Shown: one piece after another, positions 1 through 64,000 of the stretch | Position numbering within the stretch: position 1 is the stretch's first letter | How the letters are laid out: each line of letters begins with the position of its first letter | Virus record (IMG/VR): IMGVR_UViG_3300020576_002947 | Coordinates: 32,001 to 96,000 of that record | DNA: 64,000 bases | Direction: 5' to 3' (one strand) | Source: a virus | Lineage: Duplodnaviria; Caudoviricetes | Notes under the pieces: generated by a model | Databases searched by the model: none | What the model was told of the DNA's origin: nothing | The model's input: the letters and a program-made list of their open reading frames with translations, nothing else | Translations under genes and position numbers: made by a program

Positions 1-1
1 A

Positions 2-358
2 AGGTATATCTACGATGATAACGTACATGTTGATCAACCTGATCACGCTATCATGGAGATTCTTAAGACCTCTTCAATCCCTTTTATTATCGTATCAGGA
101 AGACAAGCTAGTCCTCTGTGTAAAGAAAATACATTGACCTGGCTAAAAACTCACTTACCTAAAGAGCCTCTTGCTATTTACATGAGAGCTTTTAAGGACC
201 AAAGGTCAGATGTTATTATCAAAAGAGAGATCTATGAAAAGCATCTTAAAGACAAGTACACTATCGTAGCTGTATTTGACGACAGGCCTTGTGTTTGTAG
301 AATGTGGGAAGAACAGGGAGTTAAAGTCCTTCGTTGTGGTCCTGGCTACGAATTTTAA
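2..358 (+). CDS. Polynucleotide kinase/phosphatase C-terminal HAD phosphatase domain (5'-partial, PseT-like)
   Basis: Frame open from window start; SGR motif, D.R.D.IIK.EIY and VAVFDDRP..C.MW match the T4 PseT-type phosphatase domain. Confidence 0.85.
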   Translation, partial: RYIYDDNVHVDQPDHAIMEILKTSSIPFIIVSGRQASPLCKENTLTWLKTHLPKEPLAIYMRAFKDQRSDVIIKREIYEKHLKDKYTIVAVFDDRPCVCRMWEEQGVKVLRCGPGYEF

Positions 359-373
359 AATAATATAAATATT

Positions 374-979
374 ATGAATAATTTAAATGATATTAAACAA
401 TCGTTAGATGCACCGCTTCTAACTACCGAAGTAAAGGTCAAGCCAGGCTCTAAAGGCGCTCGATACATTAGTGGAGAAACCGCTTTACGTGCAGCCAATA
501 GAGTCTTTGGTTTCGAGAACTGGTCTTACGAAATTACAGATCAAAAGATCTTTCCGAATGAATCAGATCTACTTAAGCCCATATTTATTTCTAGGGTAAA
601 ACTAACTGTAAACATCCCAAATCACGGCACAGTCGTACATGAGGATGTTGGAACAGGTATTGGTTCTACTTCATACGTAGGTCCTAATATAGACGTTGCC
701 GCTAAGGGCAGTGTAACTGATGCTATTAAGAGATGTCTTAGAGCTTTTGGTGATCAGTTTGGATTAGTTCTATATGATCCTCAGAGTGATAATCTGATCG
801 ATCCTGATACAGCAAAGACCAAGTTGCTAGAATTTCTATTGGAATTGGCTGGAGATAAAGCTGCTACAAAGACTATTTGGAGTAAGCTTCTTGAGATCTA
901 TGACCAAAAAGAACTTATTGAAATGTACTTATATGCTCCTCAAGAACTAAAGAGTATCGTTTCCTCATTTAATAATTAA
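374..979 (+). CDS. Rad52/Rad22-family single-strand annealing protein (Sak-like)
   Basis: YISG...ANRVFGFENWS, HEDVGTG, AAKGSVTDAIKRCLRAFGDQFGL.LY are Rad52 signature motifs. Confidence 0.92.
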   Translation: MNNLNDIKQSLDAPLLTTEVKVKPGSKGARYISGETALRAANRVFGFENWSYEITDQKIFPNESDLLKPIFISRVKLTVNIPNHGTVVHEDVGTGIGSTSYVGPNIDVAAKGSVTDAIKRCLRAFGDQFGLVLYDPQSDNLIDPDTAKTKLLEFLLELAGDKAATKTIWSKLLEIYDQKELIEMYLYAPQELKSIVSSFNN

Positions 980-985
980 CTCTGT

Positions 986-1028
986 ATAGGTAAGGCTTGT
1001 GTTAGGTACTCTAACATAACTTACCTAT
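986..1028 (+). promoter_or_regulatory. Long intergenic hairpin (terminator or RNA processing site)
   Basis: ATAGGTAAG/CTTACCTAT 9 bp + 2-nt bulge + TTGTGTTAG/CTAACATAA 9 bp (one G-U), 5-nt loop. Confidence 0.6.
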
Positions 1029-1077
1029 CAAGAAAAGGAGTTTCAGCTTATCGTAGCTGAGAATTTAACAAATTACT

Positions 1078-4026
1078 ATGGATGTAAATTCACGAATTTT
1101 ATCAGATCTTACAGTATATACTAAATATGCTAATTATATCCCTGAAAAGGATCGAAGGGAAACTTATGACGAAATTGTAACAAGAAATAAAGACTACTGG
1201 CTCTCAAAGTATCCAGATCTTAGTGCTGATATTGAAGAGGCTTATAAGCTAGTTTATGATAGAAAGGTGCTTCCAAGCATGAGGTCTATGCAGTTTGCAG
1301 GACCAGCTATGGACAAGTCACCTGTTAGAGTATTTAACTGTAGCTATTGTCCTATAGATGACTATAGGTCATTCTCTGAAATAATGTTCTTACTTCTCTC
1401 TGGAGTAGGCGTAGGCTTTTCTGTACAACAGCATCATGTTGAGAATTTGCCAAGTCTATCAAATCCAAAGATGTCACGCAAGTTTATTATTGCAGACTCA
1501 ATAGAAGGCTGGAGTGACGCTGTAAAAGCTTTGATGAAGGCTTATATGGTGCCAGGTAAAACTTTGCCTAGGTTTATCTACTCAGAGATTAGGCCAAAGG
1601 GTGCAAAGATCTCTTCGGGTGGATGGGCACCAGGCCCTGAACCTCTTCGACTTGCACTAGAGCATGTAAACTCTATTCTGAGAGCTGCTCTTACAGAGCG
1701 TGGCGATGGTACTAAACTAAAGCCTCTTGAAGCACACGACATTATTTGTATTCTGTCAAATGCTGTCTTAGCTGGTGGAGTGCGAAGAAGTGCCTTAATT
1801 AGCCTATTCTCACCACAGGATAATGAGATGCTTAACTCAAAGCATCGAGATGAGCTTGAAGGAAAGGAGTGGCGCTATCGAGCGAACAACTCAGCAGTTC
1901 TTCTTAGATCAGAAGTTACTGAAGATCAATTTAGGGATATCTGGGCAAGAACCGAAGCTTCTAATAGCGGAGAGCCTGGAATTATCTTTACAAATAATCT
2001 TGACTACGGTGTAAACCCATGCCTTCCTGGTGACGAAACAGTTCTTACATCAGAAGGTATAGTTTATATTAAAGACTTGGTTAGTAAGCCTTTTAATACT
2101 ATTATTAATAACCAAGAGTATACCTCTACAGCAGAAGGGTTTTTCTCTACAGGAACTCAACCTGTTTATGAAATTACTACGAAAGAAGGTTATAAACTTA
2201 GAGCTACTTCCAATCACCTAATTCGAACCTCTCAAAAATCAGGTAGAAAATCAAGAGAAGATAGTTGGGTAAAGTTAGGAGACCTAGGTTCAGGAACAAA
2301 AATTGTACTTAGTAACTCATCTAAAACTAATTGGGGTGGAAAGGGATCGTTTGATGATGGCTGGCTAATGGGTAGTCTTCTCGGAGATGGTACTTTCTAT
2401 AAGAATACTGCTTATCTATGCTACTGGACAGAACACGAGCATCAAGTAGGTATATCAAAAGCTAAATCTGTCCTTAAAACACGTTCGGATTTTGGACAAG
2501 GTTTAGGCTATAAAGGTAAACACCAAAACGGCTCAGTTGATTTATTAGAAAAAGCTATAGAATTCGGTATTCCAGCTTCTAAAACTTTAGATAATACTAA
2601 ATGTGAAATTGGTACATCATCTGAATTCTACAAAGGGTTCCTACAAGGGTGGTTTGATGCTGATGGTACTGTTATTGGAAATCAGCTAAAAGGAGTTTCT
2701 GTGCGCCTTGCATCTAGTATTAAATCCAATCTAGAGATTGCTCAAAGAATGCTTTTAAGACAAGGTATTGTTTCTACTCTTTATCCGCGAAAGAAAGCAG
2801 GGTTTTCTGTTTTACCTGACGGAAAAGGAGGGTCAAAACCCTACGCGACTAAAGCTATGTGGGAATTGGTAATTTCAGGAGAGAACTTAAGAACGTTTTC
2901 TGAGCGGATTGGATTTTCCCATAAAGACAAAGTTGCAAGACTTTCTCAACTTCTTGCAAATTACAAGAGAAATCTTAATCAAGAGGAATATTTAGCCACA
3001 GTAGGAAGTATTGAACTTATTGGCAACTTACCAGTGTATGATTGTACAATACCTGAGATTAGTGCTTTTGAAGCCTCAGGTGTTATAGTACATAATTGTT
3101 CAGAGATTTCGTTGAGACCTTATCAACTATGTAATCTAACAGAGGTTAATGTAAGTAGTCTGGATGACCAGAATGACTTAAATAACCGAGTATGGGCTGC
3201 AGCTTTGATCGGTACTTTACAAGCAAGTCTTACTGACTTTCATTATCTAAGACCAATCTGGCAAAAGACAGTAGAAGAGGATGCTCTTCTAGGTGTTAGT
3301 TTTACTGGTATTGGTAGTGAAGCAGTCTTATCATATGATATAGAAGAAGCAGCTCGAGTAGTTATTGATACTAACACAAGAGTTGCCAAAGCAATCGGTA
3401 TTAACCCCTCAGCAAGAATGACATGTGTCAAACCGAGTGGATCAACCTCAATTGTTATGGGTACTTCTTCAGGTATTCATGCTTGGTATGCTCCTTATTA
3501 TCTACGTCGCGTTAGAATGCGAATGGATGAACCTCTGTCTCAGTACCTGCTTAAGAACCACCCTGAGATTGTAGAAGAGAGCGTTGAAAAGCCAACTGAG
3601 GAAATCATTACAGTTGTTCCTATTAAGGCTCCTGAAGGATCTAAGTTCACACATGAGGACCTTCTTACTTCATATCTTCCAAGATTGAAGAGGATCACAG
3701 AAGACTGGATTTGGCCTACTCACAGGCGTGGCGATAACACTCATAATGTTTCAGCAACGATTCATGTTCCCCAAGGAGAATGGGAATCAGTAGTTGACTG
3801 GTTGTGGGAAAACAGAGATTTTTATCTTGGTGTAACTGCATATCCAGCCTATGATGCTGTGTACAAGCAGCCTCCATTTGAAGAGATTACTGAGGAAGAG
3901 TATAATAACCGAGTTAAGAACTTGAGAGAAGTAGACTTTTCTAAAATCATCGAAACGAAAGATCTTACAGCACTTGAAGAGCAGTCTGCGTGTGCTGGAG
4001 GAGCTTGCGAAATAACACATGTATAA
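1078..4026 (+). CDS. nrdJ: Class II (adenosylcobalamin-dependent) ribonucleotide reductase, intein-containing
   Basis: VLPSMRS, FNCSY, GVGVGFSV, GGVRRSALISL, GEPG, NP|CSEI after intein removal, LCNLTEV, TCVKPSGS, C-terminal CAGGAC. Confidence 0.95.
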   Translation: MDVNSRILSDLTVYTKYANYIPEKDRRETYDEIVTRNKDYWLSKYPDLSADIEEAYKLVYDRKVLPSMRSMQFAGPAMDKSPVRVFNCSYCPIDDYRSFSEIMFLLLSGVGVGFSVQQHHVENLPSLSNPKMSRKFIIADSIEGWSDAVKALMKAYMVPGKTLPRFIYSEIRPKGAKISSGGWAPGPEPLRLALEHVNSILRAALTERGDGTKLKPLEAHDIICILSNAVLAGGVRRSALISLFSPQDNEMLNSKHRDELEGKEWRYRANNSAVLLRSEVTEDQFRDIWARTEASNSGEPGIIFTNNLDYGVNPCLPGDETVLTSEGIVYIKDLVSKPFNTIINNQEYTSTAEGFFSTGTQPVYEITTKEGYKLRATSNHLIRTSQKSGRKSREDSWVKLGDLGSGTKIVLSNSSKTNWGGKGSFDDGWLMGSLLGDGTFYKNTAYLCYWTEHEHQVGISKAKSVLKTRSDFGQGLGYKGKHQNGSVDLLEKAIEFGIPASKTLDNTKCEIGTSSEFYKGFLQGWFDADGTVIGNQLKGVSVRLASSIKSNLEIAQRMLLRQGIVSTLYPRKKAGFSVLPDGKGGSKPYATKAMWELVISGENLRTFSERIGFSHKDKVARLSQLLANYKRNLNQEEYLATVGSIELIGNLPVYDCTIPEISAFEASGVIVHNCSEISLRPYQLCNLTEVNVSSLDDQNDLNNRVWAAALIGTLQASLTDFHYLRPIWQKTVEEDALLGVSFTGIGSEAVLSYDIEEAARVVIDTNTRVAKAIGINPSARMTCVKPSGSTSIVMGTSSGIHAWYAPYYLRRVRMRMDEPLSQYLLKNHPEIVEESVEKPTEEIITVVPIKAPEGSKFTHEDLLTSYLPRLKRITEDWIWPTHRRGDNTHNVSATIHVPQGEWESVVDWLWENRDFYLGVTAYPAYDAVYKQPPFEEITEEEYNNRVKNLREVDFSKIIETKDLTALEEQSACAGGACEITHV
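2020..3096 (+). mobile_element. Intein with LAGLIDADG homing endonuclease in NrdJ (359 aa)
   Basis: Starts CLPGDETV, block B ATSNHLI, LMGSLLGDG and FLQGWFDADG motifs, ends VYDCT...VIVHN followed by Cys. Confidence 0.95.
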
Positions 4027-4039
4027 ATAAAAAAATACT

Positions 4040-4089
4040 AGGGATAAGTAATAAGAGGTAGTCGAAAGCTAACTCTTATTACCTTCCCT
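4040..4089 (+). promoter_or_regulatory. Long hairpin with GAAA tetraloop downstream of nrdJ
   Basis: AGGGA/TCCCT outer stem, GTAATAAGAG/CTCTTATTAC 10 bp, TAG/CTA and C-GAAA-G cap. Confidence 0.6.
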
Positions 4090-4114
4090 GCGGACAGGAA
4101 AAAGAAAGACATCC

Positions 4115-4894
4115 ATGAAAAGTGGACTTGAAACTCTTAAAAATTTGCACAAGACTTGTGATGCTATTTCACATGTTCTCTTAACACCTGATCACGGACT
4201 CTGTGAACATATTTGGGTGAAAACAATTCCTTCATATCCACATGGTTTGAGACATTCTCAAGCTGATATCAAGGATCTTTTTGTTATGATTCAGCCAAAC
4301 ACTGCTGGTTACTCCATGATTGCGATGAGAGATAAGATCTCCCAGAAAGCTTTCGAAGGTGGAACCCATCTAGTTAGTTTGGACGATATTAATACCTTTA
4401 TTACTGAGCTGAAGGCAGCTGAAAAGATCAGCTATACCAAGGACGCTTACGCTATTACTACCTCTGAAGCTGCGAACAGACCAGACCTCTTTAACATCAT
4501 TGCCGGAATTTTTGAGCCTATAACCTTGTCAATAGGGCACGACAAGGATACAGTCTTTGAGATTGAAGTACTTGATGACGGTACTGAAAGGCATCTCAGA
4601 TTCTGTAAGAAGCCCTCTGTCAACATCGGCTCCATCTCAATCAATGGGAACGTAGAGCCCTGCACGCTCACTAAGAACGGCATTACCCTGACATCAGTCT
4701 GGGAGCAGTTCGTTCTTGCTACCAATCTGGAGCTTGACGAGATCAAGGAAATCATGACAAAGCAACAGACTTTGTTTGATACCACATACTCTTCAAAGTC
4801 ATGGTTCCAAGTGCCATCACTCATTCTCAAGGACAACCTTCTTTCTAAGAAGGACAACCTCATTCCGATCATTGGATTGAAGTCCGAAGAATAA
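4115..4894 (+). CDS. Hypothetical protein (first gene of Ubl locus; possible degenerate JAB/MPN-like domain)
   Basis: 259-aa ORF; HIWVKTIPSYPHGLRHSQADI loosely recalls JAB HxH..SxxD but lacks HxH. Confidence 0.55.
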   Translation: MKSGLETLKNLHKTCDAISHVLLTPDHGLCEHIWVKTIPSYPHGLRHSQADIKDLFVMIQPNTAGYSMIAMRDKISQKAFEGGTHLVSLDDINTFITELKAAEKISYTKDAYAITTSEAANRPDLFNIIAGIFEPITLSIGHDKDTVFEIEVLDDGTERHLRFCKKPSVNIGSISINGNVEPCTLTKNGITLTSVWEQFVLATNLELDEIKEIMTKQQTLFDTTYSSKSWFQVPSLILKDNLLSKKDNLIPIIGLKSEE

Positions 4895-4971
4895 AAATAG
4901 AATTGAAGGGTAAGGCCGTCCCTCAAGGACTTATAATCCCTTCTCTTGTTCGGTGAAAACCGGAGACGACT

Positions 4972-5364
4972 ATGCTAGTCAAGTACACTGTTACGGCCCA
5001 GAAGGGCACCGCACGTTCGACATTCAGTGGCGAAACTGAGGTTCAGGCTGCAGGCGACAACGCCGCTGCCCTGTCCGATGAGCTCGCTACTCTCATGAAT
5101 CTCAAGAAGAACTATCCTGGTTCTTGGACTCCTACCAATCAATCCCGCGCCAACGAGCTCATGAAGCTGATCCAGGCCGCCAACAACGGTGGTGGATCAA
5201 TCGAGGCTCAGGCCCGAGACGCCGTCATCAGCACCCTGGTCAACAACCATGGGTTCTCCACCAACGGATCGGCAGAAGCCTGGTACGTTAACCCTCAGCA
5301 CCTCTCCGTTTACAAGAGCGGCGACAGCGTGATGGTTACCGGCGCTGCTTCCTGGGGCCTTTAA
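4972..5364 (+). CDS. Putative ubiquitin-like (beta-grasp) protein with helical insertion
   Basis: Two N-terminal strand-like segments, helix, WYVN strand, C-terminus KSGDSVMVTGAASWG-L like ThiS/MoaD GD.V......GG; GGAG SD; adjacent to E2/E1 genes; strongly C-ending codons. Confidence 0.6.
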   Translation: MLVKYTVTAQKGTARSTFSGETEVQAAGDNAAALSDELATLMNLKKNYPGSWTPTNQSRANELMKLIQAANNGGGSIEAQARDAVISTLVNNHGFSTNGSAEAWYVNPQHLSVYKSGDSVMVTGAASWGL

Positions 5365-5382
5365 GGCTCTAACGACAAGTAT

Positions 5383-5420
5383 GCTGTCAGCCCTCAAAAG
5401 CTGACAGCTCGATTTTCTTT
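5383..5420 (+). terminator. Probable intrinsic terminator/attenuator after Ubl gene
   Basis: GCTGTCAGC/GCTGACAGC 9-bp stem, 8-nt loop, followed by TCGATTTTCTTT. Confidence 0.6.
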
Positions 5421-5444
5421 CCTGGACGACGAGTGGGATAAAAA

Positions 5445-5490
5445 GGGGGCAGACCATTGGGGTGGGTCTGCCCCCGCGACGAGTCACCCC
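5445..5490 (+). ncRNA. Candidate H-type pseudoknot cis-RNA element
   Basis: GGGGGCAGACC/GGTCTGCCCCC 11 bp; loop GGGGTG (5459-5464) complementary to downstream CACCCC (5485-5490). Confidence 0.5.
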
Positions 5491-5519
5491 TCTACTGACG
5501 CAATTGTCAGACAGCTACA

Positions 5520-6320
5520 ATGCTTCCTGAATTCTCCACAAGGCATAAAGCTATTCCTAGCGGTACTTGGGTTAACCATTACTGCGATTTATCAGATCCT
5601 TCCAAAGAAACCATCAAGTTGATGAAGACTGCGGAGGAATATTTCAATCAATCTATCAAAGATCTTTGGGGTCTCCCAGTTACAAAGTTTGGGTGTCGAG
5701 ACCTTGTCTATTTCTCTGACATTGGCACTGTTGACAGCATGGCTCACATGCTCAACATTAACAATGGTAATCAGGTTGAGATTATCCAGCAGCACCTTGA
5801 CATGACCAAGCCTTGGATTCTTCCTAAGCTTGAGAAGTTTTGGAAAGCTCGTGGTAAGACTGAGCTGGATTTCTTTAACAAGGTTCTCACTACGGGCCAG
5901 TATTCCTCATTTGGCGCACCCCGCCTTATGTGGGCTAATAGATCATTCTATGGCAGTGTTAAGATTGGTGGAAACAATCTTGATCTGTACTTTATGAATA
6001 AGGAAATGTTGCTAGATACCCTGACCTTTTTTAGGACAGACTGGGCAACTGAATTATTCCAAGAGCAGATTAAGCCTTTTGAATGGTTCTATACTGTTAA
6101 CAACGTTCAGTGCGAAAGGACTTGTATTGGCAATGATGGTAATAAGATTCAGAGTCTTCAATCTCCTGCGTCGAGACCTATTGATCTCCAGCTTTGGTTG
6201 GCATCATGGGGCACGAACATGCTGAAGGCTACCTTTAACCATAACAACACAAAAGTTGTCCAGTATAACAGTAATCAGGCTAAGGTCACTGAGGCCTTGC
6301 TTGCAGGACTGAAAAAGTGA
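5520..6320 (+). CDS. Putative prokaryotic E2-like conjugating enzyme (E2 family D / PRTRC-B-like)
   Basis: KPF...NNVQCERTCIGN resembles P..NV....C.G and W...ATFNH resembles the F..S.F[NT]H tail; stop overlaps ThiF start. Confidence 0.55.
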   Translation: MLPEFSTRHKAIPSGTWVNHYCDLSDPSKETIKLMKTAEEYFNQSIKDLWGLPVTKFGCRDLVYFSDIGTVDSMAHMLNINNGNQVEIIQQHLDMTKPWILPKLEKFWKARGKTELDFFNKVLTTGQYSSFGAPRLMWANRSFYGSVKIGGNNLDLYFMNKEMLLDTLTFFRTDWATELFQEQIKPFEWFYTVNNVQCERTCIGNDGNKIQSLQSPASRPIDLQLWLASWGTNMLKATFNHNNTKVVQYNSNQAKVTEALLAGLKK

Positions 6321-7102
6321 GACATGTTATTGTTGTCGGAGCCGGGGCGGTCGGCTCCGCCTTTATCCAAGAGCTTTCAAAGTTCTGTCTTTCAAACCAT
6401 ATCCATACTACAGCCCATCTTTATGATTTTGATGATATTGAAGAACGAAACTGTGCTGCACAGTGCTTCGATGCCAGAGAGATCGGAGGATTAAAAGCTG
6501 TTGTTTGTTCTGAGAAGTTCTCAAACGAATACCTTACTATTACCCCATACAAGGAGTATGTTGACGCTAAAGTTATCGAGTCCTGGAAAACTCTTGATTG
6601 GTATGACAATGATATAGTCATTGTCGATGGTGTTGATAATCTAAAAACAAGAAAGCTGCTTTGGATGGAAGGCTTTATGTGTGACTTCAAGGTCATGCAT
6701 CTTGCCCTATCTGCCGAAGGTTTTGGCCTTGTTAACTGGAACTTCGGCACAGACAATACCTATTGCTATGACTTTAGCATTATCGGTGAGGATGAAATCG
6801 AGAAGAGGGATGAAGCTGCAAAGAACGCTGAGAAGCTTCCTCCTTGTGAATTGAACAAGCATCGTCACATGATGTTTAGTGTTGGTTTATCAGGAACCCA
6901 CTCTCTTATGAACTACTGGGGTATTCCAGACGAATGTCTTATTACCAAGTTGCTGGAAGAGCATGGTGTAAGATTTATCCCTAAACTTCTTTTCTCTTTC
7001 AGAACAACAATGGATCGAATTGAACTACTTTTGGGAGAAGGTCAAGTTATCAATACTGAACCTACAGAGCCAAATGGCGAAGAAGCAGCAAAGGAGAATT
7101 AA
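6317..7102 (+). CDS. ThiF/MoeB/E1-like adenylyltransferase
   Basis: GAGAVG, DFDDIEERNCAAQ, GGLKA, DGVDNLKTR; candidate catalytic Cys in KLPPCEL; GTG start. Confidence 0.9.
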   Translation: MRHVIVVGAGAVGSAFIQELSKFCLSNHIHTTAHLYDFDDIEERNCAAQCFDAREIGGLKAVVCSEKFSNEYLTITPYKEYVDAKVIESWKTLDWYDNDIVIVDGVDNLKTRKLLWMEGFMCDFKVMHLALSAEGFGLVNWNFGTDNTYCYDFSIIGEDEIEKRDEAAKNAEKLPPCELNKHRHMMFSVGLSGTHSLMNYWGIPDECLITKLLEEHGVRFIPKLLFSFRTTMDRIELLLGEGQVINTEPTEPNGEEAAKEN

Positions 7103-7109
7103 GAAAGAG

Positions 7110-9734
7110 ATGTCCCACTGGGCAGGAAACAACAATAATAACTATAACGGGGACAACAGAATCACGGTCGTCGGTCTTGACAAAACTGTTCTTGGTGAAG
7201 TCTTATGCTTTCCTTATGAATTCAACAACATTAAAGCAGTTTTCCAAGAAGAAGACACCAGGGTTCCTGGTGTCTACAAGGAACTCAATGCCAAGCATAT
7301 TGAGATCGTTATGCCTGCTGACTACATCCAGTGGAAAGCAAAGTCAGGCAAGACGGTTGCTATGTGCGCCTTTAATGCTAGCATGGGATTTATCAGCTGC
7401 AATCTGGGCAAACGACTAGATGGAGCTGATGAAGCCTGGTACAAAGCTATTCCTCAGACACATGCTGAGGGATTAAGAGAGGGGGCAACCTTCGATGTTA
7501 TTCAGGAACTGGTCCGACCTTACGGTATCGGCATTTCTGAAATCTGGGTCAGGAGCGACAAGTTCCTTAATCCAGATCTTGACAAGTGGAGGGAGTATCT
7601 CCCAGCTAACCCACTTTTTAACTTTTCTGATCCTAATGGAAGCTCTGCAGGTCTTACTGACAAGGAAGCTCTTGCAAACCCATTAGCTGATATGTTTGTT
7701 GATGAGAAAGATACCTGGAGAATGCACAGGATCAAGGGGCATGAGTCATTGGACGGCCCCCTTATCTATATGCGTGGTGGTGCTTCTGCAGCAGGTGGTG
7801 GTGGTCATGCTACCTATATCGGTCCTAGGTGGTCAGATAAGAACTTCGATTATGCCATTCGTCTTGATCACCTCTCCAATATCAATTACATAAAGGTACC
7901 TGATCCTATTGACACTACGGTGGAAATGGATATCAACTTGCCTGAGTCTTATCTGGTTAAGTCTACCGACGGGAATGTAAAGGTGAAAGACCTATACCCA
8001 AAAGGAGTGACTTATTCCCACAACAATCCTTATCAGAGTGGTGGGACGAACAGCTCGGCACACACGGTTACTATTTCTAGCACCGCGGATGAGGTAATAA
8101 AATTTATGTTTACTGCCGCTCCTGGTGCAGGAGTTTATTCGTCTGACTATAACAAGATGAAGTCTATGTTTTCTCAAGCGTTTAAGGGGGATTTCGAAGC
8201 TGTCTTCAGCATCGATAAACCTAGTTCATATACCAAGGACTTTTTCCCTCTTATAGCATCATTGAATAAAATGTTTCTTCTGCCTACTGATTTAGACCAG
8301 CTTGAGAAAGCATCGGCTATTTTCAGTAAGCAGCCTGCTGATCTAGGAGACTTTAGACTTAGTCCTGAAACCAAGGAAAATCCATACCCAACTCAGATTA
8401 GGGCTTGGATGGACAAGGTTAAGACTACAATTGACAAGAAGGAAATGTCATTGTATGGCTTATGGTCAGTCTATGTCTTCTTTAATATGTACTTCAATGC
8501 TCTTACTGAGGCTAGCATTAAGAAACTTTATGGAGATAAGCTTGGCCTTATGAGAGTTCTCTCAACATGGGCAATAGACTATGCTCTTAAAGTAGAACTT
8601 GCTGCTGGTGTCGAAGCAAAAGTAAAACTCATTACTGTTGAACCAGCAGAAAAGAAAGTTGCTACTATTGCTAAGAAATCAGACTTCCTTGCTATTGGAG
8701 GAATTAAGACTGCGGCTGAATTCAATCAGAGGCTTACACAATTAGCTGGAGAGGGTGTCATTCAGGAACATCTTTCCAAGACTGATATTGCAAGCTTTAC
8801 CATGATTGATGACGCTATCAAGGCTGTTCGAACCAAGTTGCTGAAGAACAAGTCTGCTGATATAGTACCTGAGTGTATTCTTGGTCAAGACTTCGGGGAG
8901 TATGATCTCATCATTTCCAAATGTGTTGAAGGCCGAAGAAAGCTAACTCGTATTGCGAGTGAAAAGCTTTTTGAGTCTATGCAATCTGTTTGGAAAGGCA
9001 AGAATGACATGCCTCCTGCTGACCTGTGTACTTTCCAGGCAGCTATGCTTATTACTAGCTGGTTCTGCAAGCCAGCTTTTGCTCATGCTGTATCCCTGTA
9101 CAGTTTCTTTGCGACAAAAACGCAAAGCACTGCTATTGTGAAGGACTACACTGAAACAAAGCTTGGGCATAACGACATGTTCAAGGCTTTTGTGGGAGTA
9201 CTTCGATCTATCCACACTGCTTACAAGGATGGCACTCTTGGACCTACTCTAGATCCAGGCATCAAGCTGTCCCAAGAAACTGAGCAGGTCCTTAGGATCT
9301 ATATGGTTCCTCCTTCTCCTGAGGTTGCAAAACTTCTTGAAGCTGTTATTCAGAACAGCGAAGAAGGCTATATGAGGTGGGTTGACAAGCAGGTCCTTGC
9401 TGACTGGAAACTCACTGGACCTCAGAACTTTATCGAACTTGATTGCAAGAAAGGAAACTTCTGGAACATTACCAATAGTAGTCCTTCCGATGCGATCTTC
9501 TTCCTTACTCTCTATGCCGCAGTAGTTCTTGCAGTTGATCAGAATGAGAATGAAGAAAGCCTTAGGCTCTTCACCCATAGTCTGTTCACTGAGTACGAGA
9601 ACTGCTTGGTTAGGGATGTCACCGAAGATATTTCTAAGGTTATCTTCATTGAGGATACTATCGAAACAGTAGCCGCCTTCCCCTGGAGTGTCTACGGCTA
9701 CATTACCGCACTTCTCAACAAGAAGGTTCGGTAG
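7110..9734 (+). CDS. Large protein with possible N-terminal papain-like Cys peptidase domain (start may be 7074)
   Basis: About 875 aa; AMCAFNASMG helix-start Cys and GGGGHATYI His-strand pattern; remainder unrecognised. Confidence 0.45.
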   Translation: MSHWAGNNNNNYNGDNRITVVGLDKTVLGEVLCFPYEFNNIKAVFQEEDTRVPGVYKELNAKHIEIVMPADYIQWKAKSGKTVAMCAFNASMGFISCNLGKRLDGADEAWYKAIPQTHAEGLREGATFDVIQELVRPYGIGISEIWVRSDKFLNPDLDKWREYLPANPLFNFSDPNGSSAGLTDKEALANPLADMFVDEKDTWRMHRIKGHESLDGPLIYMRGGASAAGGGGHATYIGPRWSDKNFDYAIRLDHLSNINYIKVPDPIDTTVEMDINLPESYLVKSTDGNVKVKDLYPKGVTYSHNNPYQSGGTNSSAHTVTISSTADEVIKFMFTAAPGAGVYSSDYNKMKSMFSQAFKGDFEAVFSIDKPSSYTKDFFPLIASLNKMFLLPTDLDQLEKASAIFSKQPADLGDFRLSPETKENPYPTQIRAWMDKVKTTIDKKEMSLYGLWSVYVFFNMYFNALTEASIKKLYGDKLGLMRVLSTWAIDYALKVELAAGVEAKVKLITVEPAEKKVATIAKKSDFLAIGGIKTAAEFNQRLTQLAGEGVIQEHLSKTDIASFTMIDDAIKAVRTKLLKNKSADIVPECILGQDFGEYDLIISKCVEGRRKLTRIASEKLFESMQSVWKGKNDMPPADLCTFQAAMLITSWFCKPAFAHAVSLYSFFATKTQSTAIVKDYTETKLGHNDMFKAFVGVLRSIHTAYKDGTLGPTLDPGIKLSQETEQVLRIYMVPPSPEVAKLLEAVIQNSEEGYMRWVDKQVLADWKLTGPQNFIELDCKKGNFWNITNSSPSDAIFFLTLYAAVVLAVDQNENEESLRLFTHSLFTEYENCLVRDVTEDISKVIFIEDTIETVAAFPWSVYGYITALLNKKVR

Positions 9735-10804
9735 TTTAAGAGCTTATCCTTATTTCTTCTTGATACTATAGGGGACAAGAACCTGTAAAGGCGTCCCCTA
9801 TAGTGTTTAAACCATTTGGTGCTGATTTGGGTATTGAATGGAAGATATAGTGGTTCGTACTCTTTAAAGAATTGAAAAGTAGGTACATCACTATTCAAAA
9901 TTAGGGGAATTTTTGCTTGGATGGCCTCCAGTACAATTAAAGAAAAGCTCTCTGAAGTTGAGGGCATTATAAATAAATTACTAATATCTAGCAAAGATCT
10001 TACTGTTTCATGATCTGTAGTGATTTTAAACTGTTCAGAGACCTGAGACATAAAGATCATATTAGAATAACCTTTAATACTAGTTTCAATATCTTTACAG
10101 TTGTCCATTAAAACTAACTGTTGGATAGTAGTTGCATAAGAGTTAGGAACAATTAGAAGAGTCTTCCATTTAAAAGTCTTTTCTATTAAACTTAGTAGAA
10201 AAACTATTTTGTGTATACCTTTGAATTCAGCAATTCTTGTAGGATACACACAAACAAGGTCATATTTATTTAAATCATAATTATCGTACAAACACCTAAC
10301 CATAGGATTTTTAGGTGGTTTAGTAAAATGAGGTAAAACAATAACCTCCTCCTCTGGTACTGAATATCTTTCTGAGATACCCTTCACCATGTAAGGAGTT
10401 AAAGCTACATAGACCGCGTTTGGGTATGGTTGGTAGTTTAGTCCAGTATACTGCTGTCCAGTCAAACTATGACTCCACACAATGAATTTAACACTTGGAT
10501 TAAGGCGCCTTATTGCATAATTAAGGTGCATAAATCCTTCAATAAAAAACACATCATGGATTAAGCAAACTTCAACACCCAAAAAACATTCGGTAAGAGA
10601 CTCCTTTACTCGTTGGTAGTACTCTTCCAATCCCTCTGAAGTAATCCATCTTGGAAACATCCGAACTTCGTTAACCACGCTCTCTTTAAAATCTGAAGTT
10701 GTGATTAAGGTAGCCTCTGGAAAAACATCTAATTGGTTTTCTACGATTTGTGCTACACTATAACTCTTTTCAAACTTAGAGATTGGGCAAAGAATAGCAG
10801 TCAT
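9698..10804 (-). CDS. Glycosyltransferase, GT-B fold (GT4-like)
   Basis: YPTRIAEFKGI, NLFIMPSTSESFSLIVLEAIQAKIPLI GT4 motif; lone - strand gene in region. Confidence 0.88.
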   Translation of the reverse strand: MTAILCPISKFEKSYSVAQIVENQLDVFPEATLITTSDFKESVVNEVRMFPRWITSEGLEEYYQRVKESLTECFLGVEVCLIHDVFFIEGFMHLNYAIRRLNPSVKFIVWSHSLTGQQYTGLNYQPYPNAVYVALTPYMVKGISERYSVPEEEVIVLPHFTKPPKNPMVRCLYDNYDLNKYDLVCVYPTRIAEFKGIHKIVFLLSLIEKTFKWKTLLIVPNSYATTIQQLVLMDNCKDIETSIKGYSNMIFMSQVSEQFKITTDHETVRSLLDISNLFIMPSTSESFSLIVLEAIQAKIPLILNSDVPTFQFFKEYEPLYLPFNTQISTKWFKHYRGRLYRFLSPIVSRRNKDKLLNYRTFLLRSAVM

Positions 10805-10824
10805 ACTGTTAATGTCGTACAGAA

Positions 10825-11931
10825 ATGGAACAATACCTTTCAACAAACAGAATTAAAGGGGATATCCCAACTATTATAGAATTAGGGGGAGAAGAAATTG
10901 AAATTCCTTCGACTCTTCAAAAGAATCTTTCTACTGTATCTTTAGACAGCAAGAACGCAGTAGTACGAAGTACTTTTATTTCTCCTGTTCTTGGAAGTAT
11001 ATTTAACTCCAGCAGGTTTGAAGATCCTGACATTAAGTTTGCTGAACTGAACAAAGCTCTGAAACTTTTAGACGAGTTAATTAGTAACTTTGTAAAAGAA
11101 TCTATTCTCAAGAGATCTCATAATCTAGGATTCAGTGCCTTTGCTCAGTCACATGAGAATGTAGGCGTTGATGAGGTAATGATATCTTCTGAGAGTTTTA
11201 AAGAACTCGTTAGATATAACAGCAATTGGTCTAAGTGTAGAAAAGTTGTTGTAGTTCGGTATCCTAATCTAGGGCCACAAACTACTATCGAGCTTAATCT
11301 GGTTATCCAGCAATCTAACAGACCTGGTGGAGAAATCAAATCAAAGTTAGGTTGCGTTTGGCTTAATCAAGCTGTTCTGAAGAACTGTCTTGAAGGCGAC
11401 GCAGATGGTGATATGATCTTTTGTAGCTTCAGTAAAAAAGGAACTCCTCTAATCCAAGACGTTCCTTTAGAAAGAAGCCAAGGTTCAATCACAGATAGCG
11501 ATATTAAACTTCTTATTAAAAAGTCTTTGGTAAACAAGGATCTTAATGAAGCAGAATACCTTGCTGCTCAGATTGATCATGTACCAATTGACAAAGCTAC
11601 CTATATTATTAGGTGGCTACTGTACCTTAAATCTCTTCAGTACACTAATGAATATCAGCCATTGAACAAAGCTTGGGAGGATATTGCTCCTGAAGCAATC
11701 AAGTTAGTTGAATTTGTCATGGACATTAGAAAAGGCGATTTTTCTAAAGAAGAGATTAAACAAAAGCTTGAATATATTGATAAAGTTTATCTTAATATTC
11801 AGATTCAGAAGTCTAAAGGACATTGGTTTGCAAAGACCGTTACCTCAGGAAAAATTCAGGACATTGAAAAGTTTCTTGAAACATTCCCTACTTCTCAATC
11901 CTACTTAGATTATTGTCAGAGAATAGAATAA
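10825..11931 (+). CDS. Minimal RNA polymerase beta'-like subunit (catalytic double-psi barrel)
   Basis: VVVVRYPNL (RxP motif) followed by LEGDADGDMI (DxDGD metal-binding loop). Confidence 0.72.
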   Translation: MEQYLSTNRIKGDIPTIIELGGEEIEIPSTLQKNLSTVSLDSKNAVVRSTFISPVLGSIFNSSRFEDPDIKFAELNKALKLLDELISNFVKESILKRSHNLGFSAFAQSHENVGVDEVMISSESFKELVRYNSNWSKCRKVVVVRYPNLGPQTTIELNLVIQQSNRPGGEIKSKLGCVWLNQAVLKNCLEGDADGDMIFCSFSKKGTPLIQDVPLERSQGSITDSDIKLLIKKSLVNKDLNEAEYLAAQIDHVPIDKATYIIRWLLYLKSLQYTNEYQPLNKAWEDIAPEAIKLVEFVMDIRKGDFSKEEIKQKLEYIDKVYLNIQIQKSKGHWFAKTVTSGKIQDIEKFLETFPTSQSYLDYCQRIE

Positions 11932-12164
11932 TGATCAGAGTTCCTCTTAACAATCCTATTAATTACAAAGATTCTTTATACACCGAAGTATTTTGCAGTG
12001 CAAACAGTTCACTAGGCAGAGCCTATTTATTAGGTCTGTCTATTCAACCTGCACAAACATTTAAAGCTATACTACCTGATAGCAGCAAAACTCCGGTTGA
12101 GGTTTACTGCGAAGGTCGGCAGTTTTTAGGGAAAGTACAATGGCCTGCACCATCAAAAAAGTAA
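11931..12164 (+). CDS. Small hypothetical protein between the RNAP-like subunits
   Basis: TAATG coupling to upstream gene; overlaps next gene start. Confidence 0.55.
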   Translation: MIRVPLNNPINYKDSLYTEVFCSANSSLGRAYLLGLSIQPAQTFKAILPDSSKTPVEVYCEGRQFLGKVQWPAPSKK

Positions 12165-13513
12165 AGAGTGGTTATTACAGTCAGTTCTATATCACTGTAA
12201 CTAAAGGAGATATTACCACCGAGTCCCCCACTACGGCAATACCTCCGACCATTATATTTAACGACAAAGGTTTTAAGATTCAAACTCTTGCTGATTTGGA
12301 GAAGGGTATCAAGAAGCATAACTACTTTGCAGGTAGTAAGGATTTTACCCAAGATAGAATCAACAACCTTACAGTTTCCCAGTATACGAAACATTTCTCA
12401 TCGTACCCTATTATTGAGAGGGAAGTAATCAACGGCAAGTGGGAAAACCATAAAGTTTCTGAGTTCCTTGCTCGAAGTTATGTTCTACTGGAACCTACCC
12501 AAGAGTACCAGGAAAAGCTTGCTAAGATGCCTTTTGTTGAGGCTGGGGAAGAGAAGGCAAAGCTGTTGGTAAAGCTACGCCCTTATATTGAGCAGAAACT
12601 AGAGCATAAGCTCGACTTCTATTCAATTCCTAAAAGGGATATCTCACAAAGAGTTTATCTTGCTGACAAAAACGGAACAGCTTTTATTGCAAAGCTTTTA
12701 TCTTTCGGCTTTCATAACGCCATCCCATGTAACCGAATTGTTCGAGAAGCAGGTTCTTTACGACAAGCGGAACGGTTTGCTAATCCATATCAACCTGTCA
12801 AAGTACACTCGGTTATTGAACCTTATACAACCTTTCTAAAGGTTGCTATTGTCAAGACTAGTCAGTCAATGCTTGACGGAGGGGATTTGTTCCCTTCAGG
12901 CCAAAAGAAAGTAGGTTCCGTTCTTCAGACAATCAAGCTTTTGCCTGATGTTGAAGATTTGAATCAACCTGATTTGGTTTATCGTCCAAACCAAGCCGGC
13001 CTAGATGTTTGGAGACAGGAGTTAATTTCATACGATGAAGTTAACGAAGGTACAGGTCCATGCAGATTAGTACTTCCAGGAGGAGTCAAAATATGTACGA
13101 GTCCTTCACCAATCCAACCACACTATCAAGATGAACCTATCGACCTTCTGTTAGACTTTACTACTTTAACAGCGAAAGGAGCTTTGGCTCTGTTTGCTAT
13201 GGTTAACGAAGATAGTTTCTCTTCTATTTGGGATTATGCTCAAGTTCTTGAAGTATTCAAATCACGAAAGCTCCAAGAGTTTAAGTATGGTTCTAAGACT
13301 CTTACAGGCTACATTTGTCTTATCCCTGTCATGAGACCGAGACAGAGACACATGGAGATTTGTAAACCTAGAAACGATATTTCGTTAGATATAGTAAGCC
13401 ACGCTATCTTAAATCAACGAATGGTTACATCCTCTTTTGTTGAGAACGAGTATCAAAGTTTAAGAAAATTTAGAAACTCTCTTGCTAATGAGATTTCACA
13501 AATAACAGGCTAA
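12140..13513 (+). CDS. Minimal RNA polymerase beta-like subunit (second double-psi barrel)
   Basis: LKVAIV...MLDGG (cf. VA...NFEDS), RLVLPGGVKI (cf. KxxGRHGNKG), DEPIDLLLD (cf. GTPVDIVLN). Confidence 0.6.
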   Translation: MACTIKKVKSGYYSQFYITVTKGDITTESPTTAIPPTIIFNDKGFKIQTLADLEKGIKKHNYFAGSKDFTQDRINNLTVSQYTKHFSSYPIIEREVINGKWENHKVSEFLARSYVLLEPTQEYQEKLAKMPFVEAGEEKAKLLVKLRPYIEQKLEHKLDFYSIPKRDISQRVYLADKNGTAFIAKLLSFGFHNAIPCNRIVREAGSLRQAERFANPYQPVKVHSVIEPYTTFLKVAIVKTSQSMLDGGDLFPSGQKKVGSVLQTIKLLPDVEDLNQPDLVYRPNQAGLDVWRQELISYDEVNEGTGPCRLVLPGGVKICTSPSPIQPHYQDEPIDLLLDFTTLTAKGALALFAMVNEDSFSSIWDYAQVLEVFKSRKLQEFKYGSKTLTGYICLIPVMRPRQRHMEICKPRNDISLDIVSHAILNQRMVTSSFVENEYQSLRKFRNSLANEISQITG

Positions 13514-13514
13514 C

Positions 13515-14273
13515 ATGCACTTCAGCCCTTTAAGAACATTTTTAACTAGGTGCCCAGGTAAGAAAGATTTCTTACCACAAAACTATCTTTTACAACAAAT
13601 TCTAAAGTTTGGTAAAGGTAGAGATATTTTAGTCAGAGGTGAGTCTGGAGATGGGCTCACCTCTTTCTCTCTAGAACTGGTTAAGGATTTGCAACAGCAA
13701 GGATTTTTTGTTGTTTACTGCGACCTATCTAAGTCGTTATATGAATTTAGACTTTATGATATTGACAAGGAAAAGCTTGCTTATATCCAAGCATACGAAC
13801 CTAAAGATATCTTAGAAGTCGTAACAAAAATTAGACAACGATTAGGAAAGACTTTTCCTATTGTGTACGTTTTTGATAACATACATTATTTTTCAGACAG
13901 CAAAACTTGGAATTTAAAAGCTAAACCTGAGGAACTTCGAGACTCTATTAGAGCATACGATAACAACTGCGTAACTATCTTCACAGAACGTGCTAGAAAG
14001 ATAAGGAAGCCTGACTTAAACTGGTTTGAGATTATCGAAGTAATAGATTCTTCTGAACCAAACCATCTCTTCAACGGAGAGAAAATAGGTAAGCTAGTCA
14101 AGTTTCGCGGCAGTGTAGGTGCTTGTGATCTATTTATAGACTACCGCCTTGGTAGAATATCACCTGCTTTCCTTTACGCAAAGGAATTAATTTTAAAAGG
14201 AGAGGCAACTCCACTCTCAACATTTAATGGAGTAAGAGGAATTTGGAACTATGTCCAATCATATAAGCATTAA
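13515..14273 (+). CDS. RecA-fold protein, probably inactive ATPase
   Basis: ILVRGESGDGLT (Walker A lacking Lys), VVYCD, VYVFDNI. Confidence 0.65.
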   Translation: MHFSPLRTFLTRCPGKKDFLPQNYLLQQILKFGKGRDILVRGESGDGLTSFSLELVKDLQQQGFFVVYCDLSKSLYEFRLYDIDKEKLAYIQAYEPKDILEVVTKIRQRLGKTFPIVYVFDNIHYFSDSKTWNLKAKPEELRDSIRAYDNNCVTIFTERARKIRKPDLNWFEIIEVIDSSEPNHLFNGEKIGKLVKFRGSVGACDLFIDYRLGRISPAFLYAKELILKGEATPLSTFNGVRGIWNYVQSYKH

Positions 14274-14730
14274 AGAAATTATTTATGGAAACATTGATCG
14301 ACCTAGAGGAGAGGATCAACTAGTCTGTCCTGTTACTTTCTACATTGATGTAGAAGGGCAGGTAATCCCAATCCTGTACCTTGTCTCAGCAAAGACACTT
14401 GATGAACTGAAGAATTATTTATCTAAGATTCATACTATTGGTCTTACCTATTGTATGTCCTATCTAGAAGCTAATAACTTTGAGATTAGCTTTAAGCCTG
14501 AGTATCAAACTGTCATGGAGGAGCTTTGCAAGACCATGTCAAAACTCCCAAAGGACATGAGTAAGCTTGAGCAAAAGATTGTTGAACCTATCGATGATAC
14601 AGATCGACAAGAGATCTCTGATCTTTGCGATGAGATGGGAATTCGTCCTTTAAATACTGAGGGGTTTAATAAGTTGACCTTTCTAGTTTTGAAGGAATCT
14701 TTAAAGAGGTCTGCGACTAAGGCGTCATAA
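14251..14730 (+). CDS. Hypothetical protein
   Basis: 159-aa ORF in operon. Confidence 0.6.
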   Translation: MSNHISIKEIIYGNIDRPRGEDQLVCPVTFYIDVEGQVIPILYLVSAKTLDELKNYLSKIHTIGLTYCMSYLEANNFEISFKPEYQTVMEELCKTMSKLPKDMSKLEQKIVEPIDDTDRQEISDLCDEMGIRPLNTEGFNKLTFLVLKESLKRSATKAS

Positions 14731-15038
14731 TGATCTTTGCTCATATTGGCAAGGTCATAGATATACAAGACAGAGAGTTTAAATGCAGAGATATTACTAC
14801 CGATGAAGTGTTTAGTCTTCATTGGACAGGAAAAGAATCTATTGCTGACTTACAAGATCAAACTTGTATTATCTATGGTGAGGTAAAAAGAGGTAAGTTC
14901 AATGCTGTACGTCTAGATATGAACAGATTTCTTACACCACTTTATGAAAACCATTTGGTTACAAATGTAATCAGTGCCCTTAAAGACCTTGAAGATAATC
15001 CATTCGACGACTTATACGAGAAATATTCCAGACTATGA
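14730..15038 (+). CDS. Small OB-fold-like protein
   Basis: IGKVIDI...CIIYGEV....AVRL strand pattern; coupled to helicase gene. Confidence 0.4.
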   Translation: MIFAHIGKVIDIQDREFKCRDITTDEVFSLHWTGKESIADLQDQTCIIYGEVKRGKFNAVRLDMNRFLTPLYENHLVTNVISALKDLEDNPFDDLYEKYSRL

Positions 15039-16141
15039 TTTCTAATAACCCGTACGCACAAGACAATACGAAAAATGTGCAACAAATAATCTCTGCAGAT
15101 AATGGACAGTTTTATGAAAACTATCTTAATGAAGTAGAGAAACTTGAAGACAAGAACAAGAAGAGGAAAGGTCCATCACTACAATGGATCGTAGAACACG
15201 AGCCTATTACTGGCCCCTTCCTGCCCTTTGTAGGGGTCTCTTCGTTATGTAAGGCCCTAAGTGACTACGACTCTGGTTTGCTTCTAATAGCAGGCCATGC
15301 TAACGCTGGTAAGAGTACTTTCATGGTTCATACCATGATGGACTTAATTTTTAATCCATTAAATACAGATCTAGTTGTTATTGACCTTTCTCTTGATGAC
15401 CCAATGGGTAAGAGATGGGAGCAGTATGTAGCTAATAGATCTGGGCTTTGTTATAGTGATATCCACCAAATGGGTGCAATGAGCCCTTATGTTGTGAAGT
15501 CATATTACCACGCAAGAGACTCTATTCTGGAAATGATTAAGCAAGGCAGGTTCTGGCCTTTAAATGCTTATCACAGCATTAGAGACGTAAAGGGTGATTA
15601 TAGGACCATGAACATTGGTACCTATACCTCCTTTGAGAGGCTCTTAAAGGGAGCAAGAGAGAAGTTTCCTAACCCAGATACTAAGATTGTAATCTTCGTT
15701 GATGCTTGGCAGGATGTTAAACTCTCTGCTACTGAAATGTACCAAATAGATGAGTACATTAGGGAACTTGCACAGTTAGCTCATAAGCTTGAGATAATGA
15801 TTGTAGGATCAGCCCACTTTAGAAAGCTAGGTGCTAAGTCCGAACCTGAGCCCGAAGACATCAGAGGATCATTAGAAGTTCACTACGCTGCTTCAGCAAC
15901 GTTCATTCTAAGAAACGACTATAAAGAAAATCCTGACAACTTCCTTAGGGCTGAAGAGGATGACTTTACAGGACCAATTATCAGACTAGAGGTACCAAAG
16001 AATAAAGTATCTATCGAAGATAGAACTATGTTCTATGGATTAGAGTCTGGCAGATGTCAACTATATCCATTCACAAGTAGTCAGTACGCTAAGTATGTTG
16101 ACTCTTGGGAAACACTTAAGAAGGACCGTCGTAAGAGATAG
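15035..16141 (+). CDS. SF4 DnaB-like replicative helicase
   Basis: GHANAGKS Walker A, SLDD, FVD Walker B, HFRK, DIRGS..V...A, KNK. Confidence 0.88.
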   Translation: MISNNPYAQDNTKNVQQIISADNGQFYENYLNEVEKLEDKNKKRKGPSLQWIVEHEPITGPFLPFVGVSSLCKALSDYDSGLLLIAGHANAGKSTFMVHTMMDLIFNPLNTDLVVIDLSLDDPMGKRWEQYVANRSGLCYSDIHQMGAMSPYVVKSYYHARDSILEMIKQGRFWPLNAYHSIRDVKGDYRTMNIGTYTSFERLLKGAREKFPNPDTKIVIFVDAWQDVKLSATEMYQIDEYIRELAQLAHKLEIMIVGSAHFRKLGAKSEPEPEDIRGSLEVHYAASATFILRNDYKENPDNFLRAEEDDFTGPIIRLEVPKNKVSIEDRTMFYGLESGRCQLYPFTSSQYAKYVDSWETLKKDRRKR

Positions 16142-16143
16142 TT

Positions 16144-16584
16144 ATGTACACAATCTATAAGAAAGATCTATTACCTAGTGAAGATTTGTTAGAAATAATC
16201 TTCTCAATTAATCATACAACAGCAATAAAGAAACTTAGAGAGATTAGAGACAATCTAGTTTCTTTAACCAAAGATGTCATCTTAGATAGTGAGGATTGGG
16301 CTTTGCATGAAAGGCCTGAAGGAACTCCTATTGAGATCAATATTACTTATGACAACTATATTGCATATGCTTCAGGACTTCTAGCTTTATGTGAAGCACT
16401 AGAAGATCCTCTCTATAAAGCTGAATTTGAAGCTGCTGGGGATAACCTAGCTGAGAACGTCAAAATTACTCAGAAGGAAAAGGAGGTCTTTGCTAGATCT
16501 GCTGTGTCATCAGTAAAGTCAGCTGCAAAGCTACTATCAGCTAGAGTTAGTATTCTAAGATCAGGTAAAGATGTATTTAGATAA
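16144..16584 (+). CDS. Hypothetical helical protein (UvsY-like mediator possible)
   Basis: 146 aa, helical, follows helicase; family uncertain. Confidence 0.5.
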   Translation: MYTIYKKDLLPSEDLLEIIFSINHTTAIKKLREIRDNLVSLTKDVILDSEDWALHERPEGTPIEINITYDNYIAYASGLLALCEALEDPLYKAEFEAAGDNLAENVKITQKEKEVFARSAVSSVKSAAKLLSARVSILRSGKDVFR

Positions 16585-17109
16585 ATGAAAACAGTTACTA
16601 GGTTTGATCAGAGTTATTTTCTACCCTCACTCTCAAATGAGTATAGTAATTTTACTGTTTATTATCGTCAATCTGATATAGATAAACAGAAGAAGCTAGT
16701 TAAAGTAAATAATATTGCTGCCCCAGCAGCAGGTCATATGCATCCTTATCTTCATATTAAAGTTCTAGATGAAAATAAATCTTTGTACCCAGTTTATAAA
16801 CATCTTGAAATGCACACATGCCACTATGAGTTTGCTTTGAACGAAAGATTTTTATTTATTAAGAATAAAATAAAGAATCTTGGTGTTGCTGGTTTAAGTG
16901 TTAGGATCTATTGTTCTCTGATTCATATCCATAGTCGGTATAGAGATATGGACTATGCTTGTATTGACCTAGACAAAGGGATCATTACTTATTACAAGCC
17001 TGACAAAGAGACGCCAAGATCAAAGTATATATTCAGTTTATTAGACGGAGTCTTAGAAGAAGCTAAAAATATTTTTGGCTATAACTACTGTACTATAGTA
17101 TGTATGTAA
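16585..17109 (+). CDS. Hypothetical protein, paralog of next gene
   Basis: Starts MKTVTR, ends LLD...K.IFGYNYCTIVCM. Confidence 0.55.
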   Translation: MKTVTRFDQSYFLPSLSNEYSNFTVYYRQSDIDKQKKLVKVNNIAAPAAGHMHPYLHIKVLDENKSLYPVYKHLEMHTCHYEFALNERFLFIKNKIKNLGVAGLSVRIYCSLIHIHSRYRDMDYACIDLDKGIITYYKPDKETPRSKYIFSLLDGVLEEAKNIFGYNYCTIVCM

Positions 17110-17110
17110 G

Positions 17111-17692
17111 ATGAAAACCTTAACTCGAGATCTACCTAATGATATTAATACTAACTTTTTTGAAGGCTTTTCTTCTACTATTGTAATAGGCACTAACAAT
17201 TATACAACTAAACAACTAAGAAATTGGAATTATAATGGTAAAGGCTTAGTAAGTGCAGTTTATAGTTATAATACAGGTATTTATTTAAATGATGCAAATC
17301 CAATTACTACGATGGGTTATCTTAGTAAAGTTCATACAAATCCTTCTGCTTCTCATAACTTTACCGAAGGTTACGTTTTTACAAACAGGCTGGCAAAGTA
17401 CCTAAAAGAAAACAAAGATGTTTGTCAGAAATTAGGATTAAAAACTACAGACCTGCTAGTTCAATCCAGATCTGTTTATAACAAAGGCCTTAAAGATAAT
17501 TTTGTAATAGTATATAAAAATAATTCAGCAAGACAATCATTATTAGTTTTTGAATCAAATAAGAGAACAGTAAGACTAATAGTTACTGACGAGTTACATA
17601 AAAAGTATAAGGATGAGTTAGAAAAAATACTTGACCAAATAATAGGATTAACTAAATACCTTTATTCTTACTCAGCGATAGTTGCAATATGA
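17111..17692 (+). CDS. Hypothetical protein, paralog of previous gene
   Basis: Starts MKTLTR, ends ILD...K.LYSYSAIVAI. Confidence 0.55.
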   Translation: MKTLTRDLPNDINTNFFEGFSSTIVIGTNNYTTKQLRNWNYNGKGLVSAVYSYNTGIYLNDANPITTMGYLSKVHTNPSASHNFTEGYVFTNRLAKYLKENKDVCQKLGLKTTDLLVQSRSVYNKGLKDNFVIVYKNNSARQSLLVFESNKRTVRLIVTDELHKKYKDELEKILDQIIGLTKYLYSYSAIVAI

Positions 17693-18165
17693 AAGAAGAG
17701 TTCTGGAAGGTTTCTGAGAGAAAGGTTAGAGAGGCACTACGGCCTTACTTCAAAACAATGGCTACCCCAGGTAGTGGAAACAAAGGTCTTAAGAGCGATG
17801 TTCTTCTATGTGACAGTGACATAGCTGTTGAAGTAAAGTCTACTATTAATACAGATCATTTTACTATTGAAAGTAAATGGTTTGTAAAGCTTCTAGGTTA
17901 CTACTATGGAAAGAAGACACCTATGTTTGCCTTTACCTGGTGGCCTGATGGTATGGTTTTTTATTGTTTAGAAGATTATACCTTTATTACAAGTAGAGAA
18001 GAACAGTGGAAGACATTAAAGGTTAAAGGCGATCCTTTAAGTACTGATGATTTTCCTGATACTATTATTATAGACTTACTTCAAAACAAGCTATTTGCCC
18101 ATAAAATGAGATTTGTTTTTAAGAAAGTTACAAACGCAGCAGAAACTAAAAATTATGAGCCTTAA
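17689..18165 (+). CDS. PD-(D/E)xK nuclease, Hjc-like Holliday junction resolvase
   Basis: ER.V, TPGSG, SDV, AVEVKST, I...W. Confidence 0.8.
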   Translation: MKEEFWKVSERKVREALRPYFKTMATPGSGNKGLKSDVLLCDSDIAVEVKSTINTDHFTIESKWFVKLLGYYYGKKTPMFAFTWWPDGMVFYCLEDYTFITSREEQWKTLKVKGDPLSTDDFPDTIIIDLLQNKLFAHKMRFVFKKVTNAAETKNYEP

Positions 18166-19165
18166 AAGTATAACTCTGGAAGATCTTGGTGAGCACATAG
18201 GAACTAAAGGTCAGTCTGAACTCTATGAGTGTCCTAATTGTGGTCATAAGGTTCATGTAAACTTAGAACTAGGTCTTTTAAACTGCTTCTTTTGTGGTTT
18301 TGGTAAGGGTCTTATTCTTAAAGGGTACTCGAATACTAATCTCGTTAAGAGAGAGTACAACAAATTTCTTCCTGAGTTTACTAATAAGCTTCTACCGCAC
18401 CTTAGCCTTCTACCTTACGAAAGAAAGTTTGTGGAAGGAAAAGGTATTCTAGATCCTAGTCGGTTTAATATCTGTAGTATACCAACAGATATCAGAACTA
18501 TTTTAAAAGATGTTTTTGGTGATGAAATCTATAACTACAACATTCTCTCTAAGACTGGCGGACTCCCTGCAGTTTTAAAGCCAGGAAGAGTATTTATTCC
18601 TTACTATGGTTTTAAGAGTAAACCATCACTAGTCTCATTTAAAACTAGATCTACTCCGTATTTAGATGCTGTTGCTGGAGACTACGATAGTATTAGGTAC
18701 TTAGCTCCTAAGGATAGTATTCATTATAATTATCTATATAAACCTACGAAGATTCCGAAAACAGATTCTGTAATAATTACAGAAGGCGAGTTTAAAACTA
18801 TTGTTTGTAATCAATTTAACTATCCATGTTTAGGATTACCTGGTATAGGTATTGCTAAACCACTAGAAAATATAATATTAAAATTAGCTGAACAGGTTAG
18901 TTATTTGTATTTGATTCTAGACTCTGACCAAAACACTTTTAATTTTTCAGGAGCTATTAAACAGTATATTAAATTTGGAAAGGTACTGAATATAATTCCA
19001 GTTCTTCTTCCCTTAGAAGGTAGTACTAAAATGGGTCTAGATGACTACTTACTAAGTCACTCGTTACAAGACTTTGATGAGCTGCTTGAGGAGTTTAGAA
19101 TGAAGAAACAACACTACATGAAATCTTTTGAAGAGACATATGCACCCAATCCTAGAAGAGATTAG
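18155..19165 (+). CDS. DNA primase (Zn finger + TOPRIM)
   Basis: CPNC...H...CFFC, IITEGEFK, LPGI, LDSD, GLDDY. Confidence 0.88.
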   Translation: MSLKSITLEDLGEHIGTKGQSELYECPNCGHKVHVNLELGLLNCFFCGFGKGLILKGYSNTNLVKREYNKFLPEFTNKLLPHLSLLPYERKFVEGKGILDPSRFNICSIPTDIRTILKDVFGDEIYNYNILSKTGGLPAVLKPGRVFIPYYGFKSKPSLVSFKTRSTPYLDAVAGDYDSIRYLAPKDSIHYNYLYKPTKIPKTDSVIITEGEFKTIVCNQFNYPCLGLPGIGIAKPLENIILKLAEQVSYLYLILDSDQNTFNFSGAIKQYIKFGKVLNIIPVLLPLEGSTKMGLDDYLLSHSLQDFDELLEEFRMKKQHYMKSFEETYAPNPRRD

Positions 19166-20129
19166 TACATTTTTAGGCAACAAAAAATTAACACATACTT
19201 ATCTACCACCAAGAGGTAAGACAGAATCGAATAGATTTGACATCTTATTTGGTAAGGATTTAAAGCATTCATTTACTCATGACACTAGTTTAACACCAGA
19301 AGAGTTTTTTAAATCTTATTGGGAATTAAGAATTAGCGAGTGCAAAGACTGTGTTCTTTATAAGACCAGGAACCATGTGGTTTATCCTGACGGTCATTTC
19401 AATGCTCCTATTATGGTAGTCTTAGAAGGGCCTGGCTTCCTAGAGGACCTAAGTAAGACCCCGCTAGTATCTGCTTTAGAACTTAGAAATAGTCACTGTA
19501 ATTCATGTGAAAAGATTCATCAATGCTACTCTTCAAGACTTATCCAAACTGGAAAGATCTGGCCTATTGATAAGAAGAAGGCTGTGGTTTGTGAACCTAA
19601 ATATGTAGACGACGGGAACTTTTTAGGTGTACAAAAGTACATTAGATCTACTGGTACTATTGTAGACGGAATTCTACTAGATTTGTATGGTCTTAAGTAT
19701 CCTAGGTATAGCTGGAATCGAGAGATTCAGACAAGCCCTTGGTTTATAACTAACGTAGCACTTTGTAGATCCTGGAATCAACTCTCGTTTGATGACGAAA
19801 CACCACACGAGTCTTCGTTAAGAGAGTGTTTCAAATGGTTTGTTTTATCTTATTTTACAGTAAAGCCTAAGGTTACTATAGTACTAGGTCGTGTTGCTGG
19901 TAGAGCAATTCTTAGTATACCTAAACAAAAACTATCTAAAGAACTAAACCCTAATCAAATCTACGACAGTGCTTTTGGTAAGGTAATTTATAATACGCAC
20001 CCAGCACATATTATGCGTAGTTCAAGTGAGGAAGTTAAAGCCTCTCTTTACGCAAGATTAGGTGCTACATTTAGAATAGGACTTGAAGAAGCTGGACTAG
20101 AGATTAGGACAGACAGAATAATAGTATGA
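19140..20129 (+). CDS. Uracil-DNA glycosylase family 4 with Cys-rich insertion
   Basis: CKDCVL, VLEGPG..E, ITNVALCR, REC, LGRVA, THPAH. Confidence 0.85.
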   Translation: MHPILEEISTFLGNKKLTHTYLPPRGKTESNRFDILFGKDLKHSFTHDTSLTPEEFFKSYWELRISECKDCVLYKTRNHVVYPDGHFNAPIMVVLEGPGFLEDLSKTPLVSALELRNSHCNSCEKIHQCYSSRLIQTGKIWPIDKKKAVVCEPKYVDDGNFLGVQKYIRSTGTIVDGILLDLYGLKYPRYSWNREIQTSPWFITNVALCRSWNQLSFDDETPHESSLRECFKWFVLSYFTVKPKVTIVLGRVAGRAILSIPKQKLSKELNPNQIYDSAFGKVIYNTHPAHIMRSSSEEVKASLYARLGATFRIGLEEAGLEIRTDRIIV

Positions 20130-20719
20130 AATTAAAAGCAGTTCACAATTATATTTTAGCAAAGCAACTACCGATGCCTGAAGGAATCTTCCTTCCTCCA
20201 AACACTGTGCAGCAGTGGGTAGAAATTATTTCAGTAGGCCCAGGAACTTATAGTCCATACGGTAAGTTAATACCATTGCCCTTTAAAGAAGGTGATATTG
20301 TCTGTGCTATGAGGCACGGAATGGTTGGACTAAAGTCGTATGAAAAGATTCTAACTGAAGATCAAGTATTTCTTATTGTCGAGTTTGATGTTATGGCAGT
20401 TTTAACAAATAAAGAATTAGGTGAAATCTCACCTTTATATAATAACCTACTTATCGAGCCTGATACAAATGAAGTAGAAACTGAGTCTGGGTTGTTACTA
20501 CCTGAACGAAGGGCTACTCCTATTAATACAGGCACTGTTATCAAGCTAGGCACAGGATGGATTAATGCTGATGGAAGTATTATTCCCTGGCAAGTAGCTG
20601 CAGGTGATAGAGTATTCTACGATCCTTCAAGAACAATGAAGGTTGATTTGAAGACATTTGGTATTGATAAACAGTACCTTCTAGTAAGCCATTCTGATAT
20701 TATGGCTATAATTGAGTAA
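20126..20719 (+). CDS. groES: Co-chaperonin with two tandem GroES domains
   Basis: Domain 1 LKAVHNYIL..GIFLP..SVGPG..EGD.V..DVMAV; domain 2 PLYNNLLI..TESGLLLP..G.V..LGTG..GDRV..DIMAII. Confidence 0.85.
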   Translation: MKLKAVHNYILAKQLPMPEGIFLPPNTVQQWVEIISVGPGTYSPYGKLIPLPFKEGDIVCAMRHGMVGLKSYEKILTEDQVFLIVEFDVMAVLTNKELGEISPLYNNLLIEPDTNEVETESGLLLPERRATPINTGTVIKLGTGWINADGSIIPWQVAAGDRVFYDPSRTMKVDLKTFGIDKQYLLVSHSDIMAIIE

Positions 20720-20724
20720 TTATT

Positions 20725-21282
20725 ATGACAGTTATTGGATTTTCAGGAAAACTGCGTAGCGGTAAAACTACAGCAGCTAACTTCCTACAAGAGCATCTAG
20801 AGAGTTTAGGCTATAAGGTTGGAAGAATTTCTTTTGCCAAAGAGCTTAAGGATGAAGTCTGGAATGTTCTTCTTAAAGACTGGAATGTTCCACGAGAACA
20901 TTTAGACGATCCTGACCATAAAGAGATGTATCGTCCTCTCTTAGTTTGGTATGGTAATGACTTTATTCGAAGAATGGACTATGACCATTGGACAAGAATT
21001 GTTCAAGAGAAGTTTGCTTCAGTAGAATACCAAAGATACGATTTTGTTATTAATGATGATACAAGATTTTGGAACGAAGCTGAACTAATCGAACGATGGG
21101 GAACGCTGTTTCGACTAACTAGGAATAGTAACAACTATTCTAACGACCACTCTTCTGAGACTGACCTAGATATGTATAAGTTTGAACATATGCTTATCAA
21201 TGCAGGAACAATGGAAGAGTTAAAACAAACGGTGATTACTACCGTAGCTTCGATAGTTTTAGGAAAACATAATGCAAGATAA
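20725..21282 (+). CDS. Deoxynucleoside monophosphate kinase
   Basis: IGFSGKLRSGKTT, SFA..LK, R.LL..YG....R, DD.RF.NE, H.SE..LD. Confidence 0.9.
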   Translation: MTVIGFSGKLRSGKTTAANFLQEHLESLGYKVGRISFAKELKDEVWNVLLKDWNVPREHLDDPDHKEMYRPLLVWYGNDFIRRMDYDHWTRIVQEKFASVEYQRYDFVINDDTRFWNEAELIERWGTLFRLTRNSNNYSNDHSSETDLDMYKFEHMLINAGTMEELKQTVITTVASIVLGKHNAR

Positions 21283-21439
21283 CAAGACAATTAAATACTT
21301 TATCGGTTTATTCTTCGTACTTATCGCTTTTGGCGTTATAGCTGATGCAATTCATCTAATAAGAACAGAAGAGATCCGACATGATTTACTAGAAATCAAG
21401 ATTCGACTCAATATGATCGCTACAAATCGTGATAAGTAG
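21272..21439 (+). CDS. Small membrane protein (55 aa, not in ORF track)
   Basis: MQDNKTIKYFIGLFFVLIAFGVIADAIHL...; fills gap and overlaps both neighbours. Confidence 0.65.
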   Translation: MQDNKTIKYFIGLFFVLIAFGVIADAIHLIRTEEIRHDLLEIKIRLNMIATNRDK

Positions 21440-22388
21440 AATTGTAATCAGTAACTTTAAGAATATAGGTGATATTTCATTAGATTTATCACCTACTATT
21501 AATTCTTTTATTGGTAGCAATGGTTCTGGTAAATCCTCAGCTATTTGGAAATCTACCAAGTTAGTTCTAAGAAATGAAAACTGGGCTTTCACCAAAGTAA
21601 AAAGAGGTGCGTCTAAGAGCACTATTACTATTGAATCCCCAACTTTTAGTATACAACGTAGTAGAAGTAAGTCTACTAGTACTGTTATTCTGAATGGTAC
21701 AGAGTACTTAAAAAAGACTGATCTTGAAAGTAATTTTAAAGCTTTAGGTTTCTATGATTACACTATCAGTGGGAAGCCATACAACTTTCATTTTCTTAAA
21801 GCAAGTGATATATTTGAGTATCTTCCTAGATCTTCTGAAGGCTTATACTTAAAGCTGGCAGGAGTCTTTAGTTACTCAAGAATATCTCAGTCAAGAAAAG
21901 ACTGTAAGAAGCACCTAGCTAAATACAAAGGCGAATCAGAAGTTCTTGGAACCACTATAAATGAGAACAAAGACTTAAAGGTTACTAAGTTAGATAAGCT
22001 TAGTAACTTACTTTCTCGTAAGCATAGATTAATTAATTATATAGAAAAACTAAAACTAGCAAACACTTGTAAAGATAGTTTATCTAAGATACAGGATCTT
22101 ATTAACTTAAAAGACTTCTTAAAAAGTGAACTACAGCAAAGAGATGAGTATATCAAACTACAACTTATCTCAGAGTTAAAAACATCTATTAAGGAACTAA
22201 TCTATTTAAGACATAGAATTAATCTTTTAAAGCTTCAACGATCCTCTGCTAGTATTGATAATATTACGCAAAAGATTACTCAGTTGATAGATAAAAAAGA
22301 TGACTTGGTTGCAATTCAAACTACTTACTGGGAACTTGAAAAACTTATACCTAGATGTGAGACATGCGGAAGACCTTTGGATTCATAA
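21429..22388 (+). CDS. Rad50/SbcC N-terminal half (Walker A, coiled coil, Zn hook)
   Basis: I.ISNFK, GSNGSGKS, coiled coil, ends CETCGRPL. Confidence 0.85.
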   Translation: MISRIVISNFKNIGDISLDLSPTINSFIGSNGSGKSSAIWKSTKLVLRNENWAFTKVKRGASKSTITIESPTFSIQRSRSKSTSTVILNGTEYLKKTDLESNFKALGFYDYTISGKPYNFHFLKASDIFEYLPRSSEGLYLKLAGVFSYSRISQSRKDCKKHLAKYKGESEVLGTTINENKDLKVTKLDKLSNLLSRKHRLINYIEKLKLANTCKDSLSKIQDLINLKDFLKSELQQRDEYIKLQLISELKTSIKELIYLRHRINLLKLQRSSASIDNITQKITQLIDKKDDLVAIQTTYWELEKLIPRCETCGRPLDS

Positions 22389-23278
22389 CTGACCTTCATT
22401 TAACATGTAAAAGTCCTAAAGCTATAGGTTATCCAGACTTTCTAGGATGGCAACTAGAATTACTTGACAAAGTTTTAGACATCTACCAAGTTCAAGGAAT
22501 CCATGAGATTCTTCTTGGTGGCGATATCTTTCATAAGTATACCGAGTTACAGTCTGAAGATATTAACAGAGTAGCAGAATGCTTTGAGAAAAGGAATGAT
22601 ATGCTATTCTATACTATCTATGGAAACCACGACTTAAAGGGTGATTCTGTAGATCCTAAAGAACTGAAAAAGACAAGTCTAGGAGTACTGCTAAAGGTTT
22701 GTGAAAACTTATTCTGTTTAGAATCTTGCTATGCTAGTAACTATAGCGTAAAAGGTATTTCATGGAATACAGAATTGTTCCATAGATTTATGGGTAATGA
22801 TGTAACATTGCCTTACTCAGATATTTATCTTGTACATGCACCTGTCACTAAAGATGGAAAGTATTCGGTTAGTTTGAATATGTTTAACTACAATCAAAAT
22901 AACATGAGACTAGTCCTTCTTGGTGATCAGCATGGAGGTATTAGACCTACAACTCATAATGGTGTTGTATATTATAATCCAGGAGCCTTTGGCAAGCTTG
23001 CTGTTAGTGATGATTTGAACTTAATTGTTCCTATTATCAGTTTAGATCCTACAATAGAAATAGAAGAGATCGATCTTCCTGTTCAGCTATCTTTTGATAA
23101 CTATATCAAAAAGCCTAAGAAAACTAAAATAATAAAAAGCTTATCCTCAATGCTAGATACTATTGAAAACATTTCTGATGAAGAACGTGTTAAAGCAGTA
23201 GGAATTAAAGAAGGTTTTGACCCATGTTATATTCAAAAAACCCTAGACTATATGAACATAGGTTCTGGGACGAAATAA
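22364..23278 (+). CDS. Mre11/SbcD-like nuclease
   Basis: TDLH, GGDIFH, YGNHD, VH, LGDQH, NPG. Confidence 0.9.
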   Translation: MRKTFGFITDLHLTCKSPKAIGYPDFLGWQLELLDKVLDIYQVQGIHEILLGGDIFHKYTELQSEDINRVAECFEKRNDMLFYTIYGNHDLKGDSVDPKELKKTSLGVLLKVCENLFCLESCYASNYSVKGISWNTELFHRFMGNDVTLPYSDIYLVHAPVTKDGKYSVSLNMFNYNQNNMRLVLLGDQHGGIRPTTHNGVVYYNPGAFGKLAVSDDLNLIVPIISLDPTIEIEEIDLPVQLSFDNYIKKPKKTKIIKSLSSMLDTIENISDEERVKAVGIKEGFDPCYIQKTLDYMNIGSGTK

Positions 23279-23296
23279 AAGCAGAAGATTACTATA

Positions 23297-23557
23297 ATGA
23301 CACAACCGAGTTTAACAACAATTACTCAGAATATCAAGGACTTGGAAACGGAGATAATCGTAGCCGAGACACAATTACTAAACCTTTTAAAAACTTTGGA
23401 TACAGAATTGTTAAGCCCGTTGATAAATCTAGAAATTCCGATAAGCTCACTGAGCGTAACCGAATTGTTCGAGCTTATGAAGAATCTAGAGAACTTAAAA
23501 CCAAGTCAGGAGAGTCTAAATGAACTCTCAGAATTGATTGAGAATGATCAGCCTTAA
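23297..23557 (+). CDS. Short coiled-coil protein
   Basis: Leu-rich heptads; lies between Mre11 and the Rad50 C-half. Confidence 0.55.
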   Translation: MTQPSLTTITQNIKDLETEIIVAETQLLNLLKTLDTELLSPLINLEIPISSLSVTELFELMKNLENLKPSQESLNELSELIENDQP

Positions 23558-24170
23558 GAATGCCCAAGAGCAATTATCTGCAACTGATCTAGACATCAGA
23601 GTACTACGCTTAGAAATTGATAAGATAGAAAGCTTAGTTAATCAACTAAAAGCTAAGCATACTATACTATTAAAAGAGCAGGAGGATCTAACTAAAGTTT
23701 ACGAACTTCTTACAAAGAGCTTAAGTACTTTCAAACAAGACTGCGTAGCAATTAGTAAGTTTGTAACTGATGGTTATAATGAAATCTTTCCAAACGACTA
23801 TGAGTTTACGTTTAACTTTATCGAAGATGCTGATGGAAACATACAATCGATAAAAGCTATTCTAGCTAAGAACGGAACGATTAATGAAGATCTTTCCGAA
23901 GATCTCGGAGATGCTGAGTACATTATAGGTTGTTTCCTAATATTCTTAGCATGTTTCATCAAGATAGTACCTCCTCATGCAAGAGTCATTTTTTGTGATG
24001 AAATATTAAGTTCTTTAGATAGTAATGCTTGGAGTCAAGTAGGAAAGATGCTAGAGGACTACTGTAAAACATATGGTGTTCAAATAAATATGACTACTCA
24101 CTTTCCTGCAACATTTGGTAAAACTTTTAAAATGAATGACGGCTCAGTAGAGGCTGTATATGATTATTAA
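23544..24170 (+). CDS. Rad50/SbcC C-terminal half (coiled coil, Walker B, D-loop, H-loop)
   Basis: IFCDEILSSLD, QINMTTH; signature degenerate (LGDAE). Confidence 0.82.
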   Translation: MISLKNAQEQLSATDLDIRVLRLEIDKIESLVNQLKAKHTILLKEQEDLTKVYELLTKSLSTFKQDCVAISKFVTDGYNEIFPNDYEFTFNFIEDADGNIQSIKAILAKNGTINEDLSEDLGDAEYIIGCFLIFLACFIKIVPPHARVIFCDEILSSLDSNAWSQVGKMLEDYCKTYGVQINMTTHFPATFGKTFKMNDGSVEAVYDY

Positions 24171-24948
24171 GACAGATGATTTTATTACAGCTTCGGCTGC
24201 GTACGGATCGATTTCACACTCAAAGTATAATAAAACTATTTATTTTGAAAGTGATAATCCAGTTATTTCTTTGTTTAACTATGTTAAAGAAAAGCCTTTG
24301 ACATCAATGACAGTGGATCTGCATAAGATCCATAACTCTAAGTACAATCTTTTGTGCTGGTCTGATCTTATATCAGAATCTAAAAAGCACATGGAGGAGT
24401 TAAAGCCTGACTATAATGCAAACTTCTCCATACCTCAAAGAGTAGCCTCTACTCTTAAGGCTAGGACAAGAAAACTTAACACTGACTATAACTTCATTCC
24501 TATCTTTGATTTACCTGATTACAAAGGTAGTATTGAGGCTGAAGACTTTCTATTGTGCAGTAGTAAAGAGTGTTATGAACAAGCATACCCAGCTATTAGA
24601 GTGTGGGGAATGCAAGATATTAAACTGGTCTTTGTTAATGAAATCTCAGTTGAAACTATCAAACTAAGTAGCTCTCCTCAATGTAAAGGCTTTGTAGGCT
24701 TTGCAGATAATTGGATAGTTCCTTTGGCGTGTAAAGGGTACTACGTAGTACAGGATACGCCGAAAGTTAAGCCTTTCTTCTTTAGCGACCTCAACAGAGT
24801 AAATCTTAATACATCTTTTCTAGGCATAAATATTCAGTGGCCTGACAGCTACATTACTCTCAAGTATGAAACTTACAAGAACATGGTTAAATACAACTAT
24901 GATCATGTCAAGTACTTGAGAGCACTTTATGCAAAGACAGATCCCTAG
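24160..24948 (+). CDS. Hypothetical protein (weak GT9-like C-terminal pattern)
   Basis: CKGFVGFADNWIVPLACKG loosely like FIG.DSG..HLA. Confidence 0.45.
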   Translation: MIIKTDDFITASAAYGSISHSKYNKTIYFESDNPVISLFNYVKEKPLTSMTVDLHKIHNSKYNLLCWSDLISESKKHMEELKPDYNANFSIPQRVASTLKARTRKLNTDYNFIPIFDLPDYKGSIEAEDFLLCSSKECYEQAYPAIRVWGMQDIKLVFVNEISVETIKLSSSPQCKGFVGFADNWIVPLACKGYYVVQDTPKVKPFFFSDLNRVNLNTSFLGINIQWPDSYITLKYETYKNMVKYNYDHVKYLRALYAKTDP

Positions 24949-25183
24949 TAATAACAAGGCACCAAAACTAACTTTAAGGTCCTGCAATGTTTGCGGGTCT
25001 AACCTGGAGTATTGGTGCAAAGGAACATTCAACGGCTATGTGGTAAGCAGCTTCCCTAGCGTAATGAAGGTACAAGATAGAGCAGCAGAAGATGGTTATT
25101 CTTATGTAGATATAACTGATGGTTACAAATGTACAAAATGTAACTATGCATTCACAATCAGATCATTTACAACTAGGTTATGA
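24929..25183 (+). CDS. Zn-ribbon protein
   Basis: CNVC...CTKC. Confidence 0.65.
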   Translation: MQRQIPSNNKAPKLTLRSCNVCGSNLEYWCKGTFNGYVVSSFPSVMKVQDRAAEDGYSYVDITDGYKCTKCNYAFTIRSFTTRL

Positions 25184-25629
25184 TGGATCTTAACAAAATA
25201 ATTACCTTCCCAGAATCTATTAAGGTTGCTGTGGAAGTCGCAAGAACAGTACAAATCGCTCCTTACCAATGGGGCGATATTACTTTAGAGAAGCTTCTTT
25301 TGTCAAGAACGGTCTCTCTTGAAAAGAGGGGGATTACGTGGGCAGACCGTGAGTTTGCAATCATTGACTTAGCTAGAATCTATTCAGGTTATACTGACCC
25401 TAGATTCTTAACAGGGAATACTCTCTATACTTTCCATGAAAATATTTCTAAGGAATGGTTTGCATATTATAAAGCAGCCTTTCCTGATTTCAAAGAATGG
25501 AATCATCTTTTCTCAACTGAAAAAGGAGTCCTTAATAATCAATTAGTAGAAGACGTAATCGAAGCTACTAAAATTATTCAGGAAACACCTAATATTCTTA
25601 TCCTCAAGTATCAATCATTACTTACTTAA
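25180..25629 (+). CDS. Hypothetical protein
   Basis: 149-aa ORF immediately upstream of polA. Confidence 0.6.
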   Translation: MMDLNKIITFPESIKVAVEVARTVQIAPYQWGDITLEKLLLSRTVSLEKRGITWADREFAIIDLARIYSGYTDPRFLTGNTLYTFHENISKEWFAYYKAAFPDFKEWNHLFSTEKGVLNNQLVEDVIEATKIIQETPNILILKYQSLLT

Positions 25630-25630
25630 T

Positions 25631-28600
25631 ATGCAACAAGCTTTAGATGCTATTTACAAAGATTATCCTTATCAACTAAAACTAGCAGGAGAGTGTAATG
25701 ACGCTAATGGAAACTTTCTAGGACGTTACCTATTCTTTCCAGACTCAAGATACCAAGAACAGTTAGACGAGTTTATGGACTGTTTTATTAAAACAGCTAA
25801 AATACACGACTCTAACGACTATGGTTTCAACCTTACTATAGACCTAGAAACACAAGGTCTATATCCACATTTATCAAAGATCATTCTAATATCTATTTCT
25901 TGGGATGAAGATTCTTCTATAGTATTTGTACCGGAGAACTTTGACTTAACTAAGTTTAAAGAGGTACTAAGGCTTGTCTTAATTGACAATCAGAATCTCA
26001 AATTTGATGTCAAGTTTCTATGGCACCACTATGGTGTTGAACCTAAACCAAGAATTTGTACACAAGAAGCTGCTAAACTAAACTACTGTGGTTATAGTGA
26101 TATGAACAGGTTTAATCTAGCTGACTTGTCTAGACTAATCCAAAGTATACCGATAACTAAAGAAATAAGGAACGATTTCATTACAATGGTTCCTCAAAAG
26201 CTAGAGAATGGTTATACAGCTTGGGTAGGTAAAACACCTGACTTCCCAAGTCTTAATGATGACCATATCGCTTACGCTGCTCGTGATACAATTGTTACTA
26301 AAAGATTAGTCCGTAGTGTTGCAGACCGTCTTGTTACAAATGATTTGTACAAGGTCTGGAACAATCAGGAGAGAAAGTTAATCAATATTCTAGCTCATAC
26401 TGAACTAATAGGTCTTCGACTTAATGAAAAAGAAGTTGAGAGTGCCAAGGCTGTAGCTCAAGAAACAGTTGCAACTAATTACGGTAAGATGATTAGTCTT
26501 TATGATGAGTTTGGTTCTAACGCAACCAAAGAATATGTAATTGCTAAGGGTACGAAGAAGAACCCTGGTAAGTTTAATATTAATTCTACCCAACAGGTGC
26601 AAAGATTCTTAAGAGATTTACATATCATGGTTCGTGGTACTGCCAAAGAGGAAGTTAACAAAGCACTTAATGATCTGGAAGCTGGATCTTCAGGCTACGA
26701 ATTCTTAACAGCACTTAAGAACTATAAGAAAGCTAATGATTTAATTACTAAGTATTTAGACTCCTGGACTATAAGAGTTAAGGAGATGGGTGATAATAGA
26801 ATTCATCCAAGCTATAACTTGATTACACCAGACGCTGGTACTGGACGACTCTGCTTAGATAAAGATAGTCTTATTCTACTAAAGGACAAGCAGACTAAGA
26901 AGATCTCTGAAGCTTTGATTGGGGATGAAGTATACACTCATAAGGGTAGATTTCGACCTATTAGCAGAGTAATCTTCAAGGGCGAAGAGGAGATGTTCAA
27001 AGTAACTTACTATGAAGGACACTTCATTAGTACTGCTGAACATAAGGTATTAACTACAGAAGGATGGAGAAATCTATCAGCCTGTACGAAAGGTACTTTT
27101 GTAATTGGATATACAATAAACAAAGGCTTCTATCAGACTAGGATCAATAAGATTGAGTCTGTTGGAGTTAGAGAAGTTTGGGATATCACTGTTGATGATG
27201 ATCATTCATACTTAGCTTCTACTGAGGGTGGATATGTTGTTCACCATAACTCAGCAGAAGGCTTTAATGTTATGGCTGTTGATAAAAGTTTAAGATCTAT
27301 TGTACAAGCTGATGAAGGTTGTATGATTGCATCTTTAGACTATTCTCAGTTCGAGCTAAGAAGTATTGCTGCTAATGCAAATGAAGAAGGTATGCTTAAA
27401 CTCTTCTTTGAAAGAGCTGCATTGCTAACTGATGTTGAAGAAGTAGCTTTGAAGTATGGTTTTATAGATCCAGACTCTTTTGCAGAAAAGTCAGAAACAC
27501 TAGGACTATCTGCCGGAGAGCTAGAGCTTTGCCATAACTTCTCAAATACTGACGTACACAGATCTAATGCTGCACTAATATTCAAAAAGCCAGTCTTTGA
27601 AGTAACTACCAAAGAAAGGAACATTGCTAAGTGTGTAGCAGGTGACACGTATATTAAGACTCAGAAAGGTCTTGTACAGATTCGTGACCTCTTTCCTAAG
27701 AAGCTTGTTCCAGACACATACTATAAAGCACCTAAAGGCTTGAAGGTAATGGATGATGCTAGTAAGTACCAAGACGTTGCTCAACTTTACTATAATGGTG
27801 AAGGAGATGCTGTTAAGATTACGTTTACTAGTGGAAGAACTATTACAAGTAGTGTAAATCATAGGTTCAGGTACTCACCAAAGAATCTGAGATATGACTG
27901 GATCTATGCATCTGATGTTAGAAAAGGAACTAAGTTGTTTACCAAGACAACTAATGAACCTATAGTTAAAGATCGTTACTATACCTTAGGACTTCTATCA
28001 GGACTGCTAGACTTTGTTGACACAGTAACTAAATACGGCAAGCAAACATATGAAGCAGAGTTCTTCGTAACACCTGGCAAACAGAAGGAAGCTCTCAAAC
28101 TCTTTATGGAGATTGGAATGAAGATGGATATTGAGCCAAGAAAACTTACCTATGTAGGTAAGGAAGCTGCTCAGTTCATTGATATCCAGTTTGAAACTGA
28201 GGAGAATAGAAGAAGCTTTTTAGCTGGTAGCTTTGAAGGTCATAAGTACTTTGCTTTGTCTTCTAGGAATGATTTCATATGTGAAAACTTACGAGACATG
28301 CTATTAGGAAGCTCTTTTGGTTTGGGTATAGGACCTATCAAGACTAGAAACAATACTGCAGAGTTCTCTCATTTTTATAGTAAGTATCTATTTACTAATG
28401 AAATTCCCTCTGATAAAGACTATTGGAGAGCAGCACTTAATGTTCTTGAAGATAGAAAAATCCTTAAAGGAGAGACAATAGATGAGCTTGTAGTAAGTGC
28501 TTCTACTTTGCTAGATAAAGAACAATCTGATTTCTTTATTACAAATGGACTGTATCTTGACACTGTCGAAAGTGTTGAATACTGTACAGTACCTTTGTTT

Positions 28601-29221
28601 GATATCAGTGTTCCTGTAGGTAATACATATATTGCAAATGGTTTAGTTAGTCATAACACGCTAACTTACGCAGTTCTCTACCAAGCTGGAGTTAGGAAAA
28701 TCCAGCAGCAGCTATTTGAAAGAGGTTACTCATTCAGTGTAGCTGAGGTCGCAGGCTTTGTCAAGACTTTCTATGAAGTAAGACCTATGCTTAAACCCTT
28801 TATGGAAAAAACAATAGTTAAGATCAAAGATCCTGGCTACATCGAAACATTCTTAGGACGTAAGAAGTTCTTTAAGTTACCTGAACGATGGAGAAAAGAG
28901 GATTATGAGAAGGCTGTTGCTGATGCACAAAGGGAAGCTATCAATGGTGAACAACAAGTTCCCAATGTAGATGCGATAAAACTGAGTATGGTTAGACTTG
29001 ATGACTATATTCGACAGCATTACTTATCCGATTGGGAGGTAGGTAGATGCATGATTCTAATTCCAGTCCATGATGAAATTGTATCTCAAGCCCCTAAAGA
29101 GTACGTAAGAGAATATGTTAAAGGCAAAAAAGCTATCATGATTCAAGCAGGTTCTGAAGCCGTAGATTTCAGAGTTCCTATTGAAGTCAGTGCGAAAATA
29201 GAACCTTACTGGGCTAAATAA
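25631..29221 (+). CDS. polA: Family A DNA polymerase with 3'-5' exonuclease and two inteins
   Basis: DLET, NLKFD, YAARD exo motifs; TGRL|S, DYSQFELR (motif A), RNIAK|TLTYAVLY (motif B), VHDEI (motif C). Confidence 0.95.
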   Translation: MQQALDAIYKDYPYQLKLAGECNDANGNFLGRYLFFPDSRYQEQLDEFMDCFIKTAKIHDSNDYGFNLTIDLETQGLYPHLSKIILISISWDEDSSIVFVPENFDLTKFKEVLRLVLIDNQNLKFDVKFLWHHYGVEPKPRICTQEAAKLNYCGYSDMNRFNLADLSRLIQSIPITKEIRNDFITMVPQKLENGYTAWVGKTPDFPSLNDDHIAYAARDTIVTKRLVRSVADRLVTNDLYKVWNNQERKLINILAHTELIGLRLNEKEVESAKAVAQETVATNYGKMISLYDEFGSNATKEYVIAKGTKKNPGKFNINSTQQVQRFLRDLHIMVRGTAKEEVNKALNDLEAGSSGYEFLTALKNYKKANDLITKYLDSWTIRVKEMGDNRIHPSYNLITPDAGTGRLCLDKDSLILLKDKQTKKISEALIGDEVYTHKGRFRPISRVIFKGEEEMFKVTYYEGHFISTAEHKVLTTEGWRNLSACTKGTFVIGYTINKGFYQTRINKIESVGVREVWDITVDDDHSYLASTEGGYVVHHNSAEGFNVMAVDKSLRSIVQADEGCMIASLDYSQFELRSIAANANEEGMLKLFFERAALLTDVEEVALKYGFIDPDSFAEKSETLGLSAGELELCHNFSNTDVHRSNAALIFKKPVFEVTTKERNIAKCVAGDTYIKTQKGLVQIRDLFPKKLVPDTYYKAPKGLKVMDDASKYQDVAQLYYNGEGDAVKITFTSGRTITSSVNHRFRYSPKNLRYDWIYASDVRKGTKLFTKTTNEPIVKDRYYTLGLLSGLLDFVDTVTKYGKQTYEAEFFVTPGKQKEALKLFMEIGMKMDIEPRKLTYVGKEAAQFIDIQFETEENRRSFLAGSFEGHKYFALSSRNDFICENLRDMLLGSSFGLGIGPIKTRNNTAEFSHFYSKYLFTNEIPSDKDYWRAALNVLEDRKILKGETIDELVVSASTLLDKEQSDFFITNGLYLDTVESVEYCTVPLFDISVPVGNTYIANGLVSHNTLTYAVLYQAGVRKIQQQLFERGYSFSVAEVAGFVKTFYEVRPMLKPFMEKTIVKIKDPGYIETFLGRKKFFKLPERWRKEDYEKAVADAQREAINGEQQVPNVDAIKLSMVRLDDYIRQHYLSDWEVGRCMILIPVHDEIVSQAPKEYVREYVKGKKAIMIQAGSEAVDFRVPIEVSAKIEPYWAK
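26852..27250 (+). mobile_element. Mini-intein in PolA (133 aa, no endonuclease)
   Basis: CLDKDSLI...STAEHKVLT...VWDITV...HHN followed by Ser. Confidence 0.92.
27632..28657 (+). mobile_element. Intein in PolA motif B (342 aa) with degenerate LAGLIDADG region
   Basis: CVAGDTYI...SSVNHRF...LFDISV...VSHN followed by Thr; remnants TLGLLSG and FLAGSFEG. Confidence 0.9.
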
Positions 29222-29223
29222 TT

Positions 29224-30387
29224 ATGACTATATTTGAAAAAGTGATTAGAGAGGTTAACAAAGAACTTCTCGAAGATAAGAAAAGAACTAGGCCATTAGT
29301 GTTTATGGCAGGAAGTGATATGTCGTCTTTAGAAGGCGAACACATTCCTTGTAACGTTGCTGCAATTAATAGAGACTTGGCTGGCGGATTTAAGTCAGGA
29401 AATCTTCACTTGATTACAGGTAATCCTGGATCAGGTAAAACAGCACTTCTTTCAACTGTAATGCAGGAAGGAAAGAAAAGAGGTTACATTCCGATTTATG
29501 TAAATCTCGAGCCTGGGCTTCCAGAGTCTACTTGGCTTAACATTAATGTTGACAAGGGAGACTTTAATATTATTGCTGGTAACACTAGCGAAGAGATCAC
29601 AGAAGCAGTTATTAAACTACTAACTGCTCTTAGGGATCAAAGTGAAGAGCGTGTCATTATAGCATTTGACTCAATCAATGCTTTCACACCTTCAAACATG
29701 CTGAAGAGACAGGACACAAAAGGCCATGACTCTGCTGGTATGGCTGAACGTGCAAGAGCTGTCTCAATGTTTCTTGAGCGCATTGCTGGAACAAACCTTC
29801 TAGCTAGCCAATCTATGATATTTATAGTTAGCCAAAAAAGGGTTGATATCAACTCGTATGGCGCACCAGAAAAGATCTCTGGTGGTAAGGCTGTAGTATA
29901 TATGCCTAAGACAATTGTTGATCTTAAAGGCAAGCGAGTTATGGTTAAGAAGAAGATTCAAGGTGCAGAAGTTAATTTTCCTGTAGCCCTGGAAGTAACT
30001 TACCTAATCGAAAAGAATACTGCAGGCGGTAGAAAGGACGAAAACGGTAAAGTAGTAGGAAATGTTCCTACTGCTGGACAGTATACTTATACCTACTCAG
30101 TAGACGGACAGCCTGGTCGTATTGATGATACCTTGGTACTATTTGAATTCGCTAAGGCAAGCGGAGTCTTAATGAAGATTAAGAGTAAATTCTGCTTCAA
30201 GTTTGGTGATTTTGATATTACGGAAACTGAGATTACAAAGAAGGAAGACGCCTTAAAGTATCTAGGCGAGAACGAAGTCATTGCTAATAAACTTCGTGAA
30301 CTTCTCCAGAACTCTGGTCCAGCGCCAGAAGAGGAAAATATTAGTGAACCTGATACAGCAGACTCTGTAGAGAATATCAATGAATAA
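29224..30387 (+). CDS. recA: RecA/UvsX-like recombinase
   Basis: GNPGSGKT, YVNLE, FDSI, MAERAR, SQ.R, SGGKAV.Y, KN. Confidence 0.88.
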   Translation: MTIFEKVIREVNKELLEDKKRTRPLVFMAGSDMSSLEGEHIPCNVAAINRDLAGGFKSGNLHLITGNPGSGKTALLSTVMQEGKKRGYIPIYVNLEPGLPESTWLNINVDKGDFNIIAGNTSEEITEAVIKLLTALRDQSEERVIIAFDSINAFTPSNMLKRQDTKGHDSAGMAERARAVSMFLERIAGTNLLASQSMIFIVSQKRVDINSYGAPEKISGGKAVVYMPKTIVDLKGKRVMVKKKIQGAEVNFPVALEVTYLIEKNTAGGRKDENGKVVGNVPTAGQYTYTYSVDGQPGRIDDTLVLFEFAKASGVLMKIKSKFCFKFGDFDITETEITKKEDALKYLGENEVIANKLRELLQNSGPAPEEENISEPDTADSVENINE

Positions 30388-30802
30388 CATTACTGTTAAT
30401 GGACCACTTTTTAAAGAAATTAGAGTCTTCCGTGGTGGGGAAGGCAAGAGCCATCTAGTTATGGGTACGATTAAGTGCCCTGGAAGCTCGAAATACTATA
30501 ACAAGGAAGGTGCTCTAGTAAATGGAGCAAAGTTCTTTGACTTTAAGTATTTTACCAACAATGATAAGATGCTTGAGTGGATGGAGGAAGCCTTCCAGCA
30601 AGACACGGATGTATGTGTCTCTGGCTCTCTTAGAGACGAGCAGTACACGAAAGACGGTGAGACTCGTAATTCCACCTTTGTAATGGTCAATAGCTGGTAC
30701 GCTGGCAAGGGCGGTGGCGCTGGAGCTACTCCAACAGCTAAGCAAAGTCCAAAGACCGCTACTCAAGTTGCTGACCCAGAAGATCCGTTCTTCGACGAGT
30801 AA
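30380..30802 (+). CDS. ssb: Single-stranded DNA-binding protein
   Basis: MNNITVNG, V.VSGSL..EQY.KDG..R, acidic tail EDPFFDE. Confidence 0.88.
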   Translation: MNNITVNGPLFKEIRVFRGGEGKSHLVMGTIKCPGSSKYYNKEGALVNGAKFFDFKYFTNNDKMLEWMEEAFQQDTDVCVSGSLRDEQYTKDGETRNSTFVMVNSWYAGKGGGAGATPTAKQSPKTATQVADPEDPFFDE

Positions 30803-31234
30803 GTGAGCTACTTAGATAGTAGCTATCAAGAAAGATTCGTTATTACCGGGATCAAATATGCGCCTCCCGGTAATATCGTTAAATTTAAGCTTGAAGCATT
30901 AAAACTTTTACAACAGGGTAAATACCCTAATTTAACATTAAAACACGATTTAAAAAATGAACATGACAAATTTGCTATCCATGTATGCTGGGAAGACTGT
31001 GTACTGGGCTTCCTTCCTGCGCGCGGCACTACTTGTACTGATTGTTGGTCTAAAGTTTCTAGAAAGACAATACAGTGTCCGGTATGCGCCTCGCCCGATC
31101 TGGTCCCTTACGGATTAAATTATCGATTTTTTAGCACAGGAGGGCTAAATAACTACATATGTCTTTTAACAGATGTAATTGATGGTAAGGTAAACCCTTA
31201 TCATTGTGAGTTATATTGGTCACCAAACAAATGA
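30803..31234 (+). CDS. HIRAN domain protein with inserted Zn ribbon
   Basis: ITGIKY, L.HD..N.HDKFAI.V, LGFLP then CTDC...CPVC. Confidence 0.8.
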   Translation: MSYLDSSYQERFVITGIKYAPPGNIVKFKLEALKLLQQGKYPNLTLKHDLKNEHDKFAIHVCWEDCVLGFLPARGTTCTDCWSKVSRKTIQCPVCASPDLVPYGLNYRFFSTGGLNNYICLLTDVIDGKVNPYHCELYWSPNK

Positions 31235-31617
31235 ATATAGTAGACCTAACTAGCGTATTAAAACACGCCTTAATCTCCCTAACTAATTATTATAACGAAT
31301 CTGAGCTTGGAAAAGTTCAATTCCATATATATTACTCTGATAACGAGTATTACTTTATTTTTAACGAGTCAGCATATACTAAGGAACAGTGCGATCAGTT
31401 CAGTACTTATCTTAAGCTAACTTTTGATACAATCCTATCAACAAAAGAATTCATAGAACTTGAATGCTCCAAATTTAAAGGACATGATGTACTAGTCGAT
31501 TCAATTACTCTTGAGAGTAACTGGACTGGGCCATTAGCGGAGGGATTAAACTACGAAATTTCATTTGTTGAAAAGCAGCCTCTTGTAGTAGGCTTTGCTG
31601 GAGGTGAAGTTGCTTAA
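31231..31617 (+). CDS. Hypothetical protein
   Basis: ORF in operon. Confidence 0.55.
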   Translation: MNIVDLTSVLKHALISLTNYYNESELGKVQFHIYYSDNEYYFIFNESAYTKEQCDQFSTYLKLTFDTILSTKEFIELECSKFKGHDVLVDSITLESNWTGPLAEGLNYEISFVEKQPLVVGFAGGEVA

Positions 31618-31879
31618 GGACGTATTTGTATCTGTAAAAACAGAACGAACAATAATTGAACAATCTGAGATTGTTATCAAGATTCCTCTAGGTGTTGACC
31701 CTCTTTCCGAAGAGGGTCAAACTCTTATTAACTCAACAGTAGATAAGTTTATGAAGGGAGGCAAGGCCAAGCAATCCTTCAAGATACATGCTGTCAAAGT
31801 ACCTGTTAATACTATTACTGGTATATACCACGACAAAGATCGTAAAATTCCTTTAAAAGCTAATACTAAAACAAAATGA
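31595..31879 (+). CDS. Hypothetical protein
   Basis: ORF in operon, TTG start uncertain. Confidence 0.55.
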   Translation: MLEVKLLKDVFVSVKTERTIIEQSEIVIKIPLGVDPLSEEGQTLINSTVDKFMKGGKAKQSFKIHAVKVPVNTITGIYHDKDRKIPLKANTKTK

Positions 31880-33312
31880 GCACAACCATTTTACCACCAG
31901 AGACAAGAAAAGTAAGTGTTTCTGGAATTCTTACCATGATGAAAAATTGGAATCAACCCAAGAATGGTAAAGAATTTGCATATGATATTGCTGAGTTAAT
32001 AGATAACTCCATTGACGCTAAAGCTACTGAAATTAGAATTGGTCTTCAATCACATAAACTATCCGTTGTTGACAACGGAATGGGTATGACAACTGACCAA
32101 CTAAGTACTGCCCTTGATATTGGATACAGTTCCAAGAAAGACTGTATTGGACGATACGGGGTAGGTATGAAGATTACTTCATTACGAATAGCTGATAACT
32201 ATACTATTCAAACTATAAATGACAACAACCTTTGTTATACTACAGGGATATGTTCATCAGAGATGAGGCCTGAGATCATAACTGGAAATACTTCAAAGGT
32301 TAATGGTACTTCAATTGTTCTTAATTTAAAAAAGAACATGTATAAAAAGAGATGGATGCGAGACGTGTTTGAAACACTATCGTTAATTTATTCTCCCGTA
32401 CTAGCTACAGGAGAAGTAAAGATTCATCTCAATGCAAGAACGTTAGAACCTACAACGTTTCCTGTAGATCCATTCTTTACTGCAAGTTTTAAATCACTTG
32501 TAGTAACTGCATTCGTATCTGATAACTTTGTTAAGTCTGATAGTTATCTGTATCGTGGAACATATGTTTACCTAATCGGTAAGAGATGTTTAACTACTGG
32601 TACTGACTATCTTATTGAAGATCTTACACTTAAGAAGTACAATTATGATGATCTTAGAGTTATGGTAGGGATAATCCCTGGGCCTGAAATTAGTGCTAGT
32701 ACTAACAAGTCTGGTTTCATTATTGAAACAGATCGAGAAGAGTACTCAGAATTCTTAAGCAAGGTCTCAGAAGAGATTACCCAAACCTATATCAAGATTA
32801 AGGAAGAGCGAGAGAAAGAAGTTAAGGATAAGAAGGTTGAGCAAGCCTTGAAACAGATGAGCAAGCTTCTTAGTAAAACTCTTCAAGAACTTAATGAATC
32901 ATTGGAACTCTTTAAGGAAGGTTCTTACTACACTGAACGAGAGGAGAAGGAAGTCAATCCTGAACCTAAGAAACAGGATGCTGAGGATCGTAAGGAAAGA
33001 GAAGACAAGGGCTCAGGCCGAAGTGTCAAGCTTGAACTAGCAAAAGCACCTTTAGGTGAAAACAATAGATGTTTCCAGATCGAAAGAGTTCCAGAAACAA
33101 ACTTGTTTAAAGTTATCTTGAACACTGATCATGCTTACTTCCAAAAGATCATTGAGGATCATGATACAGTAAATATGCCAAACTTTATGATTGGCATGGC
33201 TCCTAATATTCTTACAGAGGTTAGTTTCTATGAAACAGACCATACTGCTGACGAATTCAAGGACCGAACCAGCCATATGCAATCTAAATTGTCAGGCTTG
33301 ATGGAAAAGTAA
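31876..33312 (+). CDS. GHKL (HATPase_c, MORC-like) ATPase
   Basis: IAELIDNSIDA, DNGMGM, GRYGVGMK, GT; C-terminal LN.DH. Confidence 0.88.
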   Translation: MSTTILPPETRKVSVSGILTMMKNWNQPKNGKEFAYDIAELIDNSIDAKATEIRIGLQSHKLSVVDNGMGMTTDQLSTALDIGYSSKKDCIGRYGVGMKITSLRIADNYTIQTINDNNLCYTTGICSSEMRPEIITGNTSKVNGTSIVLNLKKNMYKKRWMRDVFETLSLIYSPVLATGEVKIHLNARTLEPTTFPVDPFFTASFKSLVVTAFVSDNFVKSDSYLYRGTYVYLIGKRCLTTGTDYLIEDLTLKKYNYDDLRVMVGIIPGPEISASTNKSGFIIETDREEYSEFLSKVSEEITQTYIKIKEEREKEVKDKKVEQALKQMSKLLSKTLQELNESLELFKEGSYYTEREEKEVNPEPKKQDAEDRKEREDKGSGRSVKLELAKAPLGENNRCFQIERVPETNLFKVILNTDHAYFQKIIEDHDTVNMPNFMIGMAPNILTEVSFYETDHTADEFKDRTSHMQSKLSGLMEK

Positions 33313-34134
33313 ATGTCAACTCGAGAACTTGTAGTAATTAGTATTCATGGTATAGGCTATAAAGCCAAGCCAGGTTTTTCAAACTATTTAATATCAGGTA
33401 TCAGAAAGTCATTCCCCCACTTAACTTCATACGAGTTATTGTGGGGGACAGAACTAGATTCAGTACAAGACTTGTTCATTCAAGACGTACACAAATCAGG
33501 TACTTACTTTAGGGGTACTAAAGCACTACTAACTCGAGTTATTTCAGATGCTTTAGCTTATCAGCCTTATAGCTGTGAAGGAGAAAACCTAAGCTTTGCT
33601 GGTTTGAGTAACAACTCCATTTATGGATCTATACACCACCAGCTAGCCAAACTGATATATTCAATCAGTTTGATTCATCAGGACTTTGATCTAGTTCTAA
33701 TAGGACATTCATTAGGTACAATTATTGTTAATAACTTTGTCTGGGATTGTCTTCATGAATCTTCTGTAGGATGTTTTGCATTCAAACCATCAGAAGAAGT
33801 AAAGACAGTCATTAAAGATAATCTTACTAACATTATTAATTTAGGTTCTCCTTATAGTTACTGGGGATTACGTCATTATCATAATGACTTTCTTCCTGTT
33901 AACTATGATAGGAAGTTTACTATATCAAACTTCTATTTTCCTTCAGATATTGTAGCAGCTCCGATAAGCCCTCTTCCAAACCATAACCTGGTAAAGGATG
34001 AGGAGCTATATATGAGACATCCGCTTGATCTATTTTATTCATCACACTTAAGATACTTTAAATCCTCTCATTTAGTTGGTAGGATTAGGGAACATCTTAA
34101 TCTGTACGGTCGATCTTGCTATGTACAAACTTGA
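33313..34134 (+). CDS. Alpha/beta hydrolase (lipase/phospholipase-like)
   Basis: IHGIG, GHSLG nucleophile, LGSP, D.VA.P, SH.RYF. Confidence 0.85.
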   Translation: MSTRELVVISIHGIGYKAKPGFSNYLISGIRKSFPHLTSYELLWGTELDSVQDLFIQDVHKSGTYFRGTKALLTRVISDALAYQPYSCEGENLSFAGLSNNSIYGSIHHQLAKLIYSISLIHQDFDLVLIGHSLGTIIVNNFVWDCLHESSVGCFAFKPSEEVKTVIKDNLTNIINLGSPYSYWGLRHYHNDFLPVNYDRKFTISNFYFPSDIVAAPISPLPNHNLVKDEELYMRHPLDLFYSSHLRYFKSSHLVGRIREHLNLYGRSCYVQT

Positions 34135-35200
34135 AGAAATCGAAGAGCTTAGGGATTTAGGACTTTTAACTATTATCCCAAATCCAAATAATAAGTATCT
34201 ATGGCTTTTAAACTATACTGACAAGGCTCAGTTTGAGAAAGCTTGGTACGATTATCCTAACATTGTGAACTTTAGGGGAATGGTTATAGACTGGCGTACG
34301 ATGTCAGTAGTAGCTAGACCATTTCCCAAGTTCTTTAACTATGAGGAGTATCACAAAGATGATATTCCAAACACCAGAGAAATTGAAGTTACAATGAAAG
34401 TAGACGGTAGTCTGCTTATTGTGTTTCAATTTGAAGGAGTATTTATGGCTTGTACTAGAGGATCATGGAGTTCATGGCAATCTTTACAAGGGATAAAGTT
34501 ATTCAATGAAAGACTATCGTATGAGAACTTACCCTCATTCAGACCAGACTGTACTTATTTGTTTGAGTACATAGGACCTGAAAATATGATAGTAGTTAGA
34601 TATGATAAAGAGAATATCATATTCCTAGCTGAGATGTATAATAATTTCGGTTATCAGTCAGCTAAGAAATCAATTGAAGGATTTGACTCTGTAGAAAGAA
34701 TCAATGTATTCGGTGATATGCTTGGTCAAAGTCTGTATAGAAAACTAAAAGATCAGAACCTCAGAAATGAGGAAGGTTTTGTAGTTAGAGATATTGATAC
34801 TGACTGGCGTTGTAAGATTAAGTTTGAGGACTATATCTTCTACCATAAAACTGTTTCAGGTCTTAACCGTAAACGAGTATGGGAAGCCTTGTGTACTAAT
34901 AAAATGATTGATCTCATTAAGGCAATACCTGATGAGCTATATCCAATAGTACATCAATGGGAAGAAGAACTTCTTAAAGCTTTTGATGAGAAAGCAACAT
35001 TAGTAGAAGAGGCTTGGAATAACTCTAAGCACTTAGAAGATCAAAAGGAGTTTGCATTGTTCATACTTGAACACTATAAACCTCTTTCCTCTATGCTATT
35101 TGCTAAGAAATCTGGAAGAGACTACTCAGAGATTATCTGGGACGGTCTTAAACCAGTCTTCATTGACCCTCAAACAGAGATTAACAATGCAAAGTCCTGA
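34121..35200 (+). CDS. RNA ligase 1 (T4 Rnl1-like)
   Basis: LNY, RG, ARPFPKFFN, KVDGS adenylation motif, TRGS, FE, EGFV, KIK. Confidence 0.92.
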   Translation: MYKLEEIEELRDLGLLTIIPNPNNKYLWLLNYTDKAQFEKAWYDYPNIVNFRGMVIDWRTMSVVARPFPKFFNYEEYHKDDIPNTREIEVTMKVDGSLLIVFQFEGVFMACTRGSWSSWQSLQGIKLFNERLSYENLPSFRPDCTYLFEYIGPENMIVVRYDKENIIFLAEMYNNFGYQSAKKSIEGFDSVERINVFGDMLGQSLYRKLKDQNLRNEEGFVVRDIDTDWRCKIKFEDYIFYHKTVSGLNRKRVWEALCTNKMIDLIKAIPDELYPIVHQWEEELLKAFDEKATLVEEAWNNSKHLEDQKEFALFILEHYKPLSSMLFAKKSGRDYSEIIWDGLKPVFIDPQTEINNAKS

Positions 35201-35483
35201 TATCAATTTAAATTATAGTCTTTCTTATAAGTCTTTAGAGTTTTCCTATGTTAACTCTTCTCCTTGGAGTAGTTTCTACTTCGATAAAAGCTCTTATAAC
35301 CTATCATATACTGTTACTAAGGAGAACAACAAGTTTGCACTTCTTATTAACGATACTCCTAAAACTGGTTACTTGTTAAGTTTCAAGTGGTCATCTAACT
35401 ATAGATATGGTTCTTATAGTGTTGACTATCTACAAAAAGGCGATAAACCTTTATTGAACCTTACTATTAACCATAAGTTCTAA
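35187..35483 (+). CDS. Hypothetical beta-rich protein
   Basis: ATG 35187; alternating aromatic pattern, ends in F. Confidence 0.5.
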   Translation: MQSPDINLNYSLSYKSLEFSYVNSSPWSSFYFDKSSYNLSYTVTKENNKFALLINDTPKTGYLLSFKWSSNYRYGSYSVDYLQKGDKPLLNLTINHKF

Positions 35484-35487
35484 TACT

Positions 35488-35808
35488 TTGCAAAAGGAAA
35501 AGATGAAAAAACTCCCGAACCCTTATGATGATGCATTTAACAATATCTCAGATATTATTCAAACTAGGGCCATCAAAGAGTCCCAGGGTGATTATCTGAA
35601 GCTAATTGACCTTGACCAAAAGAGGTACACTATGTTTGACTTTTTAAGTTTGATTTCTAAGAGTCTTTGGGGTTGGAAGGGTGATGGCGAGCCTATTACC
35701 AAAGCAACCATTGATCCTTTCAAGTTGTGCTTAACTAGAGTTGCTGCTTATGCTATTTGTGGTATTGTCTGGTGCGAAGAGAAATCTAAGCGCAGCATTG
35801 AACACTAA
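35488..35808 (+). CDS. Hypothetical protein
   Basis: ORF in operon; C-terminal L.RVAAYAI. Confidence 0.55.
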   Translation: MQKEKMKKLPNPYDDAFNNISDIIQTRAIKESQGDYLKLIDLDQKRYTMFDFLSLISKSLWGWKGDGEPITKATIDPFKLCLTRVAAYAICGIVWCEEKSKRSIEH

Positions 35809-35821
35809 AATTTGAATAACC

Positions 35822-36109
35822 GTGAATGACTTGAAGAACCTCGAAGAGTCCGTACAAGACATTATCATTACCTTTATTCAAAAACAAAAAAATAAATTCT
35901 CTGTGGATAGAGAGTATAGCGTGATACGAGAGACTTGGTCCGGGGCTTCAAAAGACTTGGATCAGGTTTCAGAAAAACTTTTAGGAGAGAAGAGTTCAGA
36001 GTACCATGTTTACTTATACCCAAATACTTTAGTAGTTATTCCACGAGAGTCGAGTAAGTCCCTTGTCTACAATCGTTTGACAAAGCAGTATAAGACAGTC
36101 AGGATGTAA
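35822..36109 (+). CDS. Hypothetical protein
   Basis: ORF in operon. Confidence 0.55.
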   Translation: MNDLKNLEESVQDIIITFIQKQKNKFSVDREYSVIRETWSGASKDLDQVSEKLLGEKSSEYHVYLYPNTLVVIPRESSKSLVYNRLTKQYKTVRM

Positions 36110-36267
36110 TGGTACCATCCCCTTGTATTAAAAAGTGCATACTTGATAAGGGCGAAGTATGCACTGGCTGCTTTAGAACATTATTTGAGATTGTTAAATG
36201 GTCCTATTATAGTGACGAAGAAAAACAATCGGTATTAGATAGAATACAAAAGAGCAAAGAAGAATGA
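36109..36267 (+). CDS. DUF1289-family small Cys-rich (Fe-S/Zn) protein (52 aa, not in ORF track)
   Basis: SPCIKKC......CTGCFRT..EI..W; TAATG and ATGA overlaps with neighbours. Confidence 0.85.
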   Translation: MVPSPCIKKCILDKGEVCTGCFRTLFEIVKWSYYSDEEKQSVLDRIQKSKEE

Positions 36268-37733
36268 GTTTTACTGATAATGATCTTGACTTTTATATCA
36301 AGACTGAGAGAAACGTATTAATTAGAGGACCTAAAGGGGTTGGTAAAACCCATAAGATTTTGCAGGCTTTTAAAAGAGCTGGCTTAAATTATCTTTACTT
36401 TTCAGCAGCTACTATGGACCCATGGGTTGACTTCATTGGGGTACCAAAAGAAGCAACCGATGAAGATGGGAACACTTATCTTGACCTTGTAAGACCTAAG
36501 CAGTTTGCTAAGGATGAAGTGCAAGCTATATTCCTGGACGAGTTCAATAGAGCACCTAAGAAAGTAAGGAATGCTGTTATGGAGTTATTACAGTTTAAGT
36601 CGATTAATGGATTTAAGTTTAATAACTTAAAGATCATTTGGACTGCTGTTAACCCTAAGGAAGAAGGTGAGGAACAGTACGATGTTGAAGATCTAGATCC
36701 CGCACAGGCTGATAGATTTGAGATCCAGCTTACTGTACCCTATACCTTAAACATTCCCTACTTTACTGAAAAGTACGGTAAGGACACTGCCCTAACTGCC
36801 TCTAACTGGTGGAATGGTCTTAATGAGAAACAAAGACAAGAAGTTTCCCCTAGAAGACTTGATTATGCTTTGAGTGTATGGAGCGATGGTGGGAAGCTAG
36901 AGCATGTTTTGACAAGTACAAGTGATCCTAAGAAACTATCGAAAATGCTTAGTCAGAAGAGCCTCTTTGAAACAATCGAAAAGTTTGTTACAGAAGGTAA
37001 ACTAGAAGCATTGAAAGGAGTGCTTAGTGATCCTAACAACGTAGCATTTGTCAAATCATTTATTCTTAGCAACAAGGACCTAAAGGTTAAGTACACAGGG
37101 ATTTATTGCATGCCTTATGAAACACAGCACTCAATTGTTTCAGGTATGTCCAATACTCAATACACAGAATTTCTAAAAGTACTTGAGAATCTACCTCTTG
37201 ATAAGGAAATCCAGAATATTGTTTATTATACTAAAGACAAGAACTTAGATCTAACAACCAAGCTGTTAGACCAACAAGGTTATATTCCTCCAGCTATACT
37301 AAAGCCTGTTCTTACTCCATGTAGGGGAGATGATTTACAAAGTACTAACTCTAGAAGAGCTTATCTAGGGATTTTAAATGATAATTTTAATACCTTAATT
37401 CCTAGCTCTGAGACTCTTGACCATTGGGATCTAAAAACAGCTGTTCCATTAAATGAAGAGTTGTCATCTATATGTGAGTTTCTTGTACACTACCTAGTGG
37501 TAGCAAGAAGAAGTCATGCCGGCACTGTTAAAGGTGTATTAGGAACTGACAAAACAATTCGGTTGAGGAGAGTACAGGACTTGTTTAAACCAAAAGCTAA
37601 GTATGCTGCCACACTAATTAGCGATCTTAATATTAAAAAGGAAATGTATTACTCAGCTAAAGGTAAGTACTATAATTTCTTTCCTTACACAATTGATGCA
37701 GCTTACTTCTGGAGATCAGATTGGAAGGTCTAA
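36264..37733 (+). CDS. MoxR/dynein-related AAA+ ATPase
   Basis: GPKGVGKT, FLDEFNRA, AVNP, LDPAQADRF, SPRRL. Confidence 0.9.
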   Translation: MSFTDNDLDFYIKTERNVLIRGPKGVGKTHKILQAFKRAGLNYLYFSAATMDPWVDFIGVPKEATDEDGNTYLDLVRPKQFAKDEVQAIFLDEFNRAPKKVRNAVMELLQFKSINGFKFNNLKIIWTAVNPKEEGEEQYDVEDLDPAQADRFEIQLTVPYTLNIPYFTEKYGKDTALTASNWWNGLNEKQRQEVSPRRLDYALSVWSDGGKLEHVLTSTSDPKKLSKMLSQKSLFETIEKFVTEGKLEALKGVLSDPNNVAFVKSFILSNKDLKVKYTGIYCMPYETQHSIVSGMSNTQYTEFLKVLENLPLDKEIQNIVYYTKDKNLDLTTKLLDQQGYIPPAILKPVLTPCRGDDLQSTNSRRAYLGILNDNFNTLIPSSETLDHWDLKTAVPLNEELSSICEFLVHYLVVARRSHAGTVKGVLGTDKTIRLRRVQDLFKPKAKYAATLISDLNIKKEMYYSAKGKYYNFFPYTIDAAYFWRSDWKV

Positions 37734-38983
37734 ACCACGAAGACTATTATACAATGTTAAATAGGCTTGAAGATTATCATGACCTATTTGCATCGTTGTG
37801 GGCTGTAGGCGAGCCTTTATTTACTGATAACTCTAGCGTACCAACAGCTAGAGTTATCAAGTATAAAGACTCTGAGAATATTTCATTACAAATTAATAAG
37901 TCTTACTGGGAATCATTAGATGATTATACCAGGACTTTTTTAATTAGCCATGAGATGCTGCATGTATATCTAAAGCACTTAGTCTTTGGAAAGGAAGATG
38001 ATATTCCAGTACTGACCAACATAGCTATGGACATATCTATTAATCATATGTTATGCAACTCTTTTGGTTTTACCAAGGAGCTTTTGTGTAACTTTGAGGA
38101 GCTTTGCTGGGTAGAGAAATTTTTCCCAGGAGAACAAATAGATAATAATCTAAGTTGGAGGACTTACTATAATCTCTTACTAGAAAAGCTTGGTATAGAT
38201 CCACAAGGTATGCCAACTTATATTCTTCTTGGTAACCATGGTGAAGGGGAAGGTACTGGTGAGAGTTCTGATCAAGGCCAGGGTAAGCAGGAAGAGGACC
38301 CTGAAGGACTAGAGGATATTATTAATGGAATAATGGGGGACTGTTTTGAAACAGATCCTACAGACATTGAATCATTTAGTCAACAAGCAGGTACTACTGC
38401 CGGAAATCTAGCTATTACTGTAAAAGTAGAAGTTAAGAAGAAGCGGAAGTGGGAAACTGTAATTAGTGACTTCGTCAGAAGAGCTGTAAAAGAAACTACT
38501 AATGAGCAGTGGTCCAGAAAAGCTAGAAGAAATAACTTACTTACAAGTGACTTGTTTCTTCCTAGTGATCAGGAAGTTGAAGAGTATGATAAGGATAAGA
38601 TCGAATTATGGTTCTATCAAGATACCTCAGGTTCTTGTTATAGTCTAGCTGAAAGGTTCTTTAAAGCAGCCAGAAGTATTCCTGAAGATAAGTTTATAAT
38701 CAGAACTTTTTGTTTTGACACGAGAGTTTATGATGTAGATTTAAAGACTGGAAAGCTATTTGGATTTGGTGGTACATACTTCCATATTCTTGAACAGCAT
38801 GTTCAGCAGAAGATTAAAGAATATAAAGTTTCTTACCCAAAGGCAATCTTTGTAGTTACCGACGGATACGGGAGTGCTATTAAACCCGAAAAACCAAAAG
38901 CTTGGCATTGGTTTTTATCAACAAATGAAACATACTGTATTGATAAAGACTGTTTTATACATTATCTGAAGGACTTTGAATGA
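37721..38983 (+). CDS. HExxH metallopeptidase-like + VWA domain protein (DUF2201-like)
   Basis: HEMLH, NIAMD..IN, DTSGS MIDAS, GGT, VTDG. Confidence 0.88.
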   Translation: MEGLNHEDYYTMLNRLEDYHDLFASLWAVGEPLFTDNSSVPTARVIKYKDSENISLQINKSYWESLDDYTRTFLISHEMLHVYLKHLVFGKEDDIPVLTNIAMDISINHMLCNSFGFTKELLCNFEELCWVEKFFPGEQIDNNLSWRTYYNLLLEKLGIDPQGMPTYILLGNHGEGEGTGESSDQGQGKQEEDPEGLEDIINGIMGDCFETDPTDIESFSQQAGTTAGNLAITVKVEVKKKRKWETVISDFVRRAVKETTNEQWSRKARRNNLLTSDLFLPSDQEVEEYDKDKIELWFYQDTSGSCYSLAERFFKAARSIPEDKFIIRTFCFDTRVYDVDLKTGKLFGFGGTYFHILEQHVQQKIKEYKVSYPKAIFVVTDGYGSAIKPEKPKAWHWFLSTNETYCIDKDCFIHYLKDFE

Positions 38984-39687
38984 GTGTAATTGCAAGAACA
39001 AACGGAATTCAATATTATGTTATTGCTGATATGCATCTTAGGGATGATGATCTAGGTAAGTGGGGCAGACCTGACGGCTATACTTCTAGGATTGAATCCA
39101 GTCTTAAAAAGTTACCTTCAGACTCTATTTTAATAGACCTTGGTGATGTTGCTTATAGCAATTACATGACAGCAGGCAAGCTAGCTAACACTCTAAAGAA
39201 CTGTCCTGCAAAATTAAAGATTCTTGTTATAGGGAATCATGACGAAAAAAGTTATGAAACCTATATGAACAATGGCTATGACATGGTAGTAAGATGTTTT
39301 TCATTAGAGAACCTTTATTTTACTCATGCTCCAGAACCAGCTGATAGATGGCCGATAGGAACTGAGTATAACATCCACGGACATCTTCATACTAACACAG
39401 AAGACTATGGTTGCTTTGATATGCCTGAAAAACATCCAAGGCATGTATTGTTTTCTGTGGAAGAATGGAACTATAAAGCCGTTCACCTAAATTTCTTCTT
39501 AACTAAGAAAGGTGTAAAGGCCATTAGTGCGTATGATATCCTTCCAGTTATGAAAGGCGATTATGTAGTATTTGAAAGAGGTAATCCAACAGTCTATCAT
39601 AAAGCTGTTTCAAATGTAGATGCTAACTCTTTGGTTAGACGATTAGAGAGTCTAACCGGGAAAAGGCACGCTTATAAGAGGCTCTAG
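38980..39687 (+). CDS. Calcineurin-like metallophosphoesterase
   Basis: ADMH, LGD, GNHD, TH.P, HGHLH. Confidence 0.9.
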   Translation: MSVIARTNGIQYYVIADMHLRDDDLGKWGRPDGYTSRIESSLKKLPSDSILIDLGDVAYSNYMTAGKLANTLKNCPAKLKILVIGNHDEKSYETYMNNGYDMVVRCFSLENLYFTHAPEPADRWPIGTEYNIHGHLHTNTEDYGCFDMPEKHPRHVLFSVEEWNYKAVHLNFFLTKKGVKAISAYDILPVMKGDYVVFERGNPTVYHKAVSNVDANSLVRRLESLTGKRHAYKRL

Positions 39688-39730
39688 TTATATATAGGCA
39701 CCTTTGGTACGGTGCCCAAGAAAGGCTAAA

Positions 39731-40369
39731 ATGGATCATTTTAACATTGATTGGACACCTGTCATTGCCGCTGTTGGAGGCTTAATCTCTGGATTAGGCG
39801 CATTTGCAATTTCATGGCTTCGCTCAAAGTATCTGAATAAGAAACCCCCTATCACCTCAGCAGATTTACTGTTAGGGGTCTATGAGGTATTTGACGAGCT
39901 GTCTAGTCACTGTTCACATATGAAATCTGATAGAGGTTTAATACTTTACACCTCAAATGGTGGTGGTATTCCTAAAGCCGCTTCAATTGTAAATACTACT
40001 GTTCTTTATGAAGTAGTGCAGAATCATAGTCTAGAGCCTGTTAGATCAACCTTCCAGCATATAGCCTTAGATGAAGCATATGCTCATATGCTGCGAGAAG
40101 TTATTTTAAATGGGTATGTGTTTGGAAGAACAGAGGATCTAAAACCTGGCTTCCTTAAGTATCAATACGCTAAGGAAGGTGTTAAATGGTTTTATATATG
40201 GCAGATCCTAGTAACAGAAGATCGTTATTACTATGGTTCTATGATATGGTTAAATGAAAAGGATGTACCGGAGTTTGACGATCTTCATTCAACCACTCAG
40301 ATTACTACAAGCCTTATAAGCAATACACTAGTTAAAAGTTTAGAAGTCGAAAAGAATATTAATCAATAA
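39731..40369 (+). CDS. Membrane-anchored protein with GAF-like soluble domain (holin-like candidate)
   Basis: One N-terminal TM (VIAAVGGLISGLGAFAISWL), then DR.LI...SNGG...YEV. Confidence 0.45.
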   Translation: MDHFNIDWTPVIAAVGGLISGLGAFAISWLRSKYLNKKPPITSADLLLGVYEVFDELSSHCSHMKSDRGLILYTSNGGGIPKAASIVNTTVLYEVVQNHSLEPVRSTFQHIALDEAYAHMLREVILNGYVFGRTEDLKPGFLKYQYAKEGVKWFYIWQILVTEDRYYYGSMIWLNEKDVPEFDDLHSTTQITTSLISNTLVKSLEVEKNINQ

Positions 40370-41024
40370 AGATTCCTTCTAACTTCTTTCTAAGAGTTTT
40401 AGTCATTCTAACCTTTCTACCAAGTAGAATAAGTTTTACTACTTCTAACTCTTTAGGTGTACATACTTGTAGAATAGATATCTCAGTTAGTACGCTACTA
40501 TAAACGTTTTCATGGCTTTCGTCATGAACTTCCTTTGAGTCTTCATAAGGAATAACTTTATTATTATTACTATTCTTTATCATCTCTTCAACGAGATCAT
40601 GAAGTTTGATAATGATAGTACTAGCTAAATTACTTTCAGTTGATTGAATTGCTTGACGAATAGCAAGATCCATTGTTGCTACAATTTCATCAGAACCATA
40701 AATTGATAACTCTTTCTTTAATGCAGTAGCTACATTGATAAGAGGTGTTTTAGTTGAACAGAAATATCTTAGAAAAGATTGCTCAAAACTAGATTTAAAG
40801 TTATACTTCCCAGTCAGCAAAATTCTGACAAGACCCTTCCCAAGATTATAAAATCTTTGTACAAGCTCCTCCTCAGCTTCTTTGGATGACAAATTGTTGA
40901 TCCACCTGTATTCGTGAAGCTCAATTTGATTACCCTTAGTTCGACTGAGCAGAGGGTCGATCTCCCCCTGCTCAAATCGTTGCGTAGTCTTGTATTTATT
41001 TTTTATAAGTTTTTTCTCTGCCAT
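40359..41024 (-). CDS. Sigma-factor-like protein (degenerate)
   Basis: EAEEELVQRFYNL...LV (region 2-like) and TPKELEVVKLILLG (region 4-like, truncated). Confidence 0.4.
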   Translation of the reverse strand: MAEKKLIKNKYKTTQRFEQGEIDPLLSRTKGNQIELHEYRWINNLSSKEAEEELVQRFYNLGKGLVRILLTGKYNFKSSFEQSFLRYFCSTKTPLINVATALKKELSIYGSDEIVATMDLAIRQAIQSTESNLASTIIIKLHDLVEEMIKNSNNNKVIPYEDSKEVHDESHENVYSSVLTEISILQVCTPKELEVVKLILLGRKVRMTKTLRKKLEGIFID

Positions 41025-42060
41025 GAGTAGTTGGTATTTGTAGCACAGGCCTGACGGCCTTGGCGACAAAAGGGTTCAAAGTCTTTACTTTTCCATCTAT
41101 TAACCTACGCTCTTCTGGGAATACAGCTCCATCATGTAGAAGCATATCTACAGTTAAATCAACGTCTAAGTATAGATTAATGTAGTCAAAGTCTTTGATT
41201 TCTACTACTACGTCGAAAGCAGATGGAAAAGTTCTTTCTAATTTTGTCTTTCTTCCACCATTTAGTTTAGCATTTTCATCACTAATAGCAACGTCTTTGA
41301 CACCACCTAGAAGATGTTTCAAAGTTTTGTTGTCTACTACGTCTTGAAGAACATTGCCATGGCATGTTGCCAGGATCTGAACTCCACGTCGTCCTATTGT
41401 TAAAACAGAGTCCACTTCCTTTAGATCAGAAATTTCATCTACGATAATAACATTTGGCAAGTGATTCTCAACAGCCTCAAGTAAAACTTGGTCTTGAGTC
41501 CTTCCTTGTGGGACAGGCATCTTCCTAGCTCTACCAACTGAGGCATGAGGAATATTTCCAGAACCAGCTATCTCATCGGAAGTATCAACAATGATGACAT
41601 TGCGATTCTTCTCTATAGATAGATAGTTACTGCAGGATCTTAGAAGACTAGTCTTACCTGAGCCAGGTCGTCCTACAATAAGGATGCTCTTACCTTGATC
41701 AAGAAGATCTTGAATGAGCTTCTCACTTCCAGGAATCGGTTTTCCAATCCTACAAGTAAGTCCTATAACAGTGTGACCATCTCTAGCAATTATCCTAGAA
41801 ATCCTGTGTAGACAACCGTCTAAACCAGCTCGGTTGTCTGGTCCAAAATTAGTTAGATTTTTACATACATTATCGATGTCTCTTTGTGTAATGATTACAT
41901 CTGAATATTCTATTACACCGTCAGGATAGCGAAGTTGAAAAGGTCTACCAAGGTCCATAACGACCTCAATTAAATCATCTTCTTTTTCAATCAGTGCTTG
42001 GAATTTAGATCCTAGTGCGCGGTAAAGGTCTCGTAATTGATCCATATAGCGAATGCTCAT
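40996..42060 (-). CDS. Ycf45/SpoIIIAA-family AAA ATPase
   Basis: EVVMDLGR, DNRAG..G.LHRIS, GRPGSGKT, VDTSDEIAG, EAVENH.P..IIVDEI, HG. Confidence 0.9.
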   Translation of the reverse strand: MSIRYMDQLRDLYRALGSKFQALIEKEDDLIEVVMDLGRPFQLRYPDGVIEYSDVIITQRDIDNVCKNLTNFGPDNRAGLDGCLHRISRIIARDGHTVIGLTCRIGKPIPGSEKLIQDLLDQGKSILIVGRPGSGKTSLLRSCSNYLSIEKNRNVIIVDTSDEIAGSGNIPHASVGRARKMPVPQGRTQDQVLLEAVENHLPNVIIVDEISDLKEVDSVLTIGRRGVQILATCHGNVLQDVVDNKTLKHLLGGVKDVAISDENAKLNGGRKTKLERTFPSAFDVVVEIKDFDYINLYLDVDLTVDMLLHDGAVFPEERRLIDGKVKTLNPFVAKAVRPVLQIPTTHGREKTYKK

Positions 42061-42353
42061 TTATTTATTGACCGGTACAGAGCGCCAACAATAGCACACT
42101 CATCTCCGAAACTCCAGTCAACTGTTTCAGGAGTTTCAGATATATGGTCATAAGTATGGATTAGTAGATAACTGTTAAAACCTTCTTTAGCTAACTCTCT
42201 AAGTATAAGTTCTATCATTACTATTCTTGGATCGTTTCTTTTTAAGGAAATATCTGGAGCATTATCAAGTAATTCGTCTTCGAATCTTTGTATAAAGCTA
42301 TCAAACTCATCATCGTTTTCAAAATTGAATTCACTATCTTCGTTATCATGCAT
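42057..42353 (-). CDS. Acidic hypothetical protein
   Basis: Strong SD (GAGGGGGTGA) upstream; coupled to Ycf45 gene. Confidence 0.6.
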   Translation of the reverse strand: MHDNEDSEFNFENDDEFDSFIQRFEDELLDNAPDISLKRNDPRIVMIELILRELAKEGFNSYLLIHTYDHISETPETVDWSFGDECAIVGALYRSINK

Positions 42354-42519
42354 ATTGTTATCACCCCCTCTAGGTTAAAATTTAATAGGAATGCTATACA
42401 GAGCAGTCCAATTATAACAGTACCCGTCTAACCTAAATAGAGCTTTAGGCTTGAAGTATACAAATAAAATCTTTACCAATTAATAATGTAAATAAAATTT
42501 AAAGGTAACACCGAATAAA
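42354..42519. promoter_or_regulatory. Divergent AT-rich intergenic region (probable bidirectional promoters)
   Basis: Strand switch point; small inverted repeat CCTAAA/TTTAGG; no clean -35/-10 pair identified. Confidence 0.5.
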
Positions 42520-42882
42520 ATGATTGAACAAGAACTTAGAGACTGTCTAAAAAATTACGAAAGTCTTATTATTGAAATACTAGAACTGGATCAGAAAATC
42601 AATGTGACTCAAGCTAAGCAGCTAGAAGCAAAAGATAAGTACGATTCCGCTAGACAAGCAATCCTTCTCAAGTATGCTGAGAATCCTAAGGAATTAGGCG
42701 GCAATGAGCATGCTCGTAACGCAAAGATTGCTGAACTGATTAAGGATGAGCAGGCTGCTGTTACAGCACGAACTGACGACTTAACTTGTCGCACAAACGA
42801 ACTAGCCTCAAAAACTAGAATGTTAAGGTCACTAGAGTTTAGACGAGATATCCTAATAGCTATCGCGTCTAGTACCAAGTAA
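42520..42882 (+). CDS. Coiled-coil hypothetical protein
   Basis: G.N...R.A motif between two helices. Confidence 0.6.
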   Translation: MIEQELRDCLKNYESLIIEILELDQKINVTQAKQLEAKDKYDSARQAILLKYAENPKELGGNEHARNAKIAELIKDEQAAVTARTDDLTCRTNELASKTRMLRSLEFRRDILIAIASSTK

Positions 42883-42918
42883 TAATTTTGAATAAATTGT
42901 TACATTACAAAAGAGCTA

Positions 42919-43323
42919 ATGAATACACTACTCTCAACAATCGCAATCGCTTCAACTCTTACATCAGGGATTGATGCTCCTGGAACTCGTTCCATCGACA
43001 CTGTTATCACACCTACCAAGATCACTGTTACGTATCTTAGGGATGGTCATGATAACTACGCTGCTATTACTGCTCCACTGTACACTATTGCAGGGACAGA
43101 TAATCGGCTCAAGATCGTATCTTTCGGAGCTGCGGACAGACTGAATACTCAGTATAGGCTTTATGTCGGTACAGGTTTGAGTTACGAGTTTGTTCGGACA
43201 GACAATATTAATCTTAGTCTCATCGCGGGTTGGAAGGGCTTCAATGTCTCTGACAACTTTAGATTGAGTGATAATGACCGAGCCTGGGTATTTGGCGTTG
43301 GTCTTTCATTTAAGATTGATTAA
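42919..43323 (+). CDS. Secreted/outer-membrane beta-barrel-like protein
   Basis: N-terminal hydrophobic signal-like segment; amphipathic strands YVGTGLSYEF and WVFGVGLSFKI. Confidence 0.55.
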   Translation: MNTLLSTIAIASTLTSGIDAPGTRSIDTVITPTKITVTYLRDGHDNYAAITAPLYTIAGTDNRLKIVSFGAADRLNTQYRLYVGTGLSYEFVRTDNINLSLIAGWKGFNVSDNFRLSDNDRAWVFGVGLSFKID

Positions 43324-43374
43324 TTAAAAAAAATAAGATTGACTAGGTAACTAGTCGTTATTTCATGTCAACTG

Positions 43375-43402
43375 GGGCCTCGAAAGAGGCCCTCTTTTTT
43401 TC
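43375..43402 (+). terminator. Intrinsic terminator
   Basis: GGGCCTC-GAAA-GAGGCCC followed by TCTTTTTTT. Confidence 0.85.
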
Positions 43403-43407
43403 TTATT

Positions 43408-43614
43408 ATGGATAATTCCGGTTATTACAAAAAGTATGAGGTTTTCAAGCTCTCTCCCTATATGAGAGTTGAGGGCCGCACATTCGTTCTTGAGATTGAC
43501 AAGGACCCTGACTCTATTGCTATTCTTCGCGGTATTGCAAACTCACTTAGCCCTGAGCGTATTGCTCTAAAGGCTGACCTACTGAAGTTTGCCAATCAGT
43601 TTGAAAGCAACTAA
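43408..43614 (+). CDS. Small phage hypothetical protein
   Basis: KY.V.K...FVL...KDP pattern. Confidence 0.6.
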   Translation: MDNSGYYKKYEVFKLSPYMRVEGRTFVLEIDKDPDSIAILRGIANSLSPERIALKADLLKFANQFESN

Positions 43615-43620
43615 CTATGT

Positions 43621-43636
43621 GGGGCCGAAAGGCCCC
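43621..43636 (+). promoter_or_regulatory. GC-rich hairpin with GAAA loop, no U-tract
   Basis: GGGGCC-GAAA-GGCCCC. Confidence 0.55.
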
Positions 43637-43651
43637 TAAATTATAAATATT

Positions 43652-43843
43652 ATGCCTAAATATAAAATTATTGTAATGAGGACTGTATCAACAAATAACT
43701 TCATTACAATCGATATTGACGCTGACAATGTTAAACAAGCAGAAAATCTAGCCATTGCTAGAGCAGATAAACTAGCATGGCCTGAACTAACAGGCGTTGT
43801 TAGCTATGATGCTTGGAGGTGTTCTTTAATTGATCCCGACTGA
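43652..43843 (+). CDS. Hypothetical protein
   Basis: I.A.....A...A motif common in small phage proteins. Confidence 0.6.
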   Translation: MPKYKIIVMRTVSTNNFITIDIDADNVKQAENLAIARADKLAWPELTGVVSYDAWRCSLIDPD

Positions 43844-44180
43844 ATATGAACTAAACGTTCTTGTCAGGAAGCTAAAAGAAGATCATCAAACCTCTTTAAA
43901 AGAGTATAGCTTTTGGGAGAACGAGTCAGCTAAACTGGAAATAGAAGCAGTTAGACTGAAGAAAGAAGCTGATTTTATTCTTGACACTATAGATGATTTA
44001 GATTACGAAGTTTCAGAAGCTACATCAAAATTGGATCTTCTAGATTCACGCATTTGTGGTTTAGAGGAGGAGCTTAGTAATTGTATTGTTCAAGCTCAGG
44101 AATGGGCTTATGATCTAGAATCTTTTTATACTTATGAAGAATTAGAAGCTGCAGGACAACTGAAGCTCTTTTCGATTTGA
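43830..44180 (+). CDS. Coiled-coil hypothetical protein
   Basis: ORF in array; ends GQLKLF. Confidence 0.55.
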   Translation: MIPTEYELNVLVRKLKEDHQTSLKEYSFWENESAKLEIEAVRLKKEADFILDTIDDLDYEVSEATSKLDLLDSRICGLEEELSNCIVQAQEWAYDLESFYTYEELEAAGQLKLFSI

Positions 44181-44497
44181 ATATGGAAATGCAAGAAACG
44201 ACAAGACTAGATCTTTCCCAATTTAAAAACTACACCACTGAACCTTGGAACGTTTTAATTAACAACGCATACAATATCAGCTATATTATTAGGGGTGGCA
44301 AATTACAAAACAAAATTGCTCAAGTATTTAATTGGCAAGACCAAGGTATGGACTGTAATGCAGAAGAGAATGCCAACTTAATTGCTGCAGCCCCTCTTCT
44401 ATTAAAAGAATGTTTATTGTTAAGAGAGGAGCTTGATCGTATGATCGCTTCTGAAGTTTTACGTAAACAAACATTAGAATCTTTGTGGGAAGAATAG
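44177..44497 (+). CDS. Phage hypothetical protein (T..PW / NA.LIAAAP family)
   Basis: TTEPW...ENANLIAAAPLLL. Confidence 0.7.
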   Translation: MNMEMQETTRLDLSQFKNYTTEPWNVLINNAYNISYIIRGGKLQNKIAQVFNWQDQGMDCNAEENANLIAAAPLLLKECLLLREELDRMIASEVLRKQTLESLWEE

Positions 44498-44498
44498 A

Positions 44499-44978
44499 AT
44501 GAGTCCATCAAAACAAGAATTAATAGCACAAAAAAGAAGAGAGCTTGAAGAGCTCGAAAATGATATCAATACTAATCAACTTTCAGAAATAGCTGATAAA
44601 CTTAGAGAGGCCTTCCCACAGATACAGTTTACAATAGAACCTGCTTATGAGGATATAACTGCTGTTTTAGTACCTACTAACCTAAGTATTAAGTTTCCAT
44701 TTAATATTGAGTTAGTTCTAACAGTAGAAATAGAAGATGAAGAATATGTATCAGCTACTATTTGTAGTTCAATTACAGGTGAAGATGTTTTTGAAGATAG
44801 TGATACTTTAGATAATATTATTCAAGCTTTAAAAGATTTTTATGTAGATTACTCGTCTACGACTACTCCAGTATGGTATGAAAATGACCAAGAGATTACT
44901 GAAGAGGAGAGTTGTAGTACAGTTCAATACTTCTACTATCCATTTATAGATAAGCTAATTAAGCAAGAGCAAGAATGA
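44499..44978 (+). CDS. Acidic hypothetical protein, paralog of 53209..53718
   Basis: N-terminal KRRELEEL coil; SATIC...GEDV. Confidence 0.6.
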   Translation: MSPSKQELIAQKRRELEELENDINTNQLSEIADKLREAFPQIQFTIEPAYEDITAVLVPTNLSIKFPFNIELVLTVEIEDEEYVSATICSSITGEDVFEDSDTLDNIIQALKDFYVDYSSTTTPVWYENDQEITEEESCSTVQYFYYPFIDKLIKQEQE

Positions 44979-45373
44979 CACTAACGCAATTTGAGGAAGT
45001 AACACGTTATTTATTAACGACATTTGGTAAGGCTGATGGTATTGGAGGAGGGTCTTGGGTATGGGATCACAGACAATTCTCTATATGCGCATCACTAGAG
45101 TATAGAAAAGACTTTTTTAAGCCAGGTATTTCCATGTTTTATAACTCTCCTACTGATGAAAAAGGAAGAGATCGATTTATAGGAGAGGAATGGGTTGACA
45201 CTGACTGGTTTATTGAAAGAGACTTGGAAAAGTTTATTGAAGAATACCAGCCAAAACCACTAAACTATAGAAAGGTAGTAATCCAGGTAGATCTAGAAGT
45301 ACCTGAAGATATGAAGATTGATCTAACTAAAACTAGCCCAATAGAGCTCGTTAGACAGTACGGAGTTAAATAA
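44975..45373 (+). CDS. Hypothetical protein
   Basis: ATGA-coupled ORF. Confidence 0.55.
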   Translation: MTLTQFEEVTRYLLTTFGKADGIGGGSWVWDHRQFSICASLEYRKDFFKPGISMFYNSPTDEKGRDRFIGEEWVDTDWFIERDLEKFIEEYQPKPLNYRKVVIQVDLEVPEDMKIDLTKTSPIELVRQYGVK

Positions 45374-45597
45374 TGAAACCATTTCAGTTAGTTATAAATG
45401 ACGATAATGTCCAGGGCTTATCACTGAGAGCTTGGCAATGGTGTAATGAACAGAAACAAGTATCACTTAATTGGTCCCATTCTACATATACTACAACTGG
45501 TGTAGAAATTGTTTATTGTAATAGACAAGCACCTGAGACTATTAGCCACTTAGAGATAATTGGTTTAGCACTTTATAAGGGTTGGAAGGGCTTTTAA
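45373..45597 (+). CDS. Hypothetical protein
   Basis: TAATG-coupled ORF. Confidence 0.55.
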   Translation: MKPFQLVINDDNVQGLSLRAWQWCNEQKQVSLNWSHSTYTTTGVEIVYCNRQAPETISHLEIIGLALYKGWKGF

Positions 45598-45598
45598 A

Positions 45599-45811
45599 TT
45601 GCCCAGATTCTTACTATTCCGTGGAGATAGATGGTATCCTAGTGGTGGTTGGAGGGACTTTGGTTCAAGCTCTGACGACCCTACTGAGTTACTACAAACT
45701 GTATTAGATGAAAAGTCTGATTGGTGGCATATTGTTGATTTAGAAACAGGTAACATGTATGTTGATGCTAAAGATGTTACACGTTTAATTGAGAGGTTGA
45801 GAAATGATTAA
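45599..45811 (+). CDS. Small phage hypothetical protein (YPSGGW.DF family)
   Basis: FLLF.G..WYPSGGW.DF...W.HIVDL.TG. Confidence 0.7.
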   Translation: MPRFLLFRGDRWYPSGGWRDFGSSSDDPTELLQTVLDEKSDWWHIVDLETGNMYVDAKDVTRLIERLRND

Positions 45812-46067
45812 TTTAGAAGAAATTAAATATACTATATCGGTAATAAATAAAGGTGATGGTACTGAAACCGAGTTCGTAGTTTACCAGGGGAGAGAGAACC
45901 TGGATGAGATGATAAAGCAGATTGAAGATACAGATGCTACTGTTATTATAAAAGCTAATCATCCTGCTACAGAGAAGACTGCTGGGATTCGATATACAGA
46001 CTTTAAGGTAGATAGTTTAAGATCAGCTGTGTCTGGTATTAAGGATTTATTTAGCACACTAGAGTAG
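45804..46067 (+). CDS. Hypothetical protein
   Basis: ORF in array. Confidence 0.55.
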   Translation: MINLEEIKYTISVINKGDGTETEFVVYQGRENLDEMIKQIEDTDATVIIKANHPATEKTAGIRYTDFKVDSLRSAVSGIKDLFSTLE

Positions 46068-46082
46068 GAGAATAGTACTAAT

Positions 46083-46397
46083 ATGAACTTACGCTATTGG
46101 AACGAAGTTAAAGCAGCAAAAACTCATATCTGTAGTGTTACAGGAGATTTAATTCCTGTTAAGCAGAATTATTATAAAAGACAGATCGCTAATAGTACTA
46201 TTTATTGTTACACTGTTTCATTTTTTGGGTACTGGTTAGTTTCTAGGTATTGGAAAGATGATCCTTCTTGCTGGGGAAAGGATACTTTTGTTGACGCTAG
46301 GCAATTAGCATTAAAGGAATTCGGAAGCCTTGATGAAGCTAGAACATATTGGCAGACGAGTTTAAAAGAAGTATTTATTATAAAGAGACCTGTATGA
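46083..46397 (+). CDS. Hypothetical protein (degenerate A.K.H.C Zn-finger family)
   Basis: KAAKTHICSVTG..I....Y. Confidence 0.55.
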   Translation: MNLRYWNEVKAAKTHICSVTGDLIPVKQNYYKRQIANSTIYCYTVSFFGYWLVSRYWKDDPSCWGKDTFVDARQLALKEFGSLDEARTYWQTSLKEVFIIKRPV

Positions 46398-46645
46398 TTG
46401 ATAAAGTATACTGTTTAGAATATAACGATAGATGGGAAGGAATTATGAGCTATACTCTTTATCACCAGTTCAGAGATGCTTTTGACGAAGGAGAAAAGGC
46501 TGCTAAGGACTGGGATTCAGAATATAAATTTACATCAGAGCCTGAGCCTACTCCTCTTAAATTAGAGGATGAGCATGTTCTAGGAAGCTGGTGGTGTCCT
46601 AGTTTACAGCAATCATTAATAATTAAGGCTATTAAAATAAAATAG
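46394..46645 (+). CDS. Hypothetical protein
   Basis: ATGA-coupled ORF. Confidence 0.55.
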   Translation: MIDKVYCLEYNDRWEGIMSYTLYHQFRDAFDEGEKAAKDWDSEYKFTSEPEPTPLKLEDEHVLGSWWCPSLQQSLIIKAIKIK

Positions 46646-46671
46646 TCGTTAATGGTATATAAAGAGCTTAT

Positions 46672-47253
46672 ATGGAAATACGTTCTAAGGAAAATGTAAA
46701 GAATCATGGAGAAGTGTTTACACCTCTTCATATCGTAGACGAGATGTTAGATCTGTTTCCACAAGAAGTATGGGAAGATCCGTCTTACATTTTCCTAGAA
46801 CCAACTTGTGGTAATGGTAACTTTCTTAAGAAGATTGCTGTTAAAAGATTTCATCATGGTATATCACCAATAGAAACACTTAATACTCTGATAGGCTTGG
46901 ACATATCAAAAGAGAATATCTTTGATTCAAGGTGCTACCTAGCAAGAGTGTATGGGTGGATGCTATTAAAGAATGATGTAAAGGTCAATTCTAGAGACTG
47001 GATGAGAGCGGTTGTTTATGCAATGGCTGTACTAAAGAATAACTTTCTTGTAGTAGATGATAGTCTTAAAGTCATTAAAGAATATCCTAATGGTCTTTTA
47101 GGAGAAATGAAGTTTGTAGAAAACGACCCTACTGGGCATAAGGATGTAATGACTACTAAAGAAAGAAATGATTTACTTAAAAAATGTATTAGTATTTATA
47201 AACAACAGGACCATCCAATAACAAAGGAGTTTTATCACCATGTTAGAAATTAA
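46672..47253 (+). CDS. DNA adenine methyltransferase, SAM-binding half
   Basis: GEVFTP..IV..M, FLEPTCGNGNFL, GLDI; no NPPY. Confidence 0.85.
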   Translation: MEIRSKENVKNHGEVFTPLHIVDEMLDLFPQEVWEDPSYIFLEPTCGNGNFLKKIAVKRFHHGISPIETLNTLIGLDISKENIFDSRCYLARVYGWMLLKNDVKVNSRDWMRAVVYAMAVLKNNFLVVDDSLKVIKEYPNGLLGEMKFVENDPTGHKDVMTTKERNDLLKKCISIYKQQDHPITKEFYHHVRN

Positions 47254-48556
47254 TGACTGGTACAAGTTCTTAGAAACTTGCTTAACACAACCAGTAACCC
47301 GACAAAGGATTCTTAAGTATATTACTGTTAGTGCTCCTGATAATTGGCAGAGTGTTCATACACCTTTTCACATTGTTCGTGAAATGTGTGACCTTATTCC
47401 AAATGAAAATGATCTTGGTTACTATGTATTCTTCTCTAATGAATTCTTAGAAGTACTTATACACGAACGAAATATAGATCCTAAGAAGGTTCTATTCTTG
47501 CCTGATAACGAGCTTGAAGGAAAGCTCATGAAAAAAGTCTATGGCTGTAATTATCATGTTCTTGACAAATCAATTCTCCAAAATAAAACCATTGACCTAT
47601 CGGGTATACCTATGAAGTTTGATAAGTTAGTAGTATTAGGTAATCCTCCTTATCAGGAGATGAATGCATTAGATGGTTCTGATAATCAAAATGCATCTCC
47701 TCTTTACCACTTATTTATTGATTCAATAAATACTAGACTTAATCCTTCCTATTTAAGTTTTATCATTCCAAGTAAATGGTTAAGTGGCGGTCGAGGGTTG
47801 GGTGAGTTTAGGGAAAATATGTTTAAGAGACGCCAATTAAGTGTTATTAAACACTTTCCAGGAGAAAGTTCTGTTTTTAAAGACGTTTCAATAAAAGGAG
47901 GAGTAATGTACTTTCTACAAGAAAGTACATTTAAAGCTGAGTTAGACTTTATTTATAATGATGTTATTAAAAAAAGAGTTCTTAATCAGTACGACATTTT
48001 TATACTTGATCATATTGGACCTGGAATTTTAAGTAAAGTACTTGAAAAATCTAAAAGTTTCTTATCTTCTACTTGTAGCCCTCAAACCCCGTTCGGGGTT
48101 TTGAGTAGTTTTAACAACTTTCAAAACAAAGGACAAAAGTGCTGGATGAAGTTCTCTAACTTGCAATTTATACCAGAAAGTAGTTATAAAGATCCTTTAG
48201 ATTTAAAAGACAAGTATAAACTTTTGATTAGTAAAGCAACTGGGCTAGCCTGTACGCCCATACCTATTATTCCCAGTATTATTGCACTTCCGGGAGAAAT
48301 TTGCTCTCAGTCTTATCTAGTTCTTAAAACTTTTAATAAGAAGAAAGAATGTGAAAATTTTCAAGTATACTTTAATACTAAGTTTTTAAGATTTATACTT
48401 TCTTTAAGAGCTATTACTCAATCAATATCAAGAGACAAATTTGCCTGGGTTCCTGACATGGAAGATTATTCCAAAGTATGGACTGATGAAGAACTGTACA
48501 AACATTTTGAGTTAACACAAGAAGAGATTGACTATATAGAGAGTAAGATAAAATGA
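47240..48556 (+). CDS. Eco57I-like adenine methyltransferase with catalytic NPPY and TRD
   Basis: GNPPYQ, LY..F, FIIPSKW, F..V.I.GG, C-terminal L...E...IE; motif X/I degenerate (QSVHTP). Confidence 0.88.
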   Translation: MLEINDWYKFLETCLTQPVTRQRILKYITVSAPDNWQSVHTPFHIVREMCDLIPNENDLGYYVFFSNEFLEVLIHERNIDPKKVLFLPDNELEGKLMKKVYGCNYHVLDKSILQNKTIDLSGIPMKFDKLVVLGNPPYQEMNALDGSDNQNASPLYHLFIDSINTRLNPSYLSFIIPSKWLSGGRGLGEFRENMFKRRQLSVIKHFPGESSVFKDVSIKGGVMYFLQESTFKAELDFIYNDVIKKRVLNQYDIFILDHIGPGILSKVLEKSKSFLSSTCSPQTPFGVLSSFNNFQNKGQKCWMKFSNLQFIPESSYKDPLDLKDKYKLLISKATGLACTPIPIIPSIIALPGEICSQSYLVLKTFNKKKECENFQVYFNTKFLRFILSLRAITQSISRDKFAWVPDMEDYSKVWTDEELYKHFELTQEEIDYIESKIK

Positions 48557-48571
48557 GTTTTGAGGTAAAAC

Positions 48572-49183
48572 TTGAATAACTTAGATTCAAACTTTATCGG
48601 TATTTTAGCTCTCCTAGGAGGAGCGTTTACGATAATAATAATATTTTCTATTGTAGGATTAAGAGGTAAAGCAAAAGCTAAGAGGGATGAGGTTTCTGTT
48701 TTAGATAGACTTAATAACCTAGAACCAAATATAAATTATAAACTTAAATTATTAGATGATATAATTAATCAAAAATTAAAATCACTAGAACTTGGACAAA
48801 GTCATTTAGTACTAGAAATAAATAGAATACTGAAAGAAACAAGTAAGATAATTCAAGACTTAGAAAAATCATCAAAGGTTTATAATACTAAAAATACTAA
48901 GACTTTGACTAATTTAAGTATAGATATAGAAGCTCAAAAACTCATTCTAAGTAAAATCGTTGATCAAATTAAAGATATATATCCGATTAATCTTGAGTTA
49001 ACTGCTTCTGAAATAAAGCATCTAAAATCGACAAAGATTTTAGATAACAAAGTAAAAAAAATACCGACTTATAAACAAGAAGTTAAAAGCAAAGCTGACA
49101 GAGATCAAATTGATTGTTTATGGGATGAGGAGGAATTTGACTCTTGGGCTTATGCTCAAGCTGAATTGCATTTCTATGAATAA
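48572..49183 (+). CDS. Membrane-anchored coiled-coil protein
   Basis: N-terminal TM (FIGILALLGGAFTIIIIFSIV). Confidence 0.6.
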   Translation: MNNLDSNFIGILALLGGAFTIIIIFSIVGLRGKAKAKRDEVSVLDRLNNLEPNINYKLKLLDDIINQKLKSLELGQSHLVLEINRILKETSKIIQDLEKSSKVYNTKNTKTLTNLSIDIEAQKLILSKIVDQIKDIYPINLELTASEIKHLKSTKILDNKVKKIPTYKQEVKSKADRDQIDCLWDEEEFDSWAYAQAELHFYE

Positions 49184-49385
49184 TATTCCTGGAAAGATTA
49201 TAGCTATTACTACTTCATTCTTGCCAGCCGGATATAGCAATGGAAATTTTATCCTCCATACTGTTCTAACAGATCAAGGCGAGTTGTATGAGAATTATGT
49301 TAGCGATGGAAAAGCAAATGTACCTGATGATGGACTTTGGAGAAAAGTATCGTTAAAGGTATTTGATACAAACGATCATGTTTAA
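49176..49385 (+). CDS. Hypothetical protein
   Basis: VLTDQG.LY...W motif. Confidence 0.5.
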   Translation: MNNIPGKIIAITTSFLPAGYSNGNFILHTVLTDQGELYENYVSDGKANVPDDGLWRKVSLKVFDTNDHV

Positions 49386-51204
49386 ATGGATTAAAGATTT
49401 ATTTATTAAACCAGAAGGTAATAATCCTCCTGAAATAGCACCACCTAGGCCATTACCAACTAACACTTCAGGTGTTGTTAGTGTTGATCTTCCTAATACT
49501 GAACCTCCACGATCTAGTTCTCCTCCACCTAAGGTTCCTAAAGTAACCTATCCAGAATCTGATTACAAAGACTGGAGTAGAGATGTTGTTAAGGTTGAGA
49601 AAGATAGGCCTTTGCTCATTCCAAATGATCTTGATTCAAGAGATAAGATATTTGAAGACTTCTATCAGACGTTAAGAGAGCACCAGAAAGATGCGTATCA
49701 CTCTCAACATACTGAAGACATTGGTCAATTAATACTTCCTACAGGTACTGGAAAGACAAAAGTACAGATAGCAATTCATGTAGACCAGATGATCGATAAT
49801 GAGCTTTATTATGATCCTCCTACAGTACATGTCATTGCAGCTCATAGACTAGTACTTTGTGCTCAGCTCTTAAATGAGTTAGTAGATCTAGCTGTTAAGT
49901 GTAGACTTGCTTTCAATATTCTTCTTGTTGGAAGTGACAGGGTAGATGAGTCAGAGTTTCATAAGAAGTTCTATGGACATAAGCTAGACAAATCAAATCT
50001 AGAAGCAATCTCAAGTACTTCTACAGAAGACATCAAATCATTTGTTGAGAAGAGTAAAGAACAAGGAAGAAACGTTATATGCGTAAGCACATACCATTCT
50101 TTCCATAAGCTTAAGGATGTAAAAGTTGACTTAGCTACATTTGATGAAGCTCATGTTCTTGTCAACTCTTCTGATAACTTTCTATCTAATATAGCTGAAG
50201 TTAACATAACTCGTAAGTTCTTCTTTACAGCAACTCGTAAAGTAATTAACGAAGAGTTTGGGATGAATGATGAAAGAATCTTTGGTCCCGTGCTTTATGA
50301 AGTCTCCCCTAGAGAGATGATCGATAAGGGAGAAATCGTTGCTCCAAAACTTCATATCATTCGACCTCTTGGGGAAGGTGATTGGAATAACGATTCTATG
50401 CTTGTTAAAAGCATTACTGATGGCTTTACACAGCATACGGCATTTGTAAAAAAGTATTCATATGACCCTTCTCTAATAGGTCCTAAACTGCTAGTAACTA
50501 CTACAGGTGCTAAGGAGTTAATGGAGATCGTTAAGTCAGAAGTATTTAGTGATTACTGCTATAAGAACAGTATCTGGGTGCTAGGCTTTAGTTCAACAGC
50601 AGGTTACTACTTACAAGTACCTGGTGATAAAAAAGTTAGATCAGTAAGCAGACAGGAATTAACAACAGTAATGAATACACTTCGTCCATTAGATGAAGCA
50701 ATCTTACTTCATATTGATATACTGACTGAAGGTATTGACCTTCCTGGAATCACAGGTGTTATGCCTTTTAGGGAACTTAACAAAACCAAGCTTCTTCAAA
50801 CTATAGGCAGAGCTGCTAGATTAGTTCCTGCAGACCGAGAACGATTGTATAGAAATACGATTGGCCCAAAAGAGCTTTCTTATTTCGTAAAACCTTATTC
50901 ATGGATTCTTATACCAGAATTCTTTAGAAGTTTGGGTAATAGCGAACAGATGATTAGTACTCTTACTACCATCTTTAATAGCTATGCCGTTCCAGTAGAA
51001 GAGTATATTGTTCCAGATAGGTTCTTAGCAAATAAGATACCTGACTTGGATAACATTACTAGTCTAGAAGACCTACGAAAGAAACTAAGTGAGTGTGATC
51101 TAGATCATACTATACAGAGTATCTTAATGGACGCTCTTGAAACAGCTTTTCATAACGAAGAGTTCCAAGACGTACTGGAGAAGTTTATACATGAGCAGCC
51201 TTAA
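49378..51204 (+). CDS. SF2 (ResIII/Type ISP-like) DEAH helicase
   Basis: LREHQ, LPTGTGKT, STYHS, FDEAH, FTAT, LTEGIDLP, QTIGRAAR. Confidence 0.9.
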   Translation: MFKWIKDLFIKPEGNNPPEIAPPRPLPTNTSGVVSVDLPNTEPPRSSSPPPKVPKVTYPESDYKDWSRDVVKVEKDRPLLIPNDLDSRDKIFEDFYQTLREHQKDAYHSQHTEDIGQLILPTGTGKTKVQIAIHVDQMIDNELYYDPPTVHVIAAHRLVLCAQLLNELVDLAVKCRLAFNILLVGSDRVDESEFHKKFYGHKLDKSNLEAISSTSTEDIKSFVEKSKEQGRNVICVSTYHSFHKLKDVKVDLATFDEAHVLVNSSDNFLSNIAEVNITRKFFFTATRKVINEEFGMNDERIFGPVLYEVSPREMIDKGEIVAPKLHIIRPLGEGDWNNDSMLVKSITDGFTQHTAFVKKYSYDPSLIGPKLLVTTTGAKELMEIVKSEVFSDYCYKNSIWVLGFSSTAGYYLQVPGDKKVRSVSRQELTTVMNTLRPLDEAILLHIDILTEGIDLPGITGVMPFRELNKTKLLQTIGRAARLVPADRERLYRNTIGPKELSYFVKPYSWILIPEFFRSLGNSEQMISTLTTIFNSYAVPVEEYIVPDRFLANKIPDLDNITSLEDLRKKLSECDLDHTIQSILMDALETAFHNEEFQDVLEKFIHEQP

Positions 51205-51796
51205 GTGCTCAATGATATTTAGTTATCCTCAATATTACCTGGATTTATACACAGGCAATATATCTTCTTTTAGACAATGGTTAAATGAAATCCATAGAGT
51301 CTCAGACAAGATAGTGGATGAAGATGAAAGGTTAAAGTTTAGAGGAGATAATCTAGAAATATTCTCTGAAATGTTCTTTAACCTTTTTCAGAATCATCCT
51401 GCTTTTGGTGTAAGAGATTATACTCCTGTTAAGATCGAAAATGATTATGGTGTTGATGCTACTGGTGTTAACGTAAATGGTCATAAGTGTGCAATTCAGG
51501 TTAAGTATAGATCTAATCCAGAAGACAAAATCTCTTATGCTGATATAGCTAGAACATTTACTAGCGGAGTATTACAACTAGGTTTAATCGATCTAGTTGA
51601 TCATGATCATACAGTCTATCTATTTACAAATACAAATGAGGTAACATCTGCATTTACTAAAGTTCTTGGTAATAAAGCAGTACTAATTACCAAAGATAAA
51701 ATTGAATATTTAGTAGATGGTAATAAAGGTTTTTGGGATGGAACGCATGAGTTAATACTCAATACCTTAGATAATACAAAAAAAGGTAATCTTTAA
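51191..51796 (+). CDS. Mrr-like PD-(D/E)xK restriction endonuclease
   Basis: G..LE.F.E, DYGVDA, AIQVKY. Confidence 0.75.
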   Translation: MSSLKCSMIFSYPQYYLDLYTGNISSFRQWLNEIHRVSDKIVDEDERLKFRGDNLEIFSEMFFNLFQNHPAFGVRDYTPVKIENDYGVDATGVNVNGHKCAIQVKYRSNPEDKISYADIARTFTSGVLQLGLIDLVDHDHTVYLFTNTNEVTSAFTKVLGNKAVLITKDKIEYLVDGNKGFWDGTHELILNTLDNTKKGNL

Positions 51797-51798
51797 TT

Positions 51799-52098
51799 AT
51801 GAAAGAATTAGAATATAGTCACGACCGATCTGACCCTACCAAACATGCATTAGATATTGCACTTCACTACGCTGGTATTGATGGTGGCATGCATAAGATG
51901 TGGGTTATAGATCAAATGATTCGTGCCCTTACTAACTGTCCTCTTGTCACAAAGGTCGGTTGGAATAAAGAATATACTTATGAAGCCTTAGGAGAATCTG
52001 ATGAGTACAAGAACTGGGTAAGAACCTATGAGTACGAAGATACTGAGGATGAATCCTGCGAGAAAACATATGAGTGGGATATTGGAACAGCTCCATAA
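51799..52098 (+). CDS. Phage hypothetical protein
   Basis: DG..HK.WVIDQM.RAL...WD.G.AP conserved-looking pattern. Confidence 0.65.
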   Translation: MKELEYSHDRSDPTKHALDIALHYAGIDGGMHKMWVIDQMIRALTNCPLVTKVGWNKEYTYEALGESDEYKNWVRTYEYEDTEDESCEKTYEWDIGTAP

Positions 52099-52106
52099 GA
52101 GGATTA

Positions 52107-52355
52107 ATGAATAACGAACTAATATTAGGTTGTTTGATAGGTTTAGGTATCTCAGCTCTTGCTACTCTATTCTTTTTTTCTTTAAGTAGTAAAAAGTCTC
52201 CTCCAGGACCTAAACCCGAAGACTTATATACAGCCAAAAAGAATTTTAATTATAATCCAACTTACTTATACCAAAAGATAATCTTTAGTAAGTGTGGAGT
52301 ACCTTACTATGTTTTAGGTGTTGGAGATAACGGGATTAGAGTAACACGATCCTAA
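52107..52355 (+). CDS. Small membrane protein
   Basis: N-terminal TM. Confidence 0.55.
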   Translation: MNNELILGCLIGLGISALATLFFFSLSSKKSPPGPKPEDLYTAKKNFNYNPTYLYQKIIFSKCGVPYYVLGVGDNGIRVTRS

Positions 52356-52358
52356 CGA

Positions 52359-52724
52359 ATGAAAATTTACTACGCCCATCCTATAAATACATATGGAACT
52401 GATCTTGAAAAGAAAGATCTAGATACCTTATCAAAACTAGGCTTTACTATTCTTAATCCTAATGAACTAATTCATCAAGAAGGTTATCAAGAAAGGAAGA
52501 AACAGAATCCTGATAATCCTATGAGTTACTTTATAGAATTGGTAGAGAGTTGTGAAGCATTTGCTTTCAGAACCTTTCCTGACAATACAATAGGAGCTGG
52601 TGTTGGTATTGAAATGGAGCGTGCTAATGAGCTCGGGCTTCCTATTATTCAATTACCTTCCCCAGAACCGGTAGTACTATCAGTAGAACAGACAAGAGTA
52701 ATTTTAAAATTACTAAAAAGATAA
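52359..52724 (+). CDS. Nucleoside 2-deoxyribosyltransferase-like protein
   Basis: KIYYAHPI, LNP, GAGV..E...A...G.PI. Confidence 0.75.
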   Translation: MKIYYAHPINTYGTDLEKKDLDTLSKLGFTILNPNELIHQEGYQERKKQNPDNPMSYFIELVESCEAFAFRTFPDNTIGAGVGIEMERANELGLPIIQLPSPEPVVLSVEQTRVILKLLKR

Positions 52725-52747
52725 TATTTATTTAATAAAATTTTTAC

Positions 52748-53212
52748 TTGGTTAGTAGCATGAATCAGTGGGTTGAAGAAGGTAACGATAAACTATTAGA
52801 ATCTATTGGATTTTCTTATGTAAAGAACGAAGATGTTTATTACAAGATAGTTCCTATTTATGGAAATCATTATTTGTTTATACAAGTTGAAAAACACTTG
52901 GACGAGTTTATAGTTGACACTGAATGTCATATCTTTAAAGAAGCAGGGTTACCTACTTTCAATGACTTAATTGATAAGCTTTCTATTGCAACAATCGTTG
53001 ATGCTGATTGGGATGGTTATTATAGTGATGTTGAATCAATAGTGGAAACACTAAAAGAAACGGTCATTCCTTTAAAACTAGGAAGAATGATTTATCTGTA
53101 TAGAGCAACTGATAATGATCCTGTAATAGATGACTTTGTTATTTGTGATACAGACATCTTGATTGTAGATCAGGAAAGTCCTATTGATGAAATCGAGATC
53201 AGGTTAGTATGA
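52748..53212 (+). CDS. Acidic hypothetical protein
   Basis: ORF in array. Confidence 0.55.
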   Translation: MVSSMNQWVEEGNDKLLESIGFSYVKNEDVYYKIVPIYGNHYLFIQVEKHLDEFIVDTECHIFKEAGLPTFNDLIDKLSIATIVDADWDGYYSDVESIVETLKETVIPLKLGRMIYLYRATDNDPVIDDFVICDTDILIVDQESPIDEIEIRLV

Positions 53213-53718
53213 CAAAAGAAGAAAAAGAACTAATTAATTTAAATAATCGTAAAAAGGAACTTGAGGAGATTATTGCAAGGAAGCAGAAAAGCAGCGTTGA
53301 TACTGTTCTTCCTAACCTAAAGCAACTTCACAGCGGCTGGAAATTAGATGAAGATAGAACTGATGGGGATGATGTCGCTTGGAATCTTATGCTTCATGTC
53401 GATAGCAACGAAGTCCCTGAAATCTATCAAGATGTAGAAGTTTTTGTTATTTTTAGCTTAGTCTATGGTTCATTTTCAGCAGGTATTTGTGATCAAGATG
53501 GAGAAGATATTACTAGTAAAGATGATATCTGTAGTTTAACAGAGGTAATTGACTATCTTGCTAATCTTGAAATACCTTATTGTGTAACTACTATGATTGC
53601 TTCTAGTACTTATGCTATAGATGAAATCGATCTTAGTGACTATAGTGTTAAACTTTTAAGTCGAAATTCAGTAGAAAAGTATTTTAGAATTTTTAACAAT
53701 TCTGTGGTTGCTATCTAA
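53209..53718 (+). CDS. Acidic hypothetical protein, paralog of 44499..44978
   Basis: RKKELEE coil; SAGIC..DGEDI. Confidence 0.6.
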   Translation: MTKEEKELINLNNRKKELEEIIARKQKSSVDTVLPNLKQLHSGWKLDEDRTDGDDVAWNLMLHVDSNEVPEIYQDVEVFVIFSLVYGSFSAGICDQDGEDITSKDDICSLTEVIDYLANLEIPYCVTTMIASSTYAIDEIDLSDYSVKLLSRNSVEKYFRIFNNSVVAI

Positions 53719-53957
53719 TGAAACCTTTTCATATTCAACTGTTTGATTCTCTGGATAAGAGATATGTAGGTCCTGTATACGTAGTATATAGTACCGATCC
53801 TGATTCTACTAAGGACTCTTTTACTGCAGACTGGGAGAGATCCTTATCGTTTGTAGTAAAAGAGCACCCAGAAGATTGGTCAATTCCTGATATCATTATA
53901 AATCTTCCTAGGTATTGGGTACTTGAGGAATTAGAAATTACAGAGATTAAATTCTAA
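53718..53957 (+). CDS. Hypothetical protein
   Basis: TAATG-coupled ORF. Confidence 0.55.
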   Translation: MKPFHIQLFDSLDKRYVGPVYVVYSTDPDSTKDSFTADWERSLSFVVKEHPEDWSIPDIIINLPRYWVLEELEITEIKF

Positions 53958-54367
53958 TGGCTTTAAAAACTAAGTATGAAACATCTTTTATAGTTATGCC
54001 GACAATGTGCAACTTTAGATTTCCACAAATCTTTGGTGGTGCATTCATGTCAAAACTAGATCTCTGTGCAGCTGCTACTTGTAGTCAATTGCTACAGTTT
54101 TCTAACTCGCCATGTGACAATGCAGTAACCTATAAAGTTCTTGATTTAACCTTTTTCAAAAGTGCTAGTCTAGGAGACTTAATCTTTCTAGAAGGAACTG
54201 TAGTAGAACTAAGAAATAACAGTATTACTGTAAATGTTAAAGCTTATAAACAGGACAGGCTACAAAAGTATCCTGAACCTATTTTGTGTGCAGAAGCTAC
54301 CTTTGTTTTTGTTACACTTAAAGATTCTAACTATACTTCACACGGACTGAAATTAAATGATTTTTAG
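53957..54367 (+). CDS. Hotdog-fold acyl-CoA thioesterase (YciA-like)
   Basis: VMP..CN....IFGG..M..LD..A, AVT, F......GD, A.F.FV. Confidence 0.85.
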   Translation: MALKTKYETSFIVMPTMCNFRFPQIFGGAFMSKLDLCAAATCSQLLQFSNSPCDNAVTYKVLDLTFFKSASLGDLIFLEGTVVELRNNSITVNVKAYKQDRLQKYPEPILCAEATFVFVTLKDSNYTSHGLKLNDF

Positions 54368-54770
54368 CGACCCAGTTATACCTACCCTTGTTATATTGCT
54401 TGTATATATTGCAGGTATGCTTGTTGGATGGATCTCAAAAGACCAGTTCATAGCAAAACCTACTGCAGTAGAGACAATAGTACAAGAGCGTAAACCAGTA
54501 CAAATTCGTACTTCTTTGTTAGGCTTTCCTTTTAAGATCTACTACGAAATTTATCTTCATAAAGATAAAGATGAGTCTTTTCATATTATAGATTTCTTTG
54601 TTGACGAAGAGACTGATGATCCTATGTACTCTGTAGGAATGCCAAACATTACTGAAGGTAGTAACATGGATCAAGATCTTGCTATCTTAATTGAAACACT
54701 TACAATTATTAATGAAGACTCTACAAAGACAGTATCGCCTGTTCTAACTATAGCAGAAGTAGATAAATGA
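54357..54770 (+). CDS. Membrane-anchored hypothetical protein
   Basis: N-terminal TM. Confidence 0.55.
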   Translation: MIFSDPVIPTLVILLVYIAGMLVGWISKDQFIAKPTAVETIVQERKPVQIRTSLLGFPFKIYYEIYLHKDKDESFHIIDFFVDEETDDPMYSVGMPNITEGSNMDQDLAILIETLTIINEDSTKTVSPVLTIAEVDK

Positions 54771-55039
54771 AAATTACTAATAAAATTATTTTTCGTGGTA
54801 TCTGGGACACTCACACTGATACCTATTTCACAGGTACTTGTACTTTAAATGGTGCAAGTAGTTACTTGTATGACTGTCCTATCGAAGAACAGTATGATCT
54901 AAGAGATCTTCTTAATAGAGGACCAGTAACAATAGAGTTTATTGAATGTCAACTTACAGCCGAAGACGCTATAAAAGAATACTCTGATGAAACAGATGAG
55001 ATGACTGAGTGGTGTGGCAAAGAGGAAGATGATGAATGA
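54767..55039 (+). CDS. Hypothetical protein
   Basis: ORF in array. Confidence 0.55.
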   Translation: MKITNKIIFRGIWDTHTDTYFTGTCTLNGASSYLYDCPIEEQYDLRDLLNRGPVTIEFIECQLTAEDAIKEYSDETDEMTEWCGKEEDDE

Positions 55040-55169
55040 GTACTATTATGATGATGACTATTATGAATACTCTCGTGCAGAAGCGGAATACTATTCTTAT
55101 CTAGAACAAGAGTATGATGAGTATTGTAGAAGACTTCTTAGTGGTGAAGAGATTTTGGTGATGATATGA
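55032..55169 (+). CDS. Small Tyr/acidic protein (45 aa, not in ORF track)
   Basis: MNEYYYDDDYYEY...GEEILVMI; overlaps both neighbours. Confidence 0.6.
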   Translation: MNEYYYDDDYYEYSRAEAEYYSYLEQEYDEYCRRLLSGEEILVMI

Positions 55170-55501
55170 TTTGGACATCAAAGCTTATATTAGATTACGA
55201 AATTGATACTTTAGAAGTCAATGGAGATATTTGTTCTTTATACGATTTAGATGATAACATAGTTTATTTTACTTTGAGGTCTAAACAACTTATTAGACTT
55301 TCTAGATGGGAATCACACACTGAATTCGTTATTGAATCAGAAGGAAAATTCTATAGGTTTATGGTCTCTAACGGTTTAACCGAGAATGAAGATTGTGATC
55401 CAAAGGTTTATAACATTGAAGAAGTCTTTCCAGCTGAAGTTCTAGTAACTAGATACTTTAACACTGAAGAGTTATCTGTCTTAAATGGAGATGTAGAATA
55501 A
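55166..55501 (+). CDS. Hypothetical protein
   Basis: SRW...VI...GKFY.....GLTE.ED...EV.P.EV....Y pattern. Confidence 0.6.
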   Translation: MIWTSKLILDYEIDTLEVNGDICSLYDLDDNIVYFTLRSKQLIRLSRWESHTEFVIESEGKFYRFMVSNGLTENEDCDPKVYNIEEVFPAEVLVTRYFNTEELSVLNGDVE

Positions 55502-55734
55502 TGGAAGCACCTAATACCTTCTTAGGAAAAGATCTAGCTGATTATCTTGAAGAAGCTCCTCAATTTATAATAATTAACAAGCTACGGAATAAGAATATGT
55601 ATATTCCTTATGTTAAGGAAAAGTATATTTTATATTCTATAATGGATATGAAGACTACCCTTACTACATGGTCTACTACTCAATTAAGGTGTAAACTGAT
55701 GGATGAGAAACCTGAGCTGTTGGTAATGATATGA
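55501..55734 (+). CDS. Hypothetical protein ending ELLVMI
   Basis: Coupled ORF. Confidence 0.55.
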   Translation: MEAPNTFLGKDLADYLEEAPQFIIINKLRNKNMYIPYVKEKYILYSIMDMKTTLTTWSTTQLRCKLMDEKPELLVMI

Positions 55735-55916
55735 ATCCTAATCTTTGGAATCGTTATGATATTACTGATGTCACCATTGATAGTGATGGTGACATACAAA
55801 ATGGTCTCTTATGGTATGCAAAAATGTTTACAACTATGAGTAGCGAACCTTACCATTATTTATATAAAGATTTTAGACCAAAAGATAAGGAAGAGGAGTT
55901 ACTGGTAATGATATGA
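55731..55916 (+). CDS. Hypothetical protein ending ELLVMI
   Basis: Coupled ORF. Confidence 0.55.
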   Translation: MNPNLWNRYDITDVTIDSDGDIQNGLLWYAKMFTTMSSEPYHYLYKDFRPKDKEEELLVMI

Positions 55917-56185
55917 GTACGTACGAAGAAGATCTTAAGTCTATTCAGATGTACACAATAAATCCAATACTAAAGTCTCTTTGTGAAGAGATCCTATCAC
56001 CAAAGCTCTCTAATTGCCTCTCAGAGGCTCAGAGAGACGTTGCGCGTATATTCCTTGGTGATAGGCCCCTTACAGCTGAAATGGTTGGATTAAGGTCAGA
56101 AGATCTATTAAATAAATTTAGAAAGCAGGAAGCAAAATCTTATTGGAAAGAAGTTAGAGAAAAAGAGTTCTATGAACAAGAGTAA
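55913..56185 (+). CDS. Hypothetical protein
   Basis: Coupled ORF. Confidence 0.55.
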   Translation: MSTYEEDLKSIQMYTINPILKSLCEEILSPKLSNCLSEAQRDVARIFLGDRPLTAEMVGLRSEDLLNKFRKQEAKSYWKEVREKEFYEQE

Positions 56186-56774
56186 TATTTTTATAGATTT
56201 TGAAACTACTGGTGTTAATCCTGATCAAGATCAGGTTATCCAGATGTCAGCTTTAAAAGTTGAGAATGGTAATAGGTTTCTATTTAATAAGTACCTAGTT
56301 CCTACAGTACCAATACATCCAATGGCTAGTAAGGCCAATGGTTTAACATTAGAGATGCTGAAGAAGATAGGCTCTAAGAGCACTATCTTAGCATGGGCTG
56401 AGTTTTTTGATTTCATTAGTTACGGTGATAAGATCATAGGTCATAATATCATAGCTTTTGATAATAAGTTTGCTGCTAAGGCAGCTTCTACACATCATCT
56501 ACTTTCTCCTATTCTAGATCATAAGATCATTGATACGGCTATGATTTGTAAAGGTAAAAACCTTGGCATATACCAACAAGAATGGGAAAGCCATGTGGAT
56601 TATTGTGCTAGAGTTCATAGTATAAGGGCTTGGGGTGTTAAGTACAACCTTGCTTACGAATGTTTTAAAAGAAAGATAGATACAACTAGATTTCATTTGC
56701 ACTCATCAGAACAAGATGTTCGTGTTAATGAATTACTTTATAACTGCTTGGTAAATGAAGGTCTTATTATATGA
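56172..56774 (+). CDS. DEDDh 3'-5' exonuclease (DnaQ-like)
   Basis: IDFETTG, GHN...FD, IDT, H....DV. Confidence 0.9.
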   Translation: MNKSNIFIDFETTGVNPDQDQVIQMSALKVENGNRFLFNKYLVPTVPIHPMASKANGLTLEMLKKIGSKSTILAWAEFFDFISYGDKIIGHNIIAFDNKFAAKAASTHHLLSPILDHKIIDTAMICKGKNLGIYQQEWESHVDYCARVHSIRAWGVKYNLAYECFKRKIDTTRFHLHSSEQDVRVNELLYNCLVNEGLII

Positions 56775-57277
56775 ACAAAGAACAACAAATCGAAGAACTA
56801 AAGCGTAGAAAAGAATTTATAGATCAAGAGTTAGTCAGACTATCCTCAGAGTCTAATGATCTAGAAGGTAAACTAAAAAGTCTTAATTTTATTTGTTTTA
56901 ATAATGGTTTTTGGGTTAGAACTGATAGGATGGGGAAGATCGAAGAAAAGTGGGGATTCACTATTGATTCAAAAGACCCTACTTATAGTCTTTCTTATAT
57001 TGAGCCTGCTGAATCATTTCTTATCTACCAAACAAGTGCTTTAGATAAAGCTTGCGAGATACTAGACATGTACTTTAAGGATCGAAAGCCTTATACATTT
57101 AAGTTTACTGGAGAAGTCTCAGTAATAACAAAAGCTGACGCTGAGACAACTAAGAAGTTTCTTACTAAGTCATTACAGGAGTTAACAGAAGATATAGGAA
57201 TGTCTTTTAGGGCAGATGTATCTGAACCTGTGTTTTATGTTAAGGACATCAAAGTAGATCAGGATATTCTACCATGA
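56771..57277 (+). CDS. Hypothetical protein with N-terminal coiled coil
   Basis: IEELKRRKEFIDQEL. Confidence 0.55.
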   Translation: MNKEQQIEELKRRKEFIDQELVRLSSESNDLEGKLKSLNFICFNNGFWVRTDRMGKIEEKWGFTIDSKDPTYSLSYIEPAESFLIYQTSALDKACEILDMYFKDRKPYTFKFTGEVSVITKADAETTKKFLTKSLQELTEDIGMSFRADVSEPVFYVKDIKVDQDILP

Positions 57278-57576
57278 TTACGATCAAAGCATCACAATTC
57301 TATGCTTCTCTTCAAAGATATGTTTTTATTCCTTTAGATTGTGAGATGGACCCTAAGACAAGACTTCCTGTAGATACAAGTACTATAGTCATTATGGACA
57401 TCGATGATGTCTTAACTGTTGGTACTCCTATGGTTGATGACGAAGAACTAGTCCTACATGCTGTACTAGAACCTGATGAACTTCTTCCATTTGAGCTAGA
57501 CAGGGATAGGGATGACGATGAAGATACTAAGATTACAGAATGGTTTGAAGATCCAATAGATGACGACGATGAATAA
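57274..57576 (+). CDS. Acidic hypothetical protein
   Basis: Coupled ORF. Confidence 0.55.
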   Translation: MITIKASQFYASLQRYVFIPLDCEMDPKTRLPVDTSTIVIMDIDDVLTVGTPMVDDEELVLHAVLEPDELLPFELDRDRDDDEDTKITEWFEDPIDDDDE

Positions 57577-57654
57577 CAACATCAAAGTATCAAATTAGGG
57601 TTTTGAAAGGAGTTTAATAGTTATGTCAAATAAAAGTAAAATCAAAATATCAAC

Positions 57655-58110
57655 ATGACTAAAGTCATAAGTCTAAGTAACATTAGCCCTTTAAGCTACG
57701 CGTTTTCTATGCTTCCTAAAAATATACAGGAAAGGGCTTTATCAGATATAGTCTTAGCTGGAAACGCTTCTTGGGTTCATAACTACGACTCCTTTAGATA
57801 TCAAGATATTAATTATGATTACACTGATAATCCTCATGTAGCTTATACTTATCATTCTTTTGACAAGCAAACAACTCTTTTCTTACCAAAACAAGAAATG
57901 ACTGTTGATGTATGCATACATGAATTAGCTCATGTGATCCATGAATCTTTATGGTTTGAGGACTTTGATCTTGATCCATGTACCGAATATGCAGAACATG
58001 ATTACTATGAGTGTTTTGCTGAGGCTTTTACTGCTTACTTCTTTCCTAATTACGGGAATCTATCTAAACACTCTTACCAGACAATAGAACACATTTTACG
58101 AACATCATGA
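57655..58110 (+). CDS. Zinc metallopeptidase (HExxH...E.FAE)
   Basis: IHELAHVIH, TEYA...ECFAEAF. Confidence 0.75.
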   Translation: MTKVISLSNISPLSYAFSMLPKNIQERALSDIVLAGNASWVHNYDSFRYQDINYDYTDNPHVAYTYHSFDKQTTLFLPKQEMTVDVCIHELAHVIHESLWFEDFDLDPCTEYAEHDYYECFAEAFTAYFFPNYGNLSKHSYQTIEHILRTS

Positions 58111-58508
58111 AACCATCTCTTTCTCAATTAGACGAGTATAGACTTAAATTACAACTAGATAATATCTATTCTTCTGTAGCTGAATATGCTATTCAACATT
58201 ATGGTAGTAAACCTGAGTATGTTGCATGGGATACTGATTATGATGGGGAATACAACTATGTTTGTGACTTTTACATCCTTCTAGAAAATGGAGAAAAGAT
58301 TACCTTCAGAGCTGAGTATTCAGAAGATTCTAAAAAGACTGAATGGGATCTTGATGAAATGGATGAACGTATGGGTGAGGCTTATCAAGATTGGTTCTAC
58401 GAAATAAAGGATTATATGGAAACAGATTGTTCAAACTGTTTGTACCCTTTTAGATCAAGTCTTGAATTTGACTTGATCGTTGTATCTGCTGCTTCGGTGT
58501 GTATTTAA
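58107..58508 (+). CDS. Acidic hypothetical protein
   Basis: Coupled ORF. Confidence 0.55.
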   Translation: MKPSLSQLDEYRLKLQLDNIYSSVAEYAIQHYGSKPEYVAWDTDYDGEYNYVCDFYILLENGEKITFRAEYSEDSKKTEWDLDEMDERMGEAYQDWFYEIKDYMETDCSNCLYPFRSSLEFDLIVVSAASVCI

Positions 58509-58509
58509 T

Positions 58510-58827
58510 ATGTCAATTACAATTTTAACTATACTTAGTATTAGTGCTGGCGTAATCGCAAGCTTTTATGATAAATGGAAGAAATACTTTCTTTATAAAG
58601 AATCACTAGGTTTCCTTATCTTTAGTTTACTATGCTCTTTTAGTGTTGCGTCACTCTTCTCAATAACACCTTATAAGATAATCAATCCTTGGAGTGCTTC
58701 TTTTTACAGTACTGTAATAGCTTATGTCTTTTTTAGTGAGCTACATAAATACATTCTTACTTCTTTCTTAGTCCTAATGATTGACATGGAAGATGAGATC
58801 GATTCTTTCCCAGAGCTTAAAAAATGA
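58510..58827 (+). CDS. Membrane protein (about 3 TM)
   Basis: Several hydrophobic segments. Confidence 0.55.
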   Translation: MSITILTILSISAGVIASFYDKWKKYFLYKESLGFLIFSLLCSFSVASLFSITPYKIINPWSASFYSTVIAYVFFSELHKYILTSFLVLMIDMEDEIDSFPELKK

Positions 58828-59321
58828 GTGATTTCAAATACAAACCTTTAGAAGAGCATATACTAAAGACAGCCAAAGTTGACACAACAATATCTAGTGT
58901 TAGACTAGAGACCTTAAAGCCACTCTATGACTATACATGTAAGACATATCAAGAGGCTTCTTTTGAGTATGGAAAAGGTCTTAAAAGTTTTCTTGGTGAA
59001 GATCCTGATAGCTTGCTAGAGGATCATGACTTAGAGTATGACGATATATATGATTCAGATGGGATAGATACTAAGTATGTAGGTTTTATCTTAGAAGGTA
59101 CGTTTTTATTTGTGCCTACTGATAAACCAGGTATTTACAATCTTTTTTATGATAGCACTAACTTCATCTCTGTATGTAGACCAAGAGATGTTGACATTAA
59201 ACAAGCTACTTTCATTCAAGGAGATTTTACTATACTAGTTAATCTCTCAGAAGAGTATTTTGGTTATATAGATCGATATGAGTGTTACTACTATAACTAC
59301 TGTGACTTGGCAATGCTATGA
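58824..59321 (+). CDS. Hypothetical protein
   Basis: Coupled ORF. Confidence 0.55.
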   Translation: MSDFKYKPLEEHILKTAKVDTTISSVRLETLKPLYDYTCKTYQEASFEYGKGLKSFLGEDPDSLLEDHDLEYDDIYDSDGIDTKYVGFILEGTFLFVPTDKPGIYNLFYDSTNFISVCRPRDVDIKQATFIQGDFTILVNLSEEYFGYIDRYECYYYNYCDLAML

Positions 59322-59794
59322 AAGAAAACAAAGTAAACGTAATAATTATAGACGATAATCCTATTGTTTATACAGATGATGAAGCTTTCCTTAAAGCAAT
59401 AGACGAGCTAGATAACTCTGGTCTTGATTACGAAACGTTTATCAATTACCCTCTAAACGAATCCCCTGTACGACACTATACTCGAGTTAAGTACAGCTTT
59501 ATAGATGAAGTTATTGTTGAGACTAAGAAGATTACTGTACCTGCTCATTATCAATATCCAAGAGTGAATACAAATCCTGATTATGTAGAATTTGATATTC
59601 CTTCAGAGATTTATATTACTGAGGATATACCAGGTTCATGTAAAGAAATTCTTAACCAAATAGGTTTATATAATGAGTGTATAAGTAAAAGTCGTAAAAC
59701 TCTTATTGACACAAAAGATAACTATCAACCTAAAATATGGAATCTAGTAGAAGATTTAAAAACTATTCTAAAAGACAAAAAAGAAACGGCCTAG
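59318..59794 (+). CDS. Hypothetical protein
   Basis: Last + strand gene of the array. Confidence 0.55.
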   Translation: MKENKVNVIIIDDNPIVYTDDEAFLKAIDELDNSGLDYETFINYPLNESPVRHYTRVKYSFIDEVIVETKKITVPAHYQYPRVNTNPDYVEFDIPSEIYITEDIPGSCKEILNQIGLYNECISKSRKTLIDTKDNYQPKIWNLVEDLKTILKDKKETA

Positions 59795-59810
59795 TAATAA
59801 GGCCGTTTCT
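59782..59810. terminator. Bidirectional terminator between convergent transcription units
   Basis: AGAAACGGCCT/AGGCCGTTTCT 11-bp stem, 7-nt loop, A-run on the left gives U-tract for - strand. Confidence 0.8.
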
Positions 59811-59871
59811 ACCGATTAATGACAGACTACAAAGATCTAAACTGTTTTATCTATTATTCTCTCTTTCTCTG

Positions 59872-60258
59872 TCATTCTCCTAGCTCTCCAACAATCCTAG
59901 TACTATAAAGAACGACAGTACGTCCAGCATCTTCAAAAAGCTTGCGGATCTTTTGATACTCGGTCCATCCATATACCTTTAGGTCAAGCATAAAAGAGTT
60001 TGGATCGTCTTCAGCACTAATCAGGATTATATACTCAGTATCAAGAACAGCGTTTGCTAGCTCGTCCTCAGTTAGTGGAACCTCAACGGTAAACTCATAT
60101 TTAAACGTTCTGACAAGTGACTTATCATCTTGATTAAATGAACCTTCAATATCATTAAAAGCATTTCCAAAACCCCATGCAAAGGAAGGCTCGCCAATTT
60201 CTTTTACCTTAGCAAGAAACTCTTCTAGAGCTTCATGCTGCCAATCAGTATACTTCAT
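59872..60258 (-). CDS. Hypothetical protein
   Basis: 128-aa ORF. Confidence 0.6.
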   Translation of the reverse strand: MKYTDWQHEALEEFLAKVKEIGEPSFAWGFGNAFNDIEGSFNQDDKSLVRTFKYEFTVEVPLTEDELANAVLDTEYIILISAEDDPNSFMLDLKVYGWTEYQKIRKLFEDAGRTVVLYSTRIVGELGE

Positions 60259-60292
60259 TAAAAACCACTCCTATATTCAAAATTTTTATTCA

Positions 60293-60952
60293 TTATATTA
60301 ATACCCAGCCTTTCGCTGTTTTTACTTTTCCTCTTAATAAATCACCTAAGTGTGTTCCAGATATTCCTAACTGGTTACTTAAAGAACTTATATCACTATC
60401 TACTACAATAATATCAGAGCCTCTCTGTATTTTTTTACCTAAGTATTTAGCTCTAATTGGTTGATAATCTGATGTACTTAAAATCCAATTACCTGTAGAT
60501 TTAAGATTACCTCTAAGTACCTCAGCCAAATGGAATTGATCCAACTTAAGCTGTTGAGCTAAAGACGAGATAGAGCCTTGGTAATTTTCGATTACTTCAC
60601 CAGATACTACATTTTTAATACTTAGAAGAATTGAATATTGCTCTTTCTTCAGACCACTAAAAGCAGAGTTAGCCTTTTTATTGAGATTAAGACAGTAATC
60701 ATCAGCTCCAAATAAATCAATGTATTCCTGCTCTCGATCAAATTTTATATCTACTGGAACTTCTTCTAGTACCATAAAGTTAGGTTTACCATATTTCTTA
60801 TAGCATCTGTCAACTCTTGTATTATGATGGGTTCCACTTTTAAGCTCCACAAGATGTTTTGCGAATCTAACTTTAGGAAATTGGCTGGTACTTCCTATGT
60901 AATAGTAGGAAGTACCAGGAAACCACAAAAGATAAATACAAGCTTTGACCAT
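60293..60952 (-). CDS. Free-standing GIY-YIG homing endonuclease with two NUMOD1-like HTH repeats
   Basis: CIY...YYIGST, R...H...L..G.H.N, E..YI, N; repeats SISSL..QL.....HL..VLRG..K....W. Confidence 0.88.
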   Translation of the reverse strand: MVKACIYLLWFPGTSYYYIGSTSQFPKVRFAKHLVELKSGTHHNTRVDRCYKKYGKPNFMVLEEVPVDIKFDREQEYIDLFGADDYCLNLNKKANSAFSGLKKEQYSILLSIKNVVSGEVIENYQGSISSLAQQLKLDQFHLAEVLRGNLKSTGNWILSTSDYQPIRAKYLGKKIQRGSDIIVVDSDISSLSNQLGISGTHLGDLLRGKVKTAKGWVLI

Positions 60953-60956
60953 AAAC

Positions 60957-61550
60957 TTAGAAACCGCTTTTAGAAAAATGCATAGCATCACAACGACTGC
61001 CTGACCATCTAGCGCCTGCTGTCCAGCCATAGCTTTCAAAGATCTTAATTACCCACTCAGGCATGGTATATCTATGATTCCCAAGTCCGTTCTTTACAGG
61101 GTTAATATCAATAGCAATACCCCACGAGTGTGAAGATAGCTTACTACCACCACGAACAAGTCGATGGTTATATGTACCACCAAACTCTCTAAGACCTAGC
61201 TTATCAAGCTCCTTAAGAGTAAGCAGATCATAGTCCATTGTAGTAAGACCAGGATTTTCTGCTTTTACTACGAACCTTATATTAAGTGCAATCTCATTTA
61301 GGATATGAGGAAGATCAACAGCCTTCTTATGCACAGTTGCTGTAGTAACGTATGTCTTACTATCCCAAGCAAGTCTCATACTATAAGGCAATACAACCTT
61401 AACAAGATTTTCCTTTTGCCATGAAGCAGATGCTTTTGTGCCTGGATCTCCATATACACGATAGCACGCAGCTCTGGAAGTTGTAGCAGGCTCCAAGTTT
61501 AAAGCTTTAATAGCTTCCAAACTAAATCGTTTAGGGTTATTAATTACCAT
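60957..61550 (-). CDS. Peptidase M15 family endolysin
   Basis: GTYNHR, SSHSWGIAIDIN, W.AG..W...DAMHF. Confidence 0.88.
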   Translation of the reverse strand: MVINNPKRFSLEAIKALNLEPATTSRAACYRVYGDPGTKASASWQKENLVKVVLPYSMRLAWDSKTYVTTATVHKKAVDLPHILNEIALNIRFVVKAENPGLTTMDYDLLTLKELDKLGLREFGGTYNHRLVRGGSKLSSHSWGIAIDINPVKNGLGNHRYTMPEWVIKIFESYGWTAGARWSGSRCDAMHFSKSGF

Positions 61551-61773
61551 CTTCTTTCACCTTCTTAGAAGCTCGCTTCTTAATAGCATTAACTGCTTTC
61601 TCAATTACAACATTTACTTCTTGCTTTACTTCCTCTTTAGCAAAATCAATAATGACTTCCTTTAGTGGGGGAGTCTCAGTATTCTTCTGCTCTTTCTGCA
61701 GAGTTTTAACTATCTTAGACTCACTACCCCATTTAAATAGAATAGTGAGCCACCTTTTAATCTTTTCAAACAT
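61540..61773 (-). CDS. Small basic protein upstream of endolysin
   Basis: Amphipathic N-terminus MFEKIKRWLTILF; no clear TM. Confidence 0.55.
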   Translation of the reverse strand: MFEKIKRWLTILFKWGSESKIVKTLQKEQKNTETPPLKEVIIDFAKEEVKQEVNVVIEKAVNAIKKRASKKVKEDGN

Positions 61774-61776
61774 AAT

Positions 61777-62370
61777 TTATACCAGCAAATCACCAGCCTT
61801 AGCAGCAATAGGAGTGGTCTGTGCAGCATTGCTAGCACCACTAAGAAACATTGCTGTTAGAATAGCAGTCTTAACCATCTCTTCAGTAAACCTAATATTG
61901 GTGCTGTTGAAGAAGTTTGTAAGGCCAGCACTACGAATAAGCTCATTCATATCCATAAGCTCGTACTGCTTAGCAGTCAGAGTCCTTACGAAGATCTGAA
62001 ACTCATTCAGTCCTTCAAGCTGTTCGGGAGCAGAAGGCATAAAAGCACCAATCTTTTCAGACTGTACCTGAACCTTCTTGAGGTCGTTATTAAGTCCATC
62101 AATGATTGGAGCAAGCTCTTCATCAGTTGGATCTTCATTGATTACACTACGAATAAGCTCAATTGTAACAAAGTTACCTGCTAGCGTATGCTGAATAGCA
62201 GGGCAGAGCTCCTCAATAGCAATTACTGTTAGGATAGGGTCCTTTAGAAGGAAACTACGAATTAGTTCAGGGAGTAGAACTGTCTGAACACTCAGAATCT
62301 GAGCTTCCAGGTCCTGTGTTAGGATCTCCCAACTTTCTTTTCTTGCTTTTACTGCGTCTAGGCTTGTCAT
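61777..62370 (-). CDS. Hypothetical helical protein
   Basis: 197-aa ORF. Confidence 0.6.
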   Translation of the reverse strand: MTSLDAVKARKESWEILTQDLEAQILSVQTVLLPELIRSFLLKDPILTVIAIEELCPAIQHTLAGNFVTIELIRSVINEDPTDEELAPIIDGLNNDLKKVQVQSEKIGAFMPSAPEQLEGLNEFQIFVRTLTAKQYELMDMNELIRSAGLTNFFNSTNIRFTEEMVKTAILTAMFLSGASNAAQTTPIAAKAGDLLV

Positions 62371-62441
62371 CTTTCAGTACCTTTGGTCTAAGAGCATCTT
62401 CTGCTCTCACTAAATTTCCTTTAGTATCTCTAATGTATATC

Positions 62442-62903
62442 TCATCCATTGTTTAATATACGACTTTTGGCAATGTCGTACTCCTTAATTCTTCTATTAG
62501 TCTCAGCTCTGGGAAATCCAAAACCTTTTATTATTTCTTTTACAGTAATCTCTGAGTCTTCAGTAGCTTTCATTACCTCAGGAAGTAGTTTTACTGTATT
62601 TAGAATGTCTTCATAACTCCTTCCTTCAAACTTAAACACTATATCCATGATCCTAGATATATTTGAGATAGAAAGACTTGCTGTTACTGAGGCTCCAGTA
62701 CCTTTAGAAGTACCATACATGATTTGAGGAATCCCATTTGAAACAAATATATCTTCATTAAAGATTCCAACAAAGTTAGTTTTTATACTCTCTCTTTCTG
62801 CAAGGTATAAAATTAAATTGATTGTATTCTCATCAGTTATCTTATACACCTTTTTCAATAAAAATATAGATGCCTGATAACGAGGAGTGGAAAGCTTATT
62901 CAA
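62442..62903 (-). CDS. Panacea/SocA (DUF4065)-like protein, divergent
   Basis: ILYLAERE.......I....F.....P and LPE...I...EI...G resemble the KLLYLADR...GP / LPEW pattern. Confidence 0.45.
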   Translation of the reverse strand: MNKLSTPRYQASIFLLKKVYKITDENTINLILYLAERESIKTNFVGIFNEDIFVSNGIPQIMYGTSKGTGASVTASLSISNISRIMDIVFKFEGRSYEDILNTVKLLPEVMKATEDSEITVKEIIKGFGFPRAETNRRIKEYDIAKSRILNNG

Positions 62904-63294
62904 TAATCACCTCTTCCACAACGTTATCTGATACTATACTATACGTTATCTTAGGTAAAATCTTATTAATATAAAGCTTTTGCCCATCTTTCCTAACCAT
63001 GTTGTATAAAGGGGCGGACTCATCGTCTGGGTTACAGAAGAAAATATGCACCTCCTCAGCAAGAGGAAGATTCTTTATTACCTGAACTAAATAATCAAAG
63101 TTTTTAAAATTGATTGTAGTAAGAGGATCTGTTTCATACAGAGTATCTTTTGAGAACTTAGTAAATGTAAAAGTAGAAGCTACTTGTTTTACTTCCGCTA
63201 TTTGGATTTCCTCGCCAGGGTAATTCCCAAGCATAATTCTAGCACTTCTAGATAAGTCTTTTAAGAAATAGCCTATATAGTTATTTTCGATCAT
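62896..63294 (-). CDS. Hypothetical protein
   Basis: Coupled ORF. Confidence 0.55.
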   Translation of the reverse strand: MIENNYIGYFLKDLSRSARIMLGNYPGEEIQIAEVKQVASTFTFTKFSKDTLYETDPLTTINFKNFDYLVQVIKNLPLAEEVHIFFCNPDDESAPLYNMVRKDGQKLYINKILPKITYSIVSDNVVEEVIIE

Positions 63295-63614
63295 AATACA
63301 ATTCCTTCATTTAATGTCATTATTATTACTCTGGAAGTATTACCACCAAAGTTGTACATGTAAGGTATCCGAGTCAGGTACTTATTAGCTCTGATCTCAG
63401 AACTACAAACACCAACAGCTTTATCTAAGTTAATAAAGTGCTTATTTCGTGAACATAGCCACGAACCTTCCTTTTTAAGGTAGGTAGATTTTTTTTGATA
63501 TTTTAAAATATTAAACTTTCTAGACGCAATTTCATCTAGATCAGTAAAATAATCTATCCGTTTACTGTAAAGTTGAGGTGGTATTGCTGAATGAGATTGT
63601 TCCATTGTATTCAA
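63291..63614 (-). CDS. Hypothetical protein
   Basis: Coupled ORF; start uncertain. Confidence 0.5.
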   Translation of the reverse strand: MNTMEQSHSAIPPQLYSKRIDYFTDLDEIASRKFNILKYQKKSTYLKKEGSWLCSRNKHFINLDKAVGVCSSEIRANKYLTRIPYMYNFGGNTSRVIIMTLNEGIVL

Positions 63615-63981
63615 ACCCGTAAATCTTTTTTATATCTTCTGAGATAAAATCTAAGTAATCGTTTAGTCTAATATGGTCTAAGGATTTTTCCTTAGCCTTA
63701 ACTAGCTTAACTCTTGTAATCTTCTTATCATTATTTTTCTTTAGCCGGTTACTATATAGTTTTTCTATTTCTGGTGTAAAGTAACAAGGGGTAGAGTATT
63801 CTCTTCTTAGAGTATCAGTAAGTTGGTAAGCCTTGTTTGGTATGGGTATGTGTTTAAACTCAGTAGTATTAAACAAAGCCTTATGTCCGTAGTAATAGTT
63901 TACTGTAAATACAAGCGGTTGATTAAACTTAGGAGCCTGCTCTAAGTAGTTTGCAAAAGATAAATGTTCCCACCAACTCAT
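63562..63981 (-). CDS. Hypothetical protein
   Basis: 139-aa ORF, TAATG coupling to an upstream gene running off the window. Confidence 0.55.
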   Translation of the reverse strand: MSWWEHLSFANYLEQAPKFNQPLVFTVNYYYGHKALFNTTEFKHIPIPNKAYQLTDTLRREYSTPCYFTPEIEKLYSNRLKKNNDKKITRVKLVKAKEKSLDHIRLNDYLDFISEDIKKIYGFEYNGTISFSNTTSTLQ

Positions 63982-64000
63982 TAAAGCAGGGGTCTTTGAT

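Follow-up and report, generated by a model that had tools for sequence, protein, structure and literature searches.

Introduction

Protein tagging driven by E1 enzymes has been characterised in prokaryotes as a host defence against phages, represented by CBASS Cap2, Bil and Bub. To our knowledge, a JAB peptidase is present in every characterised bacterial ubiquitin-like (Ubl) operon, with the exception of the extra BubE of Type I Bub. PRTRC, a ParB-related and ThiF-related cassette, contains a ThiF protein (TIGR03736), protein B (TIGR03737, which corresponds to Prok-E2_D) and a Ubl, protein C. An aromatic residue precedes the terminal glycine of both Atg8 and Atg12. The Bil operon is composed of BilA (a Ubl), BilB (an E2), BilC (a JAB peptidase) and BilD (an E1) (PMC11601596; 10.1101/2023.09.04.556158). 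Atg8 is trimmed by the cysteine protease Atg4, exposing Gly116, whereas in newly made Atg12 the terminal Gly186 lies exposed from the outset (PMC12005411), and in GABARAPL2 a single residue, Phe117, is removed (PMC8098127).

The locus described here lies in a 64,000-nucleotide stretch of DNA (the window) from an uncultured phage with a 240-kb genome. It can be read as a virus-specific four-gene cassette that activates a small protein tag with ATP and passes it on, a reading for which the chances are evenly balanced. A full-text literature search on jumbo phages found no paper describing such a phage-encoded cassette.

The conserved cassette

The five co-oriented ORFs of the + strand, with all the motifs quoted for them, were found where the preliminary description had placed them. 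That description treated the five genes as one block; four of them, here called S, X, ThiF and Y, do form a conserved unit, and the first gene lies outside it. The S-X-ThiF-Y cassette is common to eight independent lineages (the source phage plus no fewer than seven further lineages of giant phages), which span a GC content of 0.35-0.67 and have no other local gene content in common, these four being the only families shared by all eight. The order of the genes is kept, Y homologues lie directly 3' of ThiF in all lineages recovered and, as the preliminary description would have it, S, X and Y accompany the ThiF-family gene in every locus recovered. X, ThiF and Y each contain a single invariant cysteine. 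This synteny, together with the [W/F]-Gly end of all eight S proteins and the invariant cysteines, is far beyond chance. X, ThiF and Y are translationally coupled (the stop codon of X and the start codon of ThiF share the overlap GTGA), and a hairpin separates S from these three genes. As to the wider neighbourhood, an RNR gene lies near the cassette in the source phage and in L006, and a PNKP gene does so in L005.

The first gene (P0001, a 259-aa ORF at positions 4115 to 4894, + strand) does not belong to the conserved cassette: its homologue is absent from the loci of the seven other lineages, and it matches no family in Pfam, PHROG, NCBIfam or PADLOC. Its GC3 is 0.46, raised as in the rest of the block. 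Two identities considered for it were ruled out, namely the split-off N-terminal half of a full-length X (HMM search, E = 3.5) and a JAB peptidase (it contains no JAMM motif and gave no match).

Database searches point to an association of the cassette with viruses. All the long contigs recovered for the ThiF family are viral (195-395 kb), and a motif-seeded scan of 185,579 prokaryotic species, at one genome per species, found no full-length member of this family. The cellular ThiFs that came up in the scans were rejected as relatives of the cassette, being ordinary MoeB/ThiF proteins without S, X or Y neighbours. The region and three ThiFs of the family gave no match by blastn/tblastn in 50,697 phage records apart from one to an Acinetobacter phage MoeB, which covered its N-terminal half only; the plasmid sequences searched and the single-protein scans of viral contigs gave no match. 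When the five proteins were scanned with Pfam, PHROG, NCBIfam and PADLOC, ThiF alone was matched, and when the members of the S, X and Y families were scanned one by one, no consistent match emerged.

The ThiF-type adenylase

ThiF (P0004, 261 aa, with a GTG start, at positions 6317 to 7102, + strand) is, judged from its residues, an intact E1-type adenylase. The earlier call as ThiF was borne out by PF00899 (E = 9.1e-12, above the cut-off). Its key residues are GAGAVG, D37, R44-N45, Q49, K60, D104xVD107N, R112 and P176-C177, and all 32 family members compared have G8/G10/G13, D37, R44, N45, Q49, K60, D107 and R112 in common. These include the Rossmann-type GxGxxG nucleotide-binding loop, the Arg/Asn/Gln/Lys residues for the ATP phosphates and the Mg-binding Asp of DxxDN, so that every ATP/Mg residue is kept. 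The phage ThiFs constitute a distinct family of ~240 aa (84 representatives at E<1e-10), in which C177, contained in a PPC(E/Q)L motif, is also invariant.

MoeB/ThiF proteins of the ordinary type form a group clearly separate from this family. P0004 matches TIGR02356 over residues 3-115 (3.7e-9; its 36 bits fall short of the cut-off of 275) and scores no more than 20 bits with the MoeB models. MoeB/ThiF proteins bind structural zinc through two CxxC pairs; P0004 has no such pair, and none is conserved in its family. Searched against solved structures, the family profile matched the active adenylation domain of Uba1 (3e-16) better than ThiF (4e-13) and MoeB (5e-12), and it also matched MccB (4e-8); phmmer of P0004 alone against the PDB gave no match. 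HMMER aligns the stretch lpPCeLnsfR of the phage ThiF with iPlCtLrsfp of Uba1, a stretch that scores -0.3 bits when taken alone, and the Uba1 cysteine opposite C177 is presumably the catalytic C600 (3CMM numbering).

The small glycine-ended protein S

S (130 aa, positions 4972 to 5364, + strand) ends in ...GAASWGL and is the probable substrate, or tag, of the E1. The C-terminus is [W/F]-Gly in all eight lineages, being Gly-terminal in five of them and followed by one further residue in the other three, among them the source phage (Leu). G129 is invariant and W128 nearly so (Phe in one lineage). In an AlphaFold model (pLDDT 80), the core is of beta-grasp type, with four strands and an insert of three helices, and the conserved glycine would sit immediately after the last strand, as a single Gly and not as part of a flexible GG tail; the members of the family, 130-165 aa long, are predicted to be folded proteins. 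The proposal that this protein is a Ubl is upheld in part: the C-terminal glycine speaks for it, as does, more tentatively, the modelled core, whereas the missing GG end and the lack of any Ubl profile match speak against it. None of the eight members matched ThiS, ubiquitin, Prok_Ub or related Pfam families at E<=10, and the family profile found no match among PDB sequences. In a VIA-wide structure search with the model, the matches were swamped by the helical hairpin of S, and a search of BFVD gave no match.

The GC/GC3 of the S gene is raised in five of the eight lineages. Between S and X, sequence scanning and folding revealed two strong terminator- or attenuator-like hairpins on the + strand (positions 5383 to 5475), the first at 5383-5408 and followed by a T-rich run, the second at 5444-5475 with an 11-bp GC stem; this intergenic region folds at -57 kcal/mol (z -3.1). 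A hairpin occurs at the same position 3' of S in six of the seven lineages folded. The S gene has a high-expression codon signature, which together with this hairpin suggests that S is made in the amounts expected of a substrate.

The cysteine proteins X and Y

X (P0003, 266 aa, positions 5520 to 6320, + strand) belongs to no known family and is a candidate carrier in an E2-like role. It is the counterpart of the C-terminal domain of 450-526-aa proteins that adjoin ThiF in other lineages. The invariant residues of its family are R172, C198, R200, L223 and W226, with a WC[QE]R motif; in the source phage, C198 lies in VQC-ER. The preliminary description had assigned X to Prok-E2 family D (PRTRC protein B), an assignment that did not hold: neither PF14460 nor TIGR03737 matched, and when the X family was compared with four PRTRC_B sequences in hhalign, the probability was 0.2%. 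The E2 motifs on which it drew (NV....C.G and ATFNH) are present in P0003 and are not conserved in its family, the CIG cysteine singled out there being C202, also not conserved. No E2 model of Pfam, NCBIfam or PADLOC matches X. Its AF2 model (pLDDT 53, pTM 0.58) found no fold match in structure searches, the ESM Atlas gave no usable lead (pTM 0.18), and the family profile had no match among PDB sequences. In 5.8 bn protein clusters, word-indexed searching with P0003 or with the X alignment returned only self matches or none; for the alignment, the negative outcome is probably due to its poor quality (964 columns).

Y (P0005, 874 aa, positions 7110 to 9734, + strand) is, from its conserved residues, a candidate cysteine peptidase or ligase. 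Three starts are open to it, at 7020 (904 aa), 7074 (886 aa) and 7110 (874 aa), of which the ATG at 7110 is the most likely because a GAAAGAG/AAGGAG Shine-Dalgarno site precedes it. Its conserved domain comprises ~215 aa (positions 7272-7919 of the window), and the C-terminal ~570 aa are lineage-variable. Conserved residues, in the numbering of the 904-aa form, are C116 (invariant), D137, W140, Y168, N197-P198, G262(H263), Y266 and P269-R270; of the 11 sequences compared, 8 have H263 and the other three have it offset by three residues. Were Y a papain-like peptidase, C116, H263 and N197 or D137 would be the candidates for its Cys-His(-Asn/Asp) catalytic residues. Y matched nothing in Pfam, the PDB or PADLOC, phmmer of P0005 against the PDB was likewise negative, and a word-indexed search of the 5.8 bn protein clusters with P0005 returned only self matches or none.

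Possible functions of the cassette

The E1 (ThiF) very probably acts on the S tag. In the proposed pathway, the residue after the glycine, where present (Leu in the source phage), would be trimmed, probably by Y; ThiF would then adenylate Gly129 of S and probably hold S as a thioester on C177, whose PPC(E/Q)L motif is similar to P-x-C-T-L, the motif around the catalytic cysteine in Uba1. S would next be handed to C198 of X, acting in an E2-like role, and finally joined to an acceptor, with Y (Cys and His) serving either as a ligase or as the peptidase that processes or deconjugates S. The evidence for this cascade supports the activating enzyme and the protein that is probably its substrate, and no other part. 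Several observations speak against a tagging cascade: no E2 family is detectably related to X, the histidine of Y is offset in 3 of the 11 sequences, S ends in a single glycine right after its last strand instead of a flexible GG tail, a JAB peptidase is missing, and the alignment to the Uba1 cysteine, taken alone, has a negative bit score.

A virus-only Ubl conjugation pathway, in which X (the E2 equivalent) and Y (the peptidase or ligase) have new folds or have diverged beyond recognition, can be put forward only tentatively. In such a pathway, an abundant aromatic-Gly tag might be attached to phage structures, host proteins or even lipid during infection, and the role in host takeover or counter-defence suggested by the preliminary description is purely conjectural. 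If conjugation is true, viruses would run their own tagging chemistry, the ubiquitin world would gain new carrier and peptidase families, and a minimal E1 of ~240 aa would provide a compact model for how the thioester relay arose from ThiF-type adenylases.

An unlikely alternative is that S is a sulfur carrier, adenylated by ThiF to yield a thiocarboxylate (a chemistry similar to that of ThiS/MoaD/TtuB/CysO) with which X and/or Y thiolate a nucleotide, tRNA, DNA base or cofactor. Pairs of a bacterial ThiF and a small beta-grasp protein were first discovered as sulfur carriers, which counts for this explanation, as do the single-domain ThiF of ~260 aa (the size of MoeB/ThiF, with one loop cysteine), the location of the cassette among nucleotide-metabolism genes (RNR, and PNKP in L005) and the invariant cysteines of X and Y, which could carry persulfides. 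However, all characterised sulfur carriers known to us end in Gly-Gly, whereas S ends in [W/F]-Gly, and its codon bias, like the hairpin behind its gene, suggests that it is as abundant as a substrate. The absence of thiamine and molybdopterin genes noted in the preliminary description extends to the 240-kb genome, in which sulfur-transfer genes were not found either: it contains no rhodanese, cysteine desulfurase, PP-loop thiolase or ThiS-family gene (PF02597 was not found), although host enzymes could substitute for them. Moreover, the phage ThiF lacks the zinc CxxC pairs of MoeB/ThiF and its profile is nearer to Uba1, and X and Y match no sulfur-insertion enzyme. If S is a sulfur carrier, the cassette points to an unknown thio-modification carried out by giant phages.

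It is distinctly unlikely that S is itself the final product, modified in the manner of MccB/PaaA, with the adenylated glycine captured intramolecularly or by a small molecule (a nucleotide or an amine), so that modified S would be an effector (toxin, inhibitor or structural protein) and X and Y its tailoring or export/processing enzymes. MccB is among the ThiF-fold relatives matched by the family profile, X and Y fall in no conjugation family, S appears from its gene to be abundantly expressed and its one-residue extension resembles a follower residue; nevertheless, S is predicted to be a folded protein of 130-165 aa rather than a short peptide, the N-terminal peptide-clamp domain that MccB needs would not fit into a phage ThiF of 240 aa, and an invariant cysteine in both ThiF and X better fits a thioester relay. 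That ThiF targets a host substrate and has nothing to do with the adjacent S, X and Y (or that S is a structural protein or decoy) is very improbable, since X and Y are indeed orphans but the four-gene synteny across lineages otherwise locally dissimilar, the start/stop codon overlaps inside the operon and the invariant terminal glycine of S all argue against mere genomic linkage.

Comparison with known systems

The candidate tagging cassette combines a minimal E1, a non-GG tag and two cysteine proteins outside the known E2 and deubiquitinase families. With ThiS-ThiF and MoaD-MoeB it shares a single-domain ThiF-fold adenylase predicted to act on the C-terminal glycine of a small protein, which in the case of S is modelled with a beta-grasp-type core. 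It differs from them in that S has neither a GG end nor a ThiS Pfam match, ThiF lacks the zinc CxxC pairs and the phage genome lacks sulfur-transfer partner genes.

The likeness to PRTRC resides in the short ThiF (~245-280 aa) with a P-x-C after the adenylation core and in the small Gly-ended protein. The PRTRC_ThiF model matches P0004 at 1.9e-6, and the phage ThiF profile matches two PRTRC ThiFs at 49-55 bits in the N-terminal half. On the other hand, phage X is not PRTRC protein B, whose N-V-x6-C-x-G and F-x-x-S-x-F-T-H motifs are real in protein B and not conserved in the X family, and the phage cassette has neither ParB nor JAB.

Like Bil, CBASS Cap2/Cap3 and Bub, the cassette is a compact operon with an E1-type adenylase, a small Gly-ended protein (S being modelled with a core of beta-grasp type), a second cysteine protein adjoining the E1 and a putative peptidase, and the PADLOC models of those systems match the phage ThiF weakly (E1-E2 4e-6, BilD 3e-4). 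Those operons occur in hosts, whereas the phage cassette occurs in lytic-type jumbo phages; its tag ends in [W/F]G and not in GG, its E1 consists of nothing but an adenylation domain of 240 aa, X has no match among the E2 models, Y forms an orphan family and there is no JAB peptidase (PF14464 is absent from the 240-kb genome at E<=1, and the five proteins match no JAB model).

Finally, in relation to the Atg8/Atg12-Atg7-Atg3/Atg10-Atg4 system, no relationship in sequence was found, Atg7 is a much larger enzyme than the phage E1 and the core of S is modelled as a four-stranded beta-grasp with a three-helix insert; both systems, however, have a single terminal glycine, and the S family shows the same split between members with the glycine already exposed (five) and members with an extension (three).

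Organization and conservation of the cassette

The source record of the window is a 239,691-bp IMG/VR virus with a completeness estimate of 94%. The region carries a Rad52/22-family single-strand annealing protein (374-979, + strand; PF04098, 2.2e-22), a class II-like ribonucleotide reductase interrupted by an intein that contains a LAGLIDADG homing endonuclease (1078-4026, + strand; Intein_splicing 5.6e-12, LAGLIDADG_3 3.8e-19), RecA-like genes and a reduced two-subunit RNA polymerase, which together identify a jumbo-phage replication and transcription neighbourhood. Downstream of the reductase lie five + strand ORFs, and the coordinates and motif strings given for them in the preliminary description are present: a 259-aa first gene (4115-4894), S (4972-5364, 130 aa), X (5520-6320, 266 aa), the E1-type adenylase ThiF (6317-7102, 261 aa) and Y (7110-9734, 874 aa). 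The TGA stop of X overlaps the GTG start of ThiF (as GTGA), and Y most plausibly starts at ATG 7110, which lies 8 bases past the stop of ThiF and has a Shine-Dalgarno-like site in front of it. From the opposite strand, a gene for a 'conflict systems'-type family 4 glycosyltransferase (9698-10846, - strand; PF20706, 1.6e-8) runs towards the end of Y; it is not kept beside the cassette in other loci.

Eight distinct lineages were compared (the window and the cassette-bearing loci L002, L003, L004, L005, L006, L069/L065 and L071; locus GC 0.35-0.67), and only the S (130-165 aa), X (450-526 aa), ThiF and Y (430-874 aa) families are common to them. Their order is S-X-ThiF-Y, or S-ThiF-X-Y in L005, and the X, ThiF and Y genes abut or overlap one another. 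A ribonucleotide reductase also adjoins the cassette in L006 (10099-12210), and L071 has two extra X-like ORFs upstream of S (6329-7264 and 7254-7904), which may be paralogous carriers, besides its full-length X at 8541-9977. In this phage genome each of the four families is single-copy.

The operon had been proposed as a five-gene unit; four of its families do recur in all eight lineages, but nothing in the other loci corresponds to the 259-aa first gene. This protein was also considered as the missing N-terminal half of X, to which it bears no resemblance. GC is 0.42-0.46 over 4001-10000 versus 0.33-0.39 in the rest, and GC3 is 0.39-0.67 in the five block genes (4115-9734) versus 0.27-0.35 in flanking genes, suggesting that the block, orphan gene included, came in one piece from a higher-GC phage. 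Despite sharing this raised GC3, the 259-aa gene is not part of the system.

The adenylase and its probable substrate

The assignment of the 261-aa protein to the ThiF/E1 enzymes is borne out by its match to Pfam ThiF (9.1e-12), accompanied by NCBIfam ThiF (3.7e-9), PRTRC_ThiF (1.9e-6), PADLOC E1-E2 (4e-6) and BilD (3e-4), all confined at most to residues 2-129; the other four block proteins have no match in these three libraries. Searched exhaustively with phmmer, 1.84 billion representatives yielded 193 relatives, mostly of 230-280 aa (84 at E<1e-10), the ten nearest being all metagenomic and one of them lying on a 243-kb contig. In 32 aligned members the nucleotide loop, D37, R44-N45, Q49, K60, D107, R112, W141 and P176-C177-x-L179 are invariant. 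Motif-seeded scans turned up members on IMG/VR contigs 195-395 kb long, two shorter ones (40 and 93 kb) and short contigs from metagenomes. The same kind of scan over one genome each of 185,579 prokaryotic species gave matches to the N-terminal Rossmann half only, and ten such matches sampled from the metagenome scan score as ordinary MoeB/ThiF. The family was not found in the cultured phages or plasmids searched, and by these sequence comparisons the protein appears to define a virus-restricted family. Against PDB sequences, the family profile scores best with Uba1 in its active adenylation domain (3e-16), followed by E. coli ThiF (4e-13) and MoeB (5e-12). The phage PPCEL falls opposite Uba1 'IPLCTLRSFP', which we take to contain the catalytic Cys600 of the yeast enzyme, although in a separate, non-significant stretch of negative score; the PRTRC ThiFs fetched for comparison have a P-S-C-S motif analogous to the phage PPC.

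S ends in WG in four of eight lineages and in WGL (this phage), WGK, WGR or FG in the others, so that G129 is invariant (8/8) and W128 is swapped only for Phe. Its AlphaFold2 model (eight-sequence alignment, pLDDT 80.5) predicts strands 2-11 and 14-23, three helices and strands 111-116 and 119-128, with the terminal Gly directly past the last strand. The nearest neighbours of an independent ESM model (pTM 0.50) include RnfH-ubiquitin, a ThrRS (TGS-containing) cluster and DUF4430 (TM 0.34-0.36 by query length). The neighbours listed for that model include no ubiquitin, ThiS or MoaD chain, and no sequence profile matches S, which is therefore called beta-grasp-type rather than a proven Ubl-superfamily protein. 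ThiF very probably activates this C-terminal Gly.

In five of eight lineages, GC and GC3 of the S gene markedly exceed those of its locus (0.57 and 0.67 in this phage), and a strong hairpin follows the gene in six of the seven lineages folded (z -2.5 to -5.9 in five, -1.8 in L002). In the window, a terminator-like hairpin (5383-5408) and then an 11-bp GC stem (5444-5475) occupy the S-X gap. This pattern fits production of S in larger amounts than the downstream enzymes.

X and Y, the candidate carrier and peptidase or ligase

A word-indexed search with the window X protein found no relative, but the protein can be aligned to the last ~250 residues of ThiF-adjacent proteins in other lineages and corresponds to the C-terminal domain of these 450-526-aa proteins. 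Residues R172, C198, R200, L223 and W226 are invariant (8-12 sequences per alignment). X had been placed in E2 family D, a proposal that does not hold: neither the CIG cysteine (C202) nor the ATFNH tail is shared beyond the window sequence. From 401 Pseudomonadota genomes, four authentic sequences of PRTRC protein B were retrieved. They do carry the N-V-x6-C-x-G and F-x-x-S-x-F-T-H motifs, yet hhalign of X against protein B gives only 0.2% probability. No E2 model of Pfam, NCBIfam or PADLOC matches any X member, and the AlphaFold2 model is weak (pLDDT 53, pTM 0.58, Cys loop below 50). X is a candidate E2-like protein by its position, its translational coupling to the E1 and its single invariant cysteine.

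Y homologues come after ThiF in every lineage recovered and have no match in the libraries searched. Conservation is limited to ~215 residues (85-300 of a 904-aa frame opening at 7020), with C116, A120, Y168, N197-P198, G262 and R270 invariant and D137, W140, Y266 and P269 nearly so; H263 is kept in 8 of 11 sequences, and in the remaining three a His lies three residues nearer the N-terminus. Such a putative Cys/His enzyme is compatible with a peptidase acting in processing or deconjugation. Trimming is required for only three of the eight S proteins, so S maturation cannot be its sole job. The C-terminal parts differ by lineage: several of those compared (L003, L004 and the further Y-bearing loci L013, L009 and L010) end in a pair of CxxC motifs resembling zinc ribbons, and the window, L002 and L071 proteins run on instead for several hundred residues (~570 aa for the window Y).

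Proposed mechanism

The best-supported reading, to which we give about an even chance, is a full E1-driven relay, in which S would be trimmed, adenylated at Gly129, held as a thioester on C177 of ThiF, handed to C198 of X and finally joined to an acceptor, with Y acting as peptidase or ligase. A sulfur-carrier pathway, for which host enzymes could still serve, is rather unlikely: the S terminus is not GG, the phage ThiF lacks the CxxC zinc pairs, and rhodanese, cysteine desulfurase, PP-loop and ThiS genes were not found in the phage genome, in agreement with the earlier remark that thiamine and molybdopterin genes are missing. That ThiF modifies S in the manner of MccB, as a self-modification, is quite improbable, and mere adjacency of the cassette genes is hardly credible.

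Comparison with known systems

The characterised prokaryotic E1/E2/Ubl operons (CBASS Cap2/Cap3, Bil and Bub) serve in host defence (PMC11601596, 10.1101/2023.09.04.556158, PMC10097602). A full-text search of the jumbo-phage literature found no description of a phage-encoded cassette. The present one lacks a JAB, its aromatic-Gly tag contains a helical insert, and its X and Y families are orphans. In Atg8-type tags the terminal Gly is followed by a short extension, a single residue in GABARAPL2, that the cysteine protease Atg4 cuts off, and Atg12 is produced with its Gly exposed from the start (PMC12005411, PMC8098127). These tags offer a useful functional analogy: both states, extended and Gly-exposed, occur in the S family.

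Follow-up and report, generated by a model that had tools for sequence, protein, structure and literature searches.

What is a small protein with an invariant Trp-Gly end doing on a large phage, ahead of a set of genes that includes one for an E1-type adenylating enzyme? The window analysed here, a stretch of 64,000 nucleotides, belongs to a phage record of 239,691 bases that is 94% complete, has a GC content of 0.38, encodes 12 tRNAs and has a gene for the major head protein. At 4972-5364 on the plus strand it holds an ORF of 130 residues with an ATG start, a TAA stop and the C-terminus A-S-W-G-L; the gene is present as a single copy in the 239.7-kb genome and is followed, on the same strand, by genes for 266, 261 and 874 residues. 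Arguing by analogy with characterised systems, we consider it reasonably probable that the 130-residue protein is the covalent tag of a phage-encoded ubiquitin-like (Ubl) conjugation kit: a protein that would be trimmed, activated by the E1, passed to Cys198 of the 266-residue protein, joined to lysines and later removed. The cassette is composed as follows:

4962..4965, plus strand: GGAG Shine-Dalgarno-like site, 6 nt ahead of the ATG (read from the sequence)
4972..5364, plus strand: putative Ubl (tag) gene, 130 aa (ORF, predicted fold, alignment of homologs)
5520..6320, plus strand: 266-aa Cys protein, candidate divergent E2-like carrier, with Cys198 at 6111-6113 (alignment, model)
6317..7102, plus strand: minimal ThiF/E1 adenylating enzyme, 261 aa, with Cys177 at 6845-6847 (Pfam, alignment)
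7110..9734, plus strand: 874-aa protein, candidate papain-type maturase/deconjugase (invariant Cys86 and His233)

The tag and the 266- and 874-residue proteins gave no family match in Pfam, NCBIfam, PHROGs or PADLOC, and single-protein homolog searches with the tag returned only the tag itself. A first relative (28% identity, E 5e-4), the sole return from 1.8 billion representatives searched, lies on a contig where three genes are arranged in the order seen in the window. A profile built from the E1s of the window and of this contig recovered seven closer E1s, the contigs of which were used together with two IMG/VR contigs (212 and 235 kb), and the locus set comprises nine distinct loci: the window, L001, L039, L040, L041, L042, L043, L047 and L060. 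All nine encode a tag homolog of 130-167 residues, and the eight found besides the window's own are merely 17-30% identical to it. The carriers are a group of uncultured large phages: no member of the family occurs among the cultured-phage records of the searched collection, and a strict E1 motif scan of GTDB genomes, with a pattern that misses some members, gave 12 matches, none of which scored on an E1 profile close to the members of the family.

Several features surround the cassette in the window. A ribonucleotide reductase gene with an apparent intein bearing homing-endonuclease motifs (from a reading of the translation only) lies before it at 1078-4026. Just upstream of the tag, a 259-residue gene (4115-4894) has a GC3 of 0.45, raised like that of the cassette; it has no family match and no clear counterpart in the other loci, and was rejected as a paralog of the carrier (E 0.14). 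A glycosyltransferase family 4 gene on the opposite strand adjoins the cassette end both here (9698-10846, minus strand) and in L039 (5246-6397, minus strand).

The most telling part of the tag is its tail:

5353..5364, plus strand: Trp128-Gly129-Leu130-stop, the invariant Trp-Gly plus a one-residue extension (homolog alignment)

The initial annotation of this DNA, made from the sequence alone, described an ending of WG-L rather than GG, and this is what the homologs bear out: Trp-Gly is invariant in all nine tag proteins. The annotation had also staked its interpretation on conservation of the C-terminal Gly, which proved invariant and is the last residue in five of the nine (in L039, L041, L043, L047 and L060 the stop follows it directly); the other four carry a single further residue, namely Leu in the window, Phe in L001 and L040, and Asp in L042. 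V122, W128 and G129 are invariant and the stretch joining them aligns without gaps, which fixes a spacing of seven residues from V122 to the terminal Gly, and the last strand together with the tail is the most conserved segment of the protein (mean column identity 0.64, against 0.41-0.48 elsewhere). An ending of WG or WG-x is shared by only two of the 313 proteins of the genome. The residue after the Gly is scattered across both clades of the tag tree, and has thus been gained or lost more than once: the pattern expected of an extension that can be removed. Because the tag stop is TAA, its reading by the CUA tRNA of the phage was rejected. The CUA-anticodon tRNA itself is encoded at G000:C1:23986-24058, and in this genome TAG still serves as a stop codon, including that of the large gene of the cassette (window 9734).

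What kind of protein carries this tail? A fold was predicted with AlphaFold2 from the single tag sequence; the best model has a mean pLDDT of 81, with two of the five models confident and three low. DSSP assigns strands at 2-11, 14-23, 104-106 (short), 112-116 and 119-128, and helices at 27-47, 54-71 and 77-93, the first two of which lie between strand 2 and the third, the core helix. The elements of the model, projected onto the DNA, are:

4972..5040, plus strand: beta-grasp strands 1 and 2, residues 1-23 (DSSP on the model)
5041..5199, plus strand: helical-hairpin insertion, residues 24-76 (model, alignment)
5200..5250, plus strand: core helix, residues 77-93, with V85 and L89 invariant (model, alignment)
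5305..5352, plus strand: C-terminal strand pair, residues 112-127, with V122 invariant and G124 in eight of nine (model, alignment)

The last strand reaches Trp128 in the model, so that little free tail is left. An Ala/Asn-rich helical hairpin between strand 2 and the core helix, as annotated initially, is thus recovered: the insertion comprises 53 residues, of which 9 are Ala and 7 Asn. All nine homologs have an insertion at this position that is about as long or longer, the longer ones being those of a six-member clade. It is the least conserved segment of the protein (mean column identity 0.41), and the hydrophobic moments of its helices are low, about 0.2. The hydrophobic positions of the core are conserved across the 130-167-residue homologs. 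In nearly all beta-grasp lineages surveyed the linker from strand 2 to the helix is empty (PMC1949818).

Re-alignment of Foldseek candidates to the model gave matches that run from end to end and leave out the hairpin: protein G B1 (Z 6.5, rmsd 2.2 Å, 56 of 56 residues over model residues 1-126), protein L (Z 6.2, 63 of 65 residues) and a staphylococcal SSL domain (Z 6.0, 76 residues aligned). These scores of 6-6.5 are level with those of trivial helical-hairpin matches. Atlas shape searches with two independent models repeatedly drew RnfH, PB1, TGS and DUF4430 clusters, at a whole-chain TM of about 0.4. Foldseek against PDB and BFVD gave nothing significant; both it and a wide VIA search were dominated by the hairpin, with no Ubl among the matches listed. 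Sequence methods gave no link to ThiS, MoaD or any other Ubl family; the label 'Ubl' rests on predicted fold, tail and gene context. We take the tag to be, by prediction and with moderate scores, a beta-grasp core with a 53-residue insertion before the core helix. The original comparison with ThiS and MoaD calls for a correction as to the modelled core. ThiS, MoaD and ubiquitin are five-stranded, whereas the best matches of the tag core are four-stranded and the last two strands of its single-sequence model are joined by a short turn; the four-stranded beta-grasp domains described so far are binding modules and not conjugated tags (PMC1949818).

A tag would be expected to outnumber the enzymes that handle it, and the gene was annotated from the outset as the most GC-rich in the window, with C-ending codons. 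Both points hold. Its GC content is 0.57 and its GC3s 0.66, the highest among window ORFs (the next highest value is 0.45 for either measure) and second among the 313 ORFs of the 239.7-kb genome (mean 0.27, sd 0.09). C-ending codons account for 17 of its 20 Phe, Tyr, Asn and Ile codons; for the three genes that follow it the figure is 133 of 282 (Fisher p 0.0008). Amino-acid composition accounts for some of the high GC (GC2 0.49, Ala/Gly rich). Scored against a reference set made of the phage's own major head gene and a GC3-rich gene block, the tag ranks third of 313 (z 3.6), above the major head gene itself; the carrier, protease candidate and E1 rank 18, 23 and 28. The GC3 of the tag exceeds that of its neighbours in every one of the nine loci, over backgrounds of 0.29 to 0.65 GC, and the excess of C-ending codons is significant in five of them (p under 0.004) and absent in L047.

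Signals flanking the gene point the same way. The GGAG site reported initially lies at 4962-4965, and purine-rich GGA sites are also found ahead of most homologs' starts. Downstream are two hairpins:

5383..5408, plus strand: terminator-like hairpin just past the tag stop, with a T-rich tail, z -2.1 to -2.6 (folding versus shuffles)
5445..5475, plus strand: second hairpin, 11 bp, GC-rich, in the spacer ahead of the next gene

A strong hairpin follows the tag stop in seven of the nine loci (z -2.6 to -6.1), whereas in the genome as a whole 14% of genes have one; after E1 it is not regularly present. The claim that the gene is bracketed by hairpins thus survives on the 3′ side (5383-5408), whereas the 5′ structure is weak (z -1.9, with 10 of 200 shuffles equally good).

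The initial annotation had raised a GC-rich donor as another source of the codon bias. We rejected a recent gain of this kind: at fourfold-degenerate sites in the window C rises (0.45 vs 0.20) and G stays flat (0.11 vs 0.09), the codon preference is phage-like, GC3 is raised in all nine loci, and the Ubl and E1 trees have one well-supported split in common, on long branches. Together, codon bias, 3′ hairpins and the common split favour selection for abundance over recent transfer, which is unlikely. The tag protein is thus probably abundant, and its codons and conserved 3′ hairpin suggest an excess over E1 and E2. The same C-ending preference, with GC3 up to 0.70, marks a run of short plus-strand genes at G000:C1:196416-204619 (L063), possibly an early region; the preference of this block may reflect the preferred codons of the host.

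The enzymes of the cassette differ in how clearly they can be assigned. The E1 is recognised by Pfam ThiF (8.8e-12), and its best solved relatives are the adenylation domains of ubiquitin E1s (3e-12); ATG7 is absent among the 60 best, and MccB and PaaA rank low. It is present in all nine loci (238-275 residues), with intact ATP-binding motifs and with G8, G10, G13, D37, R44, N45, K60, D104 and C177 invariant. Cys177, which sits in P-C-E-L-N-x-x-R, is the sole invariant Cys, and conserved paired zinc cysteines are lacking. A complex prediction of E1 with the tag, made from two-row alignments, scored 0.01 and weighs on neither side.

The carrier family is likewise found in all nine loci, in one to three copies each, and Cys198 is the only invariant column among 12 candidates. 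Its model (pLDDT 68) runs helix, sheet, Cys loop and helices, in that order, and matches Ctf19-Mcm21 (Z 5.5-5.7), FANCL (Z 4.4-4.7) and residues 7-146 of Cap2 (Z 4.1). Because the best Z is under 6, and RWD/UBC-like chains are mixed with unrelated folds among the top matches, an E2 identity is plausible but unproven. Of the E1 and E2 neighbours presumed at the outset, then, the E1 is identified and the E2 fold is weakly supported (Z 4-5.7). Two or three carrier paralogs accompany a single tag and E1 in L042 (2207-4691), L043 (3567-7968), L041 (5063-7993) and G002; such extra copies could widen the target range without E3s.

The 874-residue protein has a conserved domain at about residues 70-265, some 200 shared residues, in which Cys86 and His233 are invariant in six aligned candidates; the profile finds two further loci, and the protein is present in all eight loci that extend far enough. 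It has no peptidase family match, and the Cys/His dyad with its spacing points to a papain-type protease. A search for Prok-JAB, the control for which was positive in 8 of 14 genomes, gave no match in three phage records 91-95% complete, although a very divergent JAB could escape it. At 36264-38983 of the window, 27 kb downstream of the cassette, an AAA gene is accompanied by one for a putative metallopeptidase (DUF2201), and DUF2201 genes occur within 5-7 kb of the cassette at L042:12737-13428 and L043:15886-16828; a role as unfoldase or processing partner is possible.

How might these parts work together? Each chemical step below is drawn from analogy with BilA, which is cut between Gly97 and Ala98 ahead of conjugation (PMC10557695), and with ATG8, in which a conserved aromatic residue before the Gly opens the papain-like protease ATG4, which both matures and deconjugates it (PMC12005411). 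The tag would be made in excess, through preferred codons and either a leaky terminator or a stabilising hairpin past the stop. The Cys/His protein would cut off Leu130, with Trp128 conferring specificity in the way that Phe119 of LC3 does for ATG4; the E1 would adenylate Gly129 and then hold it as a thioester on Cys177. From there the tag would move to Cys198 of the 266-residue protein and finally to lysines on proteins of the phage or the host, with no separate E3. The helical hairpin, for which oligomerisation or target binding was suggested initially, would most likely lend the conjugates an extra surface for binding or self-assembly. Candidate purposes are the shielding of phage proteins and the disabling of host defences or of competing phages. 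The Cys/His protein would later strip the tag from its targets, which would account for the retention of the protease in loci whose tag has Gly as its last residue.

In its presumed working the kit resembles Ubl systems of the Bil and ATG8 types. Bil (BilABCD; PMC10557695, PMC11601603) encodes a Ubl, an E2-like Cys protein, a Cys E1 and a deconjugase as separate genes in one operon, to which the tag, the carrier candidate, the E1 and the protease candidate would correspond, and the BilA of E. aridi, like the window's tag, has one residue past the Gly, which in BilA is trimmed first. Bil, in contrast, defends bacteria against phages and has a JAB metallopeptidase, whereas the present kit is found on phages, with no Prok-JAB detected in three near-complete records. 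The Bil E1 is large, with an inactive and an active adenylation domain and bound zinc, whereas that of the phages is about 250 residues without paired zinc cysteines and matches BilD weakly (3e-4), in the adenylation part only. As described, the Ubls of Bil and Bub vary in domain number and N-terminal additions, not by an internal helical hairpin and a Trp-Gly end as here. Bub, as described (PMC11601596), has an E1 without a catalytic Cys, oxyester intermediates, fused Ubl-E2 or E2-E1 proteins and a serine protease; the phage kit, unlike it, has separate genes, and its E1, carrier and protease candidate each keep an invariant Cys. The PRTRC cassette, operon class 6 of Iyer, Burroughs and Aravind 2006 (PMC1779556), resembles the kit in its stand-alone ThiF-size E1, small Gly-ended Ubl and association with mobile elements, and its E2-like partner would correspond to the carrier candidate, but PRTRC_ThiF scores 27.4 bits against the phage E1 (cut-off 144.75). 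Further differences are that no JAB was found in the three phage records searched, that its carrier has no Prok-E2 match, and that tag, carrier and protease candidate match nothing in Pfam or NCBIfam.

Outside conjugation, ThiS and MoaD with ThiF and MoeB likewise place a beta-grasp protein ending in Gly beside a ThiF-family adenylase. They are sulfur carriers of 66-81 residues with a Gly-Gly tail, in contrast to Trp-Gly in nine of nine, and with five strands, where the model of the tag suggests four; the phage E1 falls far below the ThiF and MoeB cut-offs and comes with additional Cys partners. Protein G B1 and protein L, the best end-to-end matches of the modelled core, are non-conjugated binding domains of secreted proteins, without insertion or reactive tail.

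The tail itself looks more like that of ATG8 than like those of known bacterial tags. In ATG8/LC3 a single Gly follows an aromatic residue (Phe119-Gly120 in LC3), as in the invariant W128-G129, and both ATG8/LC3 (with ATG4, ATG7 and ATG3) and UFM1/UBA5 combine a short extension with a minimal ThiF-like E1 that has its Cys in the crossover region. ATG4 is a papain-like Cys protease that trims and deconjugates, and the candidate here, known from its invariant Cys and His and their spacing, may correspond to it. The final residues are Trp-Gly in human ATG12 and Tyr-Gly-Leu in GABARAP. There are also differences: ATG8 adds its helices N-terminally to a five-stranded fold, whereas the tag has them inside a modelled four-stranded core; and the acceptor of ATG8 is a lipid, whereas lysines are the presumed acceptors here. 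Profiles of tag, carrier and protease gave no sequence match to ATG8/12, ATG7, ATG3/10 or ATG4 at E up to 10, and none of these appears among the fold matches listed. The likeness is best read as convergence.

Other uses of the same genes must be weighed. The cascade could be as proposed but its acceptor a membrane lipid amine (phosphatidylethanolamine, as for ATG8), the abundant tag coating or shaping a membrane during infection through its hairpin. The aromatic-Gly-(x) tail, the Cys/His candidate in place of a JAB and the minimal E1 all parallel the ATG8 system, the expression signature would suit a coat, and a phage PspA/IM30 (ESCRT-III-like) gene lies about 3 kb upstream of the cassette at L047:3569-4321 (Pfam 2e-16). 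We nevertheless regard a lipid acceptor as improbable: that linkage is seen in one locus only, the hydrophobic moments of the insertion helices are low (about 0.2), and neither the sequence searches nor the fold matches listed connect the kit to ATG8, ATG3, ATG4 or ATG7. Equally small odds attach, in our judgement, to a broader version, an ATG8-like system that arose independently of eukaryotes, in which large amounts of a four-stranded tag with papain-type recycling are joined to a membrane lipid, or else to one scaffold, and the tag polymerises through its hairpin to coat a phage compartment. A carrier of sulfur or acyl groups in the manner of ThiS, MoaD or Urm1, with the Cys proteins relaying sulfur and the product modifying tRNA, DNA or a metabolite, would draw on the facts that such systems are built around a separate E1 of ThiF size and a beta-grasp protein ending in Gly, that the phage has 12 tRNA genes, and that a glycosyltransferase adjoins the cassette in two loci. 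It too seems unlikely to us, since such a carrier is catalytic and need not outnumber its enzymes, the tail is not Gly-Gly, the Cys/His protease candidate persists where trimming is unneeded, and the annotated neighbours include no rhodanese, desulfurase or cofactor-synthesis gene.

The tag may instead act mainly without covalent attachment: it could be structural, or an abundant protein that serves as a decoy for, or inhibits, the Ubl-type defences of the host (Bil, CBASS Cap2), and the enzymes would then have a regulatory role only. That its expression signature exceeds even the major head gene's, and that known four-stranded beta-grasp domains are binding modules, would fit; a decoy would nonetheless be expected to copy host tails and to do without the E1 with a catalytic Cys, the Cys carrier and the protease that almost all loci encode, and Ubl and E1 are co-inherited; we think this reading has little chance of being correct. 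Least credible of all, by a little, is that no beta-grasp protein is involved and the E1 substrate is some other small protein (for example leader-bearing, like the substrates of MccB or PaaA) that is released after modification of its C-terminus. The want of a sequence match to Ubls, the lack of any significant Foldseek hit and the three low-confidence models out of five agree with this, but AlphaFold2 and Atlas models both draw several beta-grasp families, the hydrophobic core positions are kept across homologs, and MccB and PaaA are distant among the relatives of the E1.

We found no description of a complete phage-encoded Ubl conjugation kit in the literature searched, the coverage of which was incomplete. 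Prokaryotic Ubl conjugation has been characterised on the side of bacterial defence (Bil, Bub, Cap2), with JAB or serine deconjugases. If the 130-residue protein is indeed a covalent tag, the Trp-Gly family would add a phage-side system with a new tag end, an internal hairpin and a Cys/His protease candidate replacing the JAB, and might supply the first case of a conjugated tag with a four-stranded beta-grasp core. With four small genes and nine natural variants, five of which are already 'mature', reconstitution should be easy, and it would show whether the tail logic of ATG8 has two origins and which targets phages modify in the course of infection.

Phage-borne Ubl genes of another type were also encountered. 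In a separate group of phage contigs of about 110-180 kb (distant, crAss-like in size), ThiF adjoins a Ubl-like ORF of 70-90 residues that ends in K-G-N plus zero to two residues; profile comparison detected no similarity between the Trp-Gly tag and these short proteins. The kit described here, with its Trp-Gly end, insertion and Cys-protease candidate, appears to be a separate variant of phage-borne Ubl kit. The K-G-N ORF lies just after ThiF in L002-L006, L009-L021, L024, L026 and L032, and is also found in L023 and L025.

Follow-up and report, generated by a model that had tools for sequence, protein, structure and literature searches.

The 64,000-nucleotide window analysed here encodes a member of a real, conserved and so far unnamed family of miniature two-subunit RNA polymerases (RNAPs), in which a β′-like and a β-like chain are predicted by modelling, with near certainty, to form a two-barrel heterodimer. 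We reached this view computationally, from the β fold, sequence conservation, gene order and predicted pairing of the chains. The window spans C1:32001-96000 of a 239,691-bp record of an uncultured bacteriophage, rated 94% complete by CheckV (G000 is this genome, C1 its record coordinates, and L-numbers are loci of this genome or its relatives); positions without a prefix are window positions. All of the open reading frames (ORFs) and motifs that a first-pass annotation had reported for the region were recovered:

9698-10804, minus strand: GT4 glycosyltransferase, a head-to-head insertion 20 bp from the β′-like start
10825-11931, plus strand: β′-like subunit, 368 aa, 41.9 kDa
11931-12164, plus strand: orphan ORF, 77 aa from ATG or 83 from TTG
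12140-13513, plus strand: β-like subunit, 457 aa, 52.0 kDa
15035-16141, plus strand: DnaB-like helicase, also found downstream of the pair in five relatives
18113-19165, plus strand: Zn-finger/TOPRIM-type DNA primase (phrog_47, E 1.7e-15), 4.6 kb downstream of the pair

Together the two large chains comprise 825 residues (94 kDa). The 77-aa ORF starts in a TAATG overlap with the β′-like stop codon and ends in a 25-nt overlap with the β-like gene. Replication genes in the window encode ribonucleotide reductase, DnaB, primase, family A DNA polymerase and RecA, and are followed by an 81-kb block of large genes on the minus strand. The ribonucleotide reductase (1078-4026) has an intein with LAGLIDADG and the DNA polymerase (25631-29221) also has an intein; a GroES-like protein (20126-20719) has two Cpn10 domains on a single chain.

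Both genes, with β′ first as the first-pass annotation had it, are present in fourteen distinct relatives, several of them on contigs of 146-245 kb, and strain variants came from freshwater and runoff metagenomes. Pfam, PHROG, NCBIfam and PDB sequence searches found nothing significant for either window protein, single-protein scans of viral contigs gave no match, and the cultured phages searched held no close homologue of the pair. A few relatives had weak PHROG matches (phrog_2986, RNAP β, best E 0.001; phrog_4291). Literature searches outside subscription journals yielded no account of this pair family. The suggestion of an unnamed lineage was borne out, in that no profile library names these two proteins, which belong to a conserved family. 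As the family is undetected by Pfam, PHROG and NCBIfam, it is missed in surveys counting large phages with an RNAP of their own. One phage member (L025, CAYLNC010000003.1) lies on a contig binned as a Saccharibacteria MAG; the label is likely to be either mis-binning or a host hint and, coming from a single MAG contig, was not taken as host evidence. No RNA-level data are listed for the pair, the sole run labelled RNA being probably DNA.

The β′-like chain carries R145-x-P147 and D192-x-D194-G-D196 (within G-D-x-D-G-D). All five residues are invariant in 22 full-length homologues at 26-39% identity, which favours the assignment, for which the first-pass annotation had required DxDGD conservation, and R145 and P147 (Rpb1 R446/P448) are kept in 31 of 31 covering rows. 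The chain consists of an N-terminal helix, a switch-2-like segment, barrel A and a helical C-terminal half, a putative bridge/trigger/clamp base. The Atlas's own model of the chain (pTM 0.46) matches Rpb1/β′ clusters at TM 0.54-0.60; the Atlas feature score between the chain and phage RdRP-like clusters is 0.96, and HHalign matched residues 132-207 to an actinophage RdRP-like barrel (probability 79%, E 1.6e-5). Neither bridge helix nor trigger loop gave a sequence signal, a profile comparison with the C-terminal part brought no match, and the RdRP-type bridge/trigger helices after barrel A are a likeness by eye only. An unrestricted phmmer search, with no length limit, returned 35 matches to the 368-aa protein, all of at most 455 aa except one repeat artefact; a separate search for longer or fused forms of the chain found none, which is weak evidence that none exists.

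The β-like motifs are V235-A236, D246, R309, K317, D335/D339 and K346. Among 17 members gathered, none of the 16-17 that cover each position departs from D246, K317, D339, K346 or R399 (17/17 for D246, equivalent to Rpb2 D837 and β D814; 16/16 for K317, equivalent to β K1073). Barrel B holds D246, R309 (K1065 position), K317 (K1073) and K346 (R1106), and the flap is cut to a hairpin of ~40 residues. Description of the enzyme as a bare core went too far, because the β-like chain, which starts near E. coli β residue 124, retains ~350 alignable residues (E. coli β 124-1244) and single-chain phage enzymes match the pair in size or fall below it; calling it split was likewise an overstatement, as β and β′ are separate chains in cells as well. 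A single-sequence fold of the β-like chain reached pLDDT 31 and an Atlas search with it was uninformative. Its top viral fold match was a 798-aa protein from Acinetobacter phage ME3, which is in culture (BFVD A0A172Q0S6, E 8e-8); this uncharacterised protein may be an RNAP that has escaped annotation.

Co-folding of the two chains with Mg produced a model of a composite active site with an ipSAE of 0.86, compared with 0.00 for the best of three controls. Of 80 solved complexes 58 score this high, as do 2 of 110 mismatched pairs; since the halves of any textbook pair may pass through resemblance, the result speaks for compatibility rather than binding. The runs had at least 89% of contacts in common, with partner pLDDT of at least 87. 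In the model, each chain contributes a double-psi barrel to one site, at an interface of the Asp loop (191-197) with β residues 246, 309, 317, 346 and 402. The best-defined predicted contacts join the β C-terminal helix (435-448) to β′ 75-89 and 356-357, as in a clamp base, which suggests that the 368-aa chain would cover β′ from start to end. Together with the invariant catalytic residues and the fold matches, the model upholds the identification of both chains as two-barrel RNAP subunits.

Both genes appear to be under constraint at the strain level: in a variant 98% identical, the β′-like gene has 18 synonymous against 3 non-synonymous changes and the β-like gene 27 against 1. In L004 (6799-7629), and likewise in L005, an 831-nt insertion with a LAGLIDADG ORF lies inside the DxDGD codons of the β′-like gene. 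It begins after U and ends in G, and its excision restores the motif and an open frame; judged by these ends, the ORF and the restored frame, it is a probable group I intron, which Rfam did not detect. Homing introns prefer essential conserved sites.

Within the active site, the oddest feature is R309. Eight residues have been termed invariant in two-barrel RNAPs (PMC2919709), and the pair keeps seven; the eighth, K1065, corresponds by spacing to R309, in line with the earlier remark that one of two conserved lysines is replaced by arginine. The R309-K317 spacing of 8 residues is that of E. coli K1065/K1073, and with the register set by motif spacing rather than by residue-level superposition, 14 of 16 members have R at position 309 and two have K. 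E. coli K1065R makes dinucleotides without elongation and the yeast equivalent is lethal (PMC2919709), which raises the question of how arginine is tolerated at a position where lysine has been called invariant. R309 is the main support for the idea that the pair is a natural ‘K1065R’ polymerase, its arginine and reduced clamp limiting products to short RNAs such as replication or origin primers, with transcription left to two other self-encoded RNAPs. Its place upstream of DnaB in the window and five relatives fits this idea. However, a dedicated primase gene, separate from the pair, is present here and in relatives, sigma-like genes adjoin β′ in one subclade, and directly 3′ of β in most relatives is not a helicase but a MoxR-type ATPase with a DUF2201 protein. 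The two members with K indicate that either residue can serve at this site in the family, and YonO is processive although most conserved domains are missing (PMC5467207). We consider the priming role that had been proposed unlikely; if true, a cellular-type β/β′ core would have been turned into a replication enzyme.

We favour a transcription enzyme instead. Barrel A would hold the catalytic Mg2+ through D192/D194/D196 and contact the NTP ribose through R145, while in barrel B the second metal would be served by D246, and RNA and NTP phosphates by R309/K317/K346. The β C-terminal helix, lying on the β′ N- and C-terminal helices, would make a minimal clamp base, apparently in place of an α/ω scaffold. 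The enzyme would be made after infection together with the replication genes and would transcribe phage genes of the middle and/or late class, perhaps under the direction of an ECF-like sigma that the phage encodes. We infer catalysis, processivity, non-virion status, target genes and sigma partnership from these comparisons. That the pair is an active gene-transcribing RNAP is quite likely; the whole reading of a non-virion transcription enzyme, as modelled, is fairly likely; and the choice of middle and/or late genes is an even call. Several observations weigh against it. K1065R cripples the E. coli and yeast enzymes (PMC2919709), yet R is the family norm, and the β′ R352 position is hydrophobic. 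The E813 position is L in 13 of 17 β-like members, the acid being mostly lost, as it is from RdRP/YonO enzymes (PMC2919709). These K-to-R and E-to-L changes, along with the missing trigger-loop signature, would also suit a non-transcribing relic, a decoy or a PolD-like two-barrel protein that synthesizes DNA. Such a fate is very improbable, given that the full metal-binding set is invariant at ~30% identity, the R-x-P ribose contact is retained, the β fold is RNAP-specific and the phage has a family A DNA polymerase.

The genome also encodes sigma-like and further RNAP-like proteins:

C1:220838-221404 and C1:221752-222366: ECF-like sigma genes, 188 and 204 aa, ~7 kb after the 800-aa RNAP-like gene
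C1:211536-213938 (L002:8537-10939): 800-aa DxDGD ORF, β′ then β parts on a single chain
C1:173004-177662 (L001:8005-12663): 1552-aa DxDGD ORF without Cys, β′ then β parts on a single chain

The sigma_r4 model alone missed both sigmas and the r2 model found one. Four relatives have an ECF-like sigma gene directly 5′ of β′; they group together as a single well-supported subclade and so represent one event, not four. Against a sigma-directed enzyme, the flap is perhaps too small for sigma docking and the sigmas could serve host RNAP. A sigma-70 promoter scan was at chance level, and no convincing phage promoter motif emerged from upstream k-mers across the genome. The 8-mer TTACATTA has 13 copies in this genome (for example at C1:74491, 196278, 223218 and 231085), lies upstream of five genes and may be a −10-like element or chance.

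The usual order of the barrels is inverted in the 800-aa and 1552-aa ORFs, where DxDGD precedes K-x-P. An 800-aa-type relative was present in both related genomes searched, in G001 as two ORFs (213 + 593 aa, L027:446-2964); the 1552-aa protein had no detected relative in two related genomes. The β-like half is colinear with the 800-aa family over 226 columns, at a P value of only 0.024. At least one further RNAP-like gene is present in each of three genomes checked, pointing to a transcription programme with several polymerases; by analogy with P23-45, successive virion, early and middle/late enzymes would be a plausible frame. With two other RNAP-like genes already present, which could handle transcription, a third general transcription enzyme needs explaining. 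A rival reading of the pair is a virion-packaged RNAP shrunk for passage through the tail, in keeping with its small size and the compact, clamp-less P23-45 virion RNAP (bioRxiv 2022.12.01.518664). We find it distinctly improbable: the pair sits in the replication block and contains Cys. No Cys occurs in any of three giant proteins encoded within the structural block or beside it, among them the 1552-aa DxDGD protein. The other two (1786 aa, C1:136403-141763; 2136 aa, C1:143337-149747) lie in the structural block and are possibly ejected proteins.

The gene neighbourhood gave a different picture of the operon from that first drawn. The pair looks like the start of a helicase/primase operon because the glycosyltransferase gene is inserted on the opposite strand 20 bp away; in several relatives without it, the pair is inside a longer plus-strand run, and in L008 and L017-L019 it follows ThiF and a homologue of a 904-aa protein in a single plus-strand run. 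Minus-strand genes near this site were also found in L009, L016 and L020. In the window, the ThiF-family gene and the 904-aa protein of no known function occupy 6317-9734, and in eight relatives the two are conserved ahead of the RNAP genes. Strong hairpins in short intergenic stretches upstream of the ThiF run (4027-4114, 4895-4971 and 5365-5519) are possible terminators or regulatory RNA. An AAA ATPase and DUF2201 pair (36264-38983), similar to that directly 3′ of the β-like gene in most relatives, is perhaps a chaperone system.

We also considered whether the pair is the catalytic core of a larger complex, and not minimal, that needs a Zn-ribbon protein or the 77-aa ORF, a sigma, a conserved 125-aa upstream protein or host subunits. 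In ten of 14 relatives the two genes are separated by a CxC...CxC Zn-ribbon gene (73-250 aa), at the site that the 77-aa ORF occupies here; its overlaps with both neighbours suggest translational coupling, and the phiKZ and AR9 enzymes require a fifth subunit for promoter recognition (PMC7598289). On the other hand, four relatives have no gene between, and the 77-aa ORF is unrelated to the Zn-ribbon family (HMM 1.3 bits, HHalign 0.3%), has no homologue in any of the loci and shows no constraint in one strain pair (1 synonymous and 2 non-synonymous changes, small numbers). We therefore did not count it as a subunit, and the three-chain enzyme envisaged earlier was set aside. Pfam found neither a PF01000 α match in the 94%-complete genome nor a separate β′ C-half, at low sensitivity for proteins so divergent, and the two chains alone co-fold confidently. 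A larger complex, which is compatible with the transcription reading, is possible but rather unlikely. A candidate accessory factor is a conserved protein of unknown function (~110-150 aa) upstream of β′ in seven relatives and absent from this genome:

L004:3476-3856, L006:3422-3805, L011:6576-6953 and L013:7610-7945: ~110-150-aa protein
L014:86-463, L016:7537-7989 and L025:6952-7335: ~110-150-aa protein

A predicted active site built from two genes would offer a natural model of the cellular enzyme core at under a third of the usual length. With the cellular fold in a 457-residue β and a 368-residue β′, and no α found, it is a natural, soluble-size test of what a β/β′ core needs, and two such small genes make co-expression and direct assay feasible. 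Compared with the cellular core (E. coli RpoB, 1342 aa, and RpoC, 1407 aa; Rpb2/Rpb1), the pair has 825 residues rather than 2749, the β′ gene first, R in place of K1065, a ~40-residue hairpin for the SBHM flap, G-D-x-D-G-D rather than NADFDGD and no Rpb1/Rpb2 Pfam match. The AR9 and phiKZ non-virion RNAPs divide β and β′ into four larger chains plus gp68/gp226 and use no sigma (PDB 7s00, 7ogp; PMC7598289, PMC7824862), whereas here there is one small gene for each, in a genome with ECF-like sigmas, a PolA replicase and no tubulin match. Caudovirales with mReC RNAPs have β and β′ genes, as here (PMC7481178); that class is defined by COG0085/0086 matches, at least 800 aa and NADxDGD (PMC7481178), and the pair lies outside it because of its length and motif. 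Single-chain two-barrel RNAPs (SPbeta YonO, crAss phi14:2 gp66, P23-45 gp64/gp96, QDE-1 and the actinophage RdRP-like CapnMurica gp87) have both barrels on one polypeptide rather than two, although barrel A here aligns with the actinophage RdRP-like family and Atlas features point to RdRP-like phage clusters. Total size is similar (YonO, ~100 kDa; gp96 active fragment, 798 aa; P74 gp62, 592 modelled residues), and at 94 kDa, close to YonO and above P23-45-type enzymes, the pair sets no size record among two-barrel RNAPs. Among β/β′ two-chain enzymes we know of none smaller, and the literature searched gave none. The pair would work like the cellular β/β′ core and the AR9/phiKZ non-virion enzymes and is a member of neither, nor of the mReC or single-chain class.
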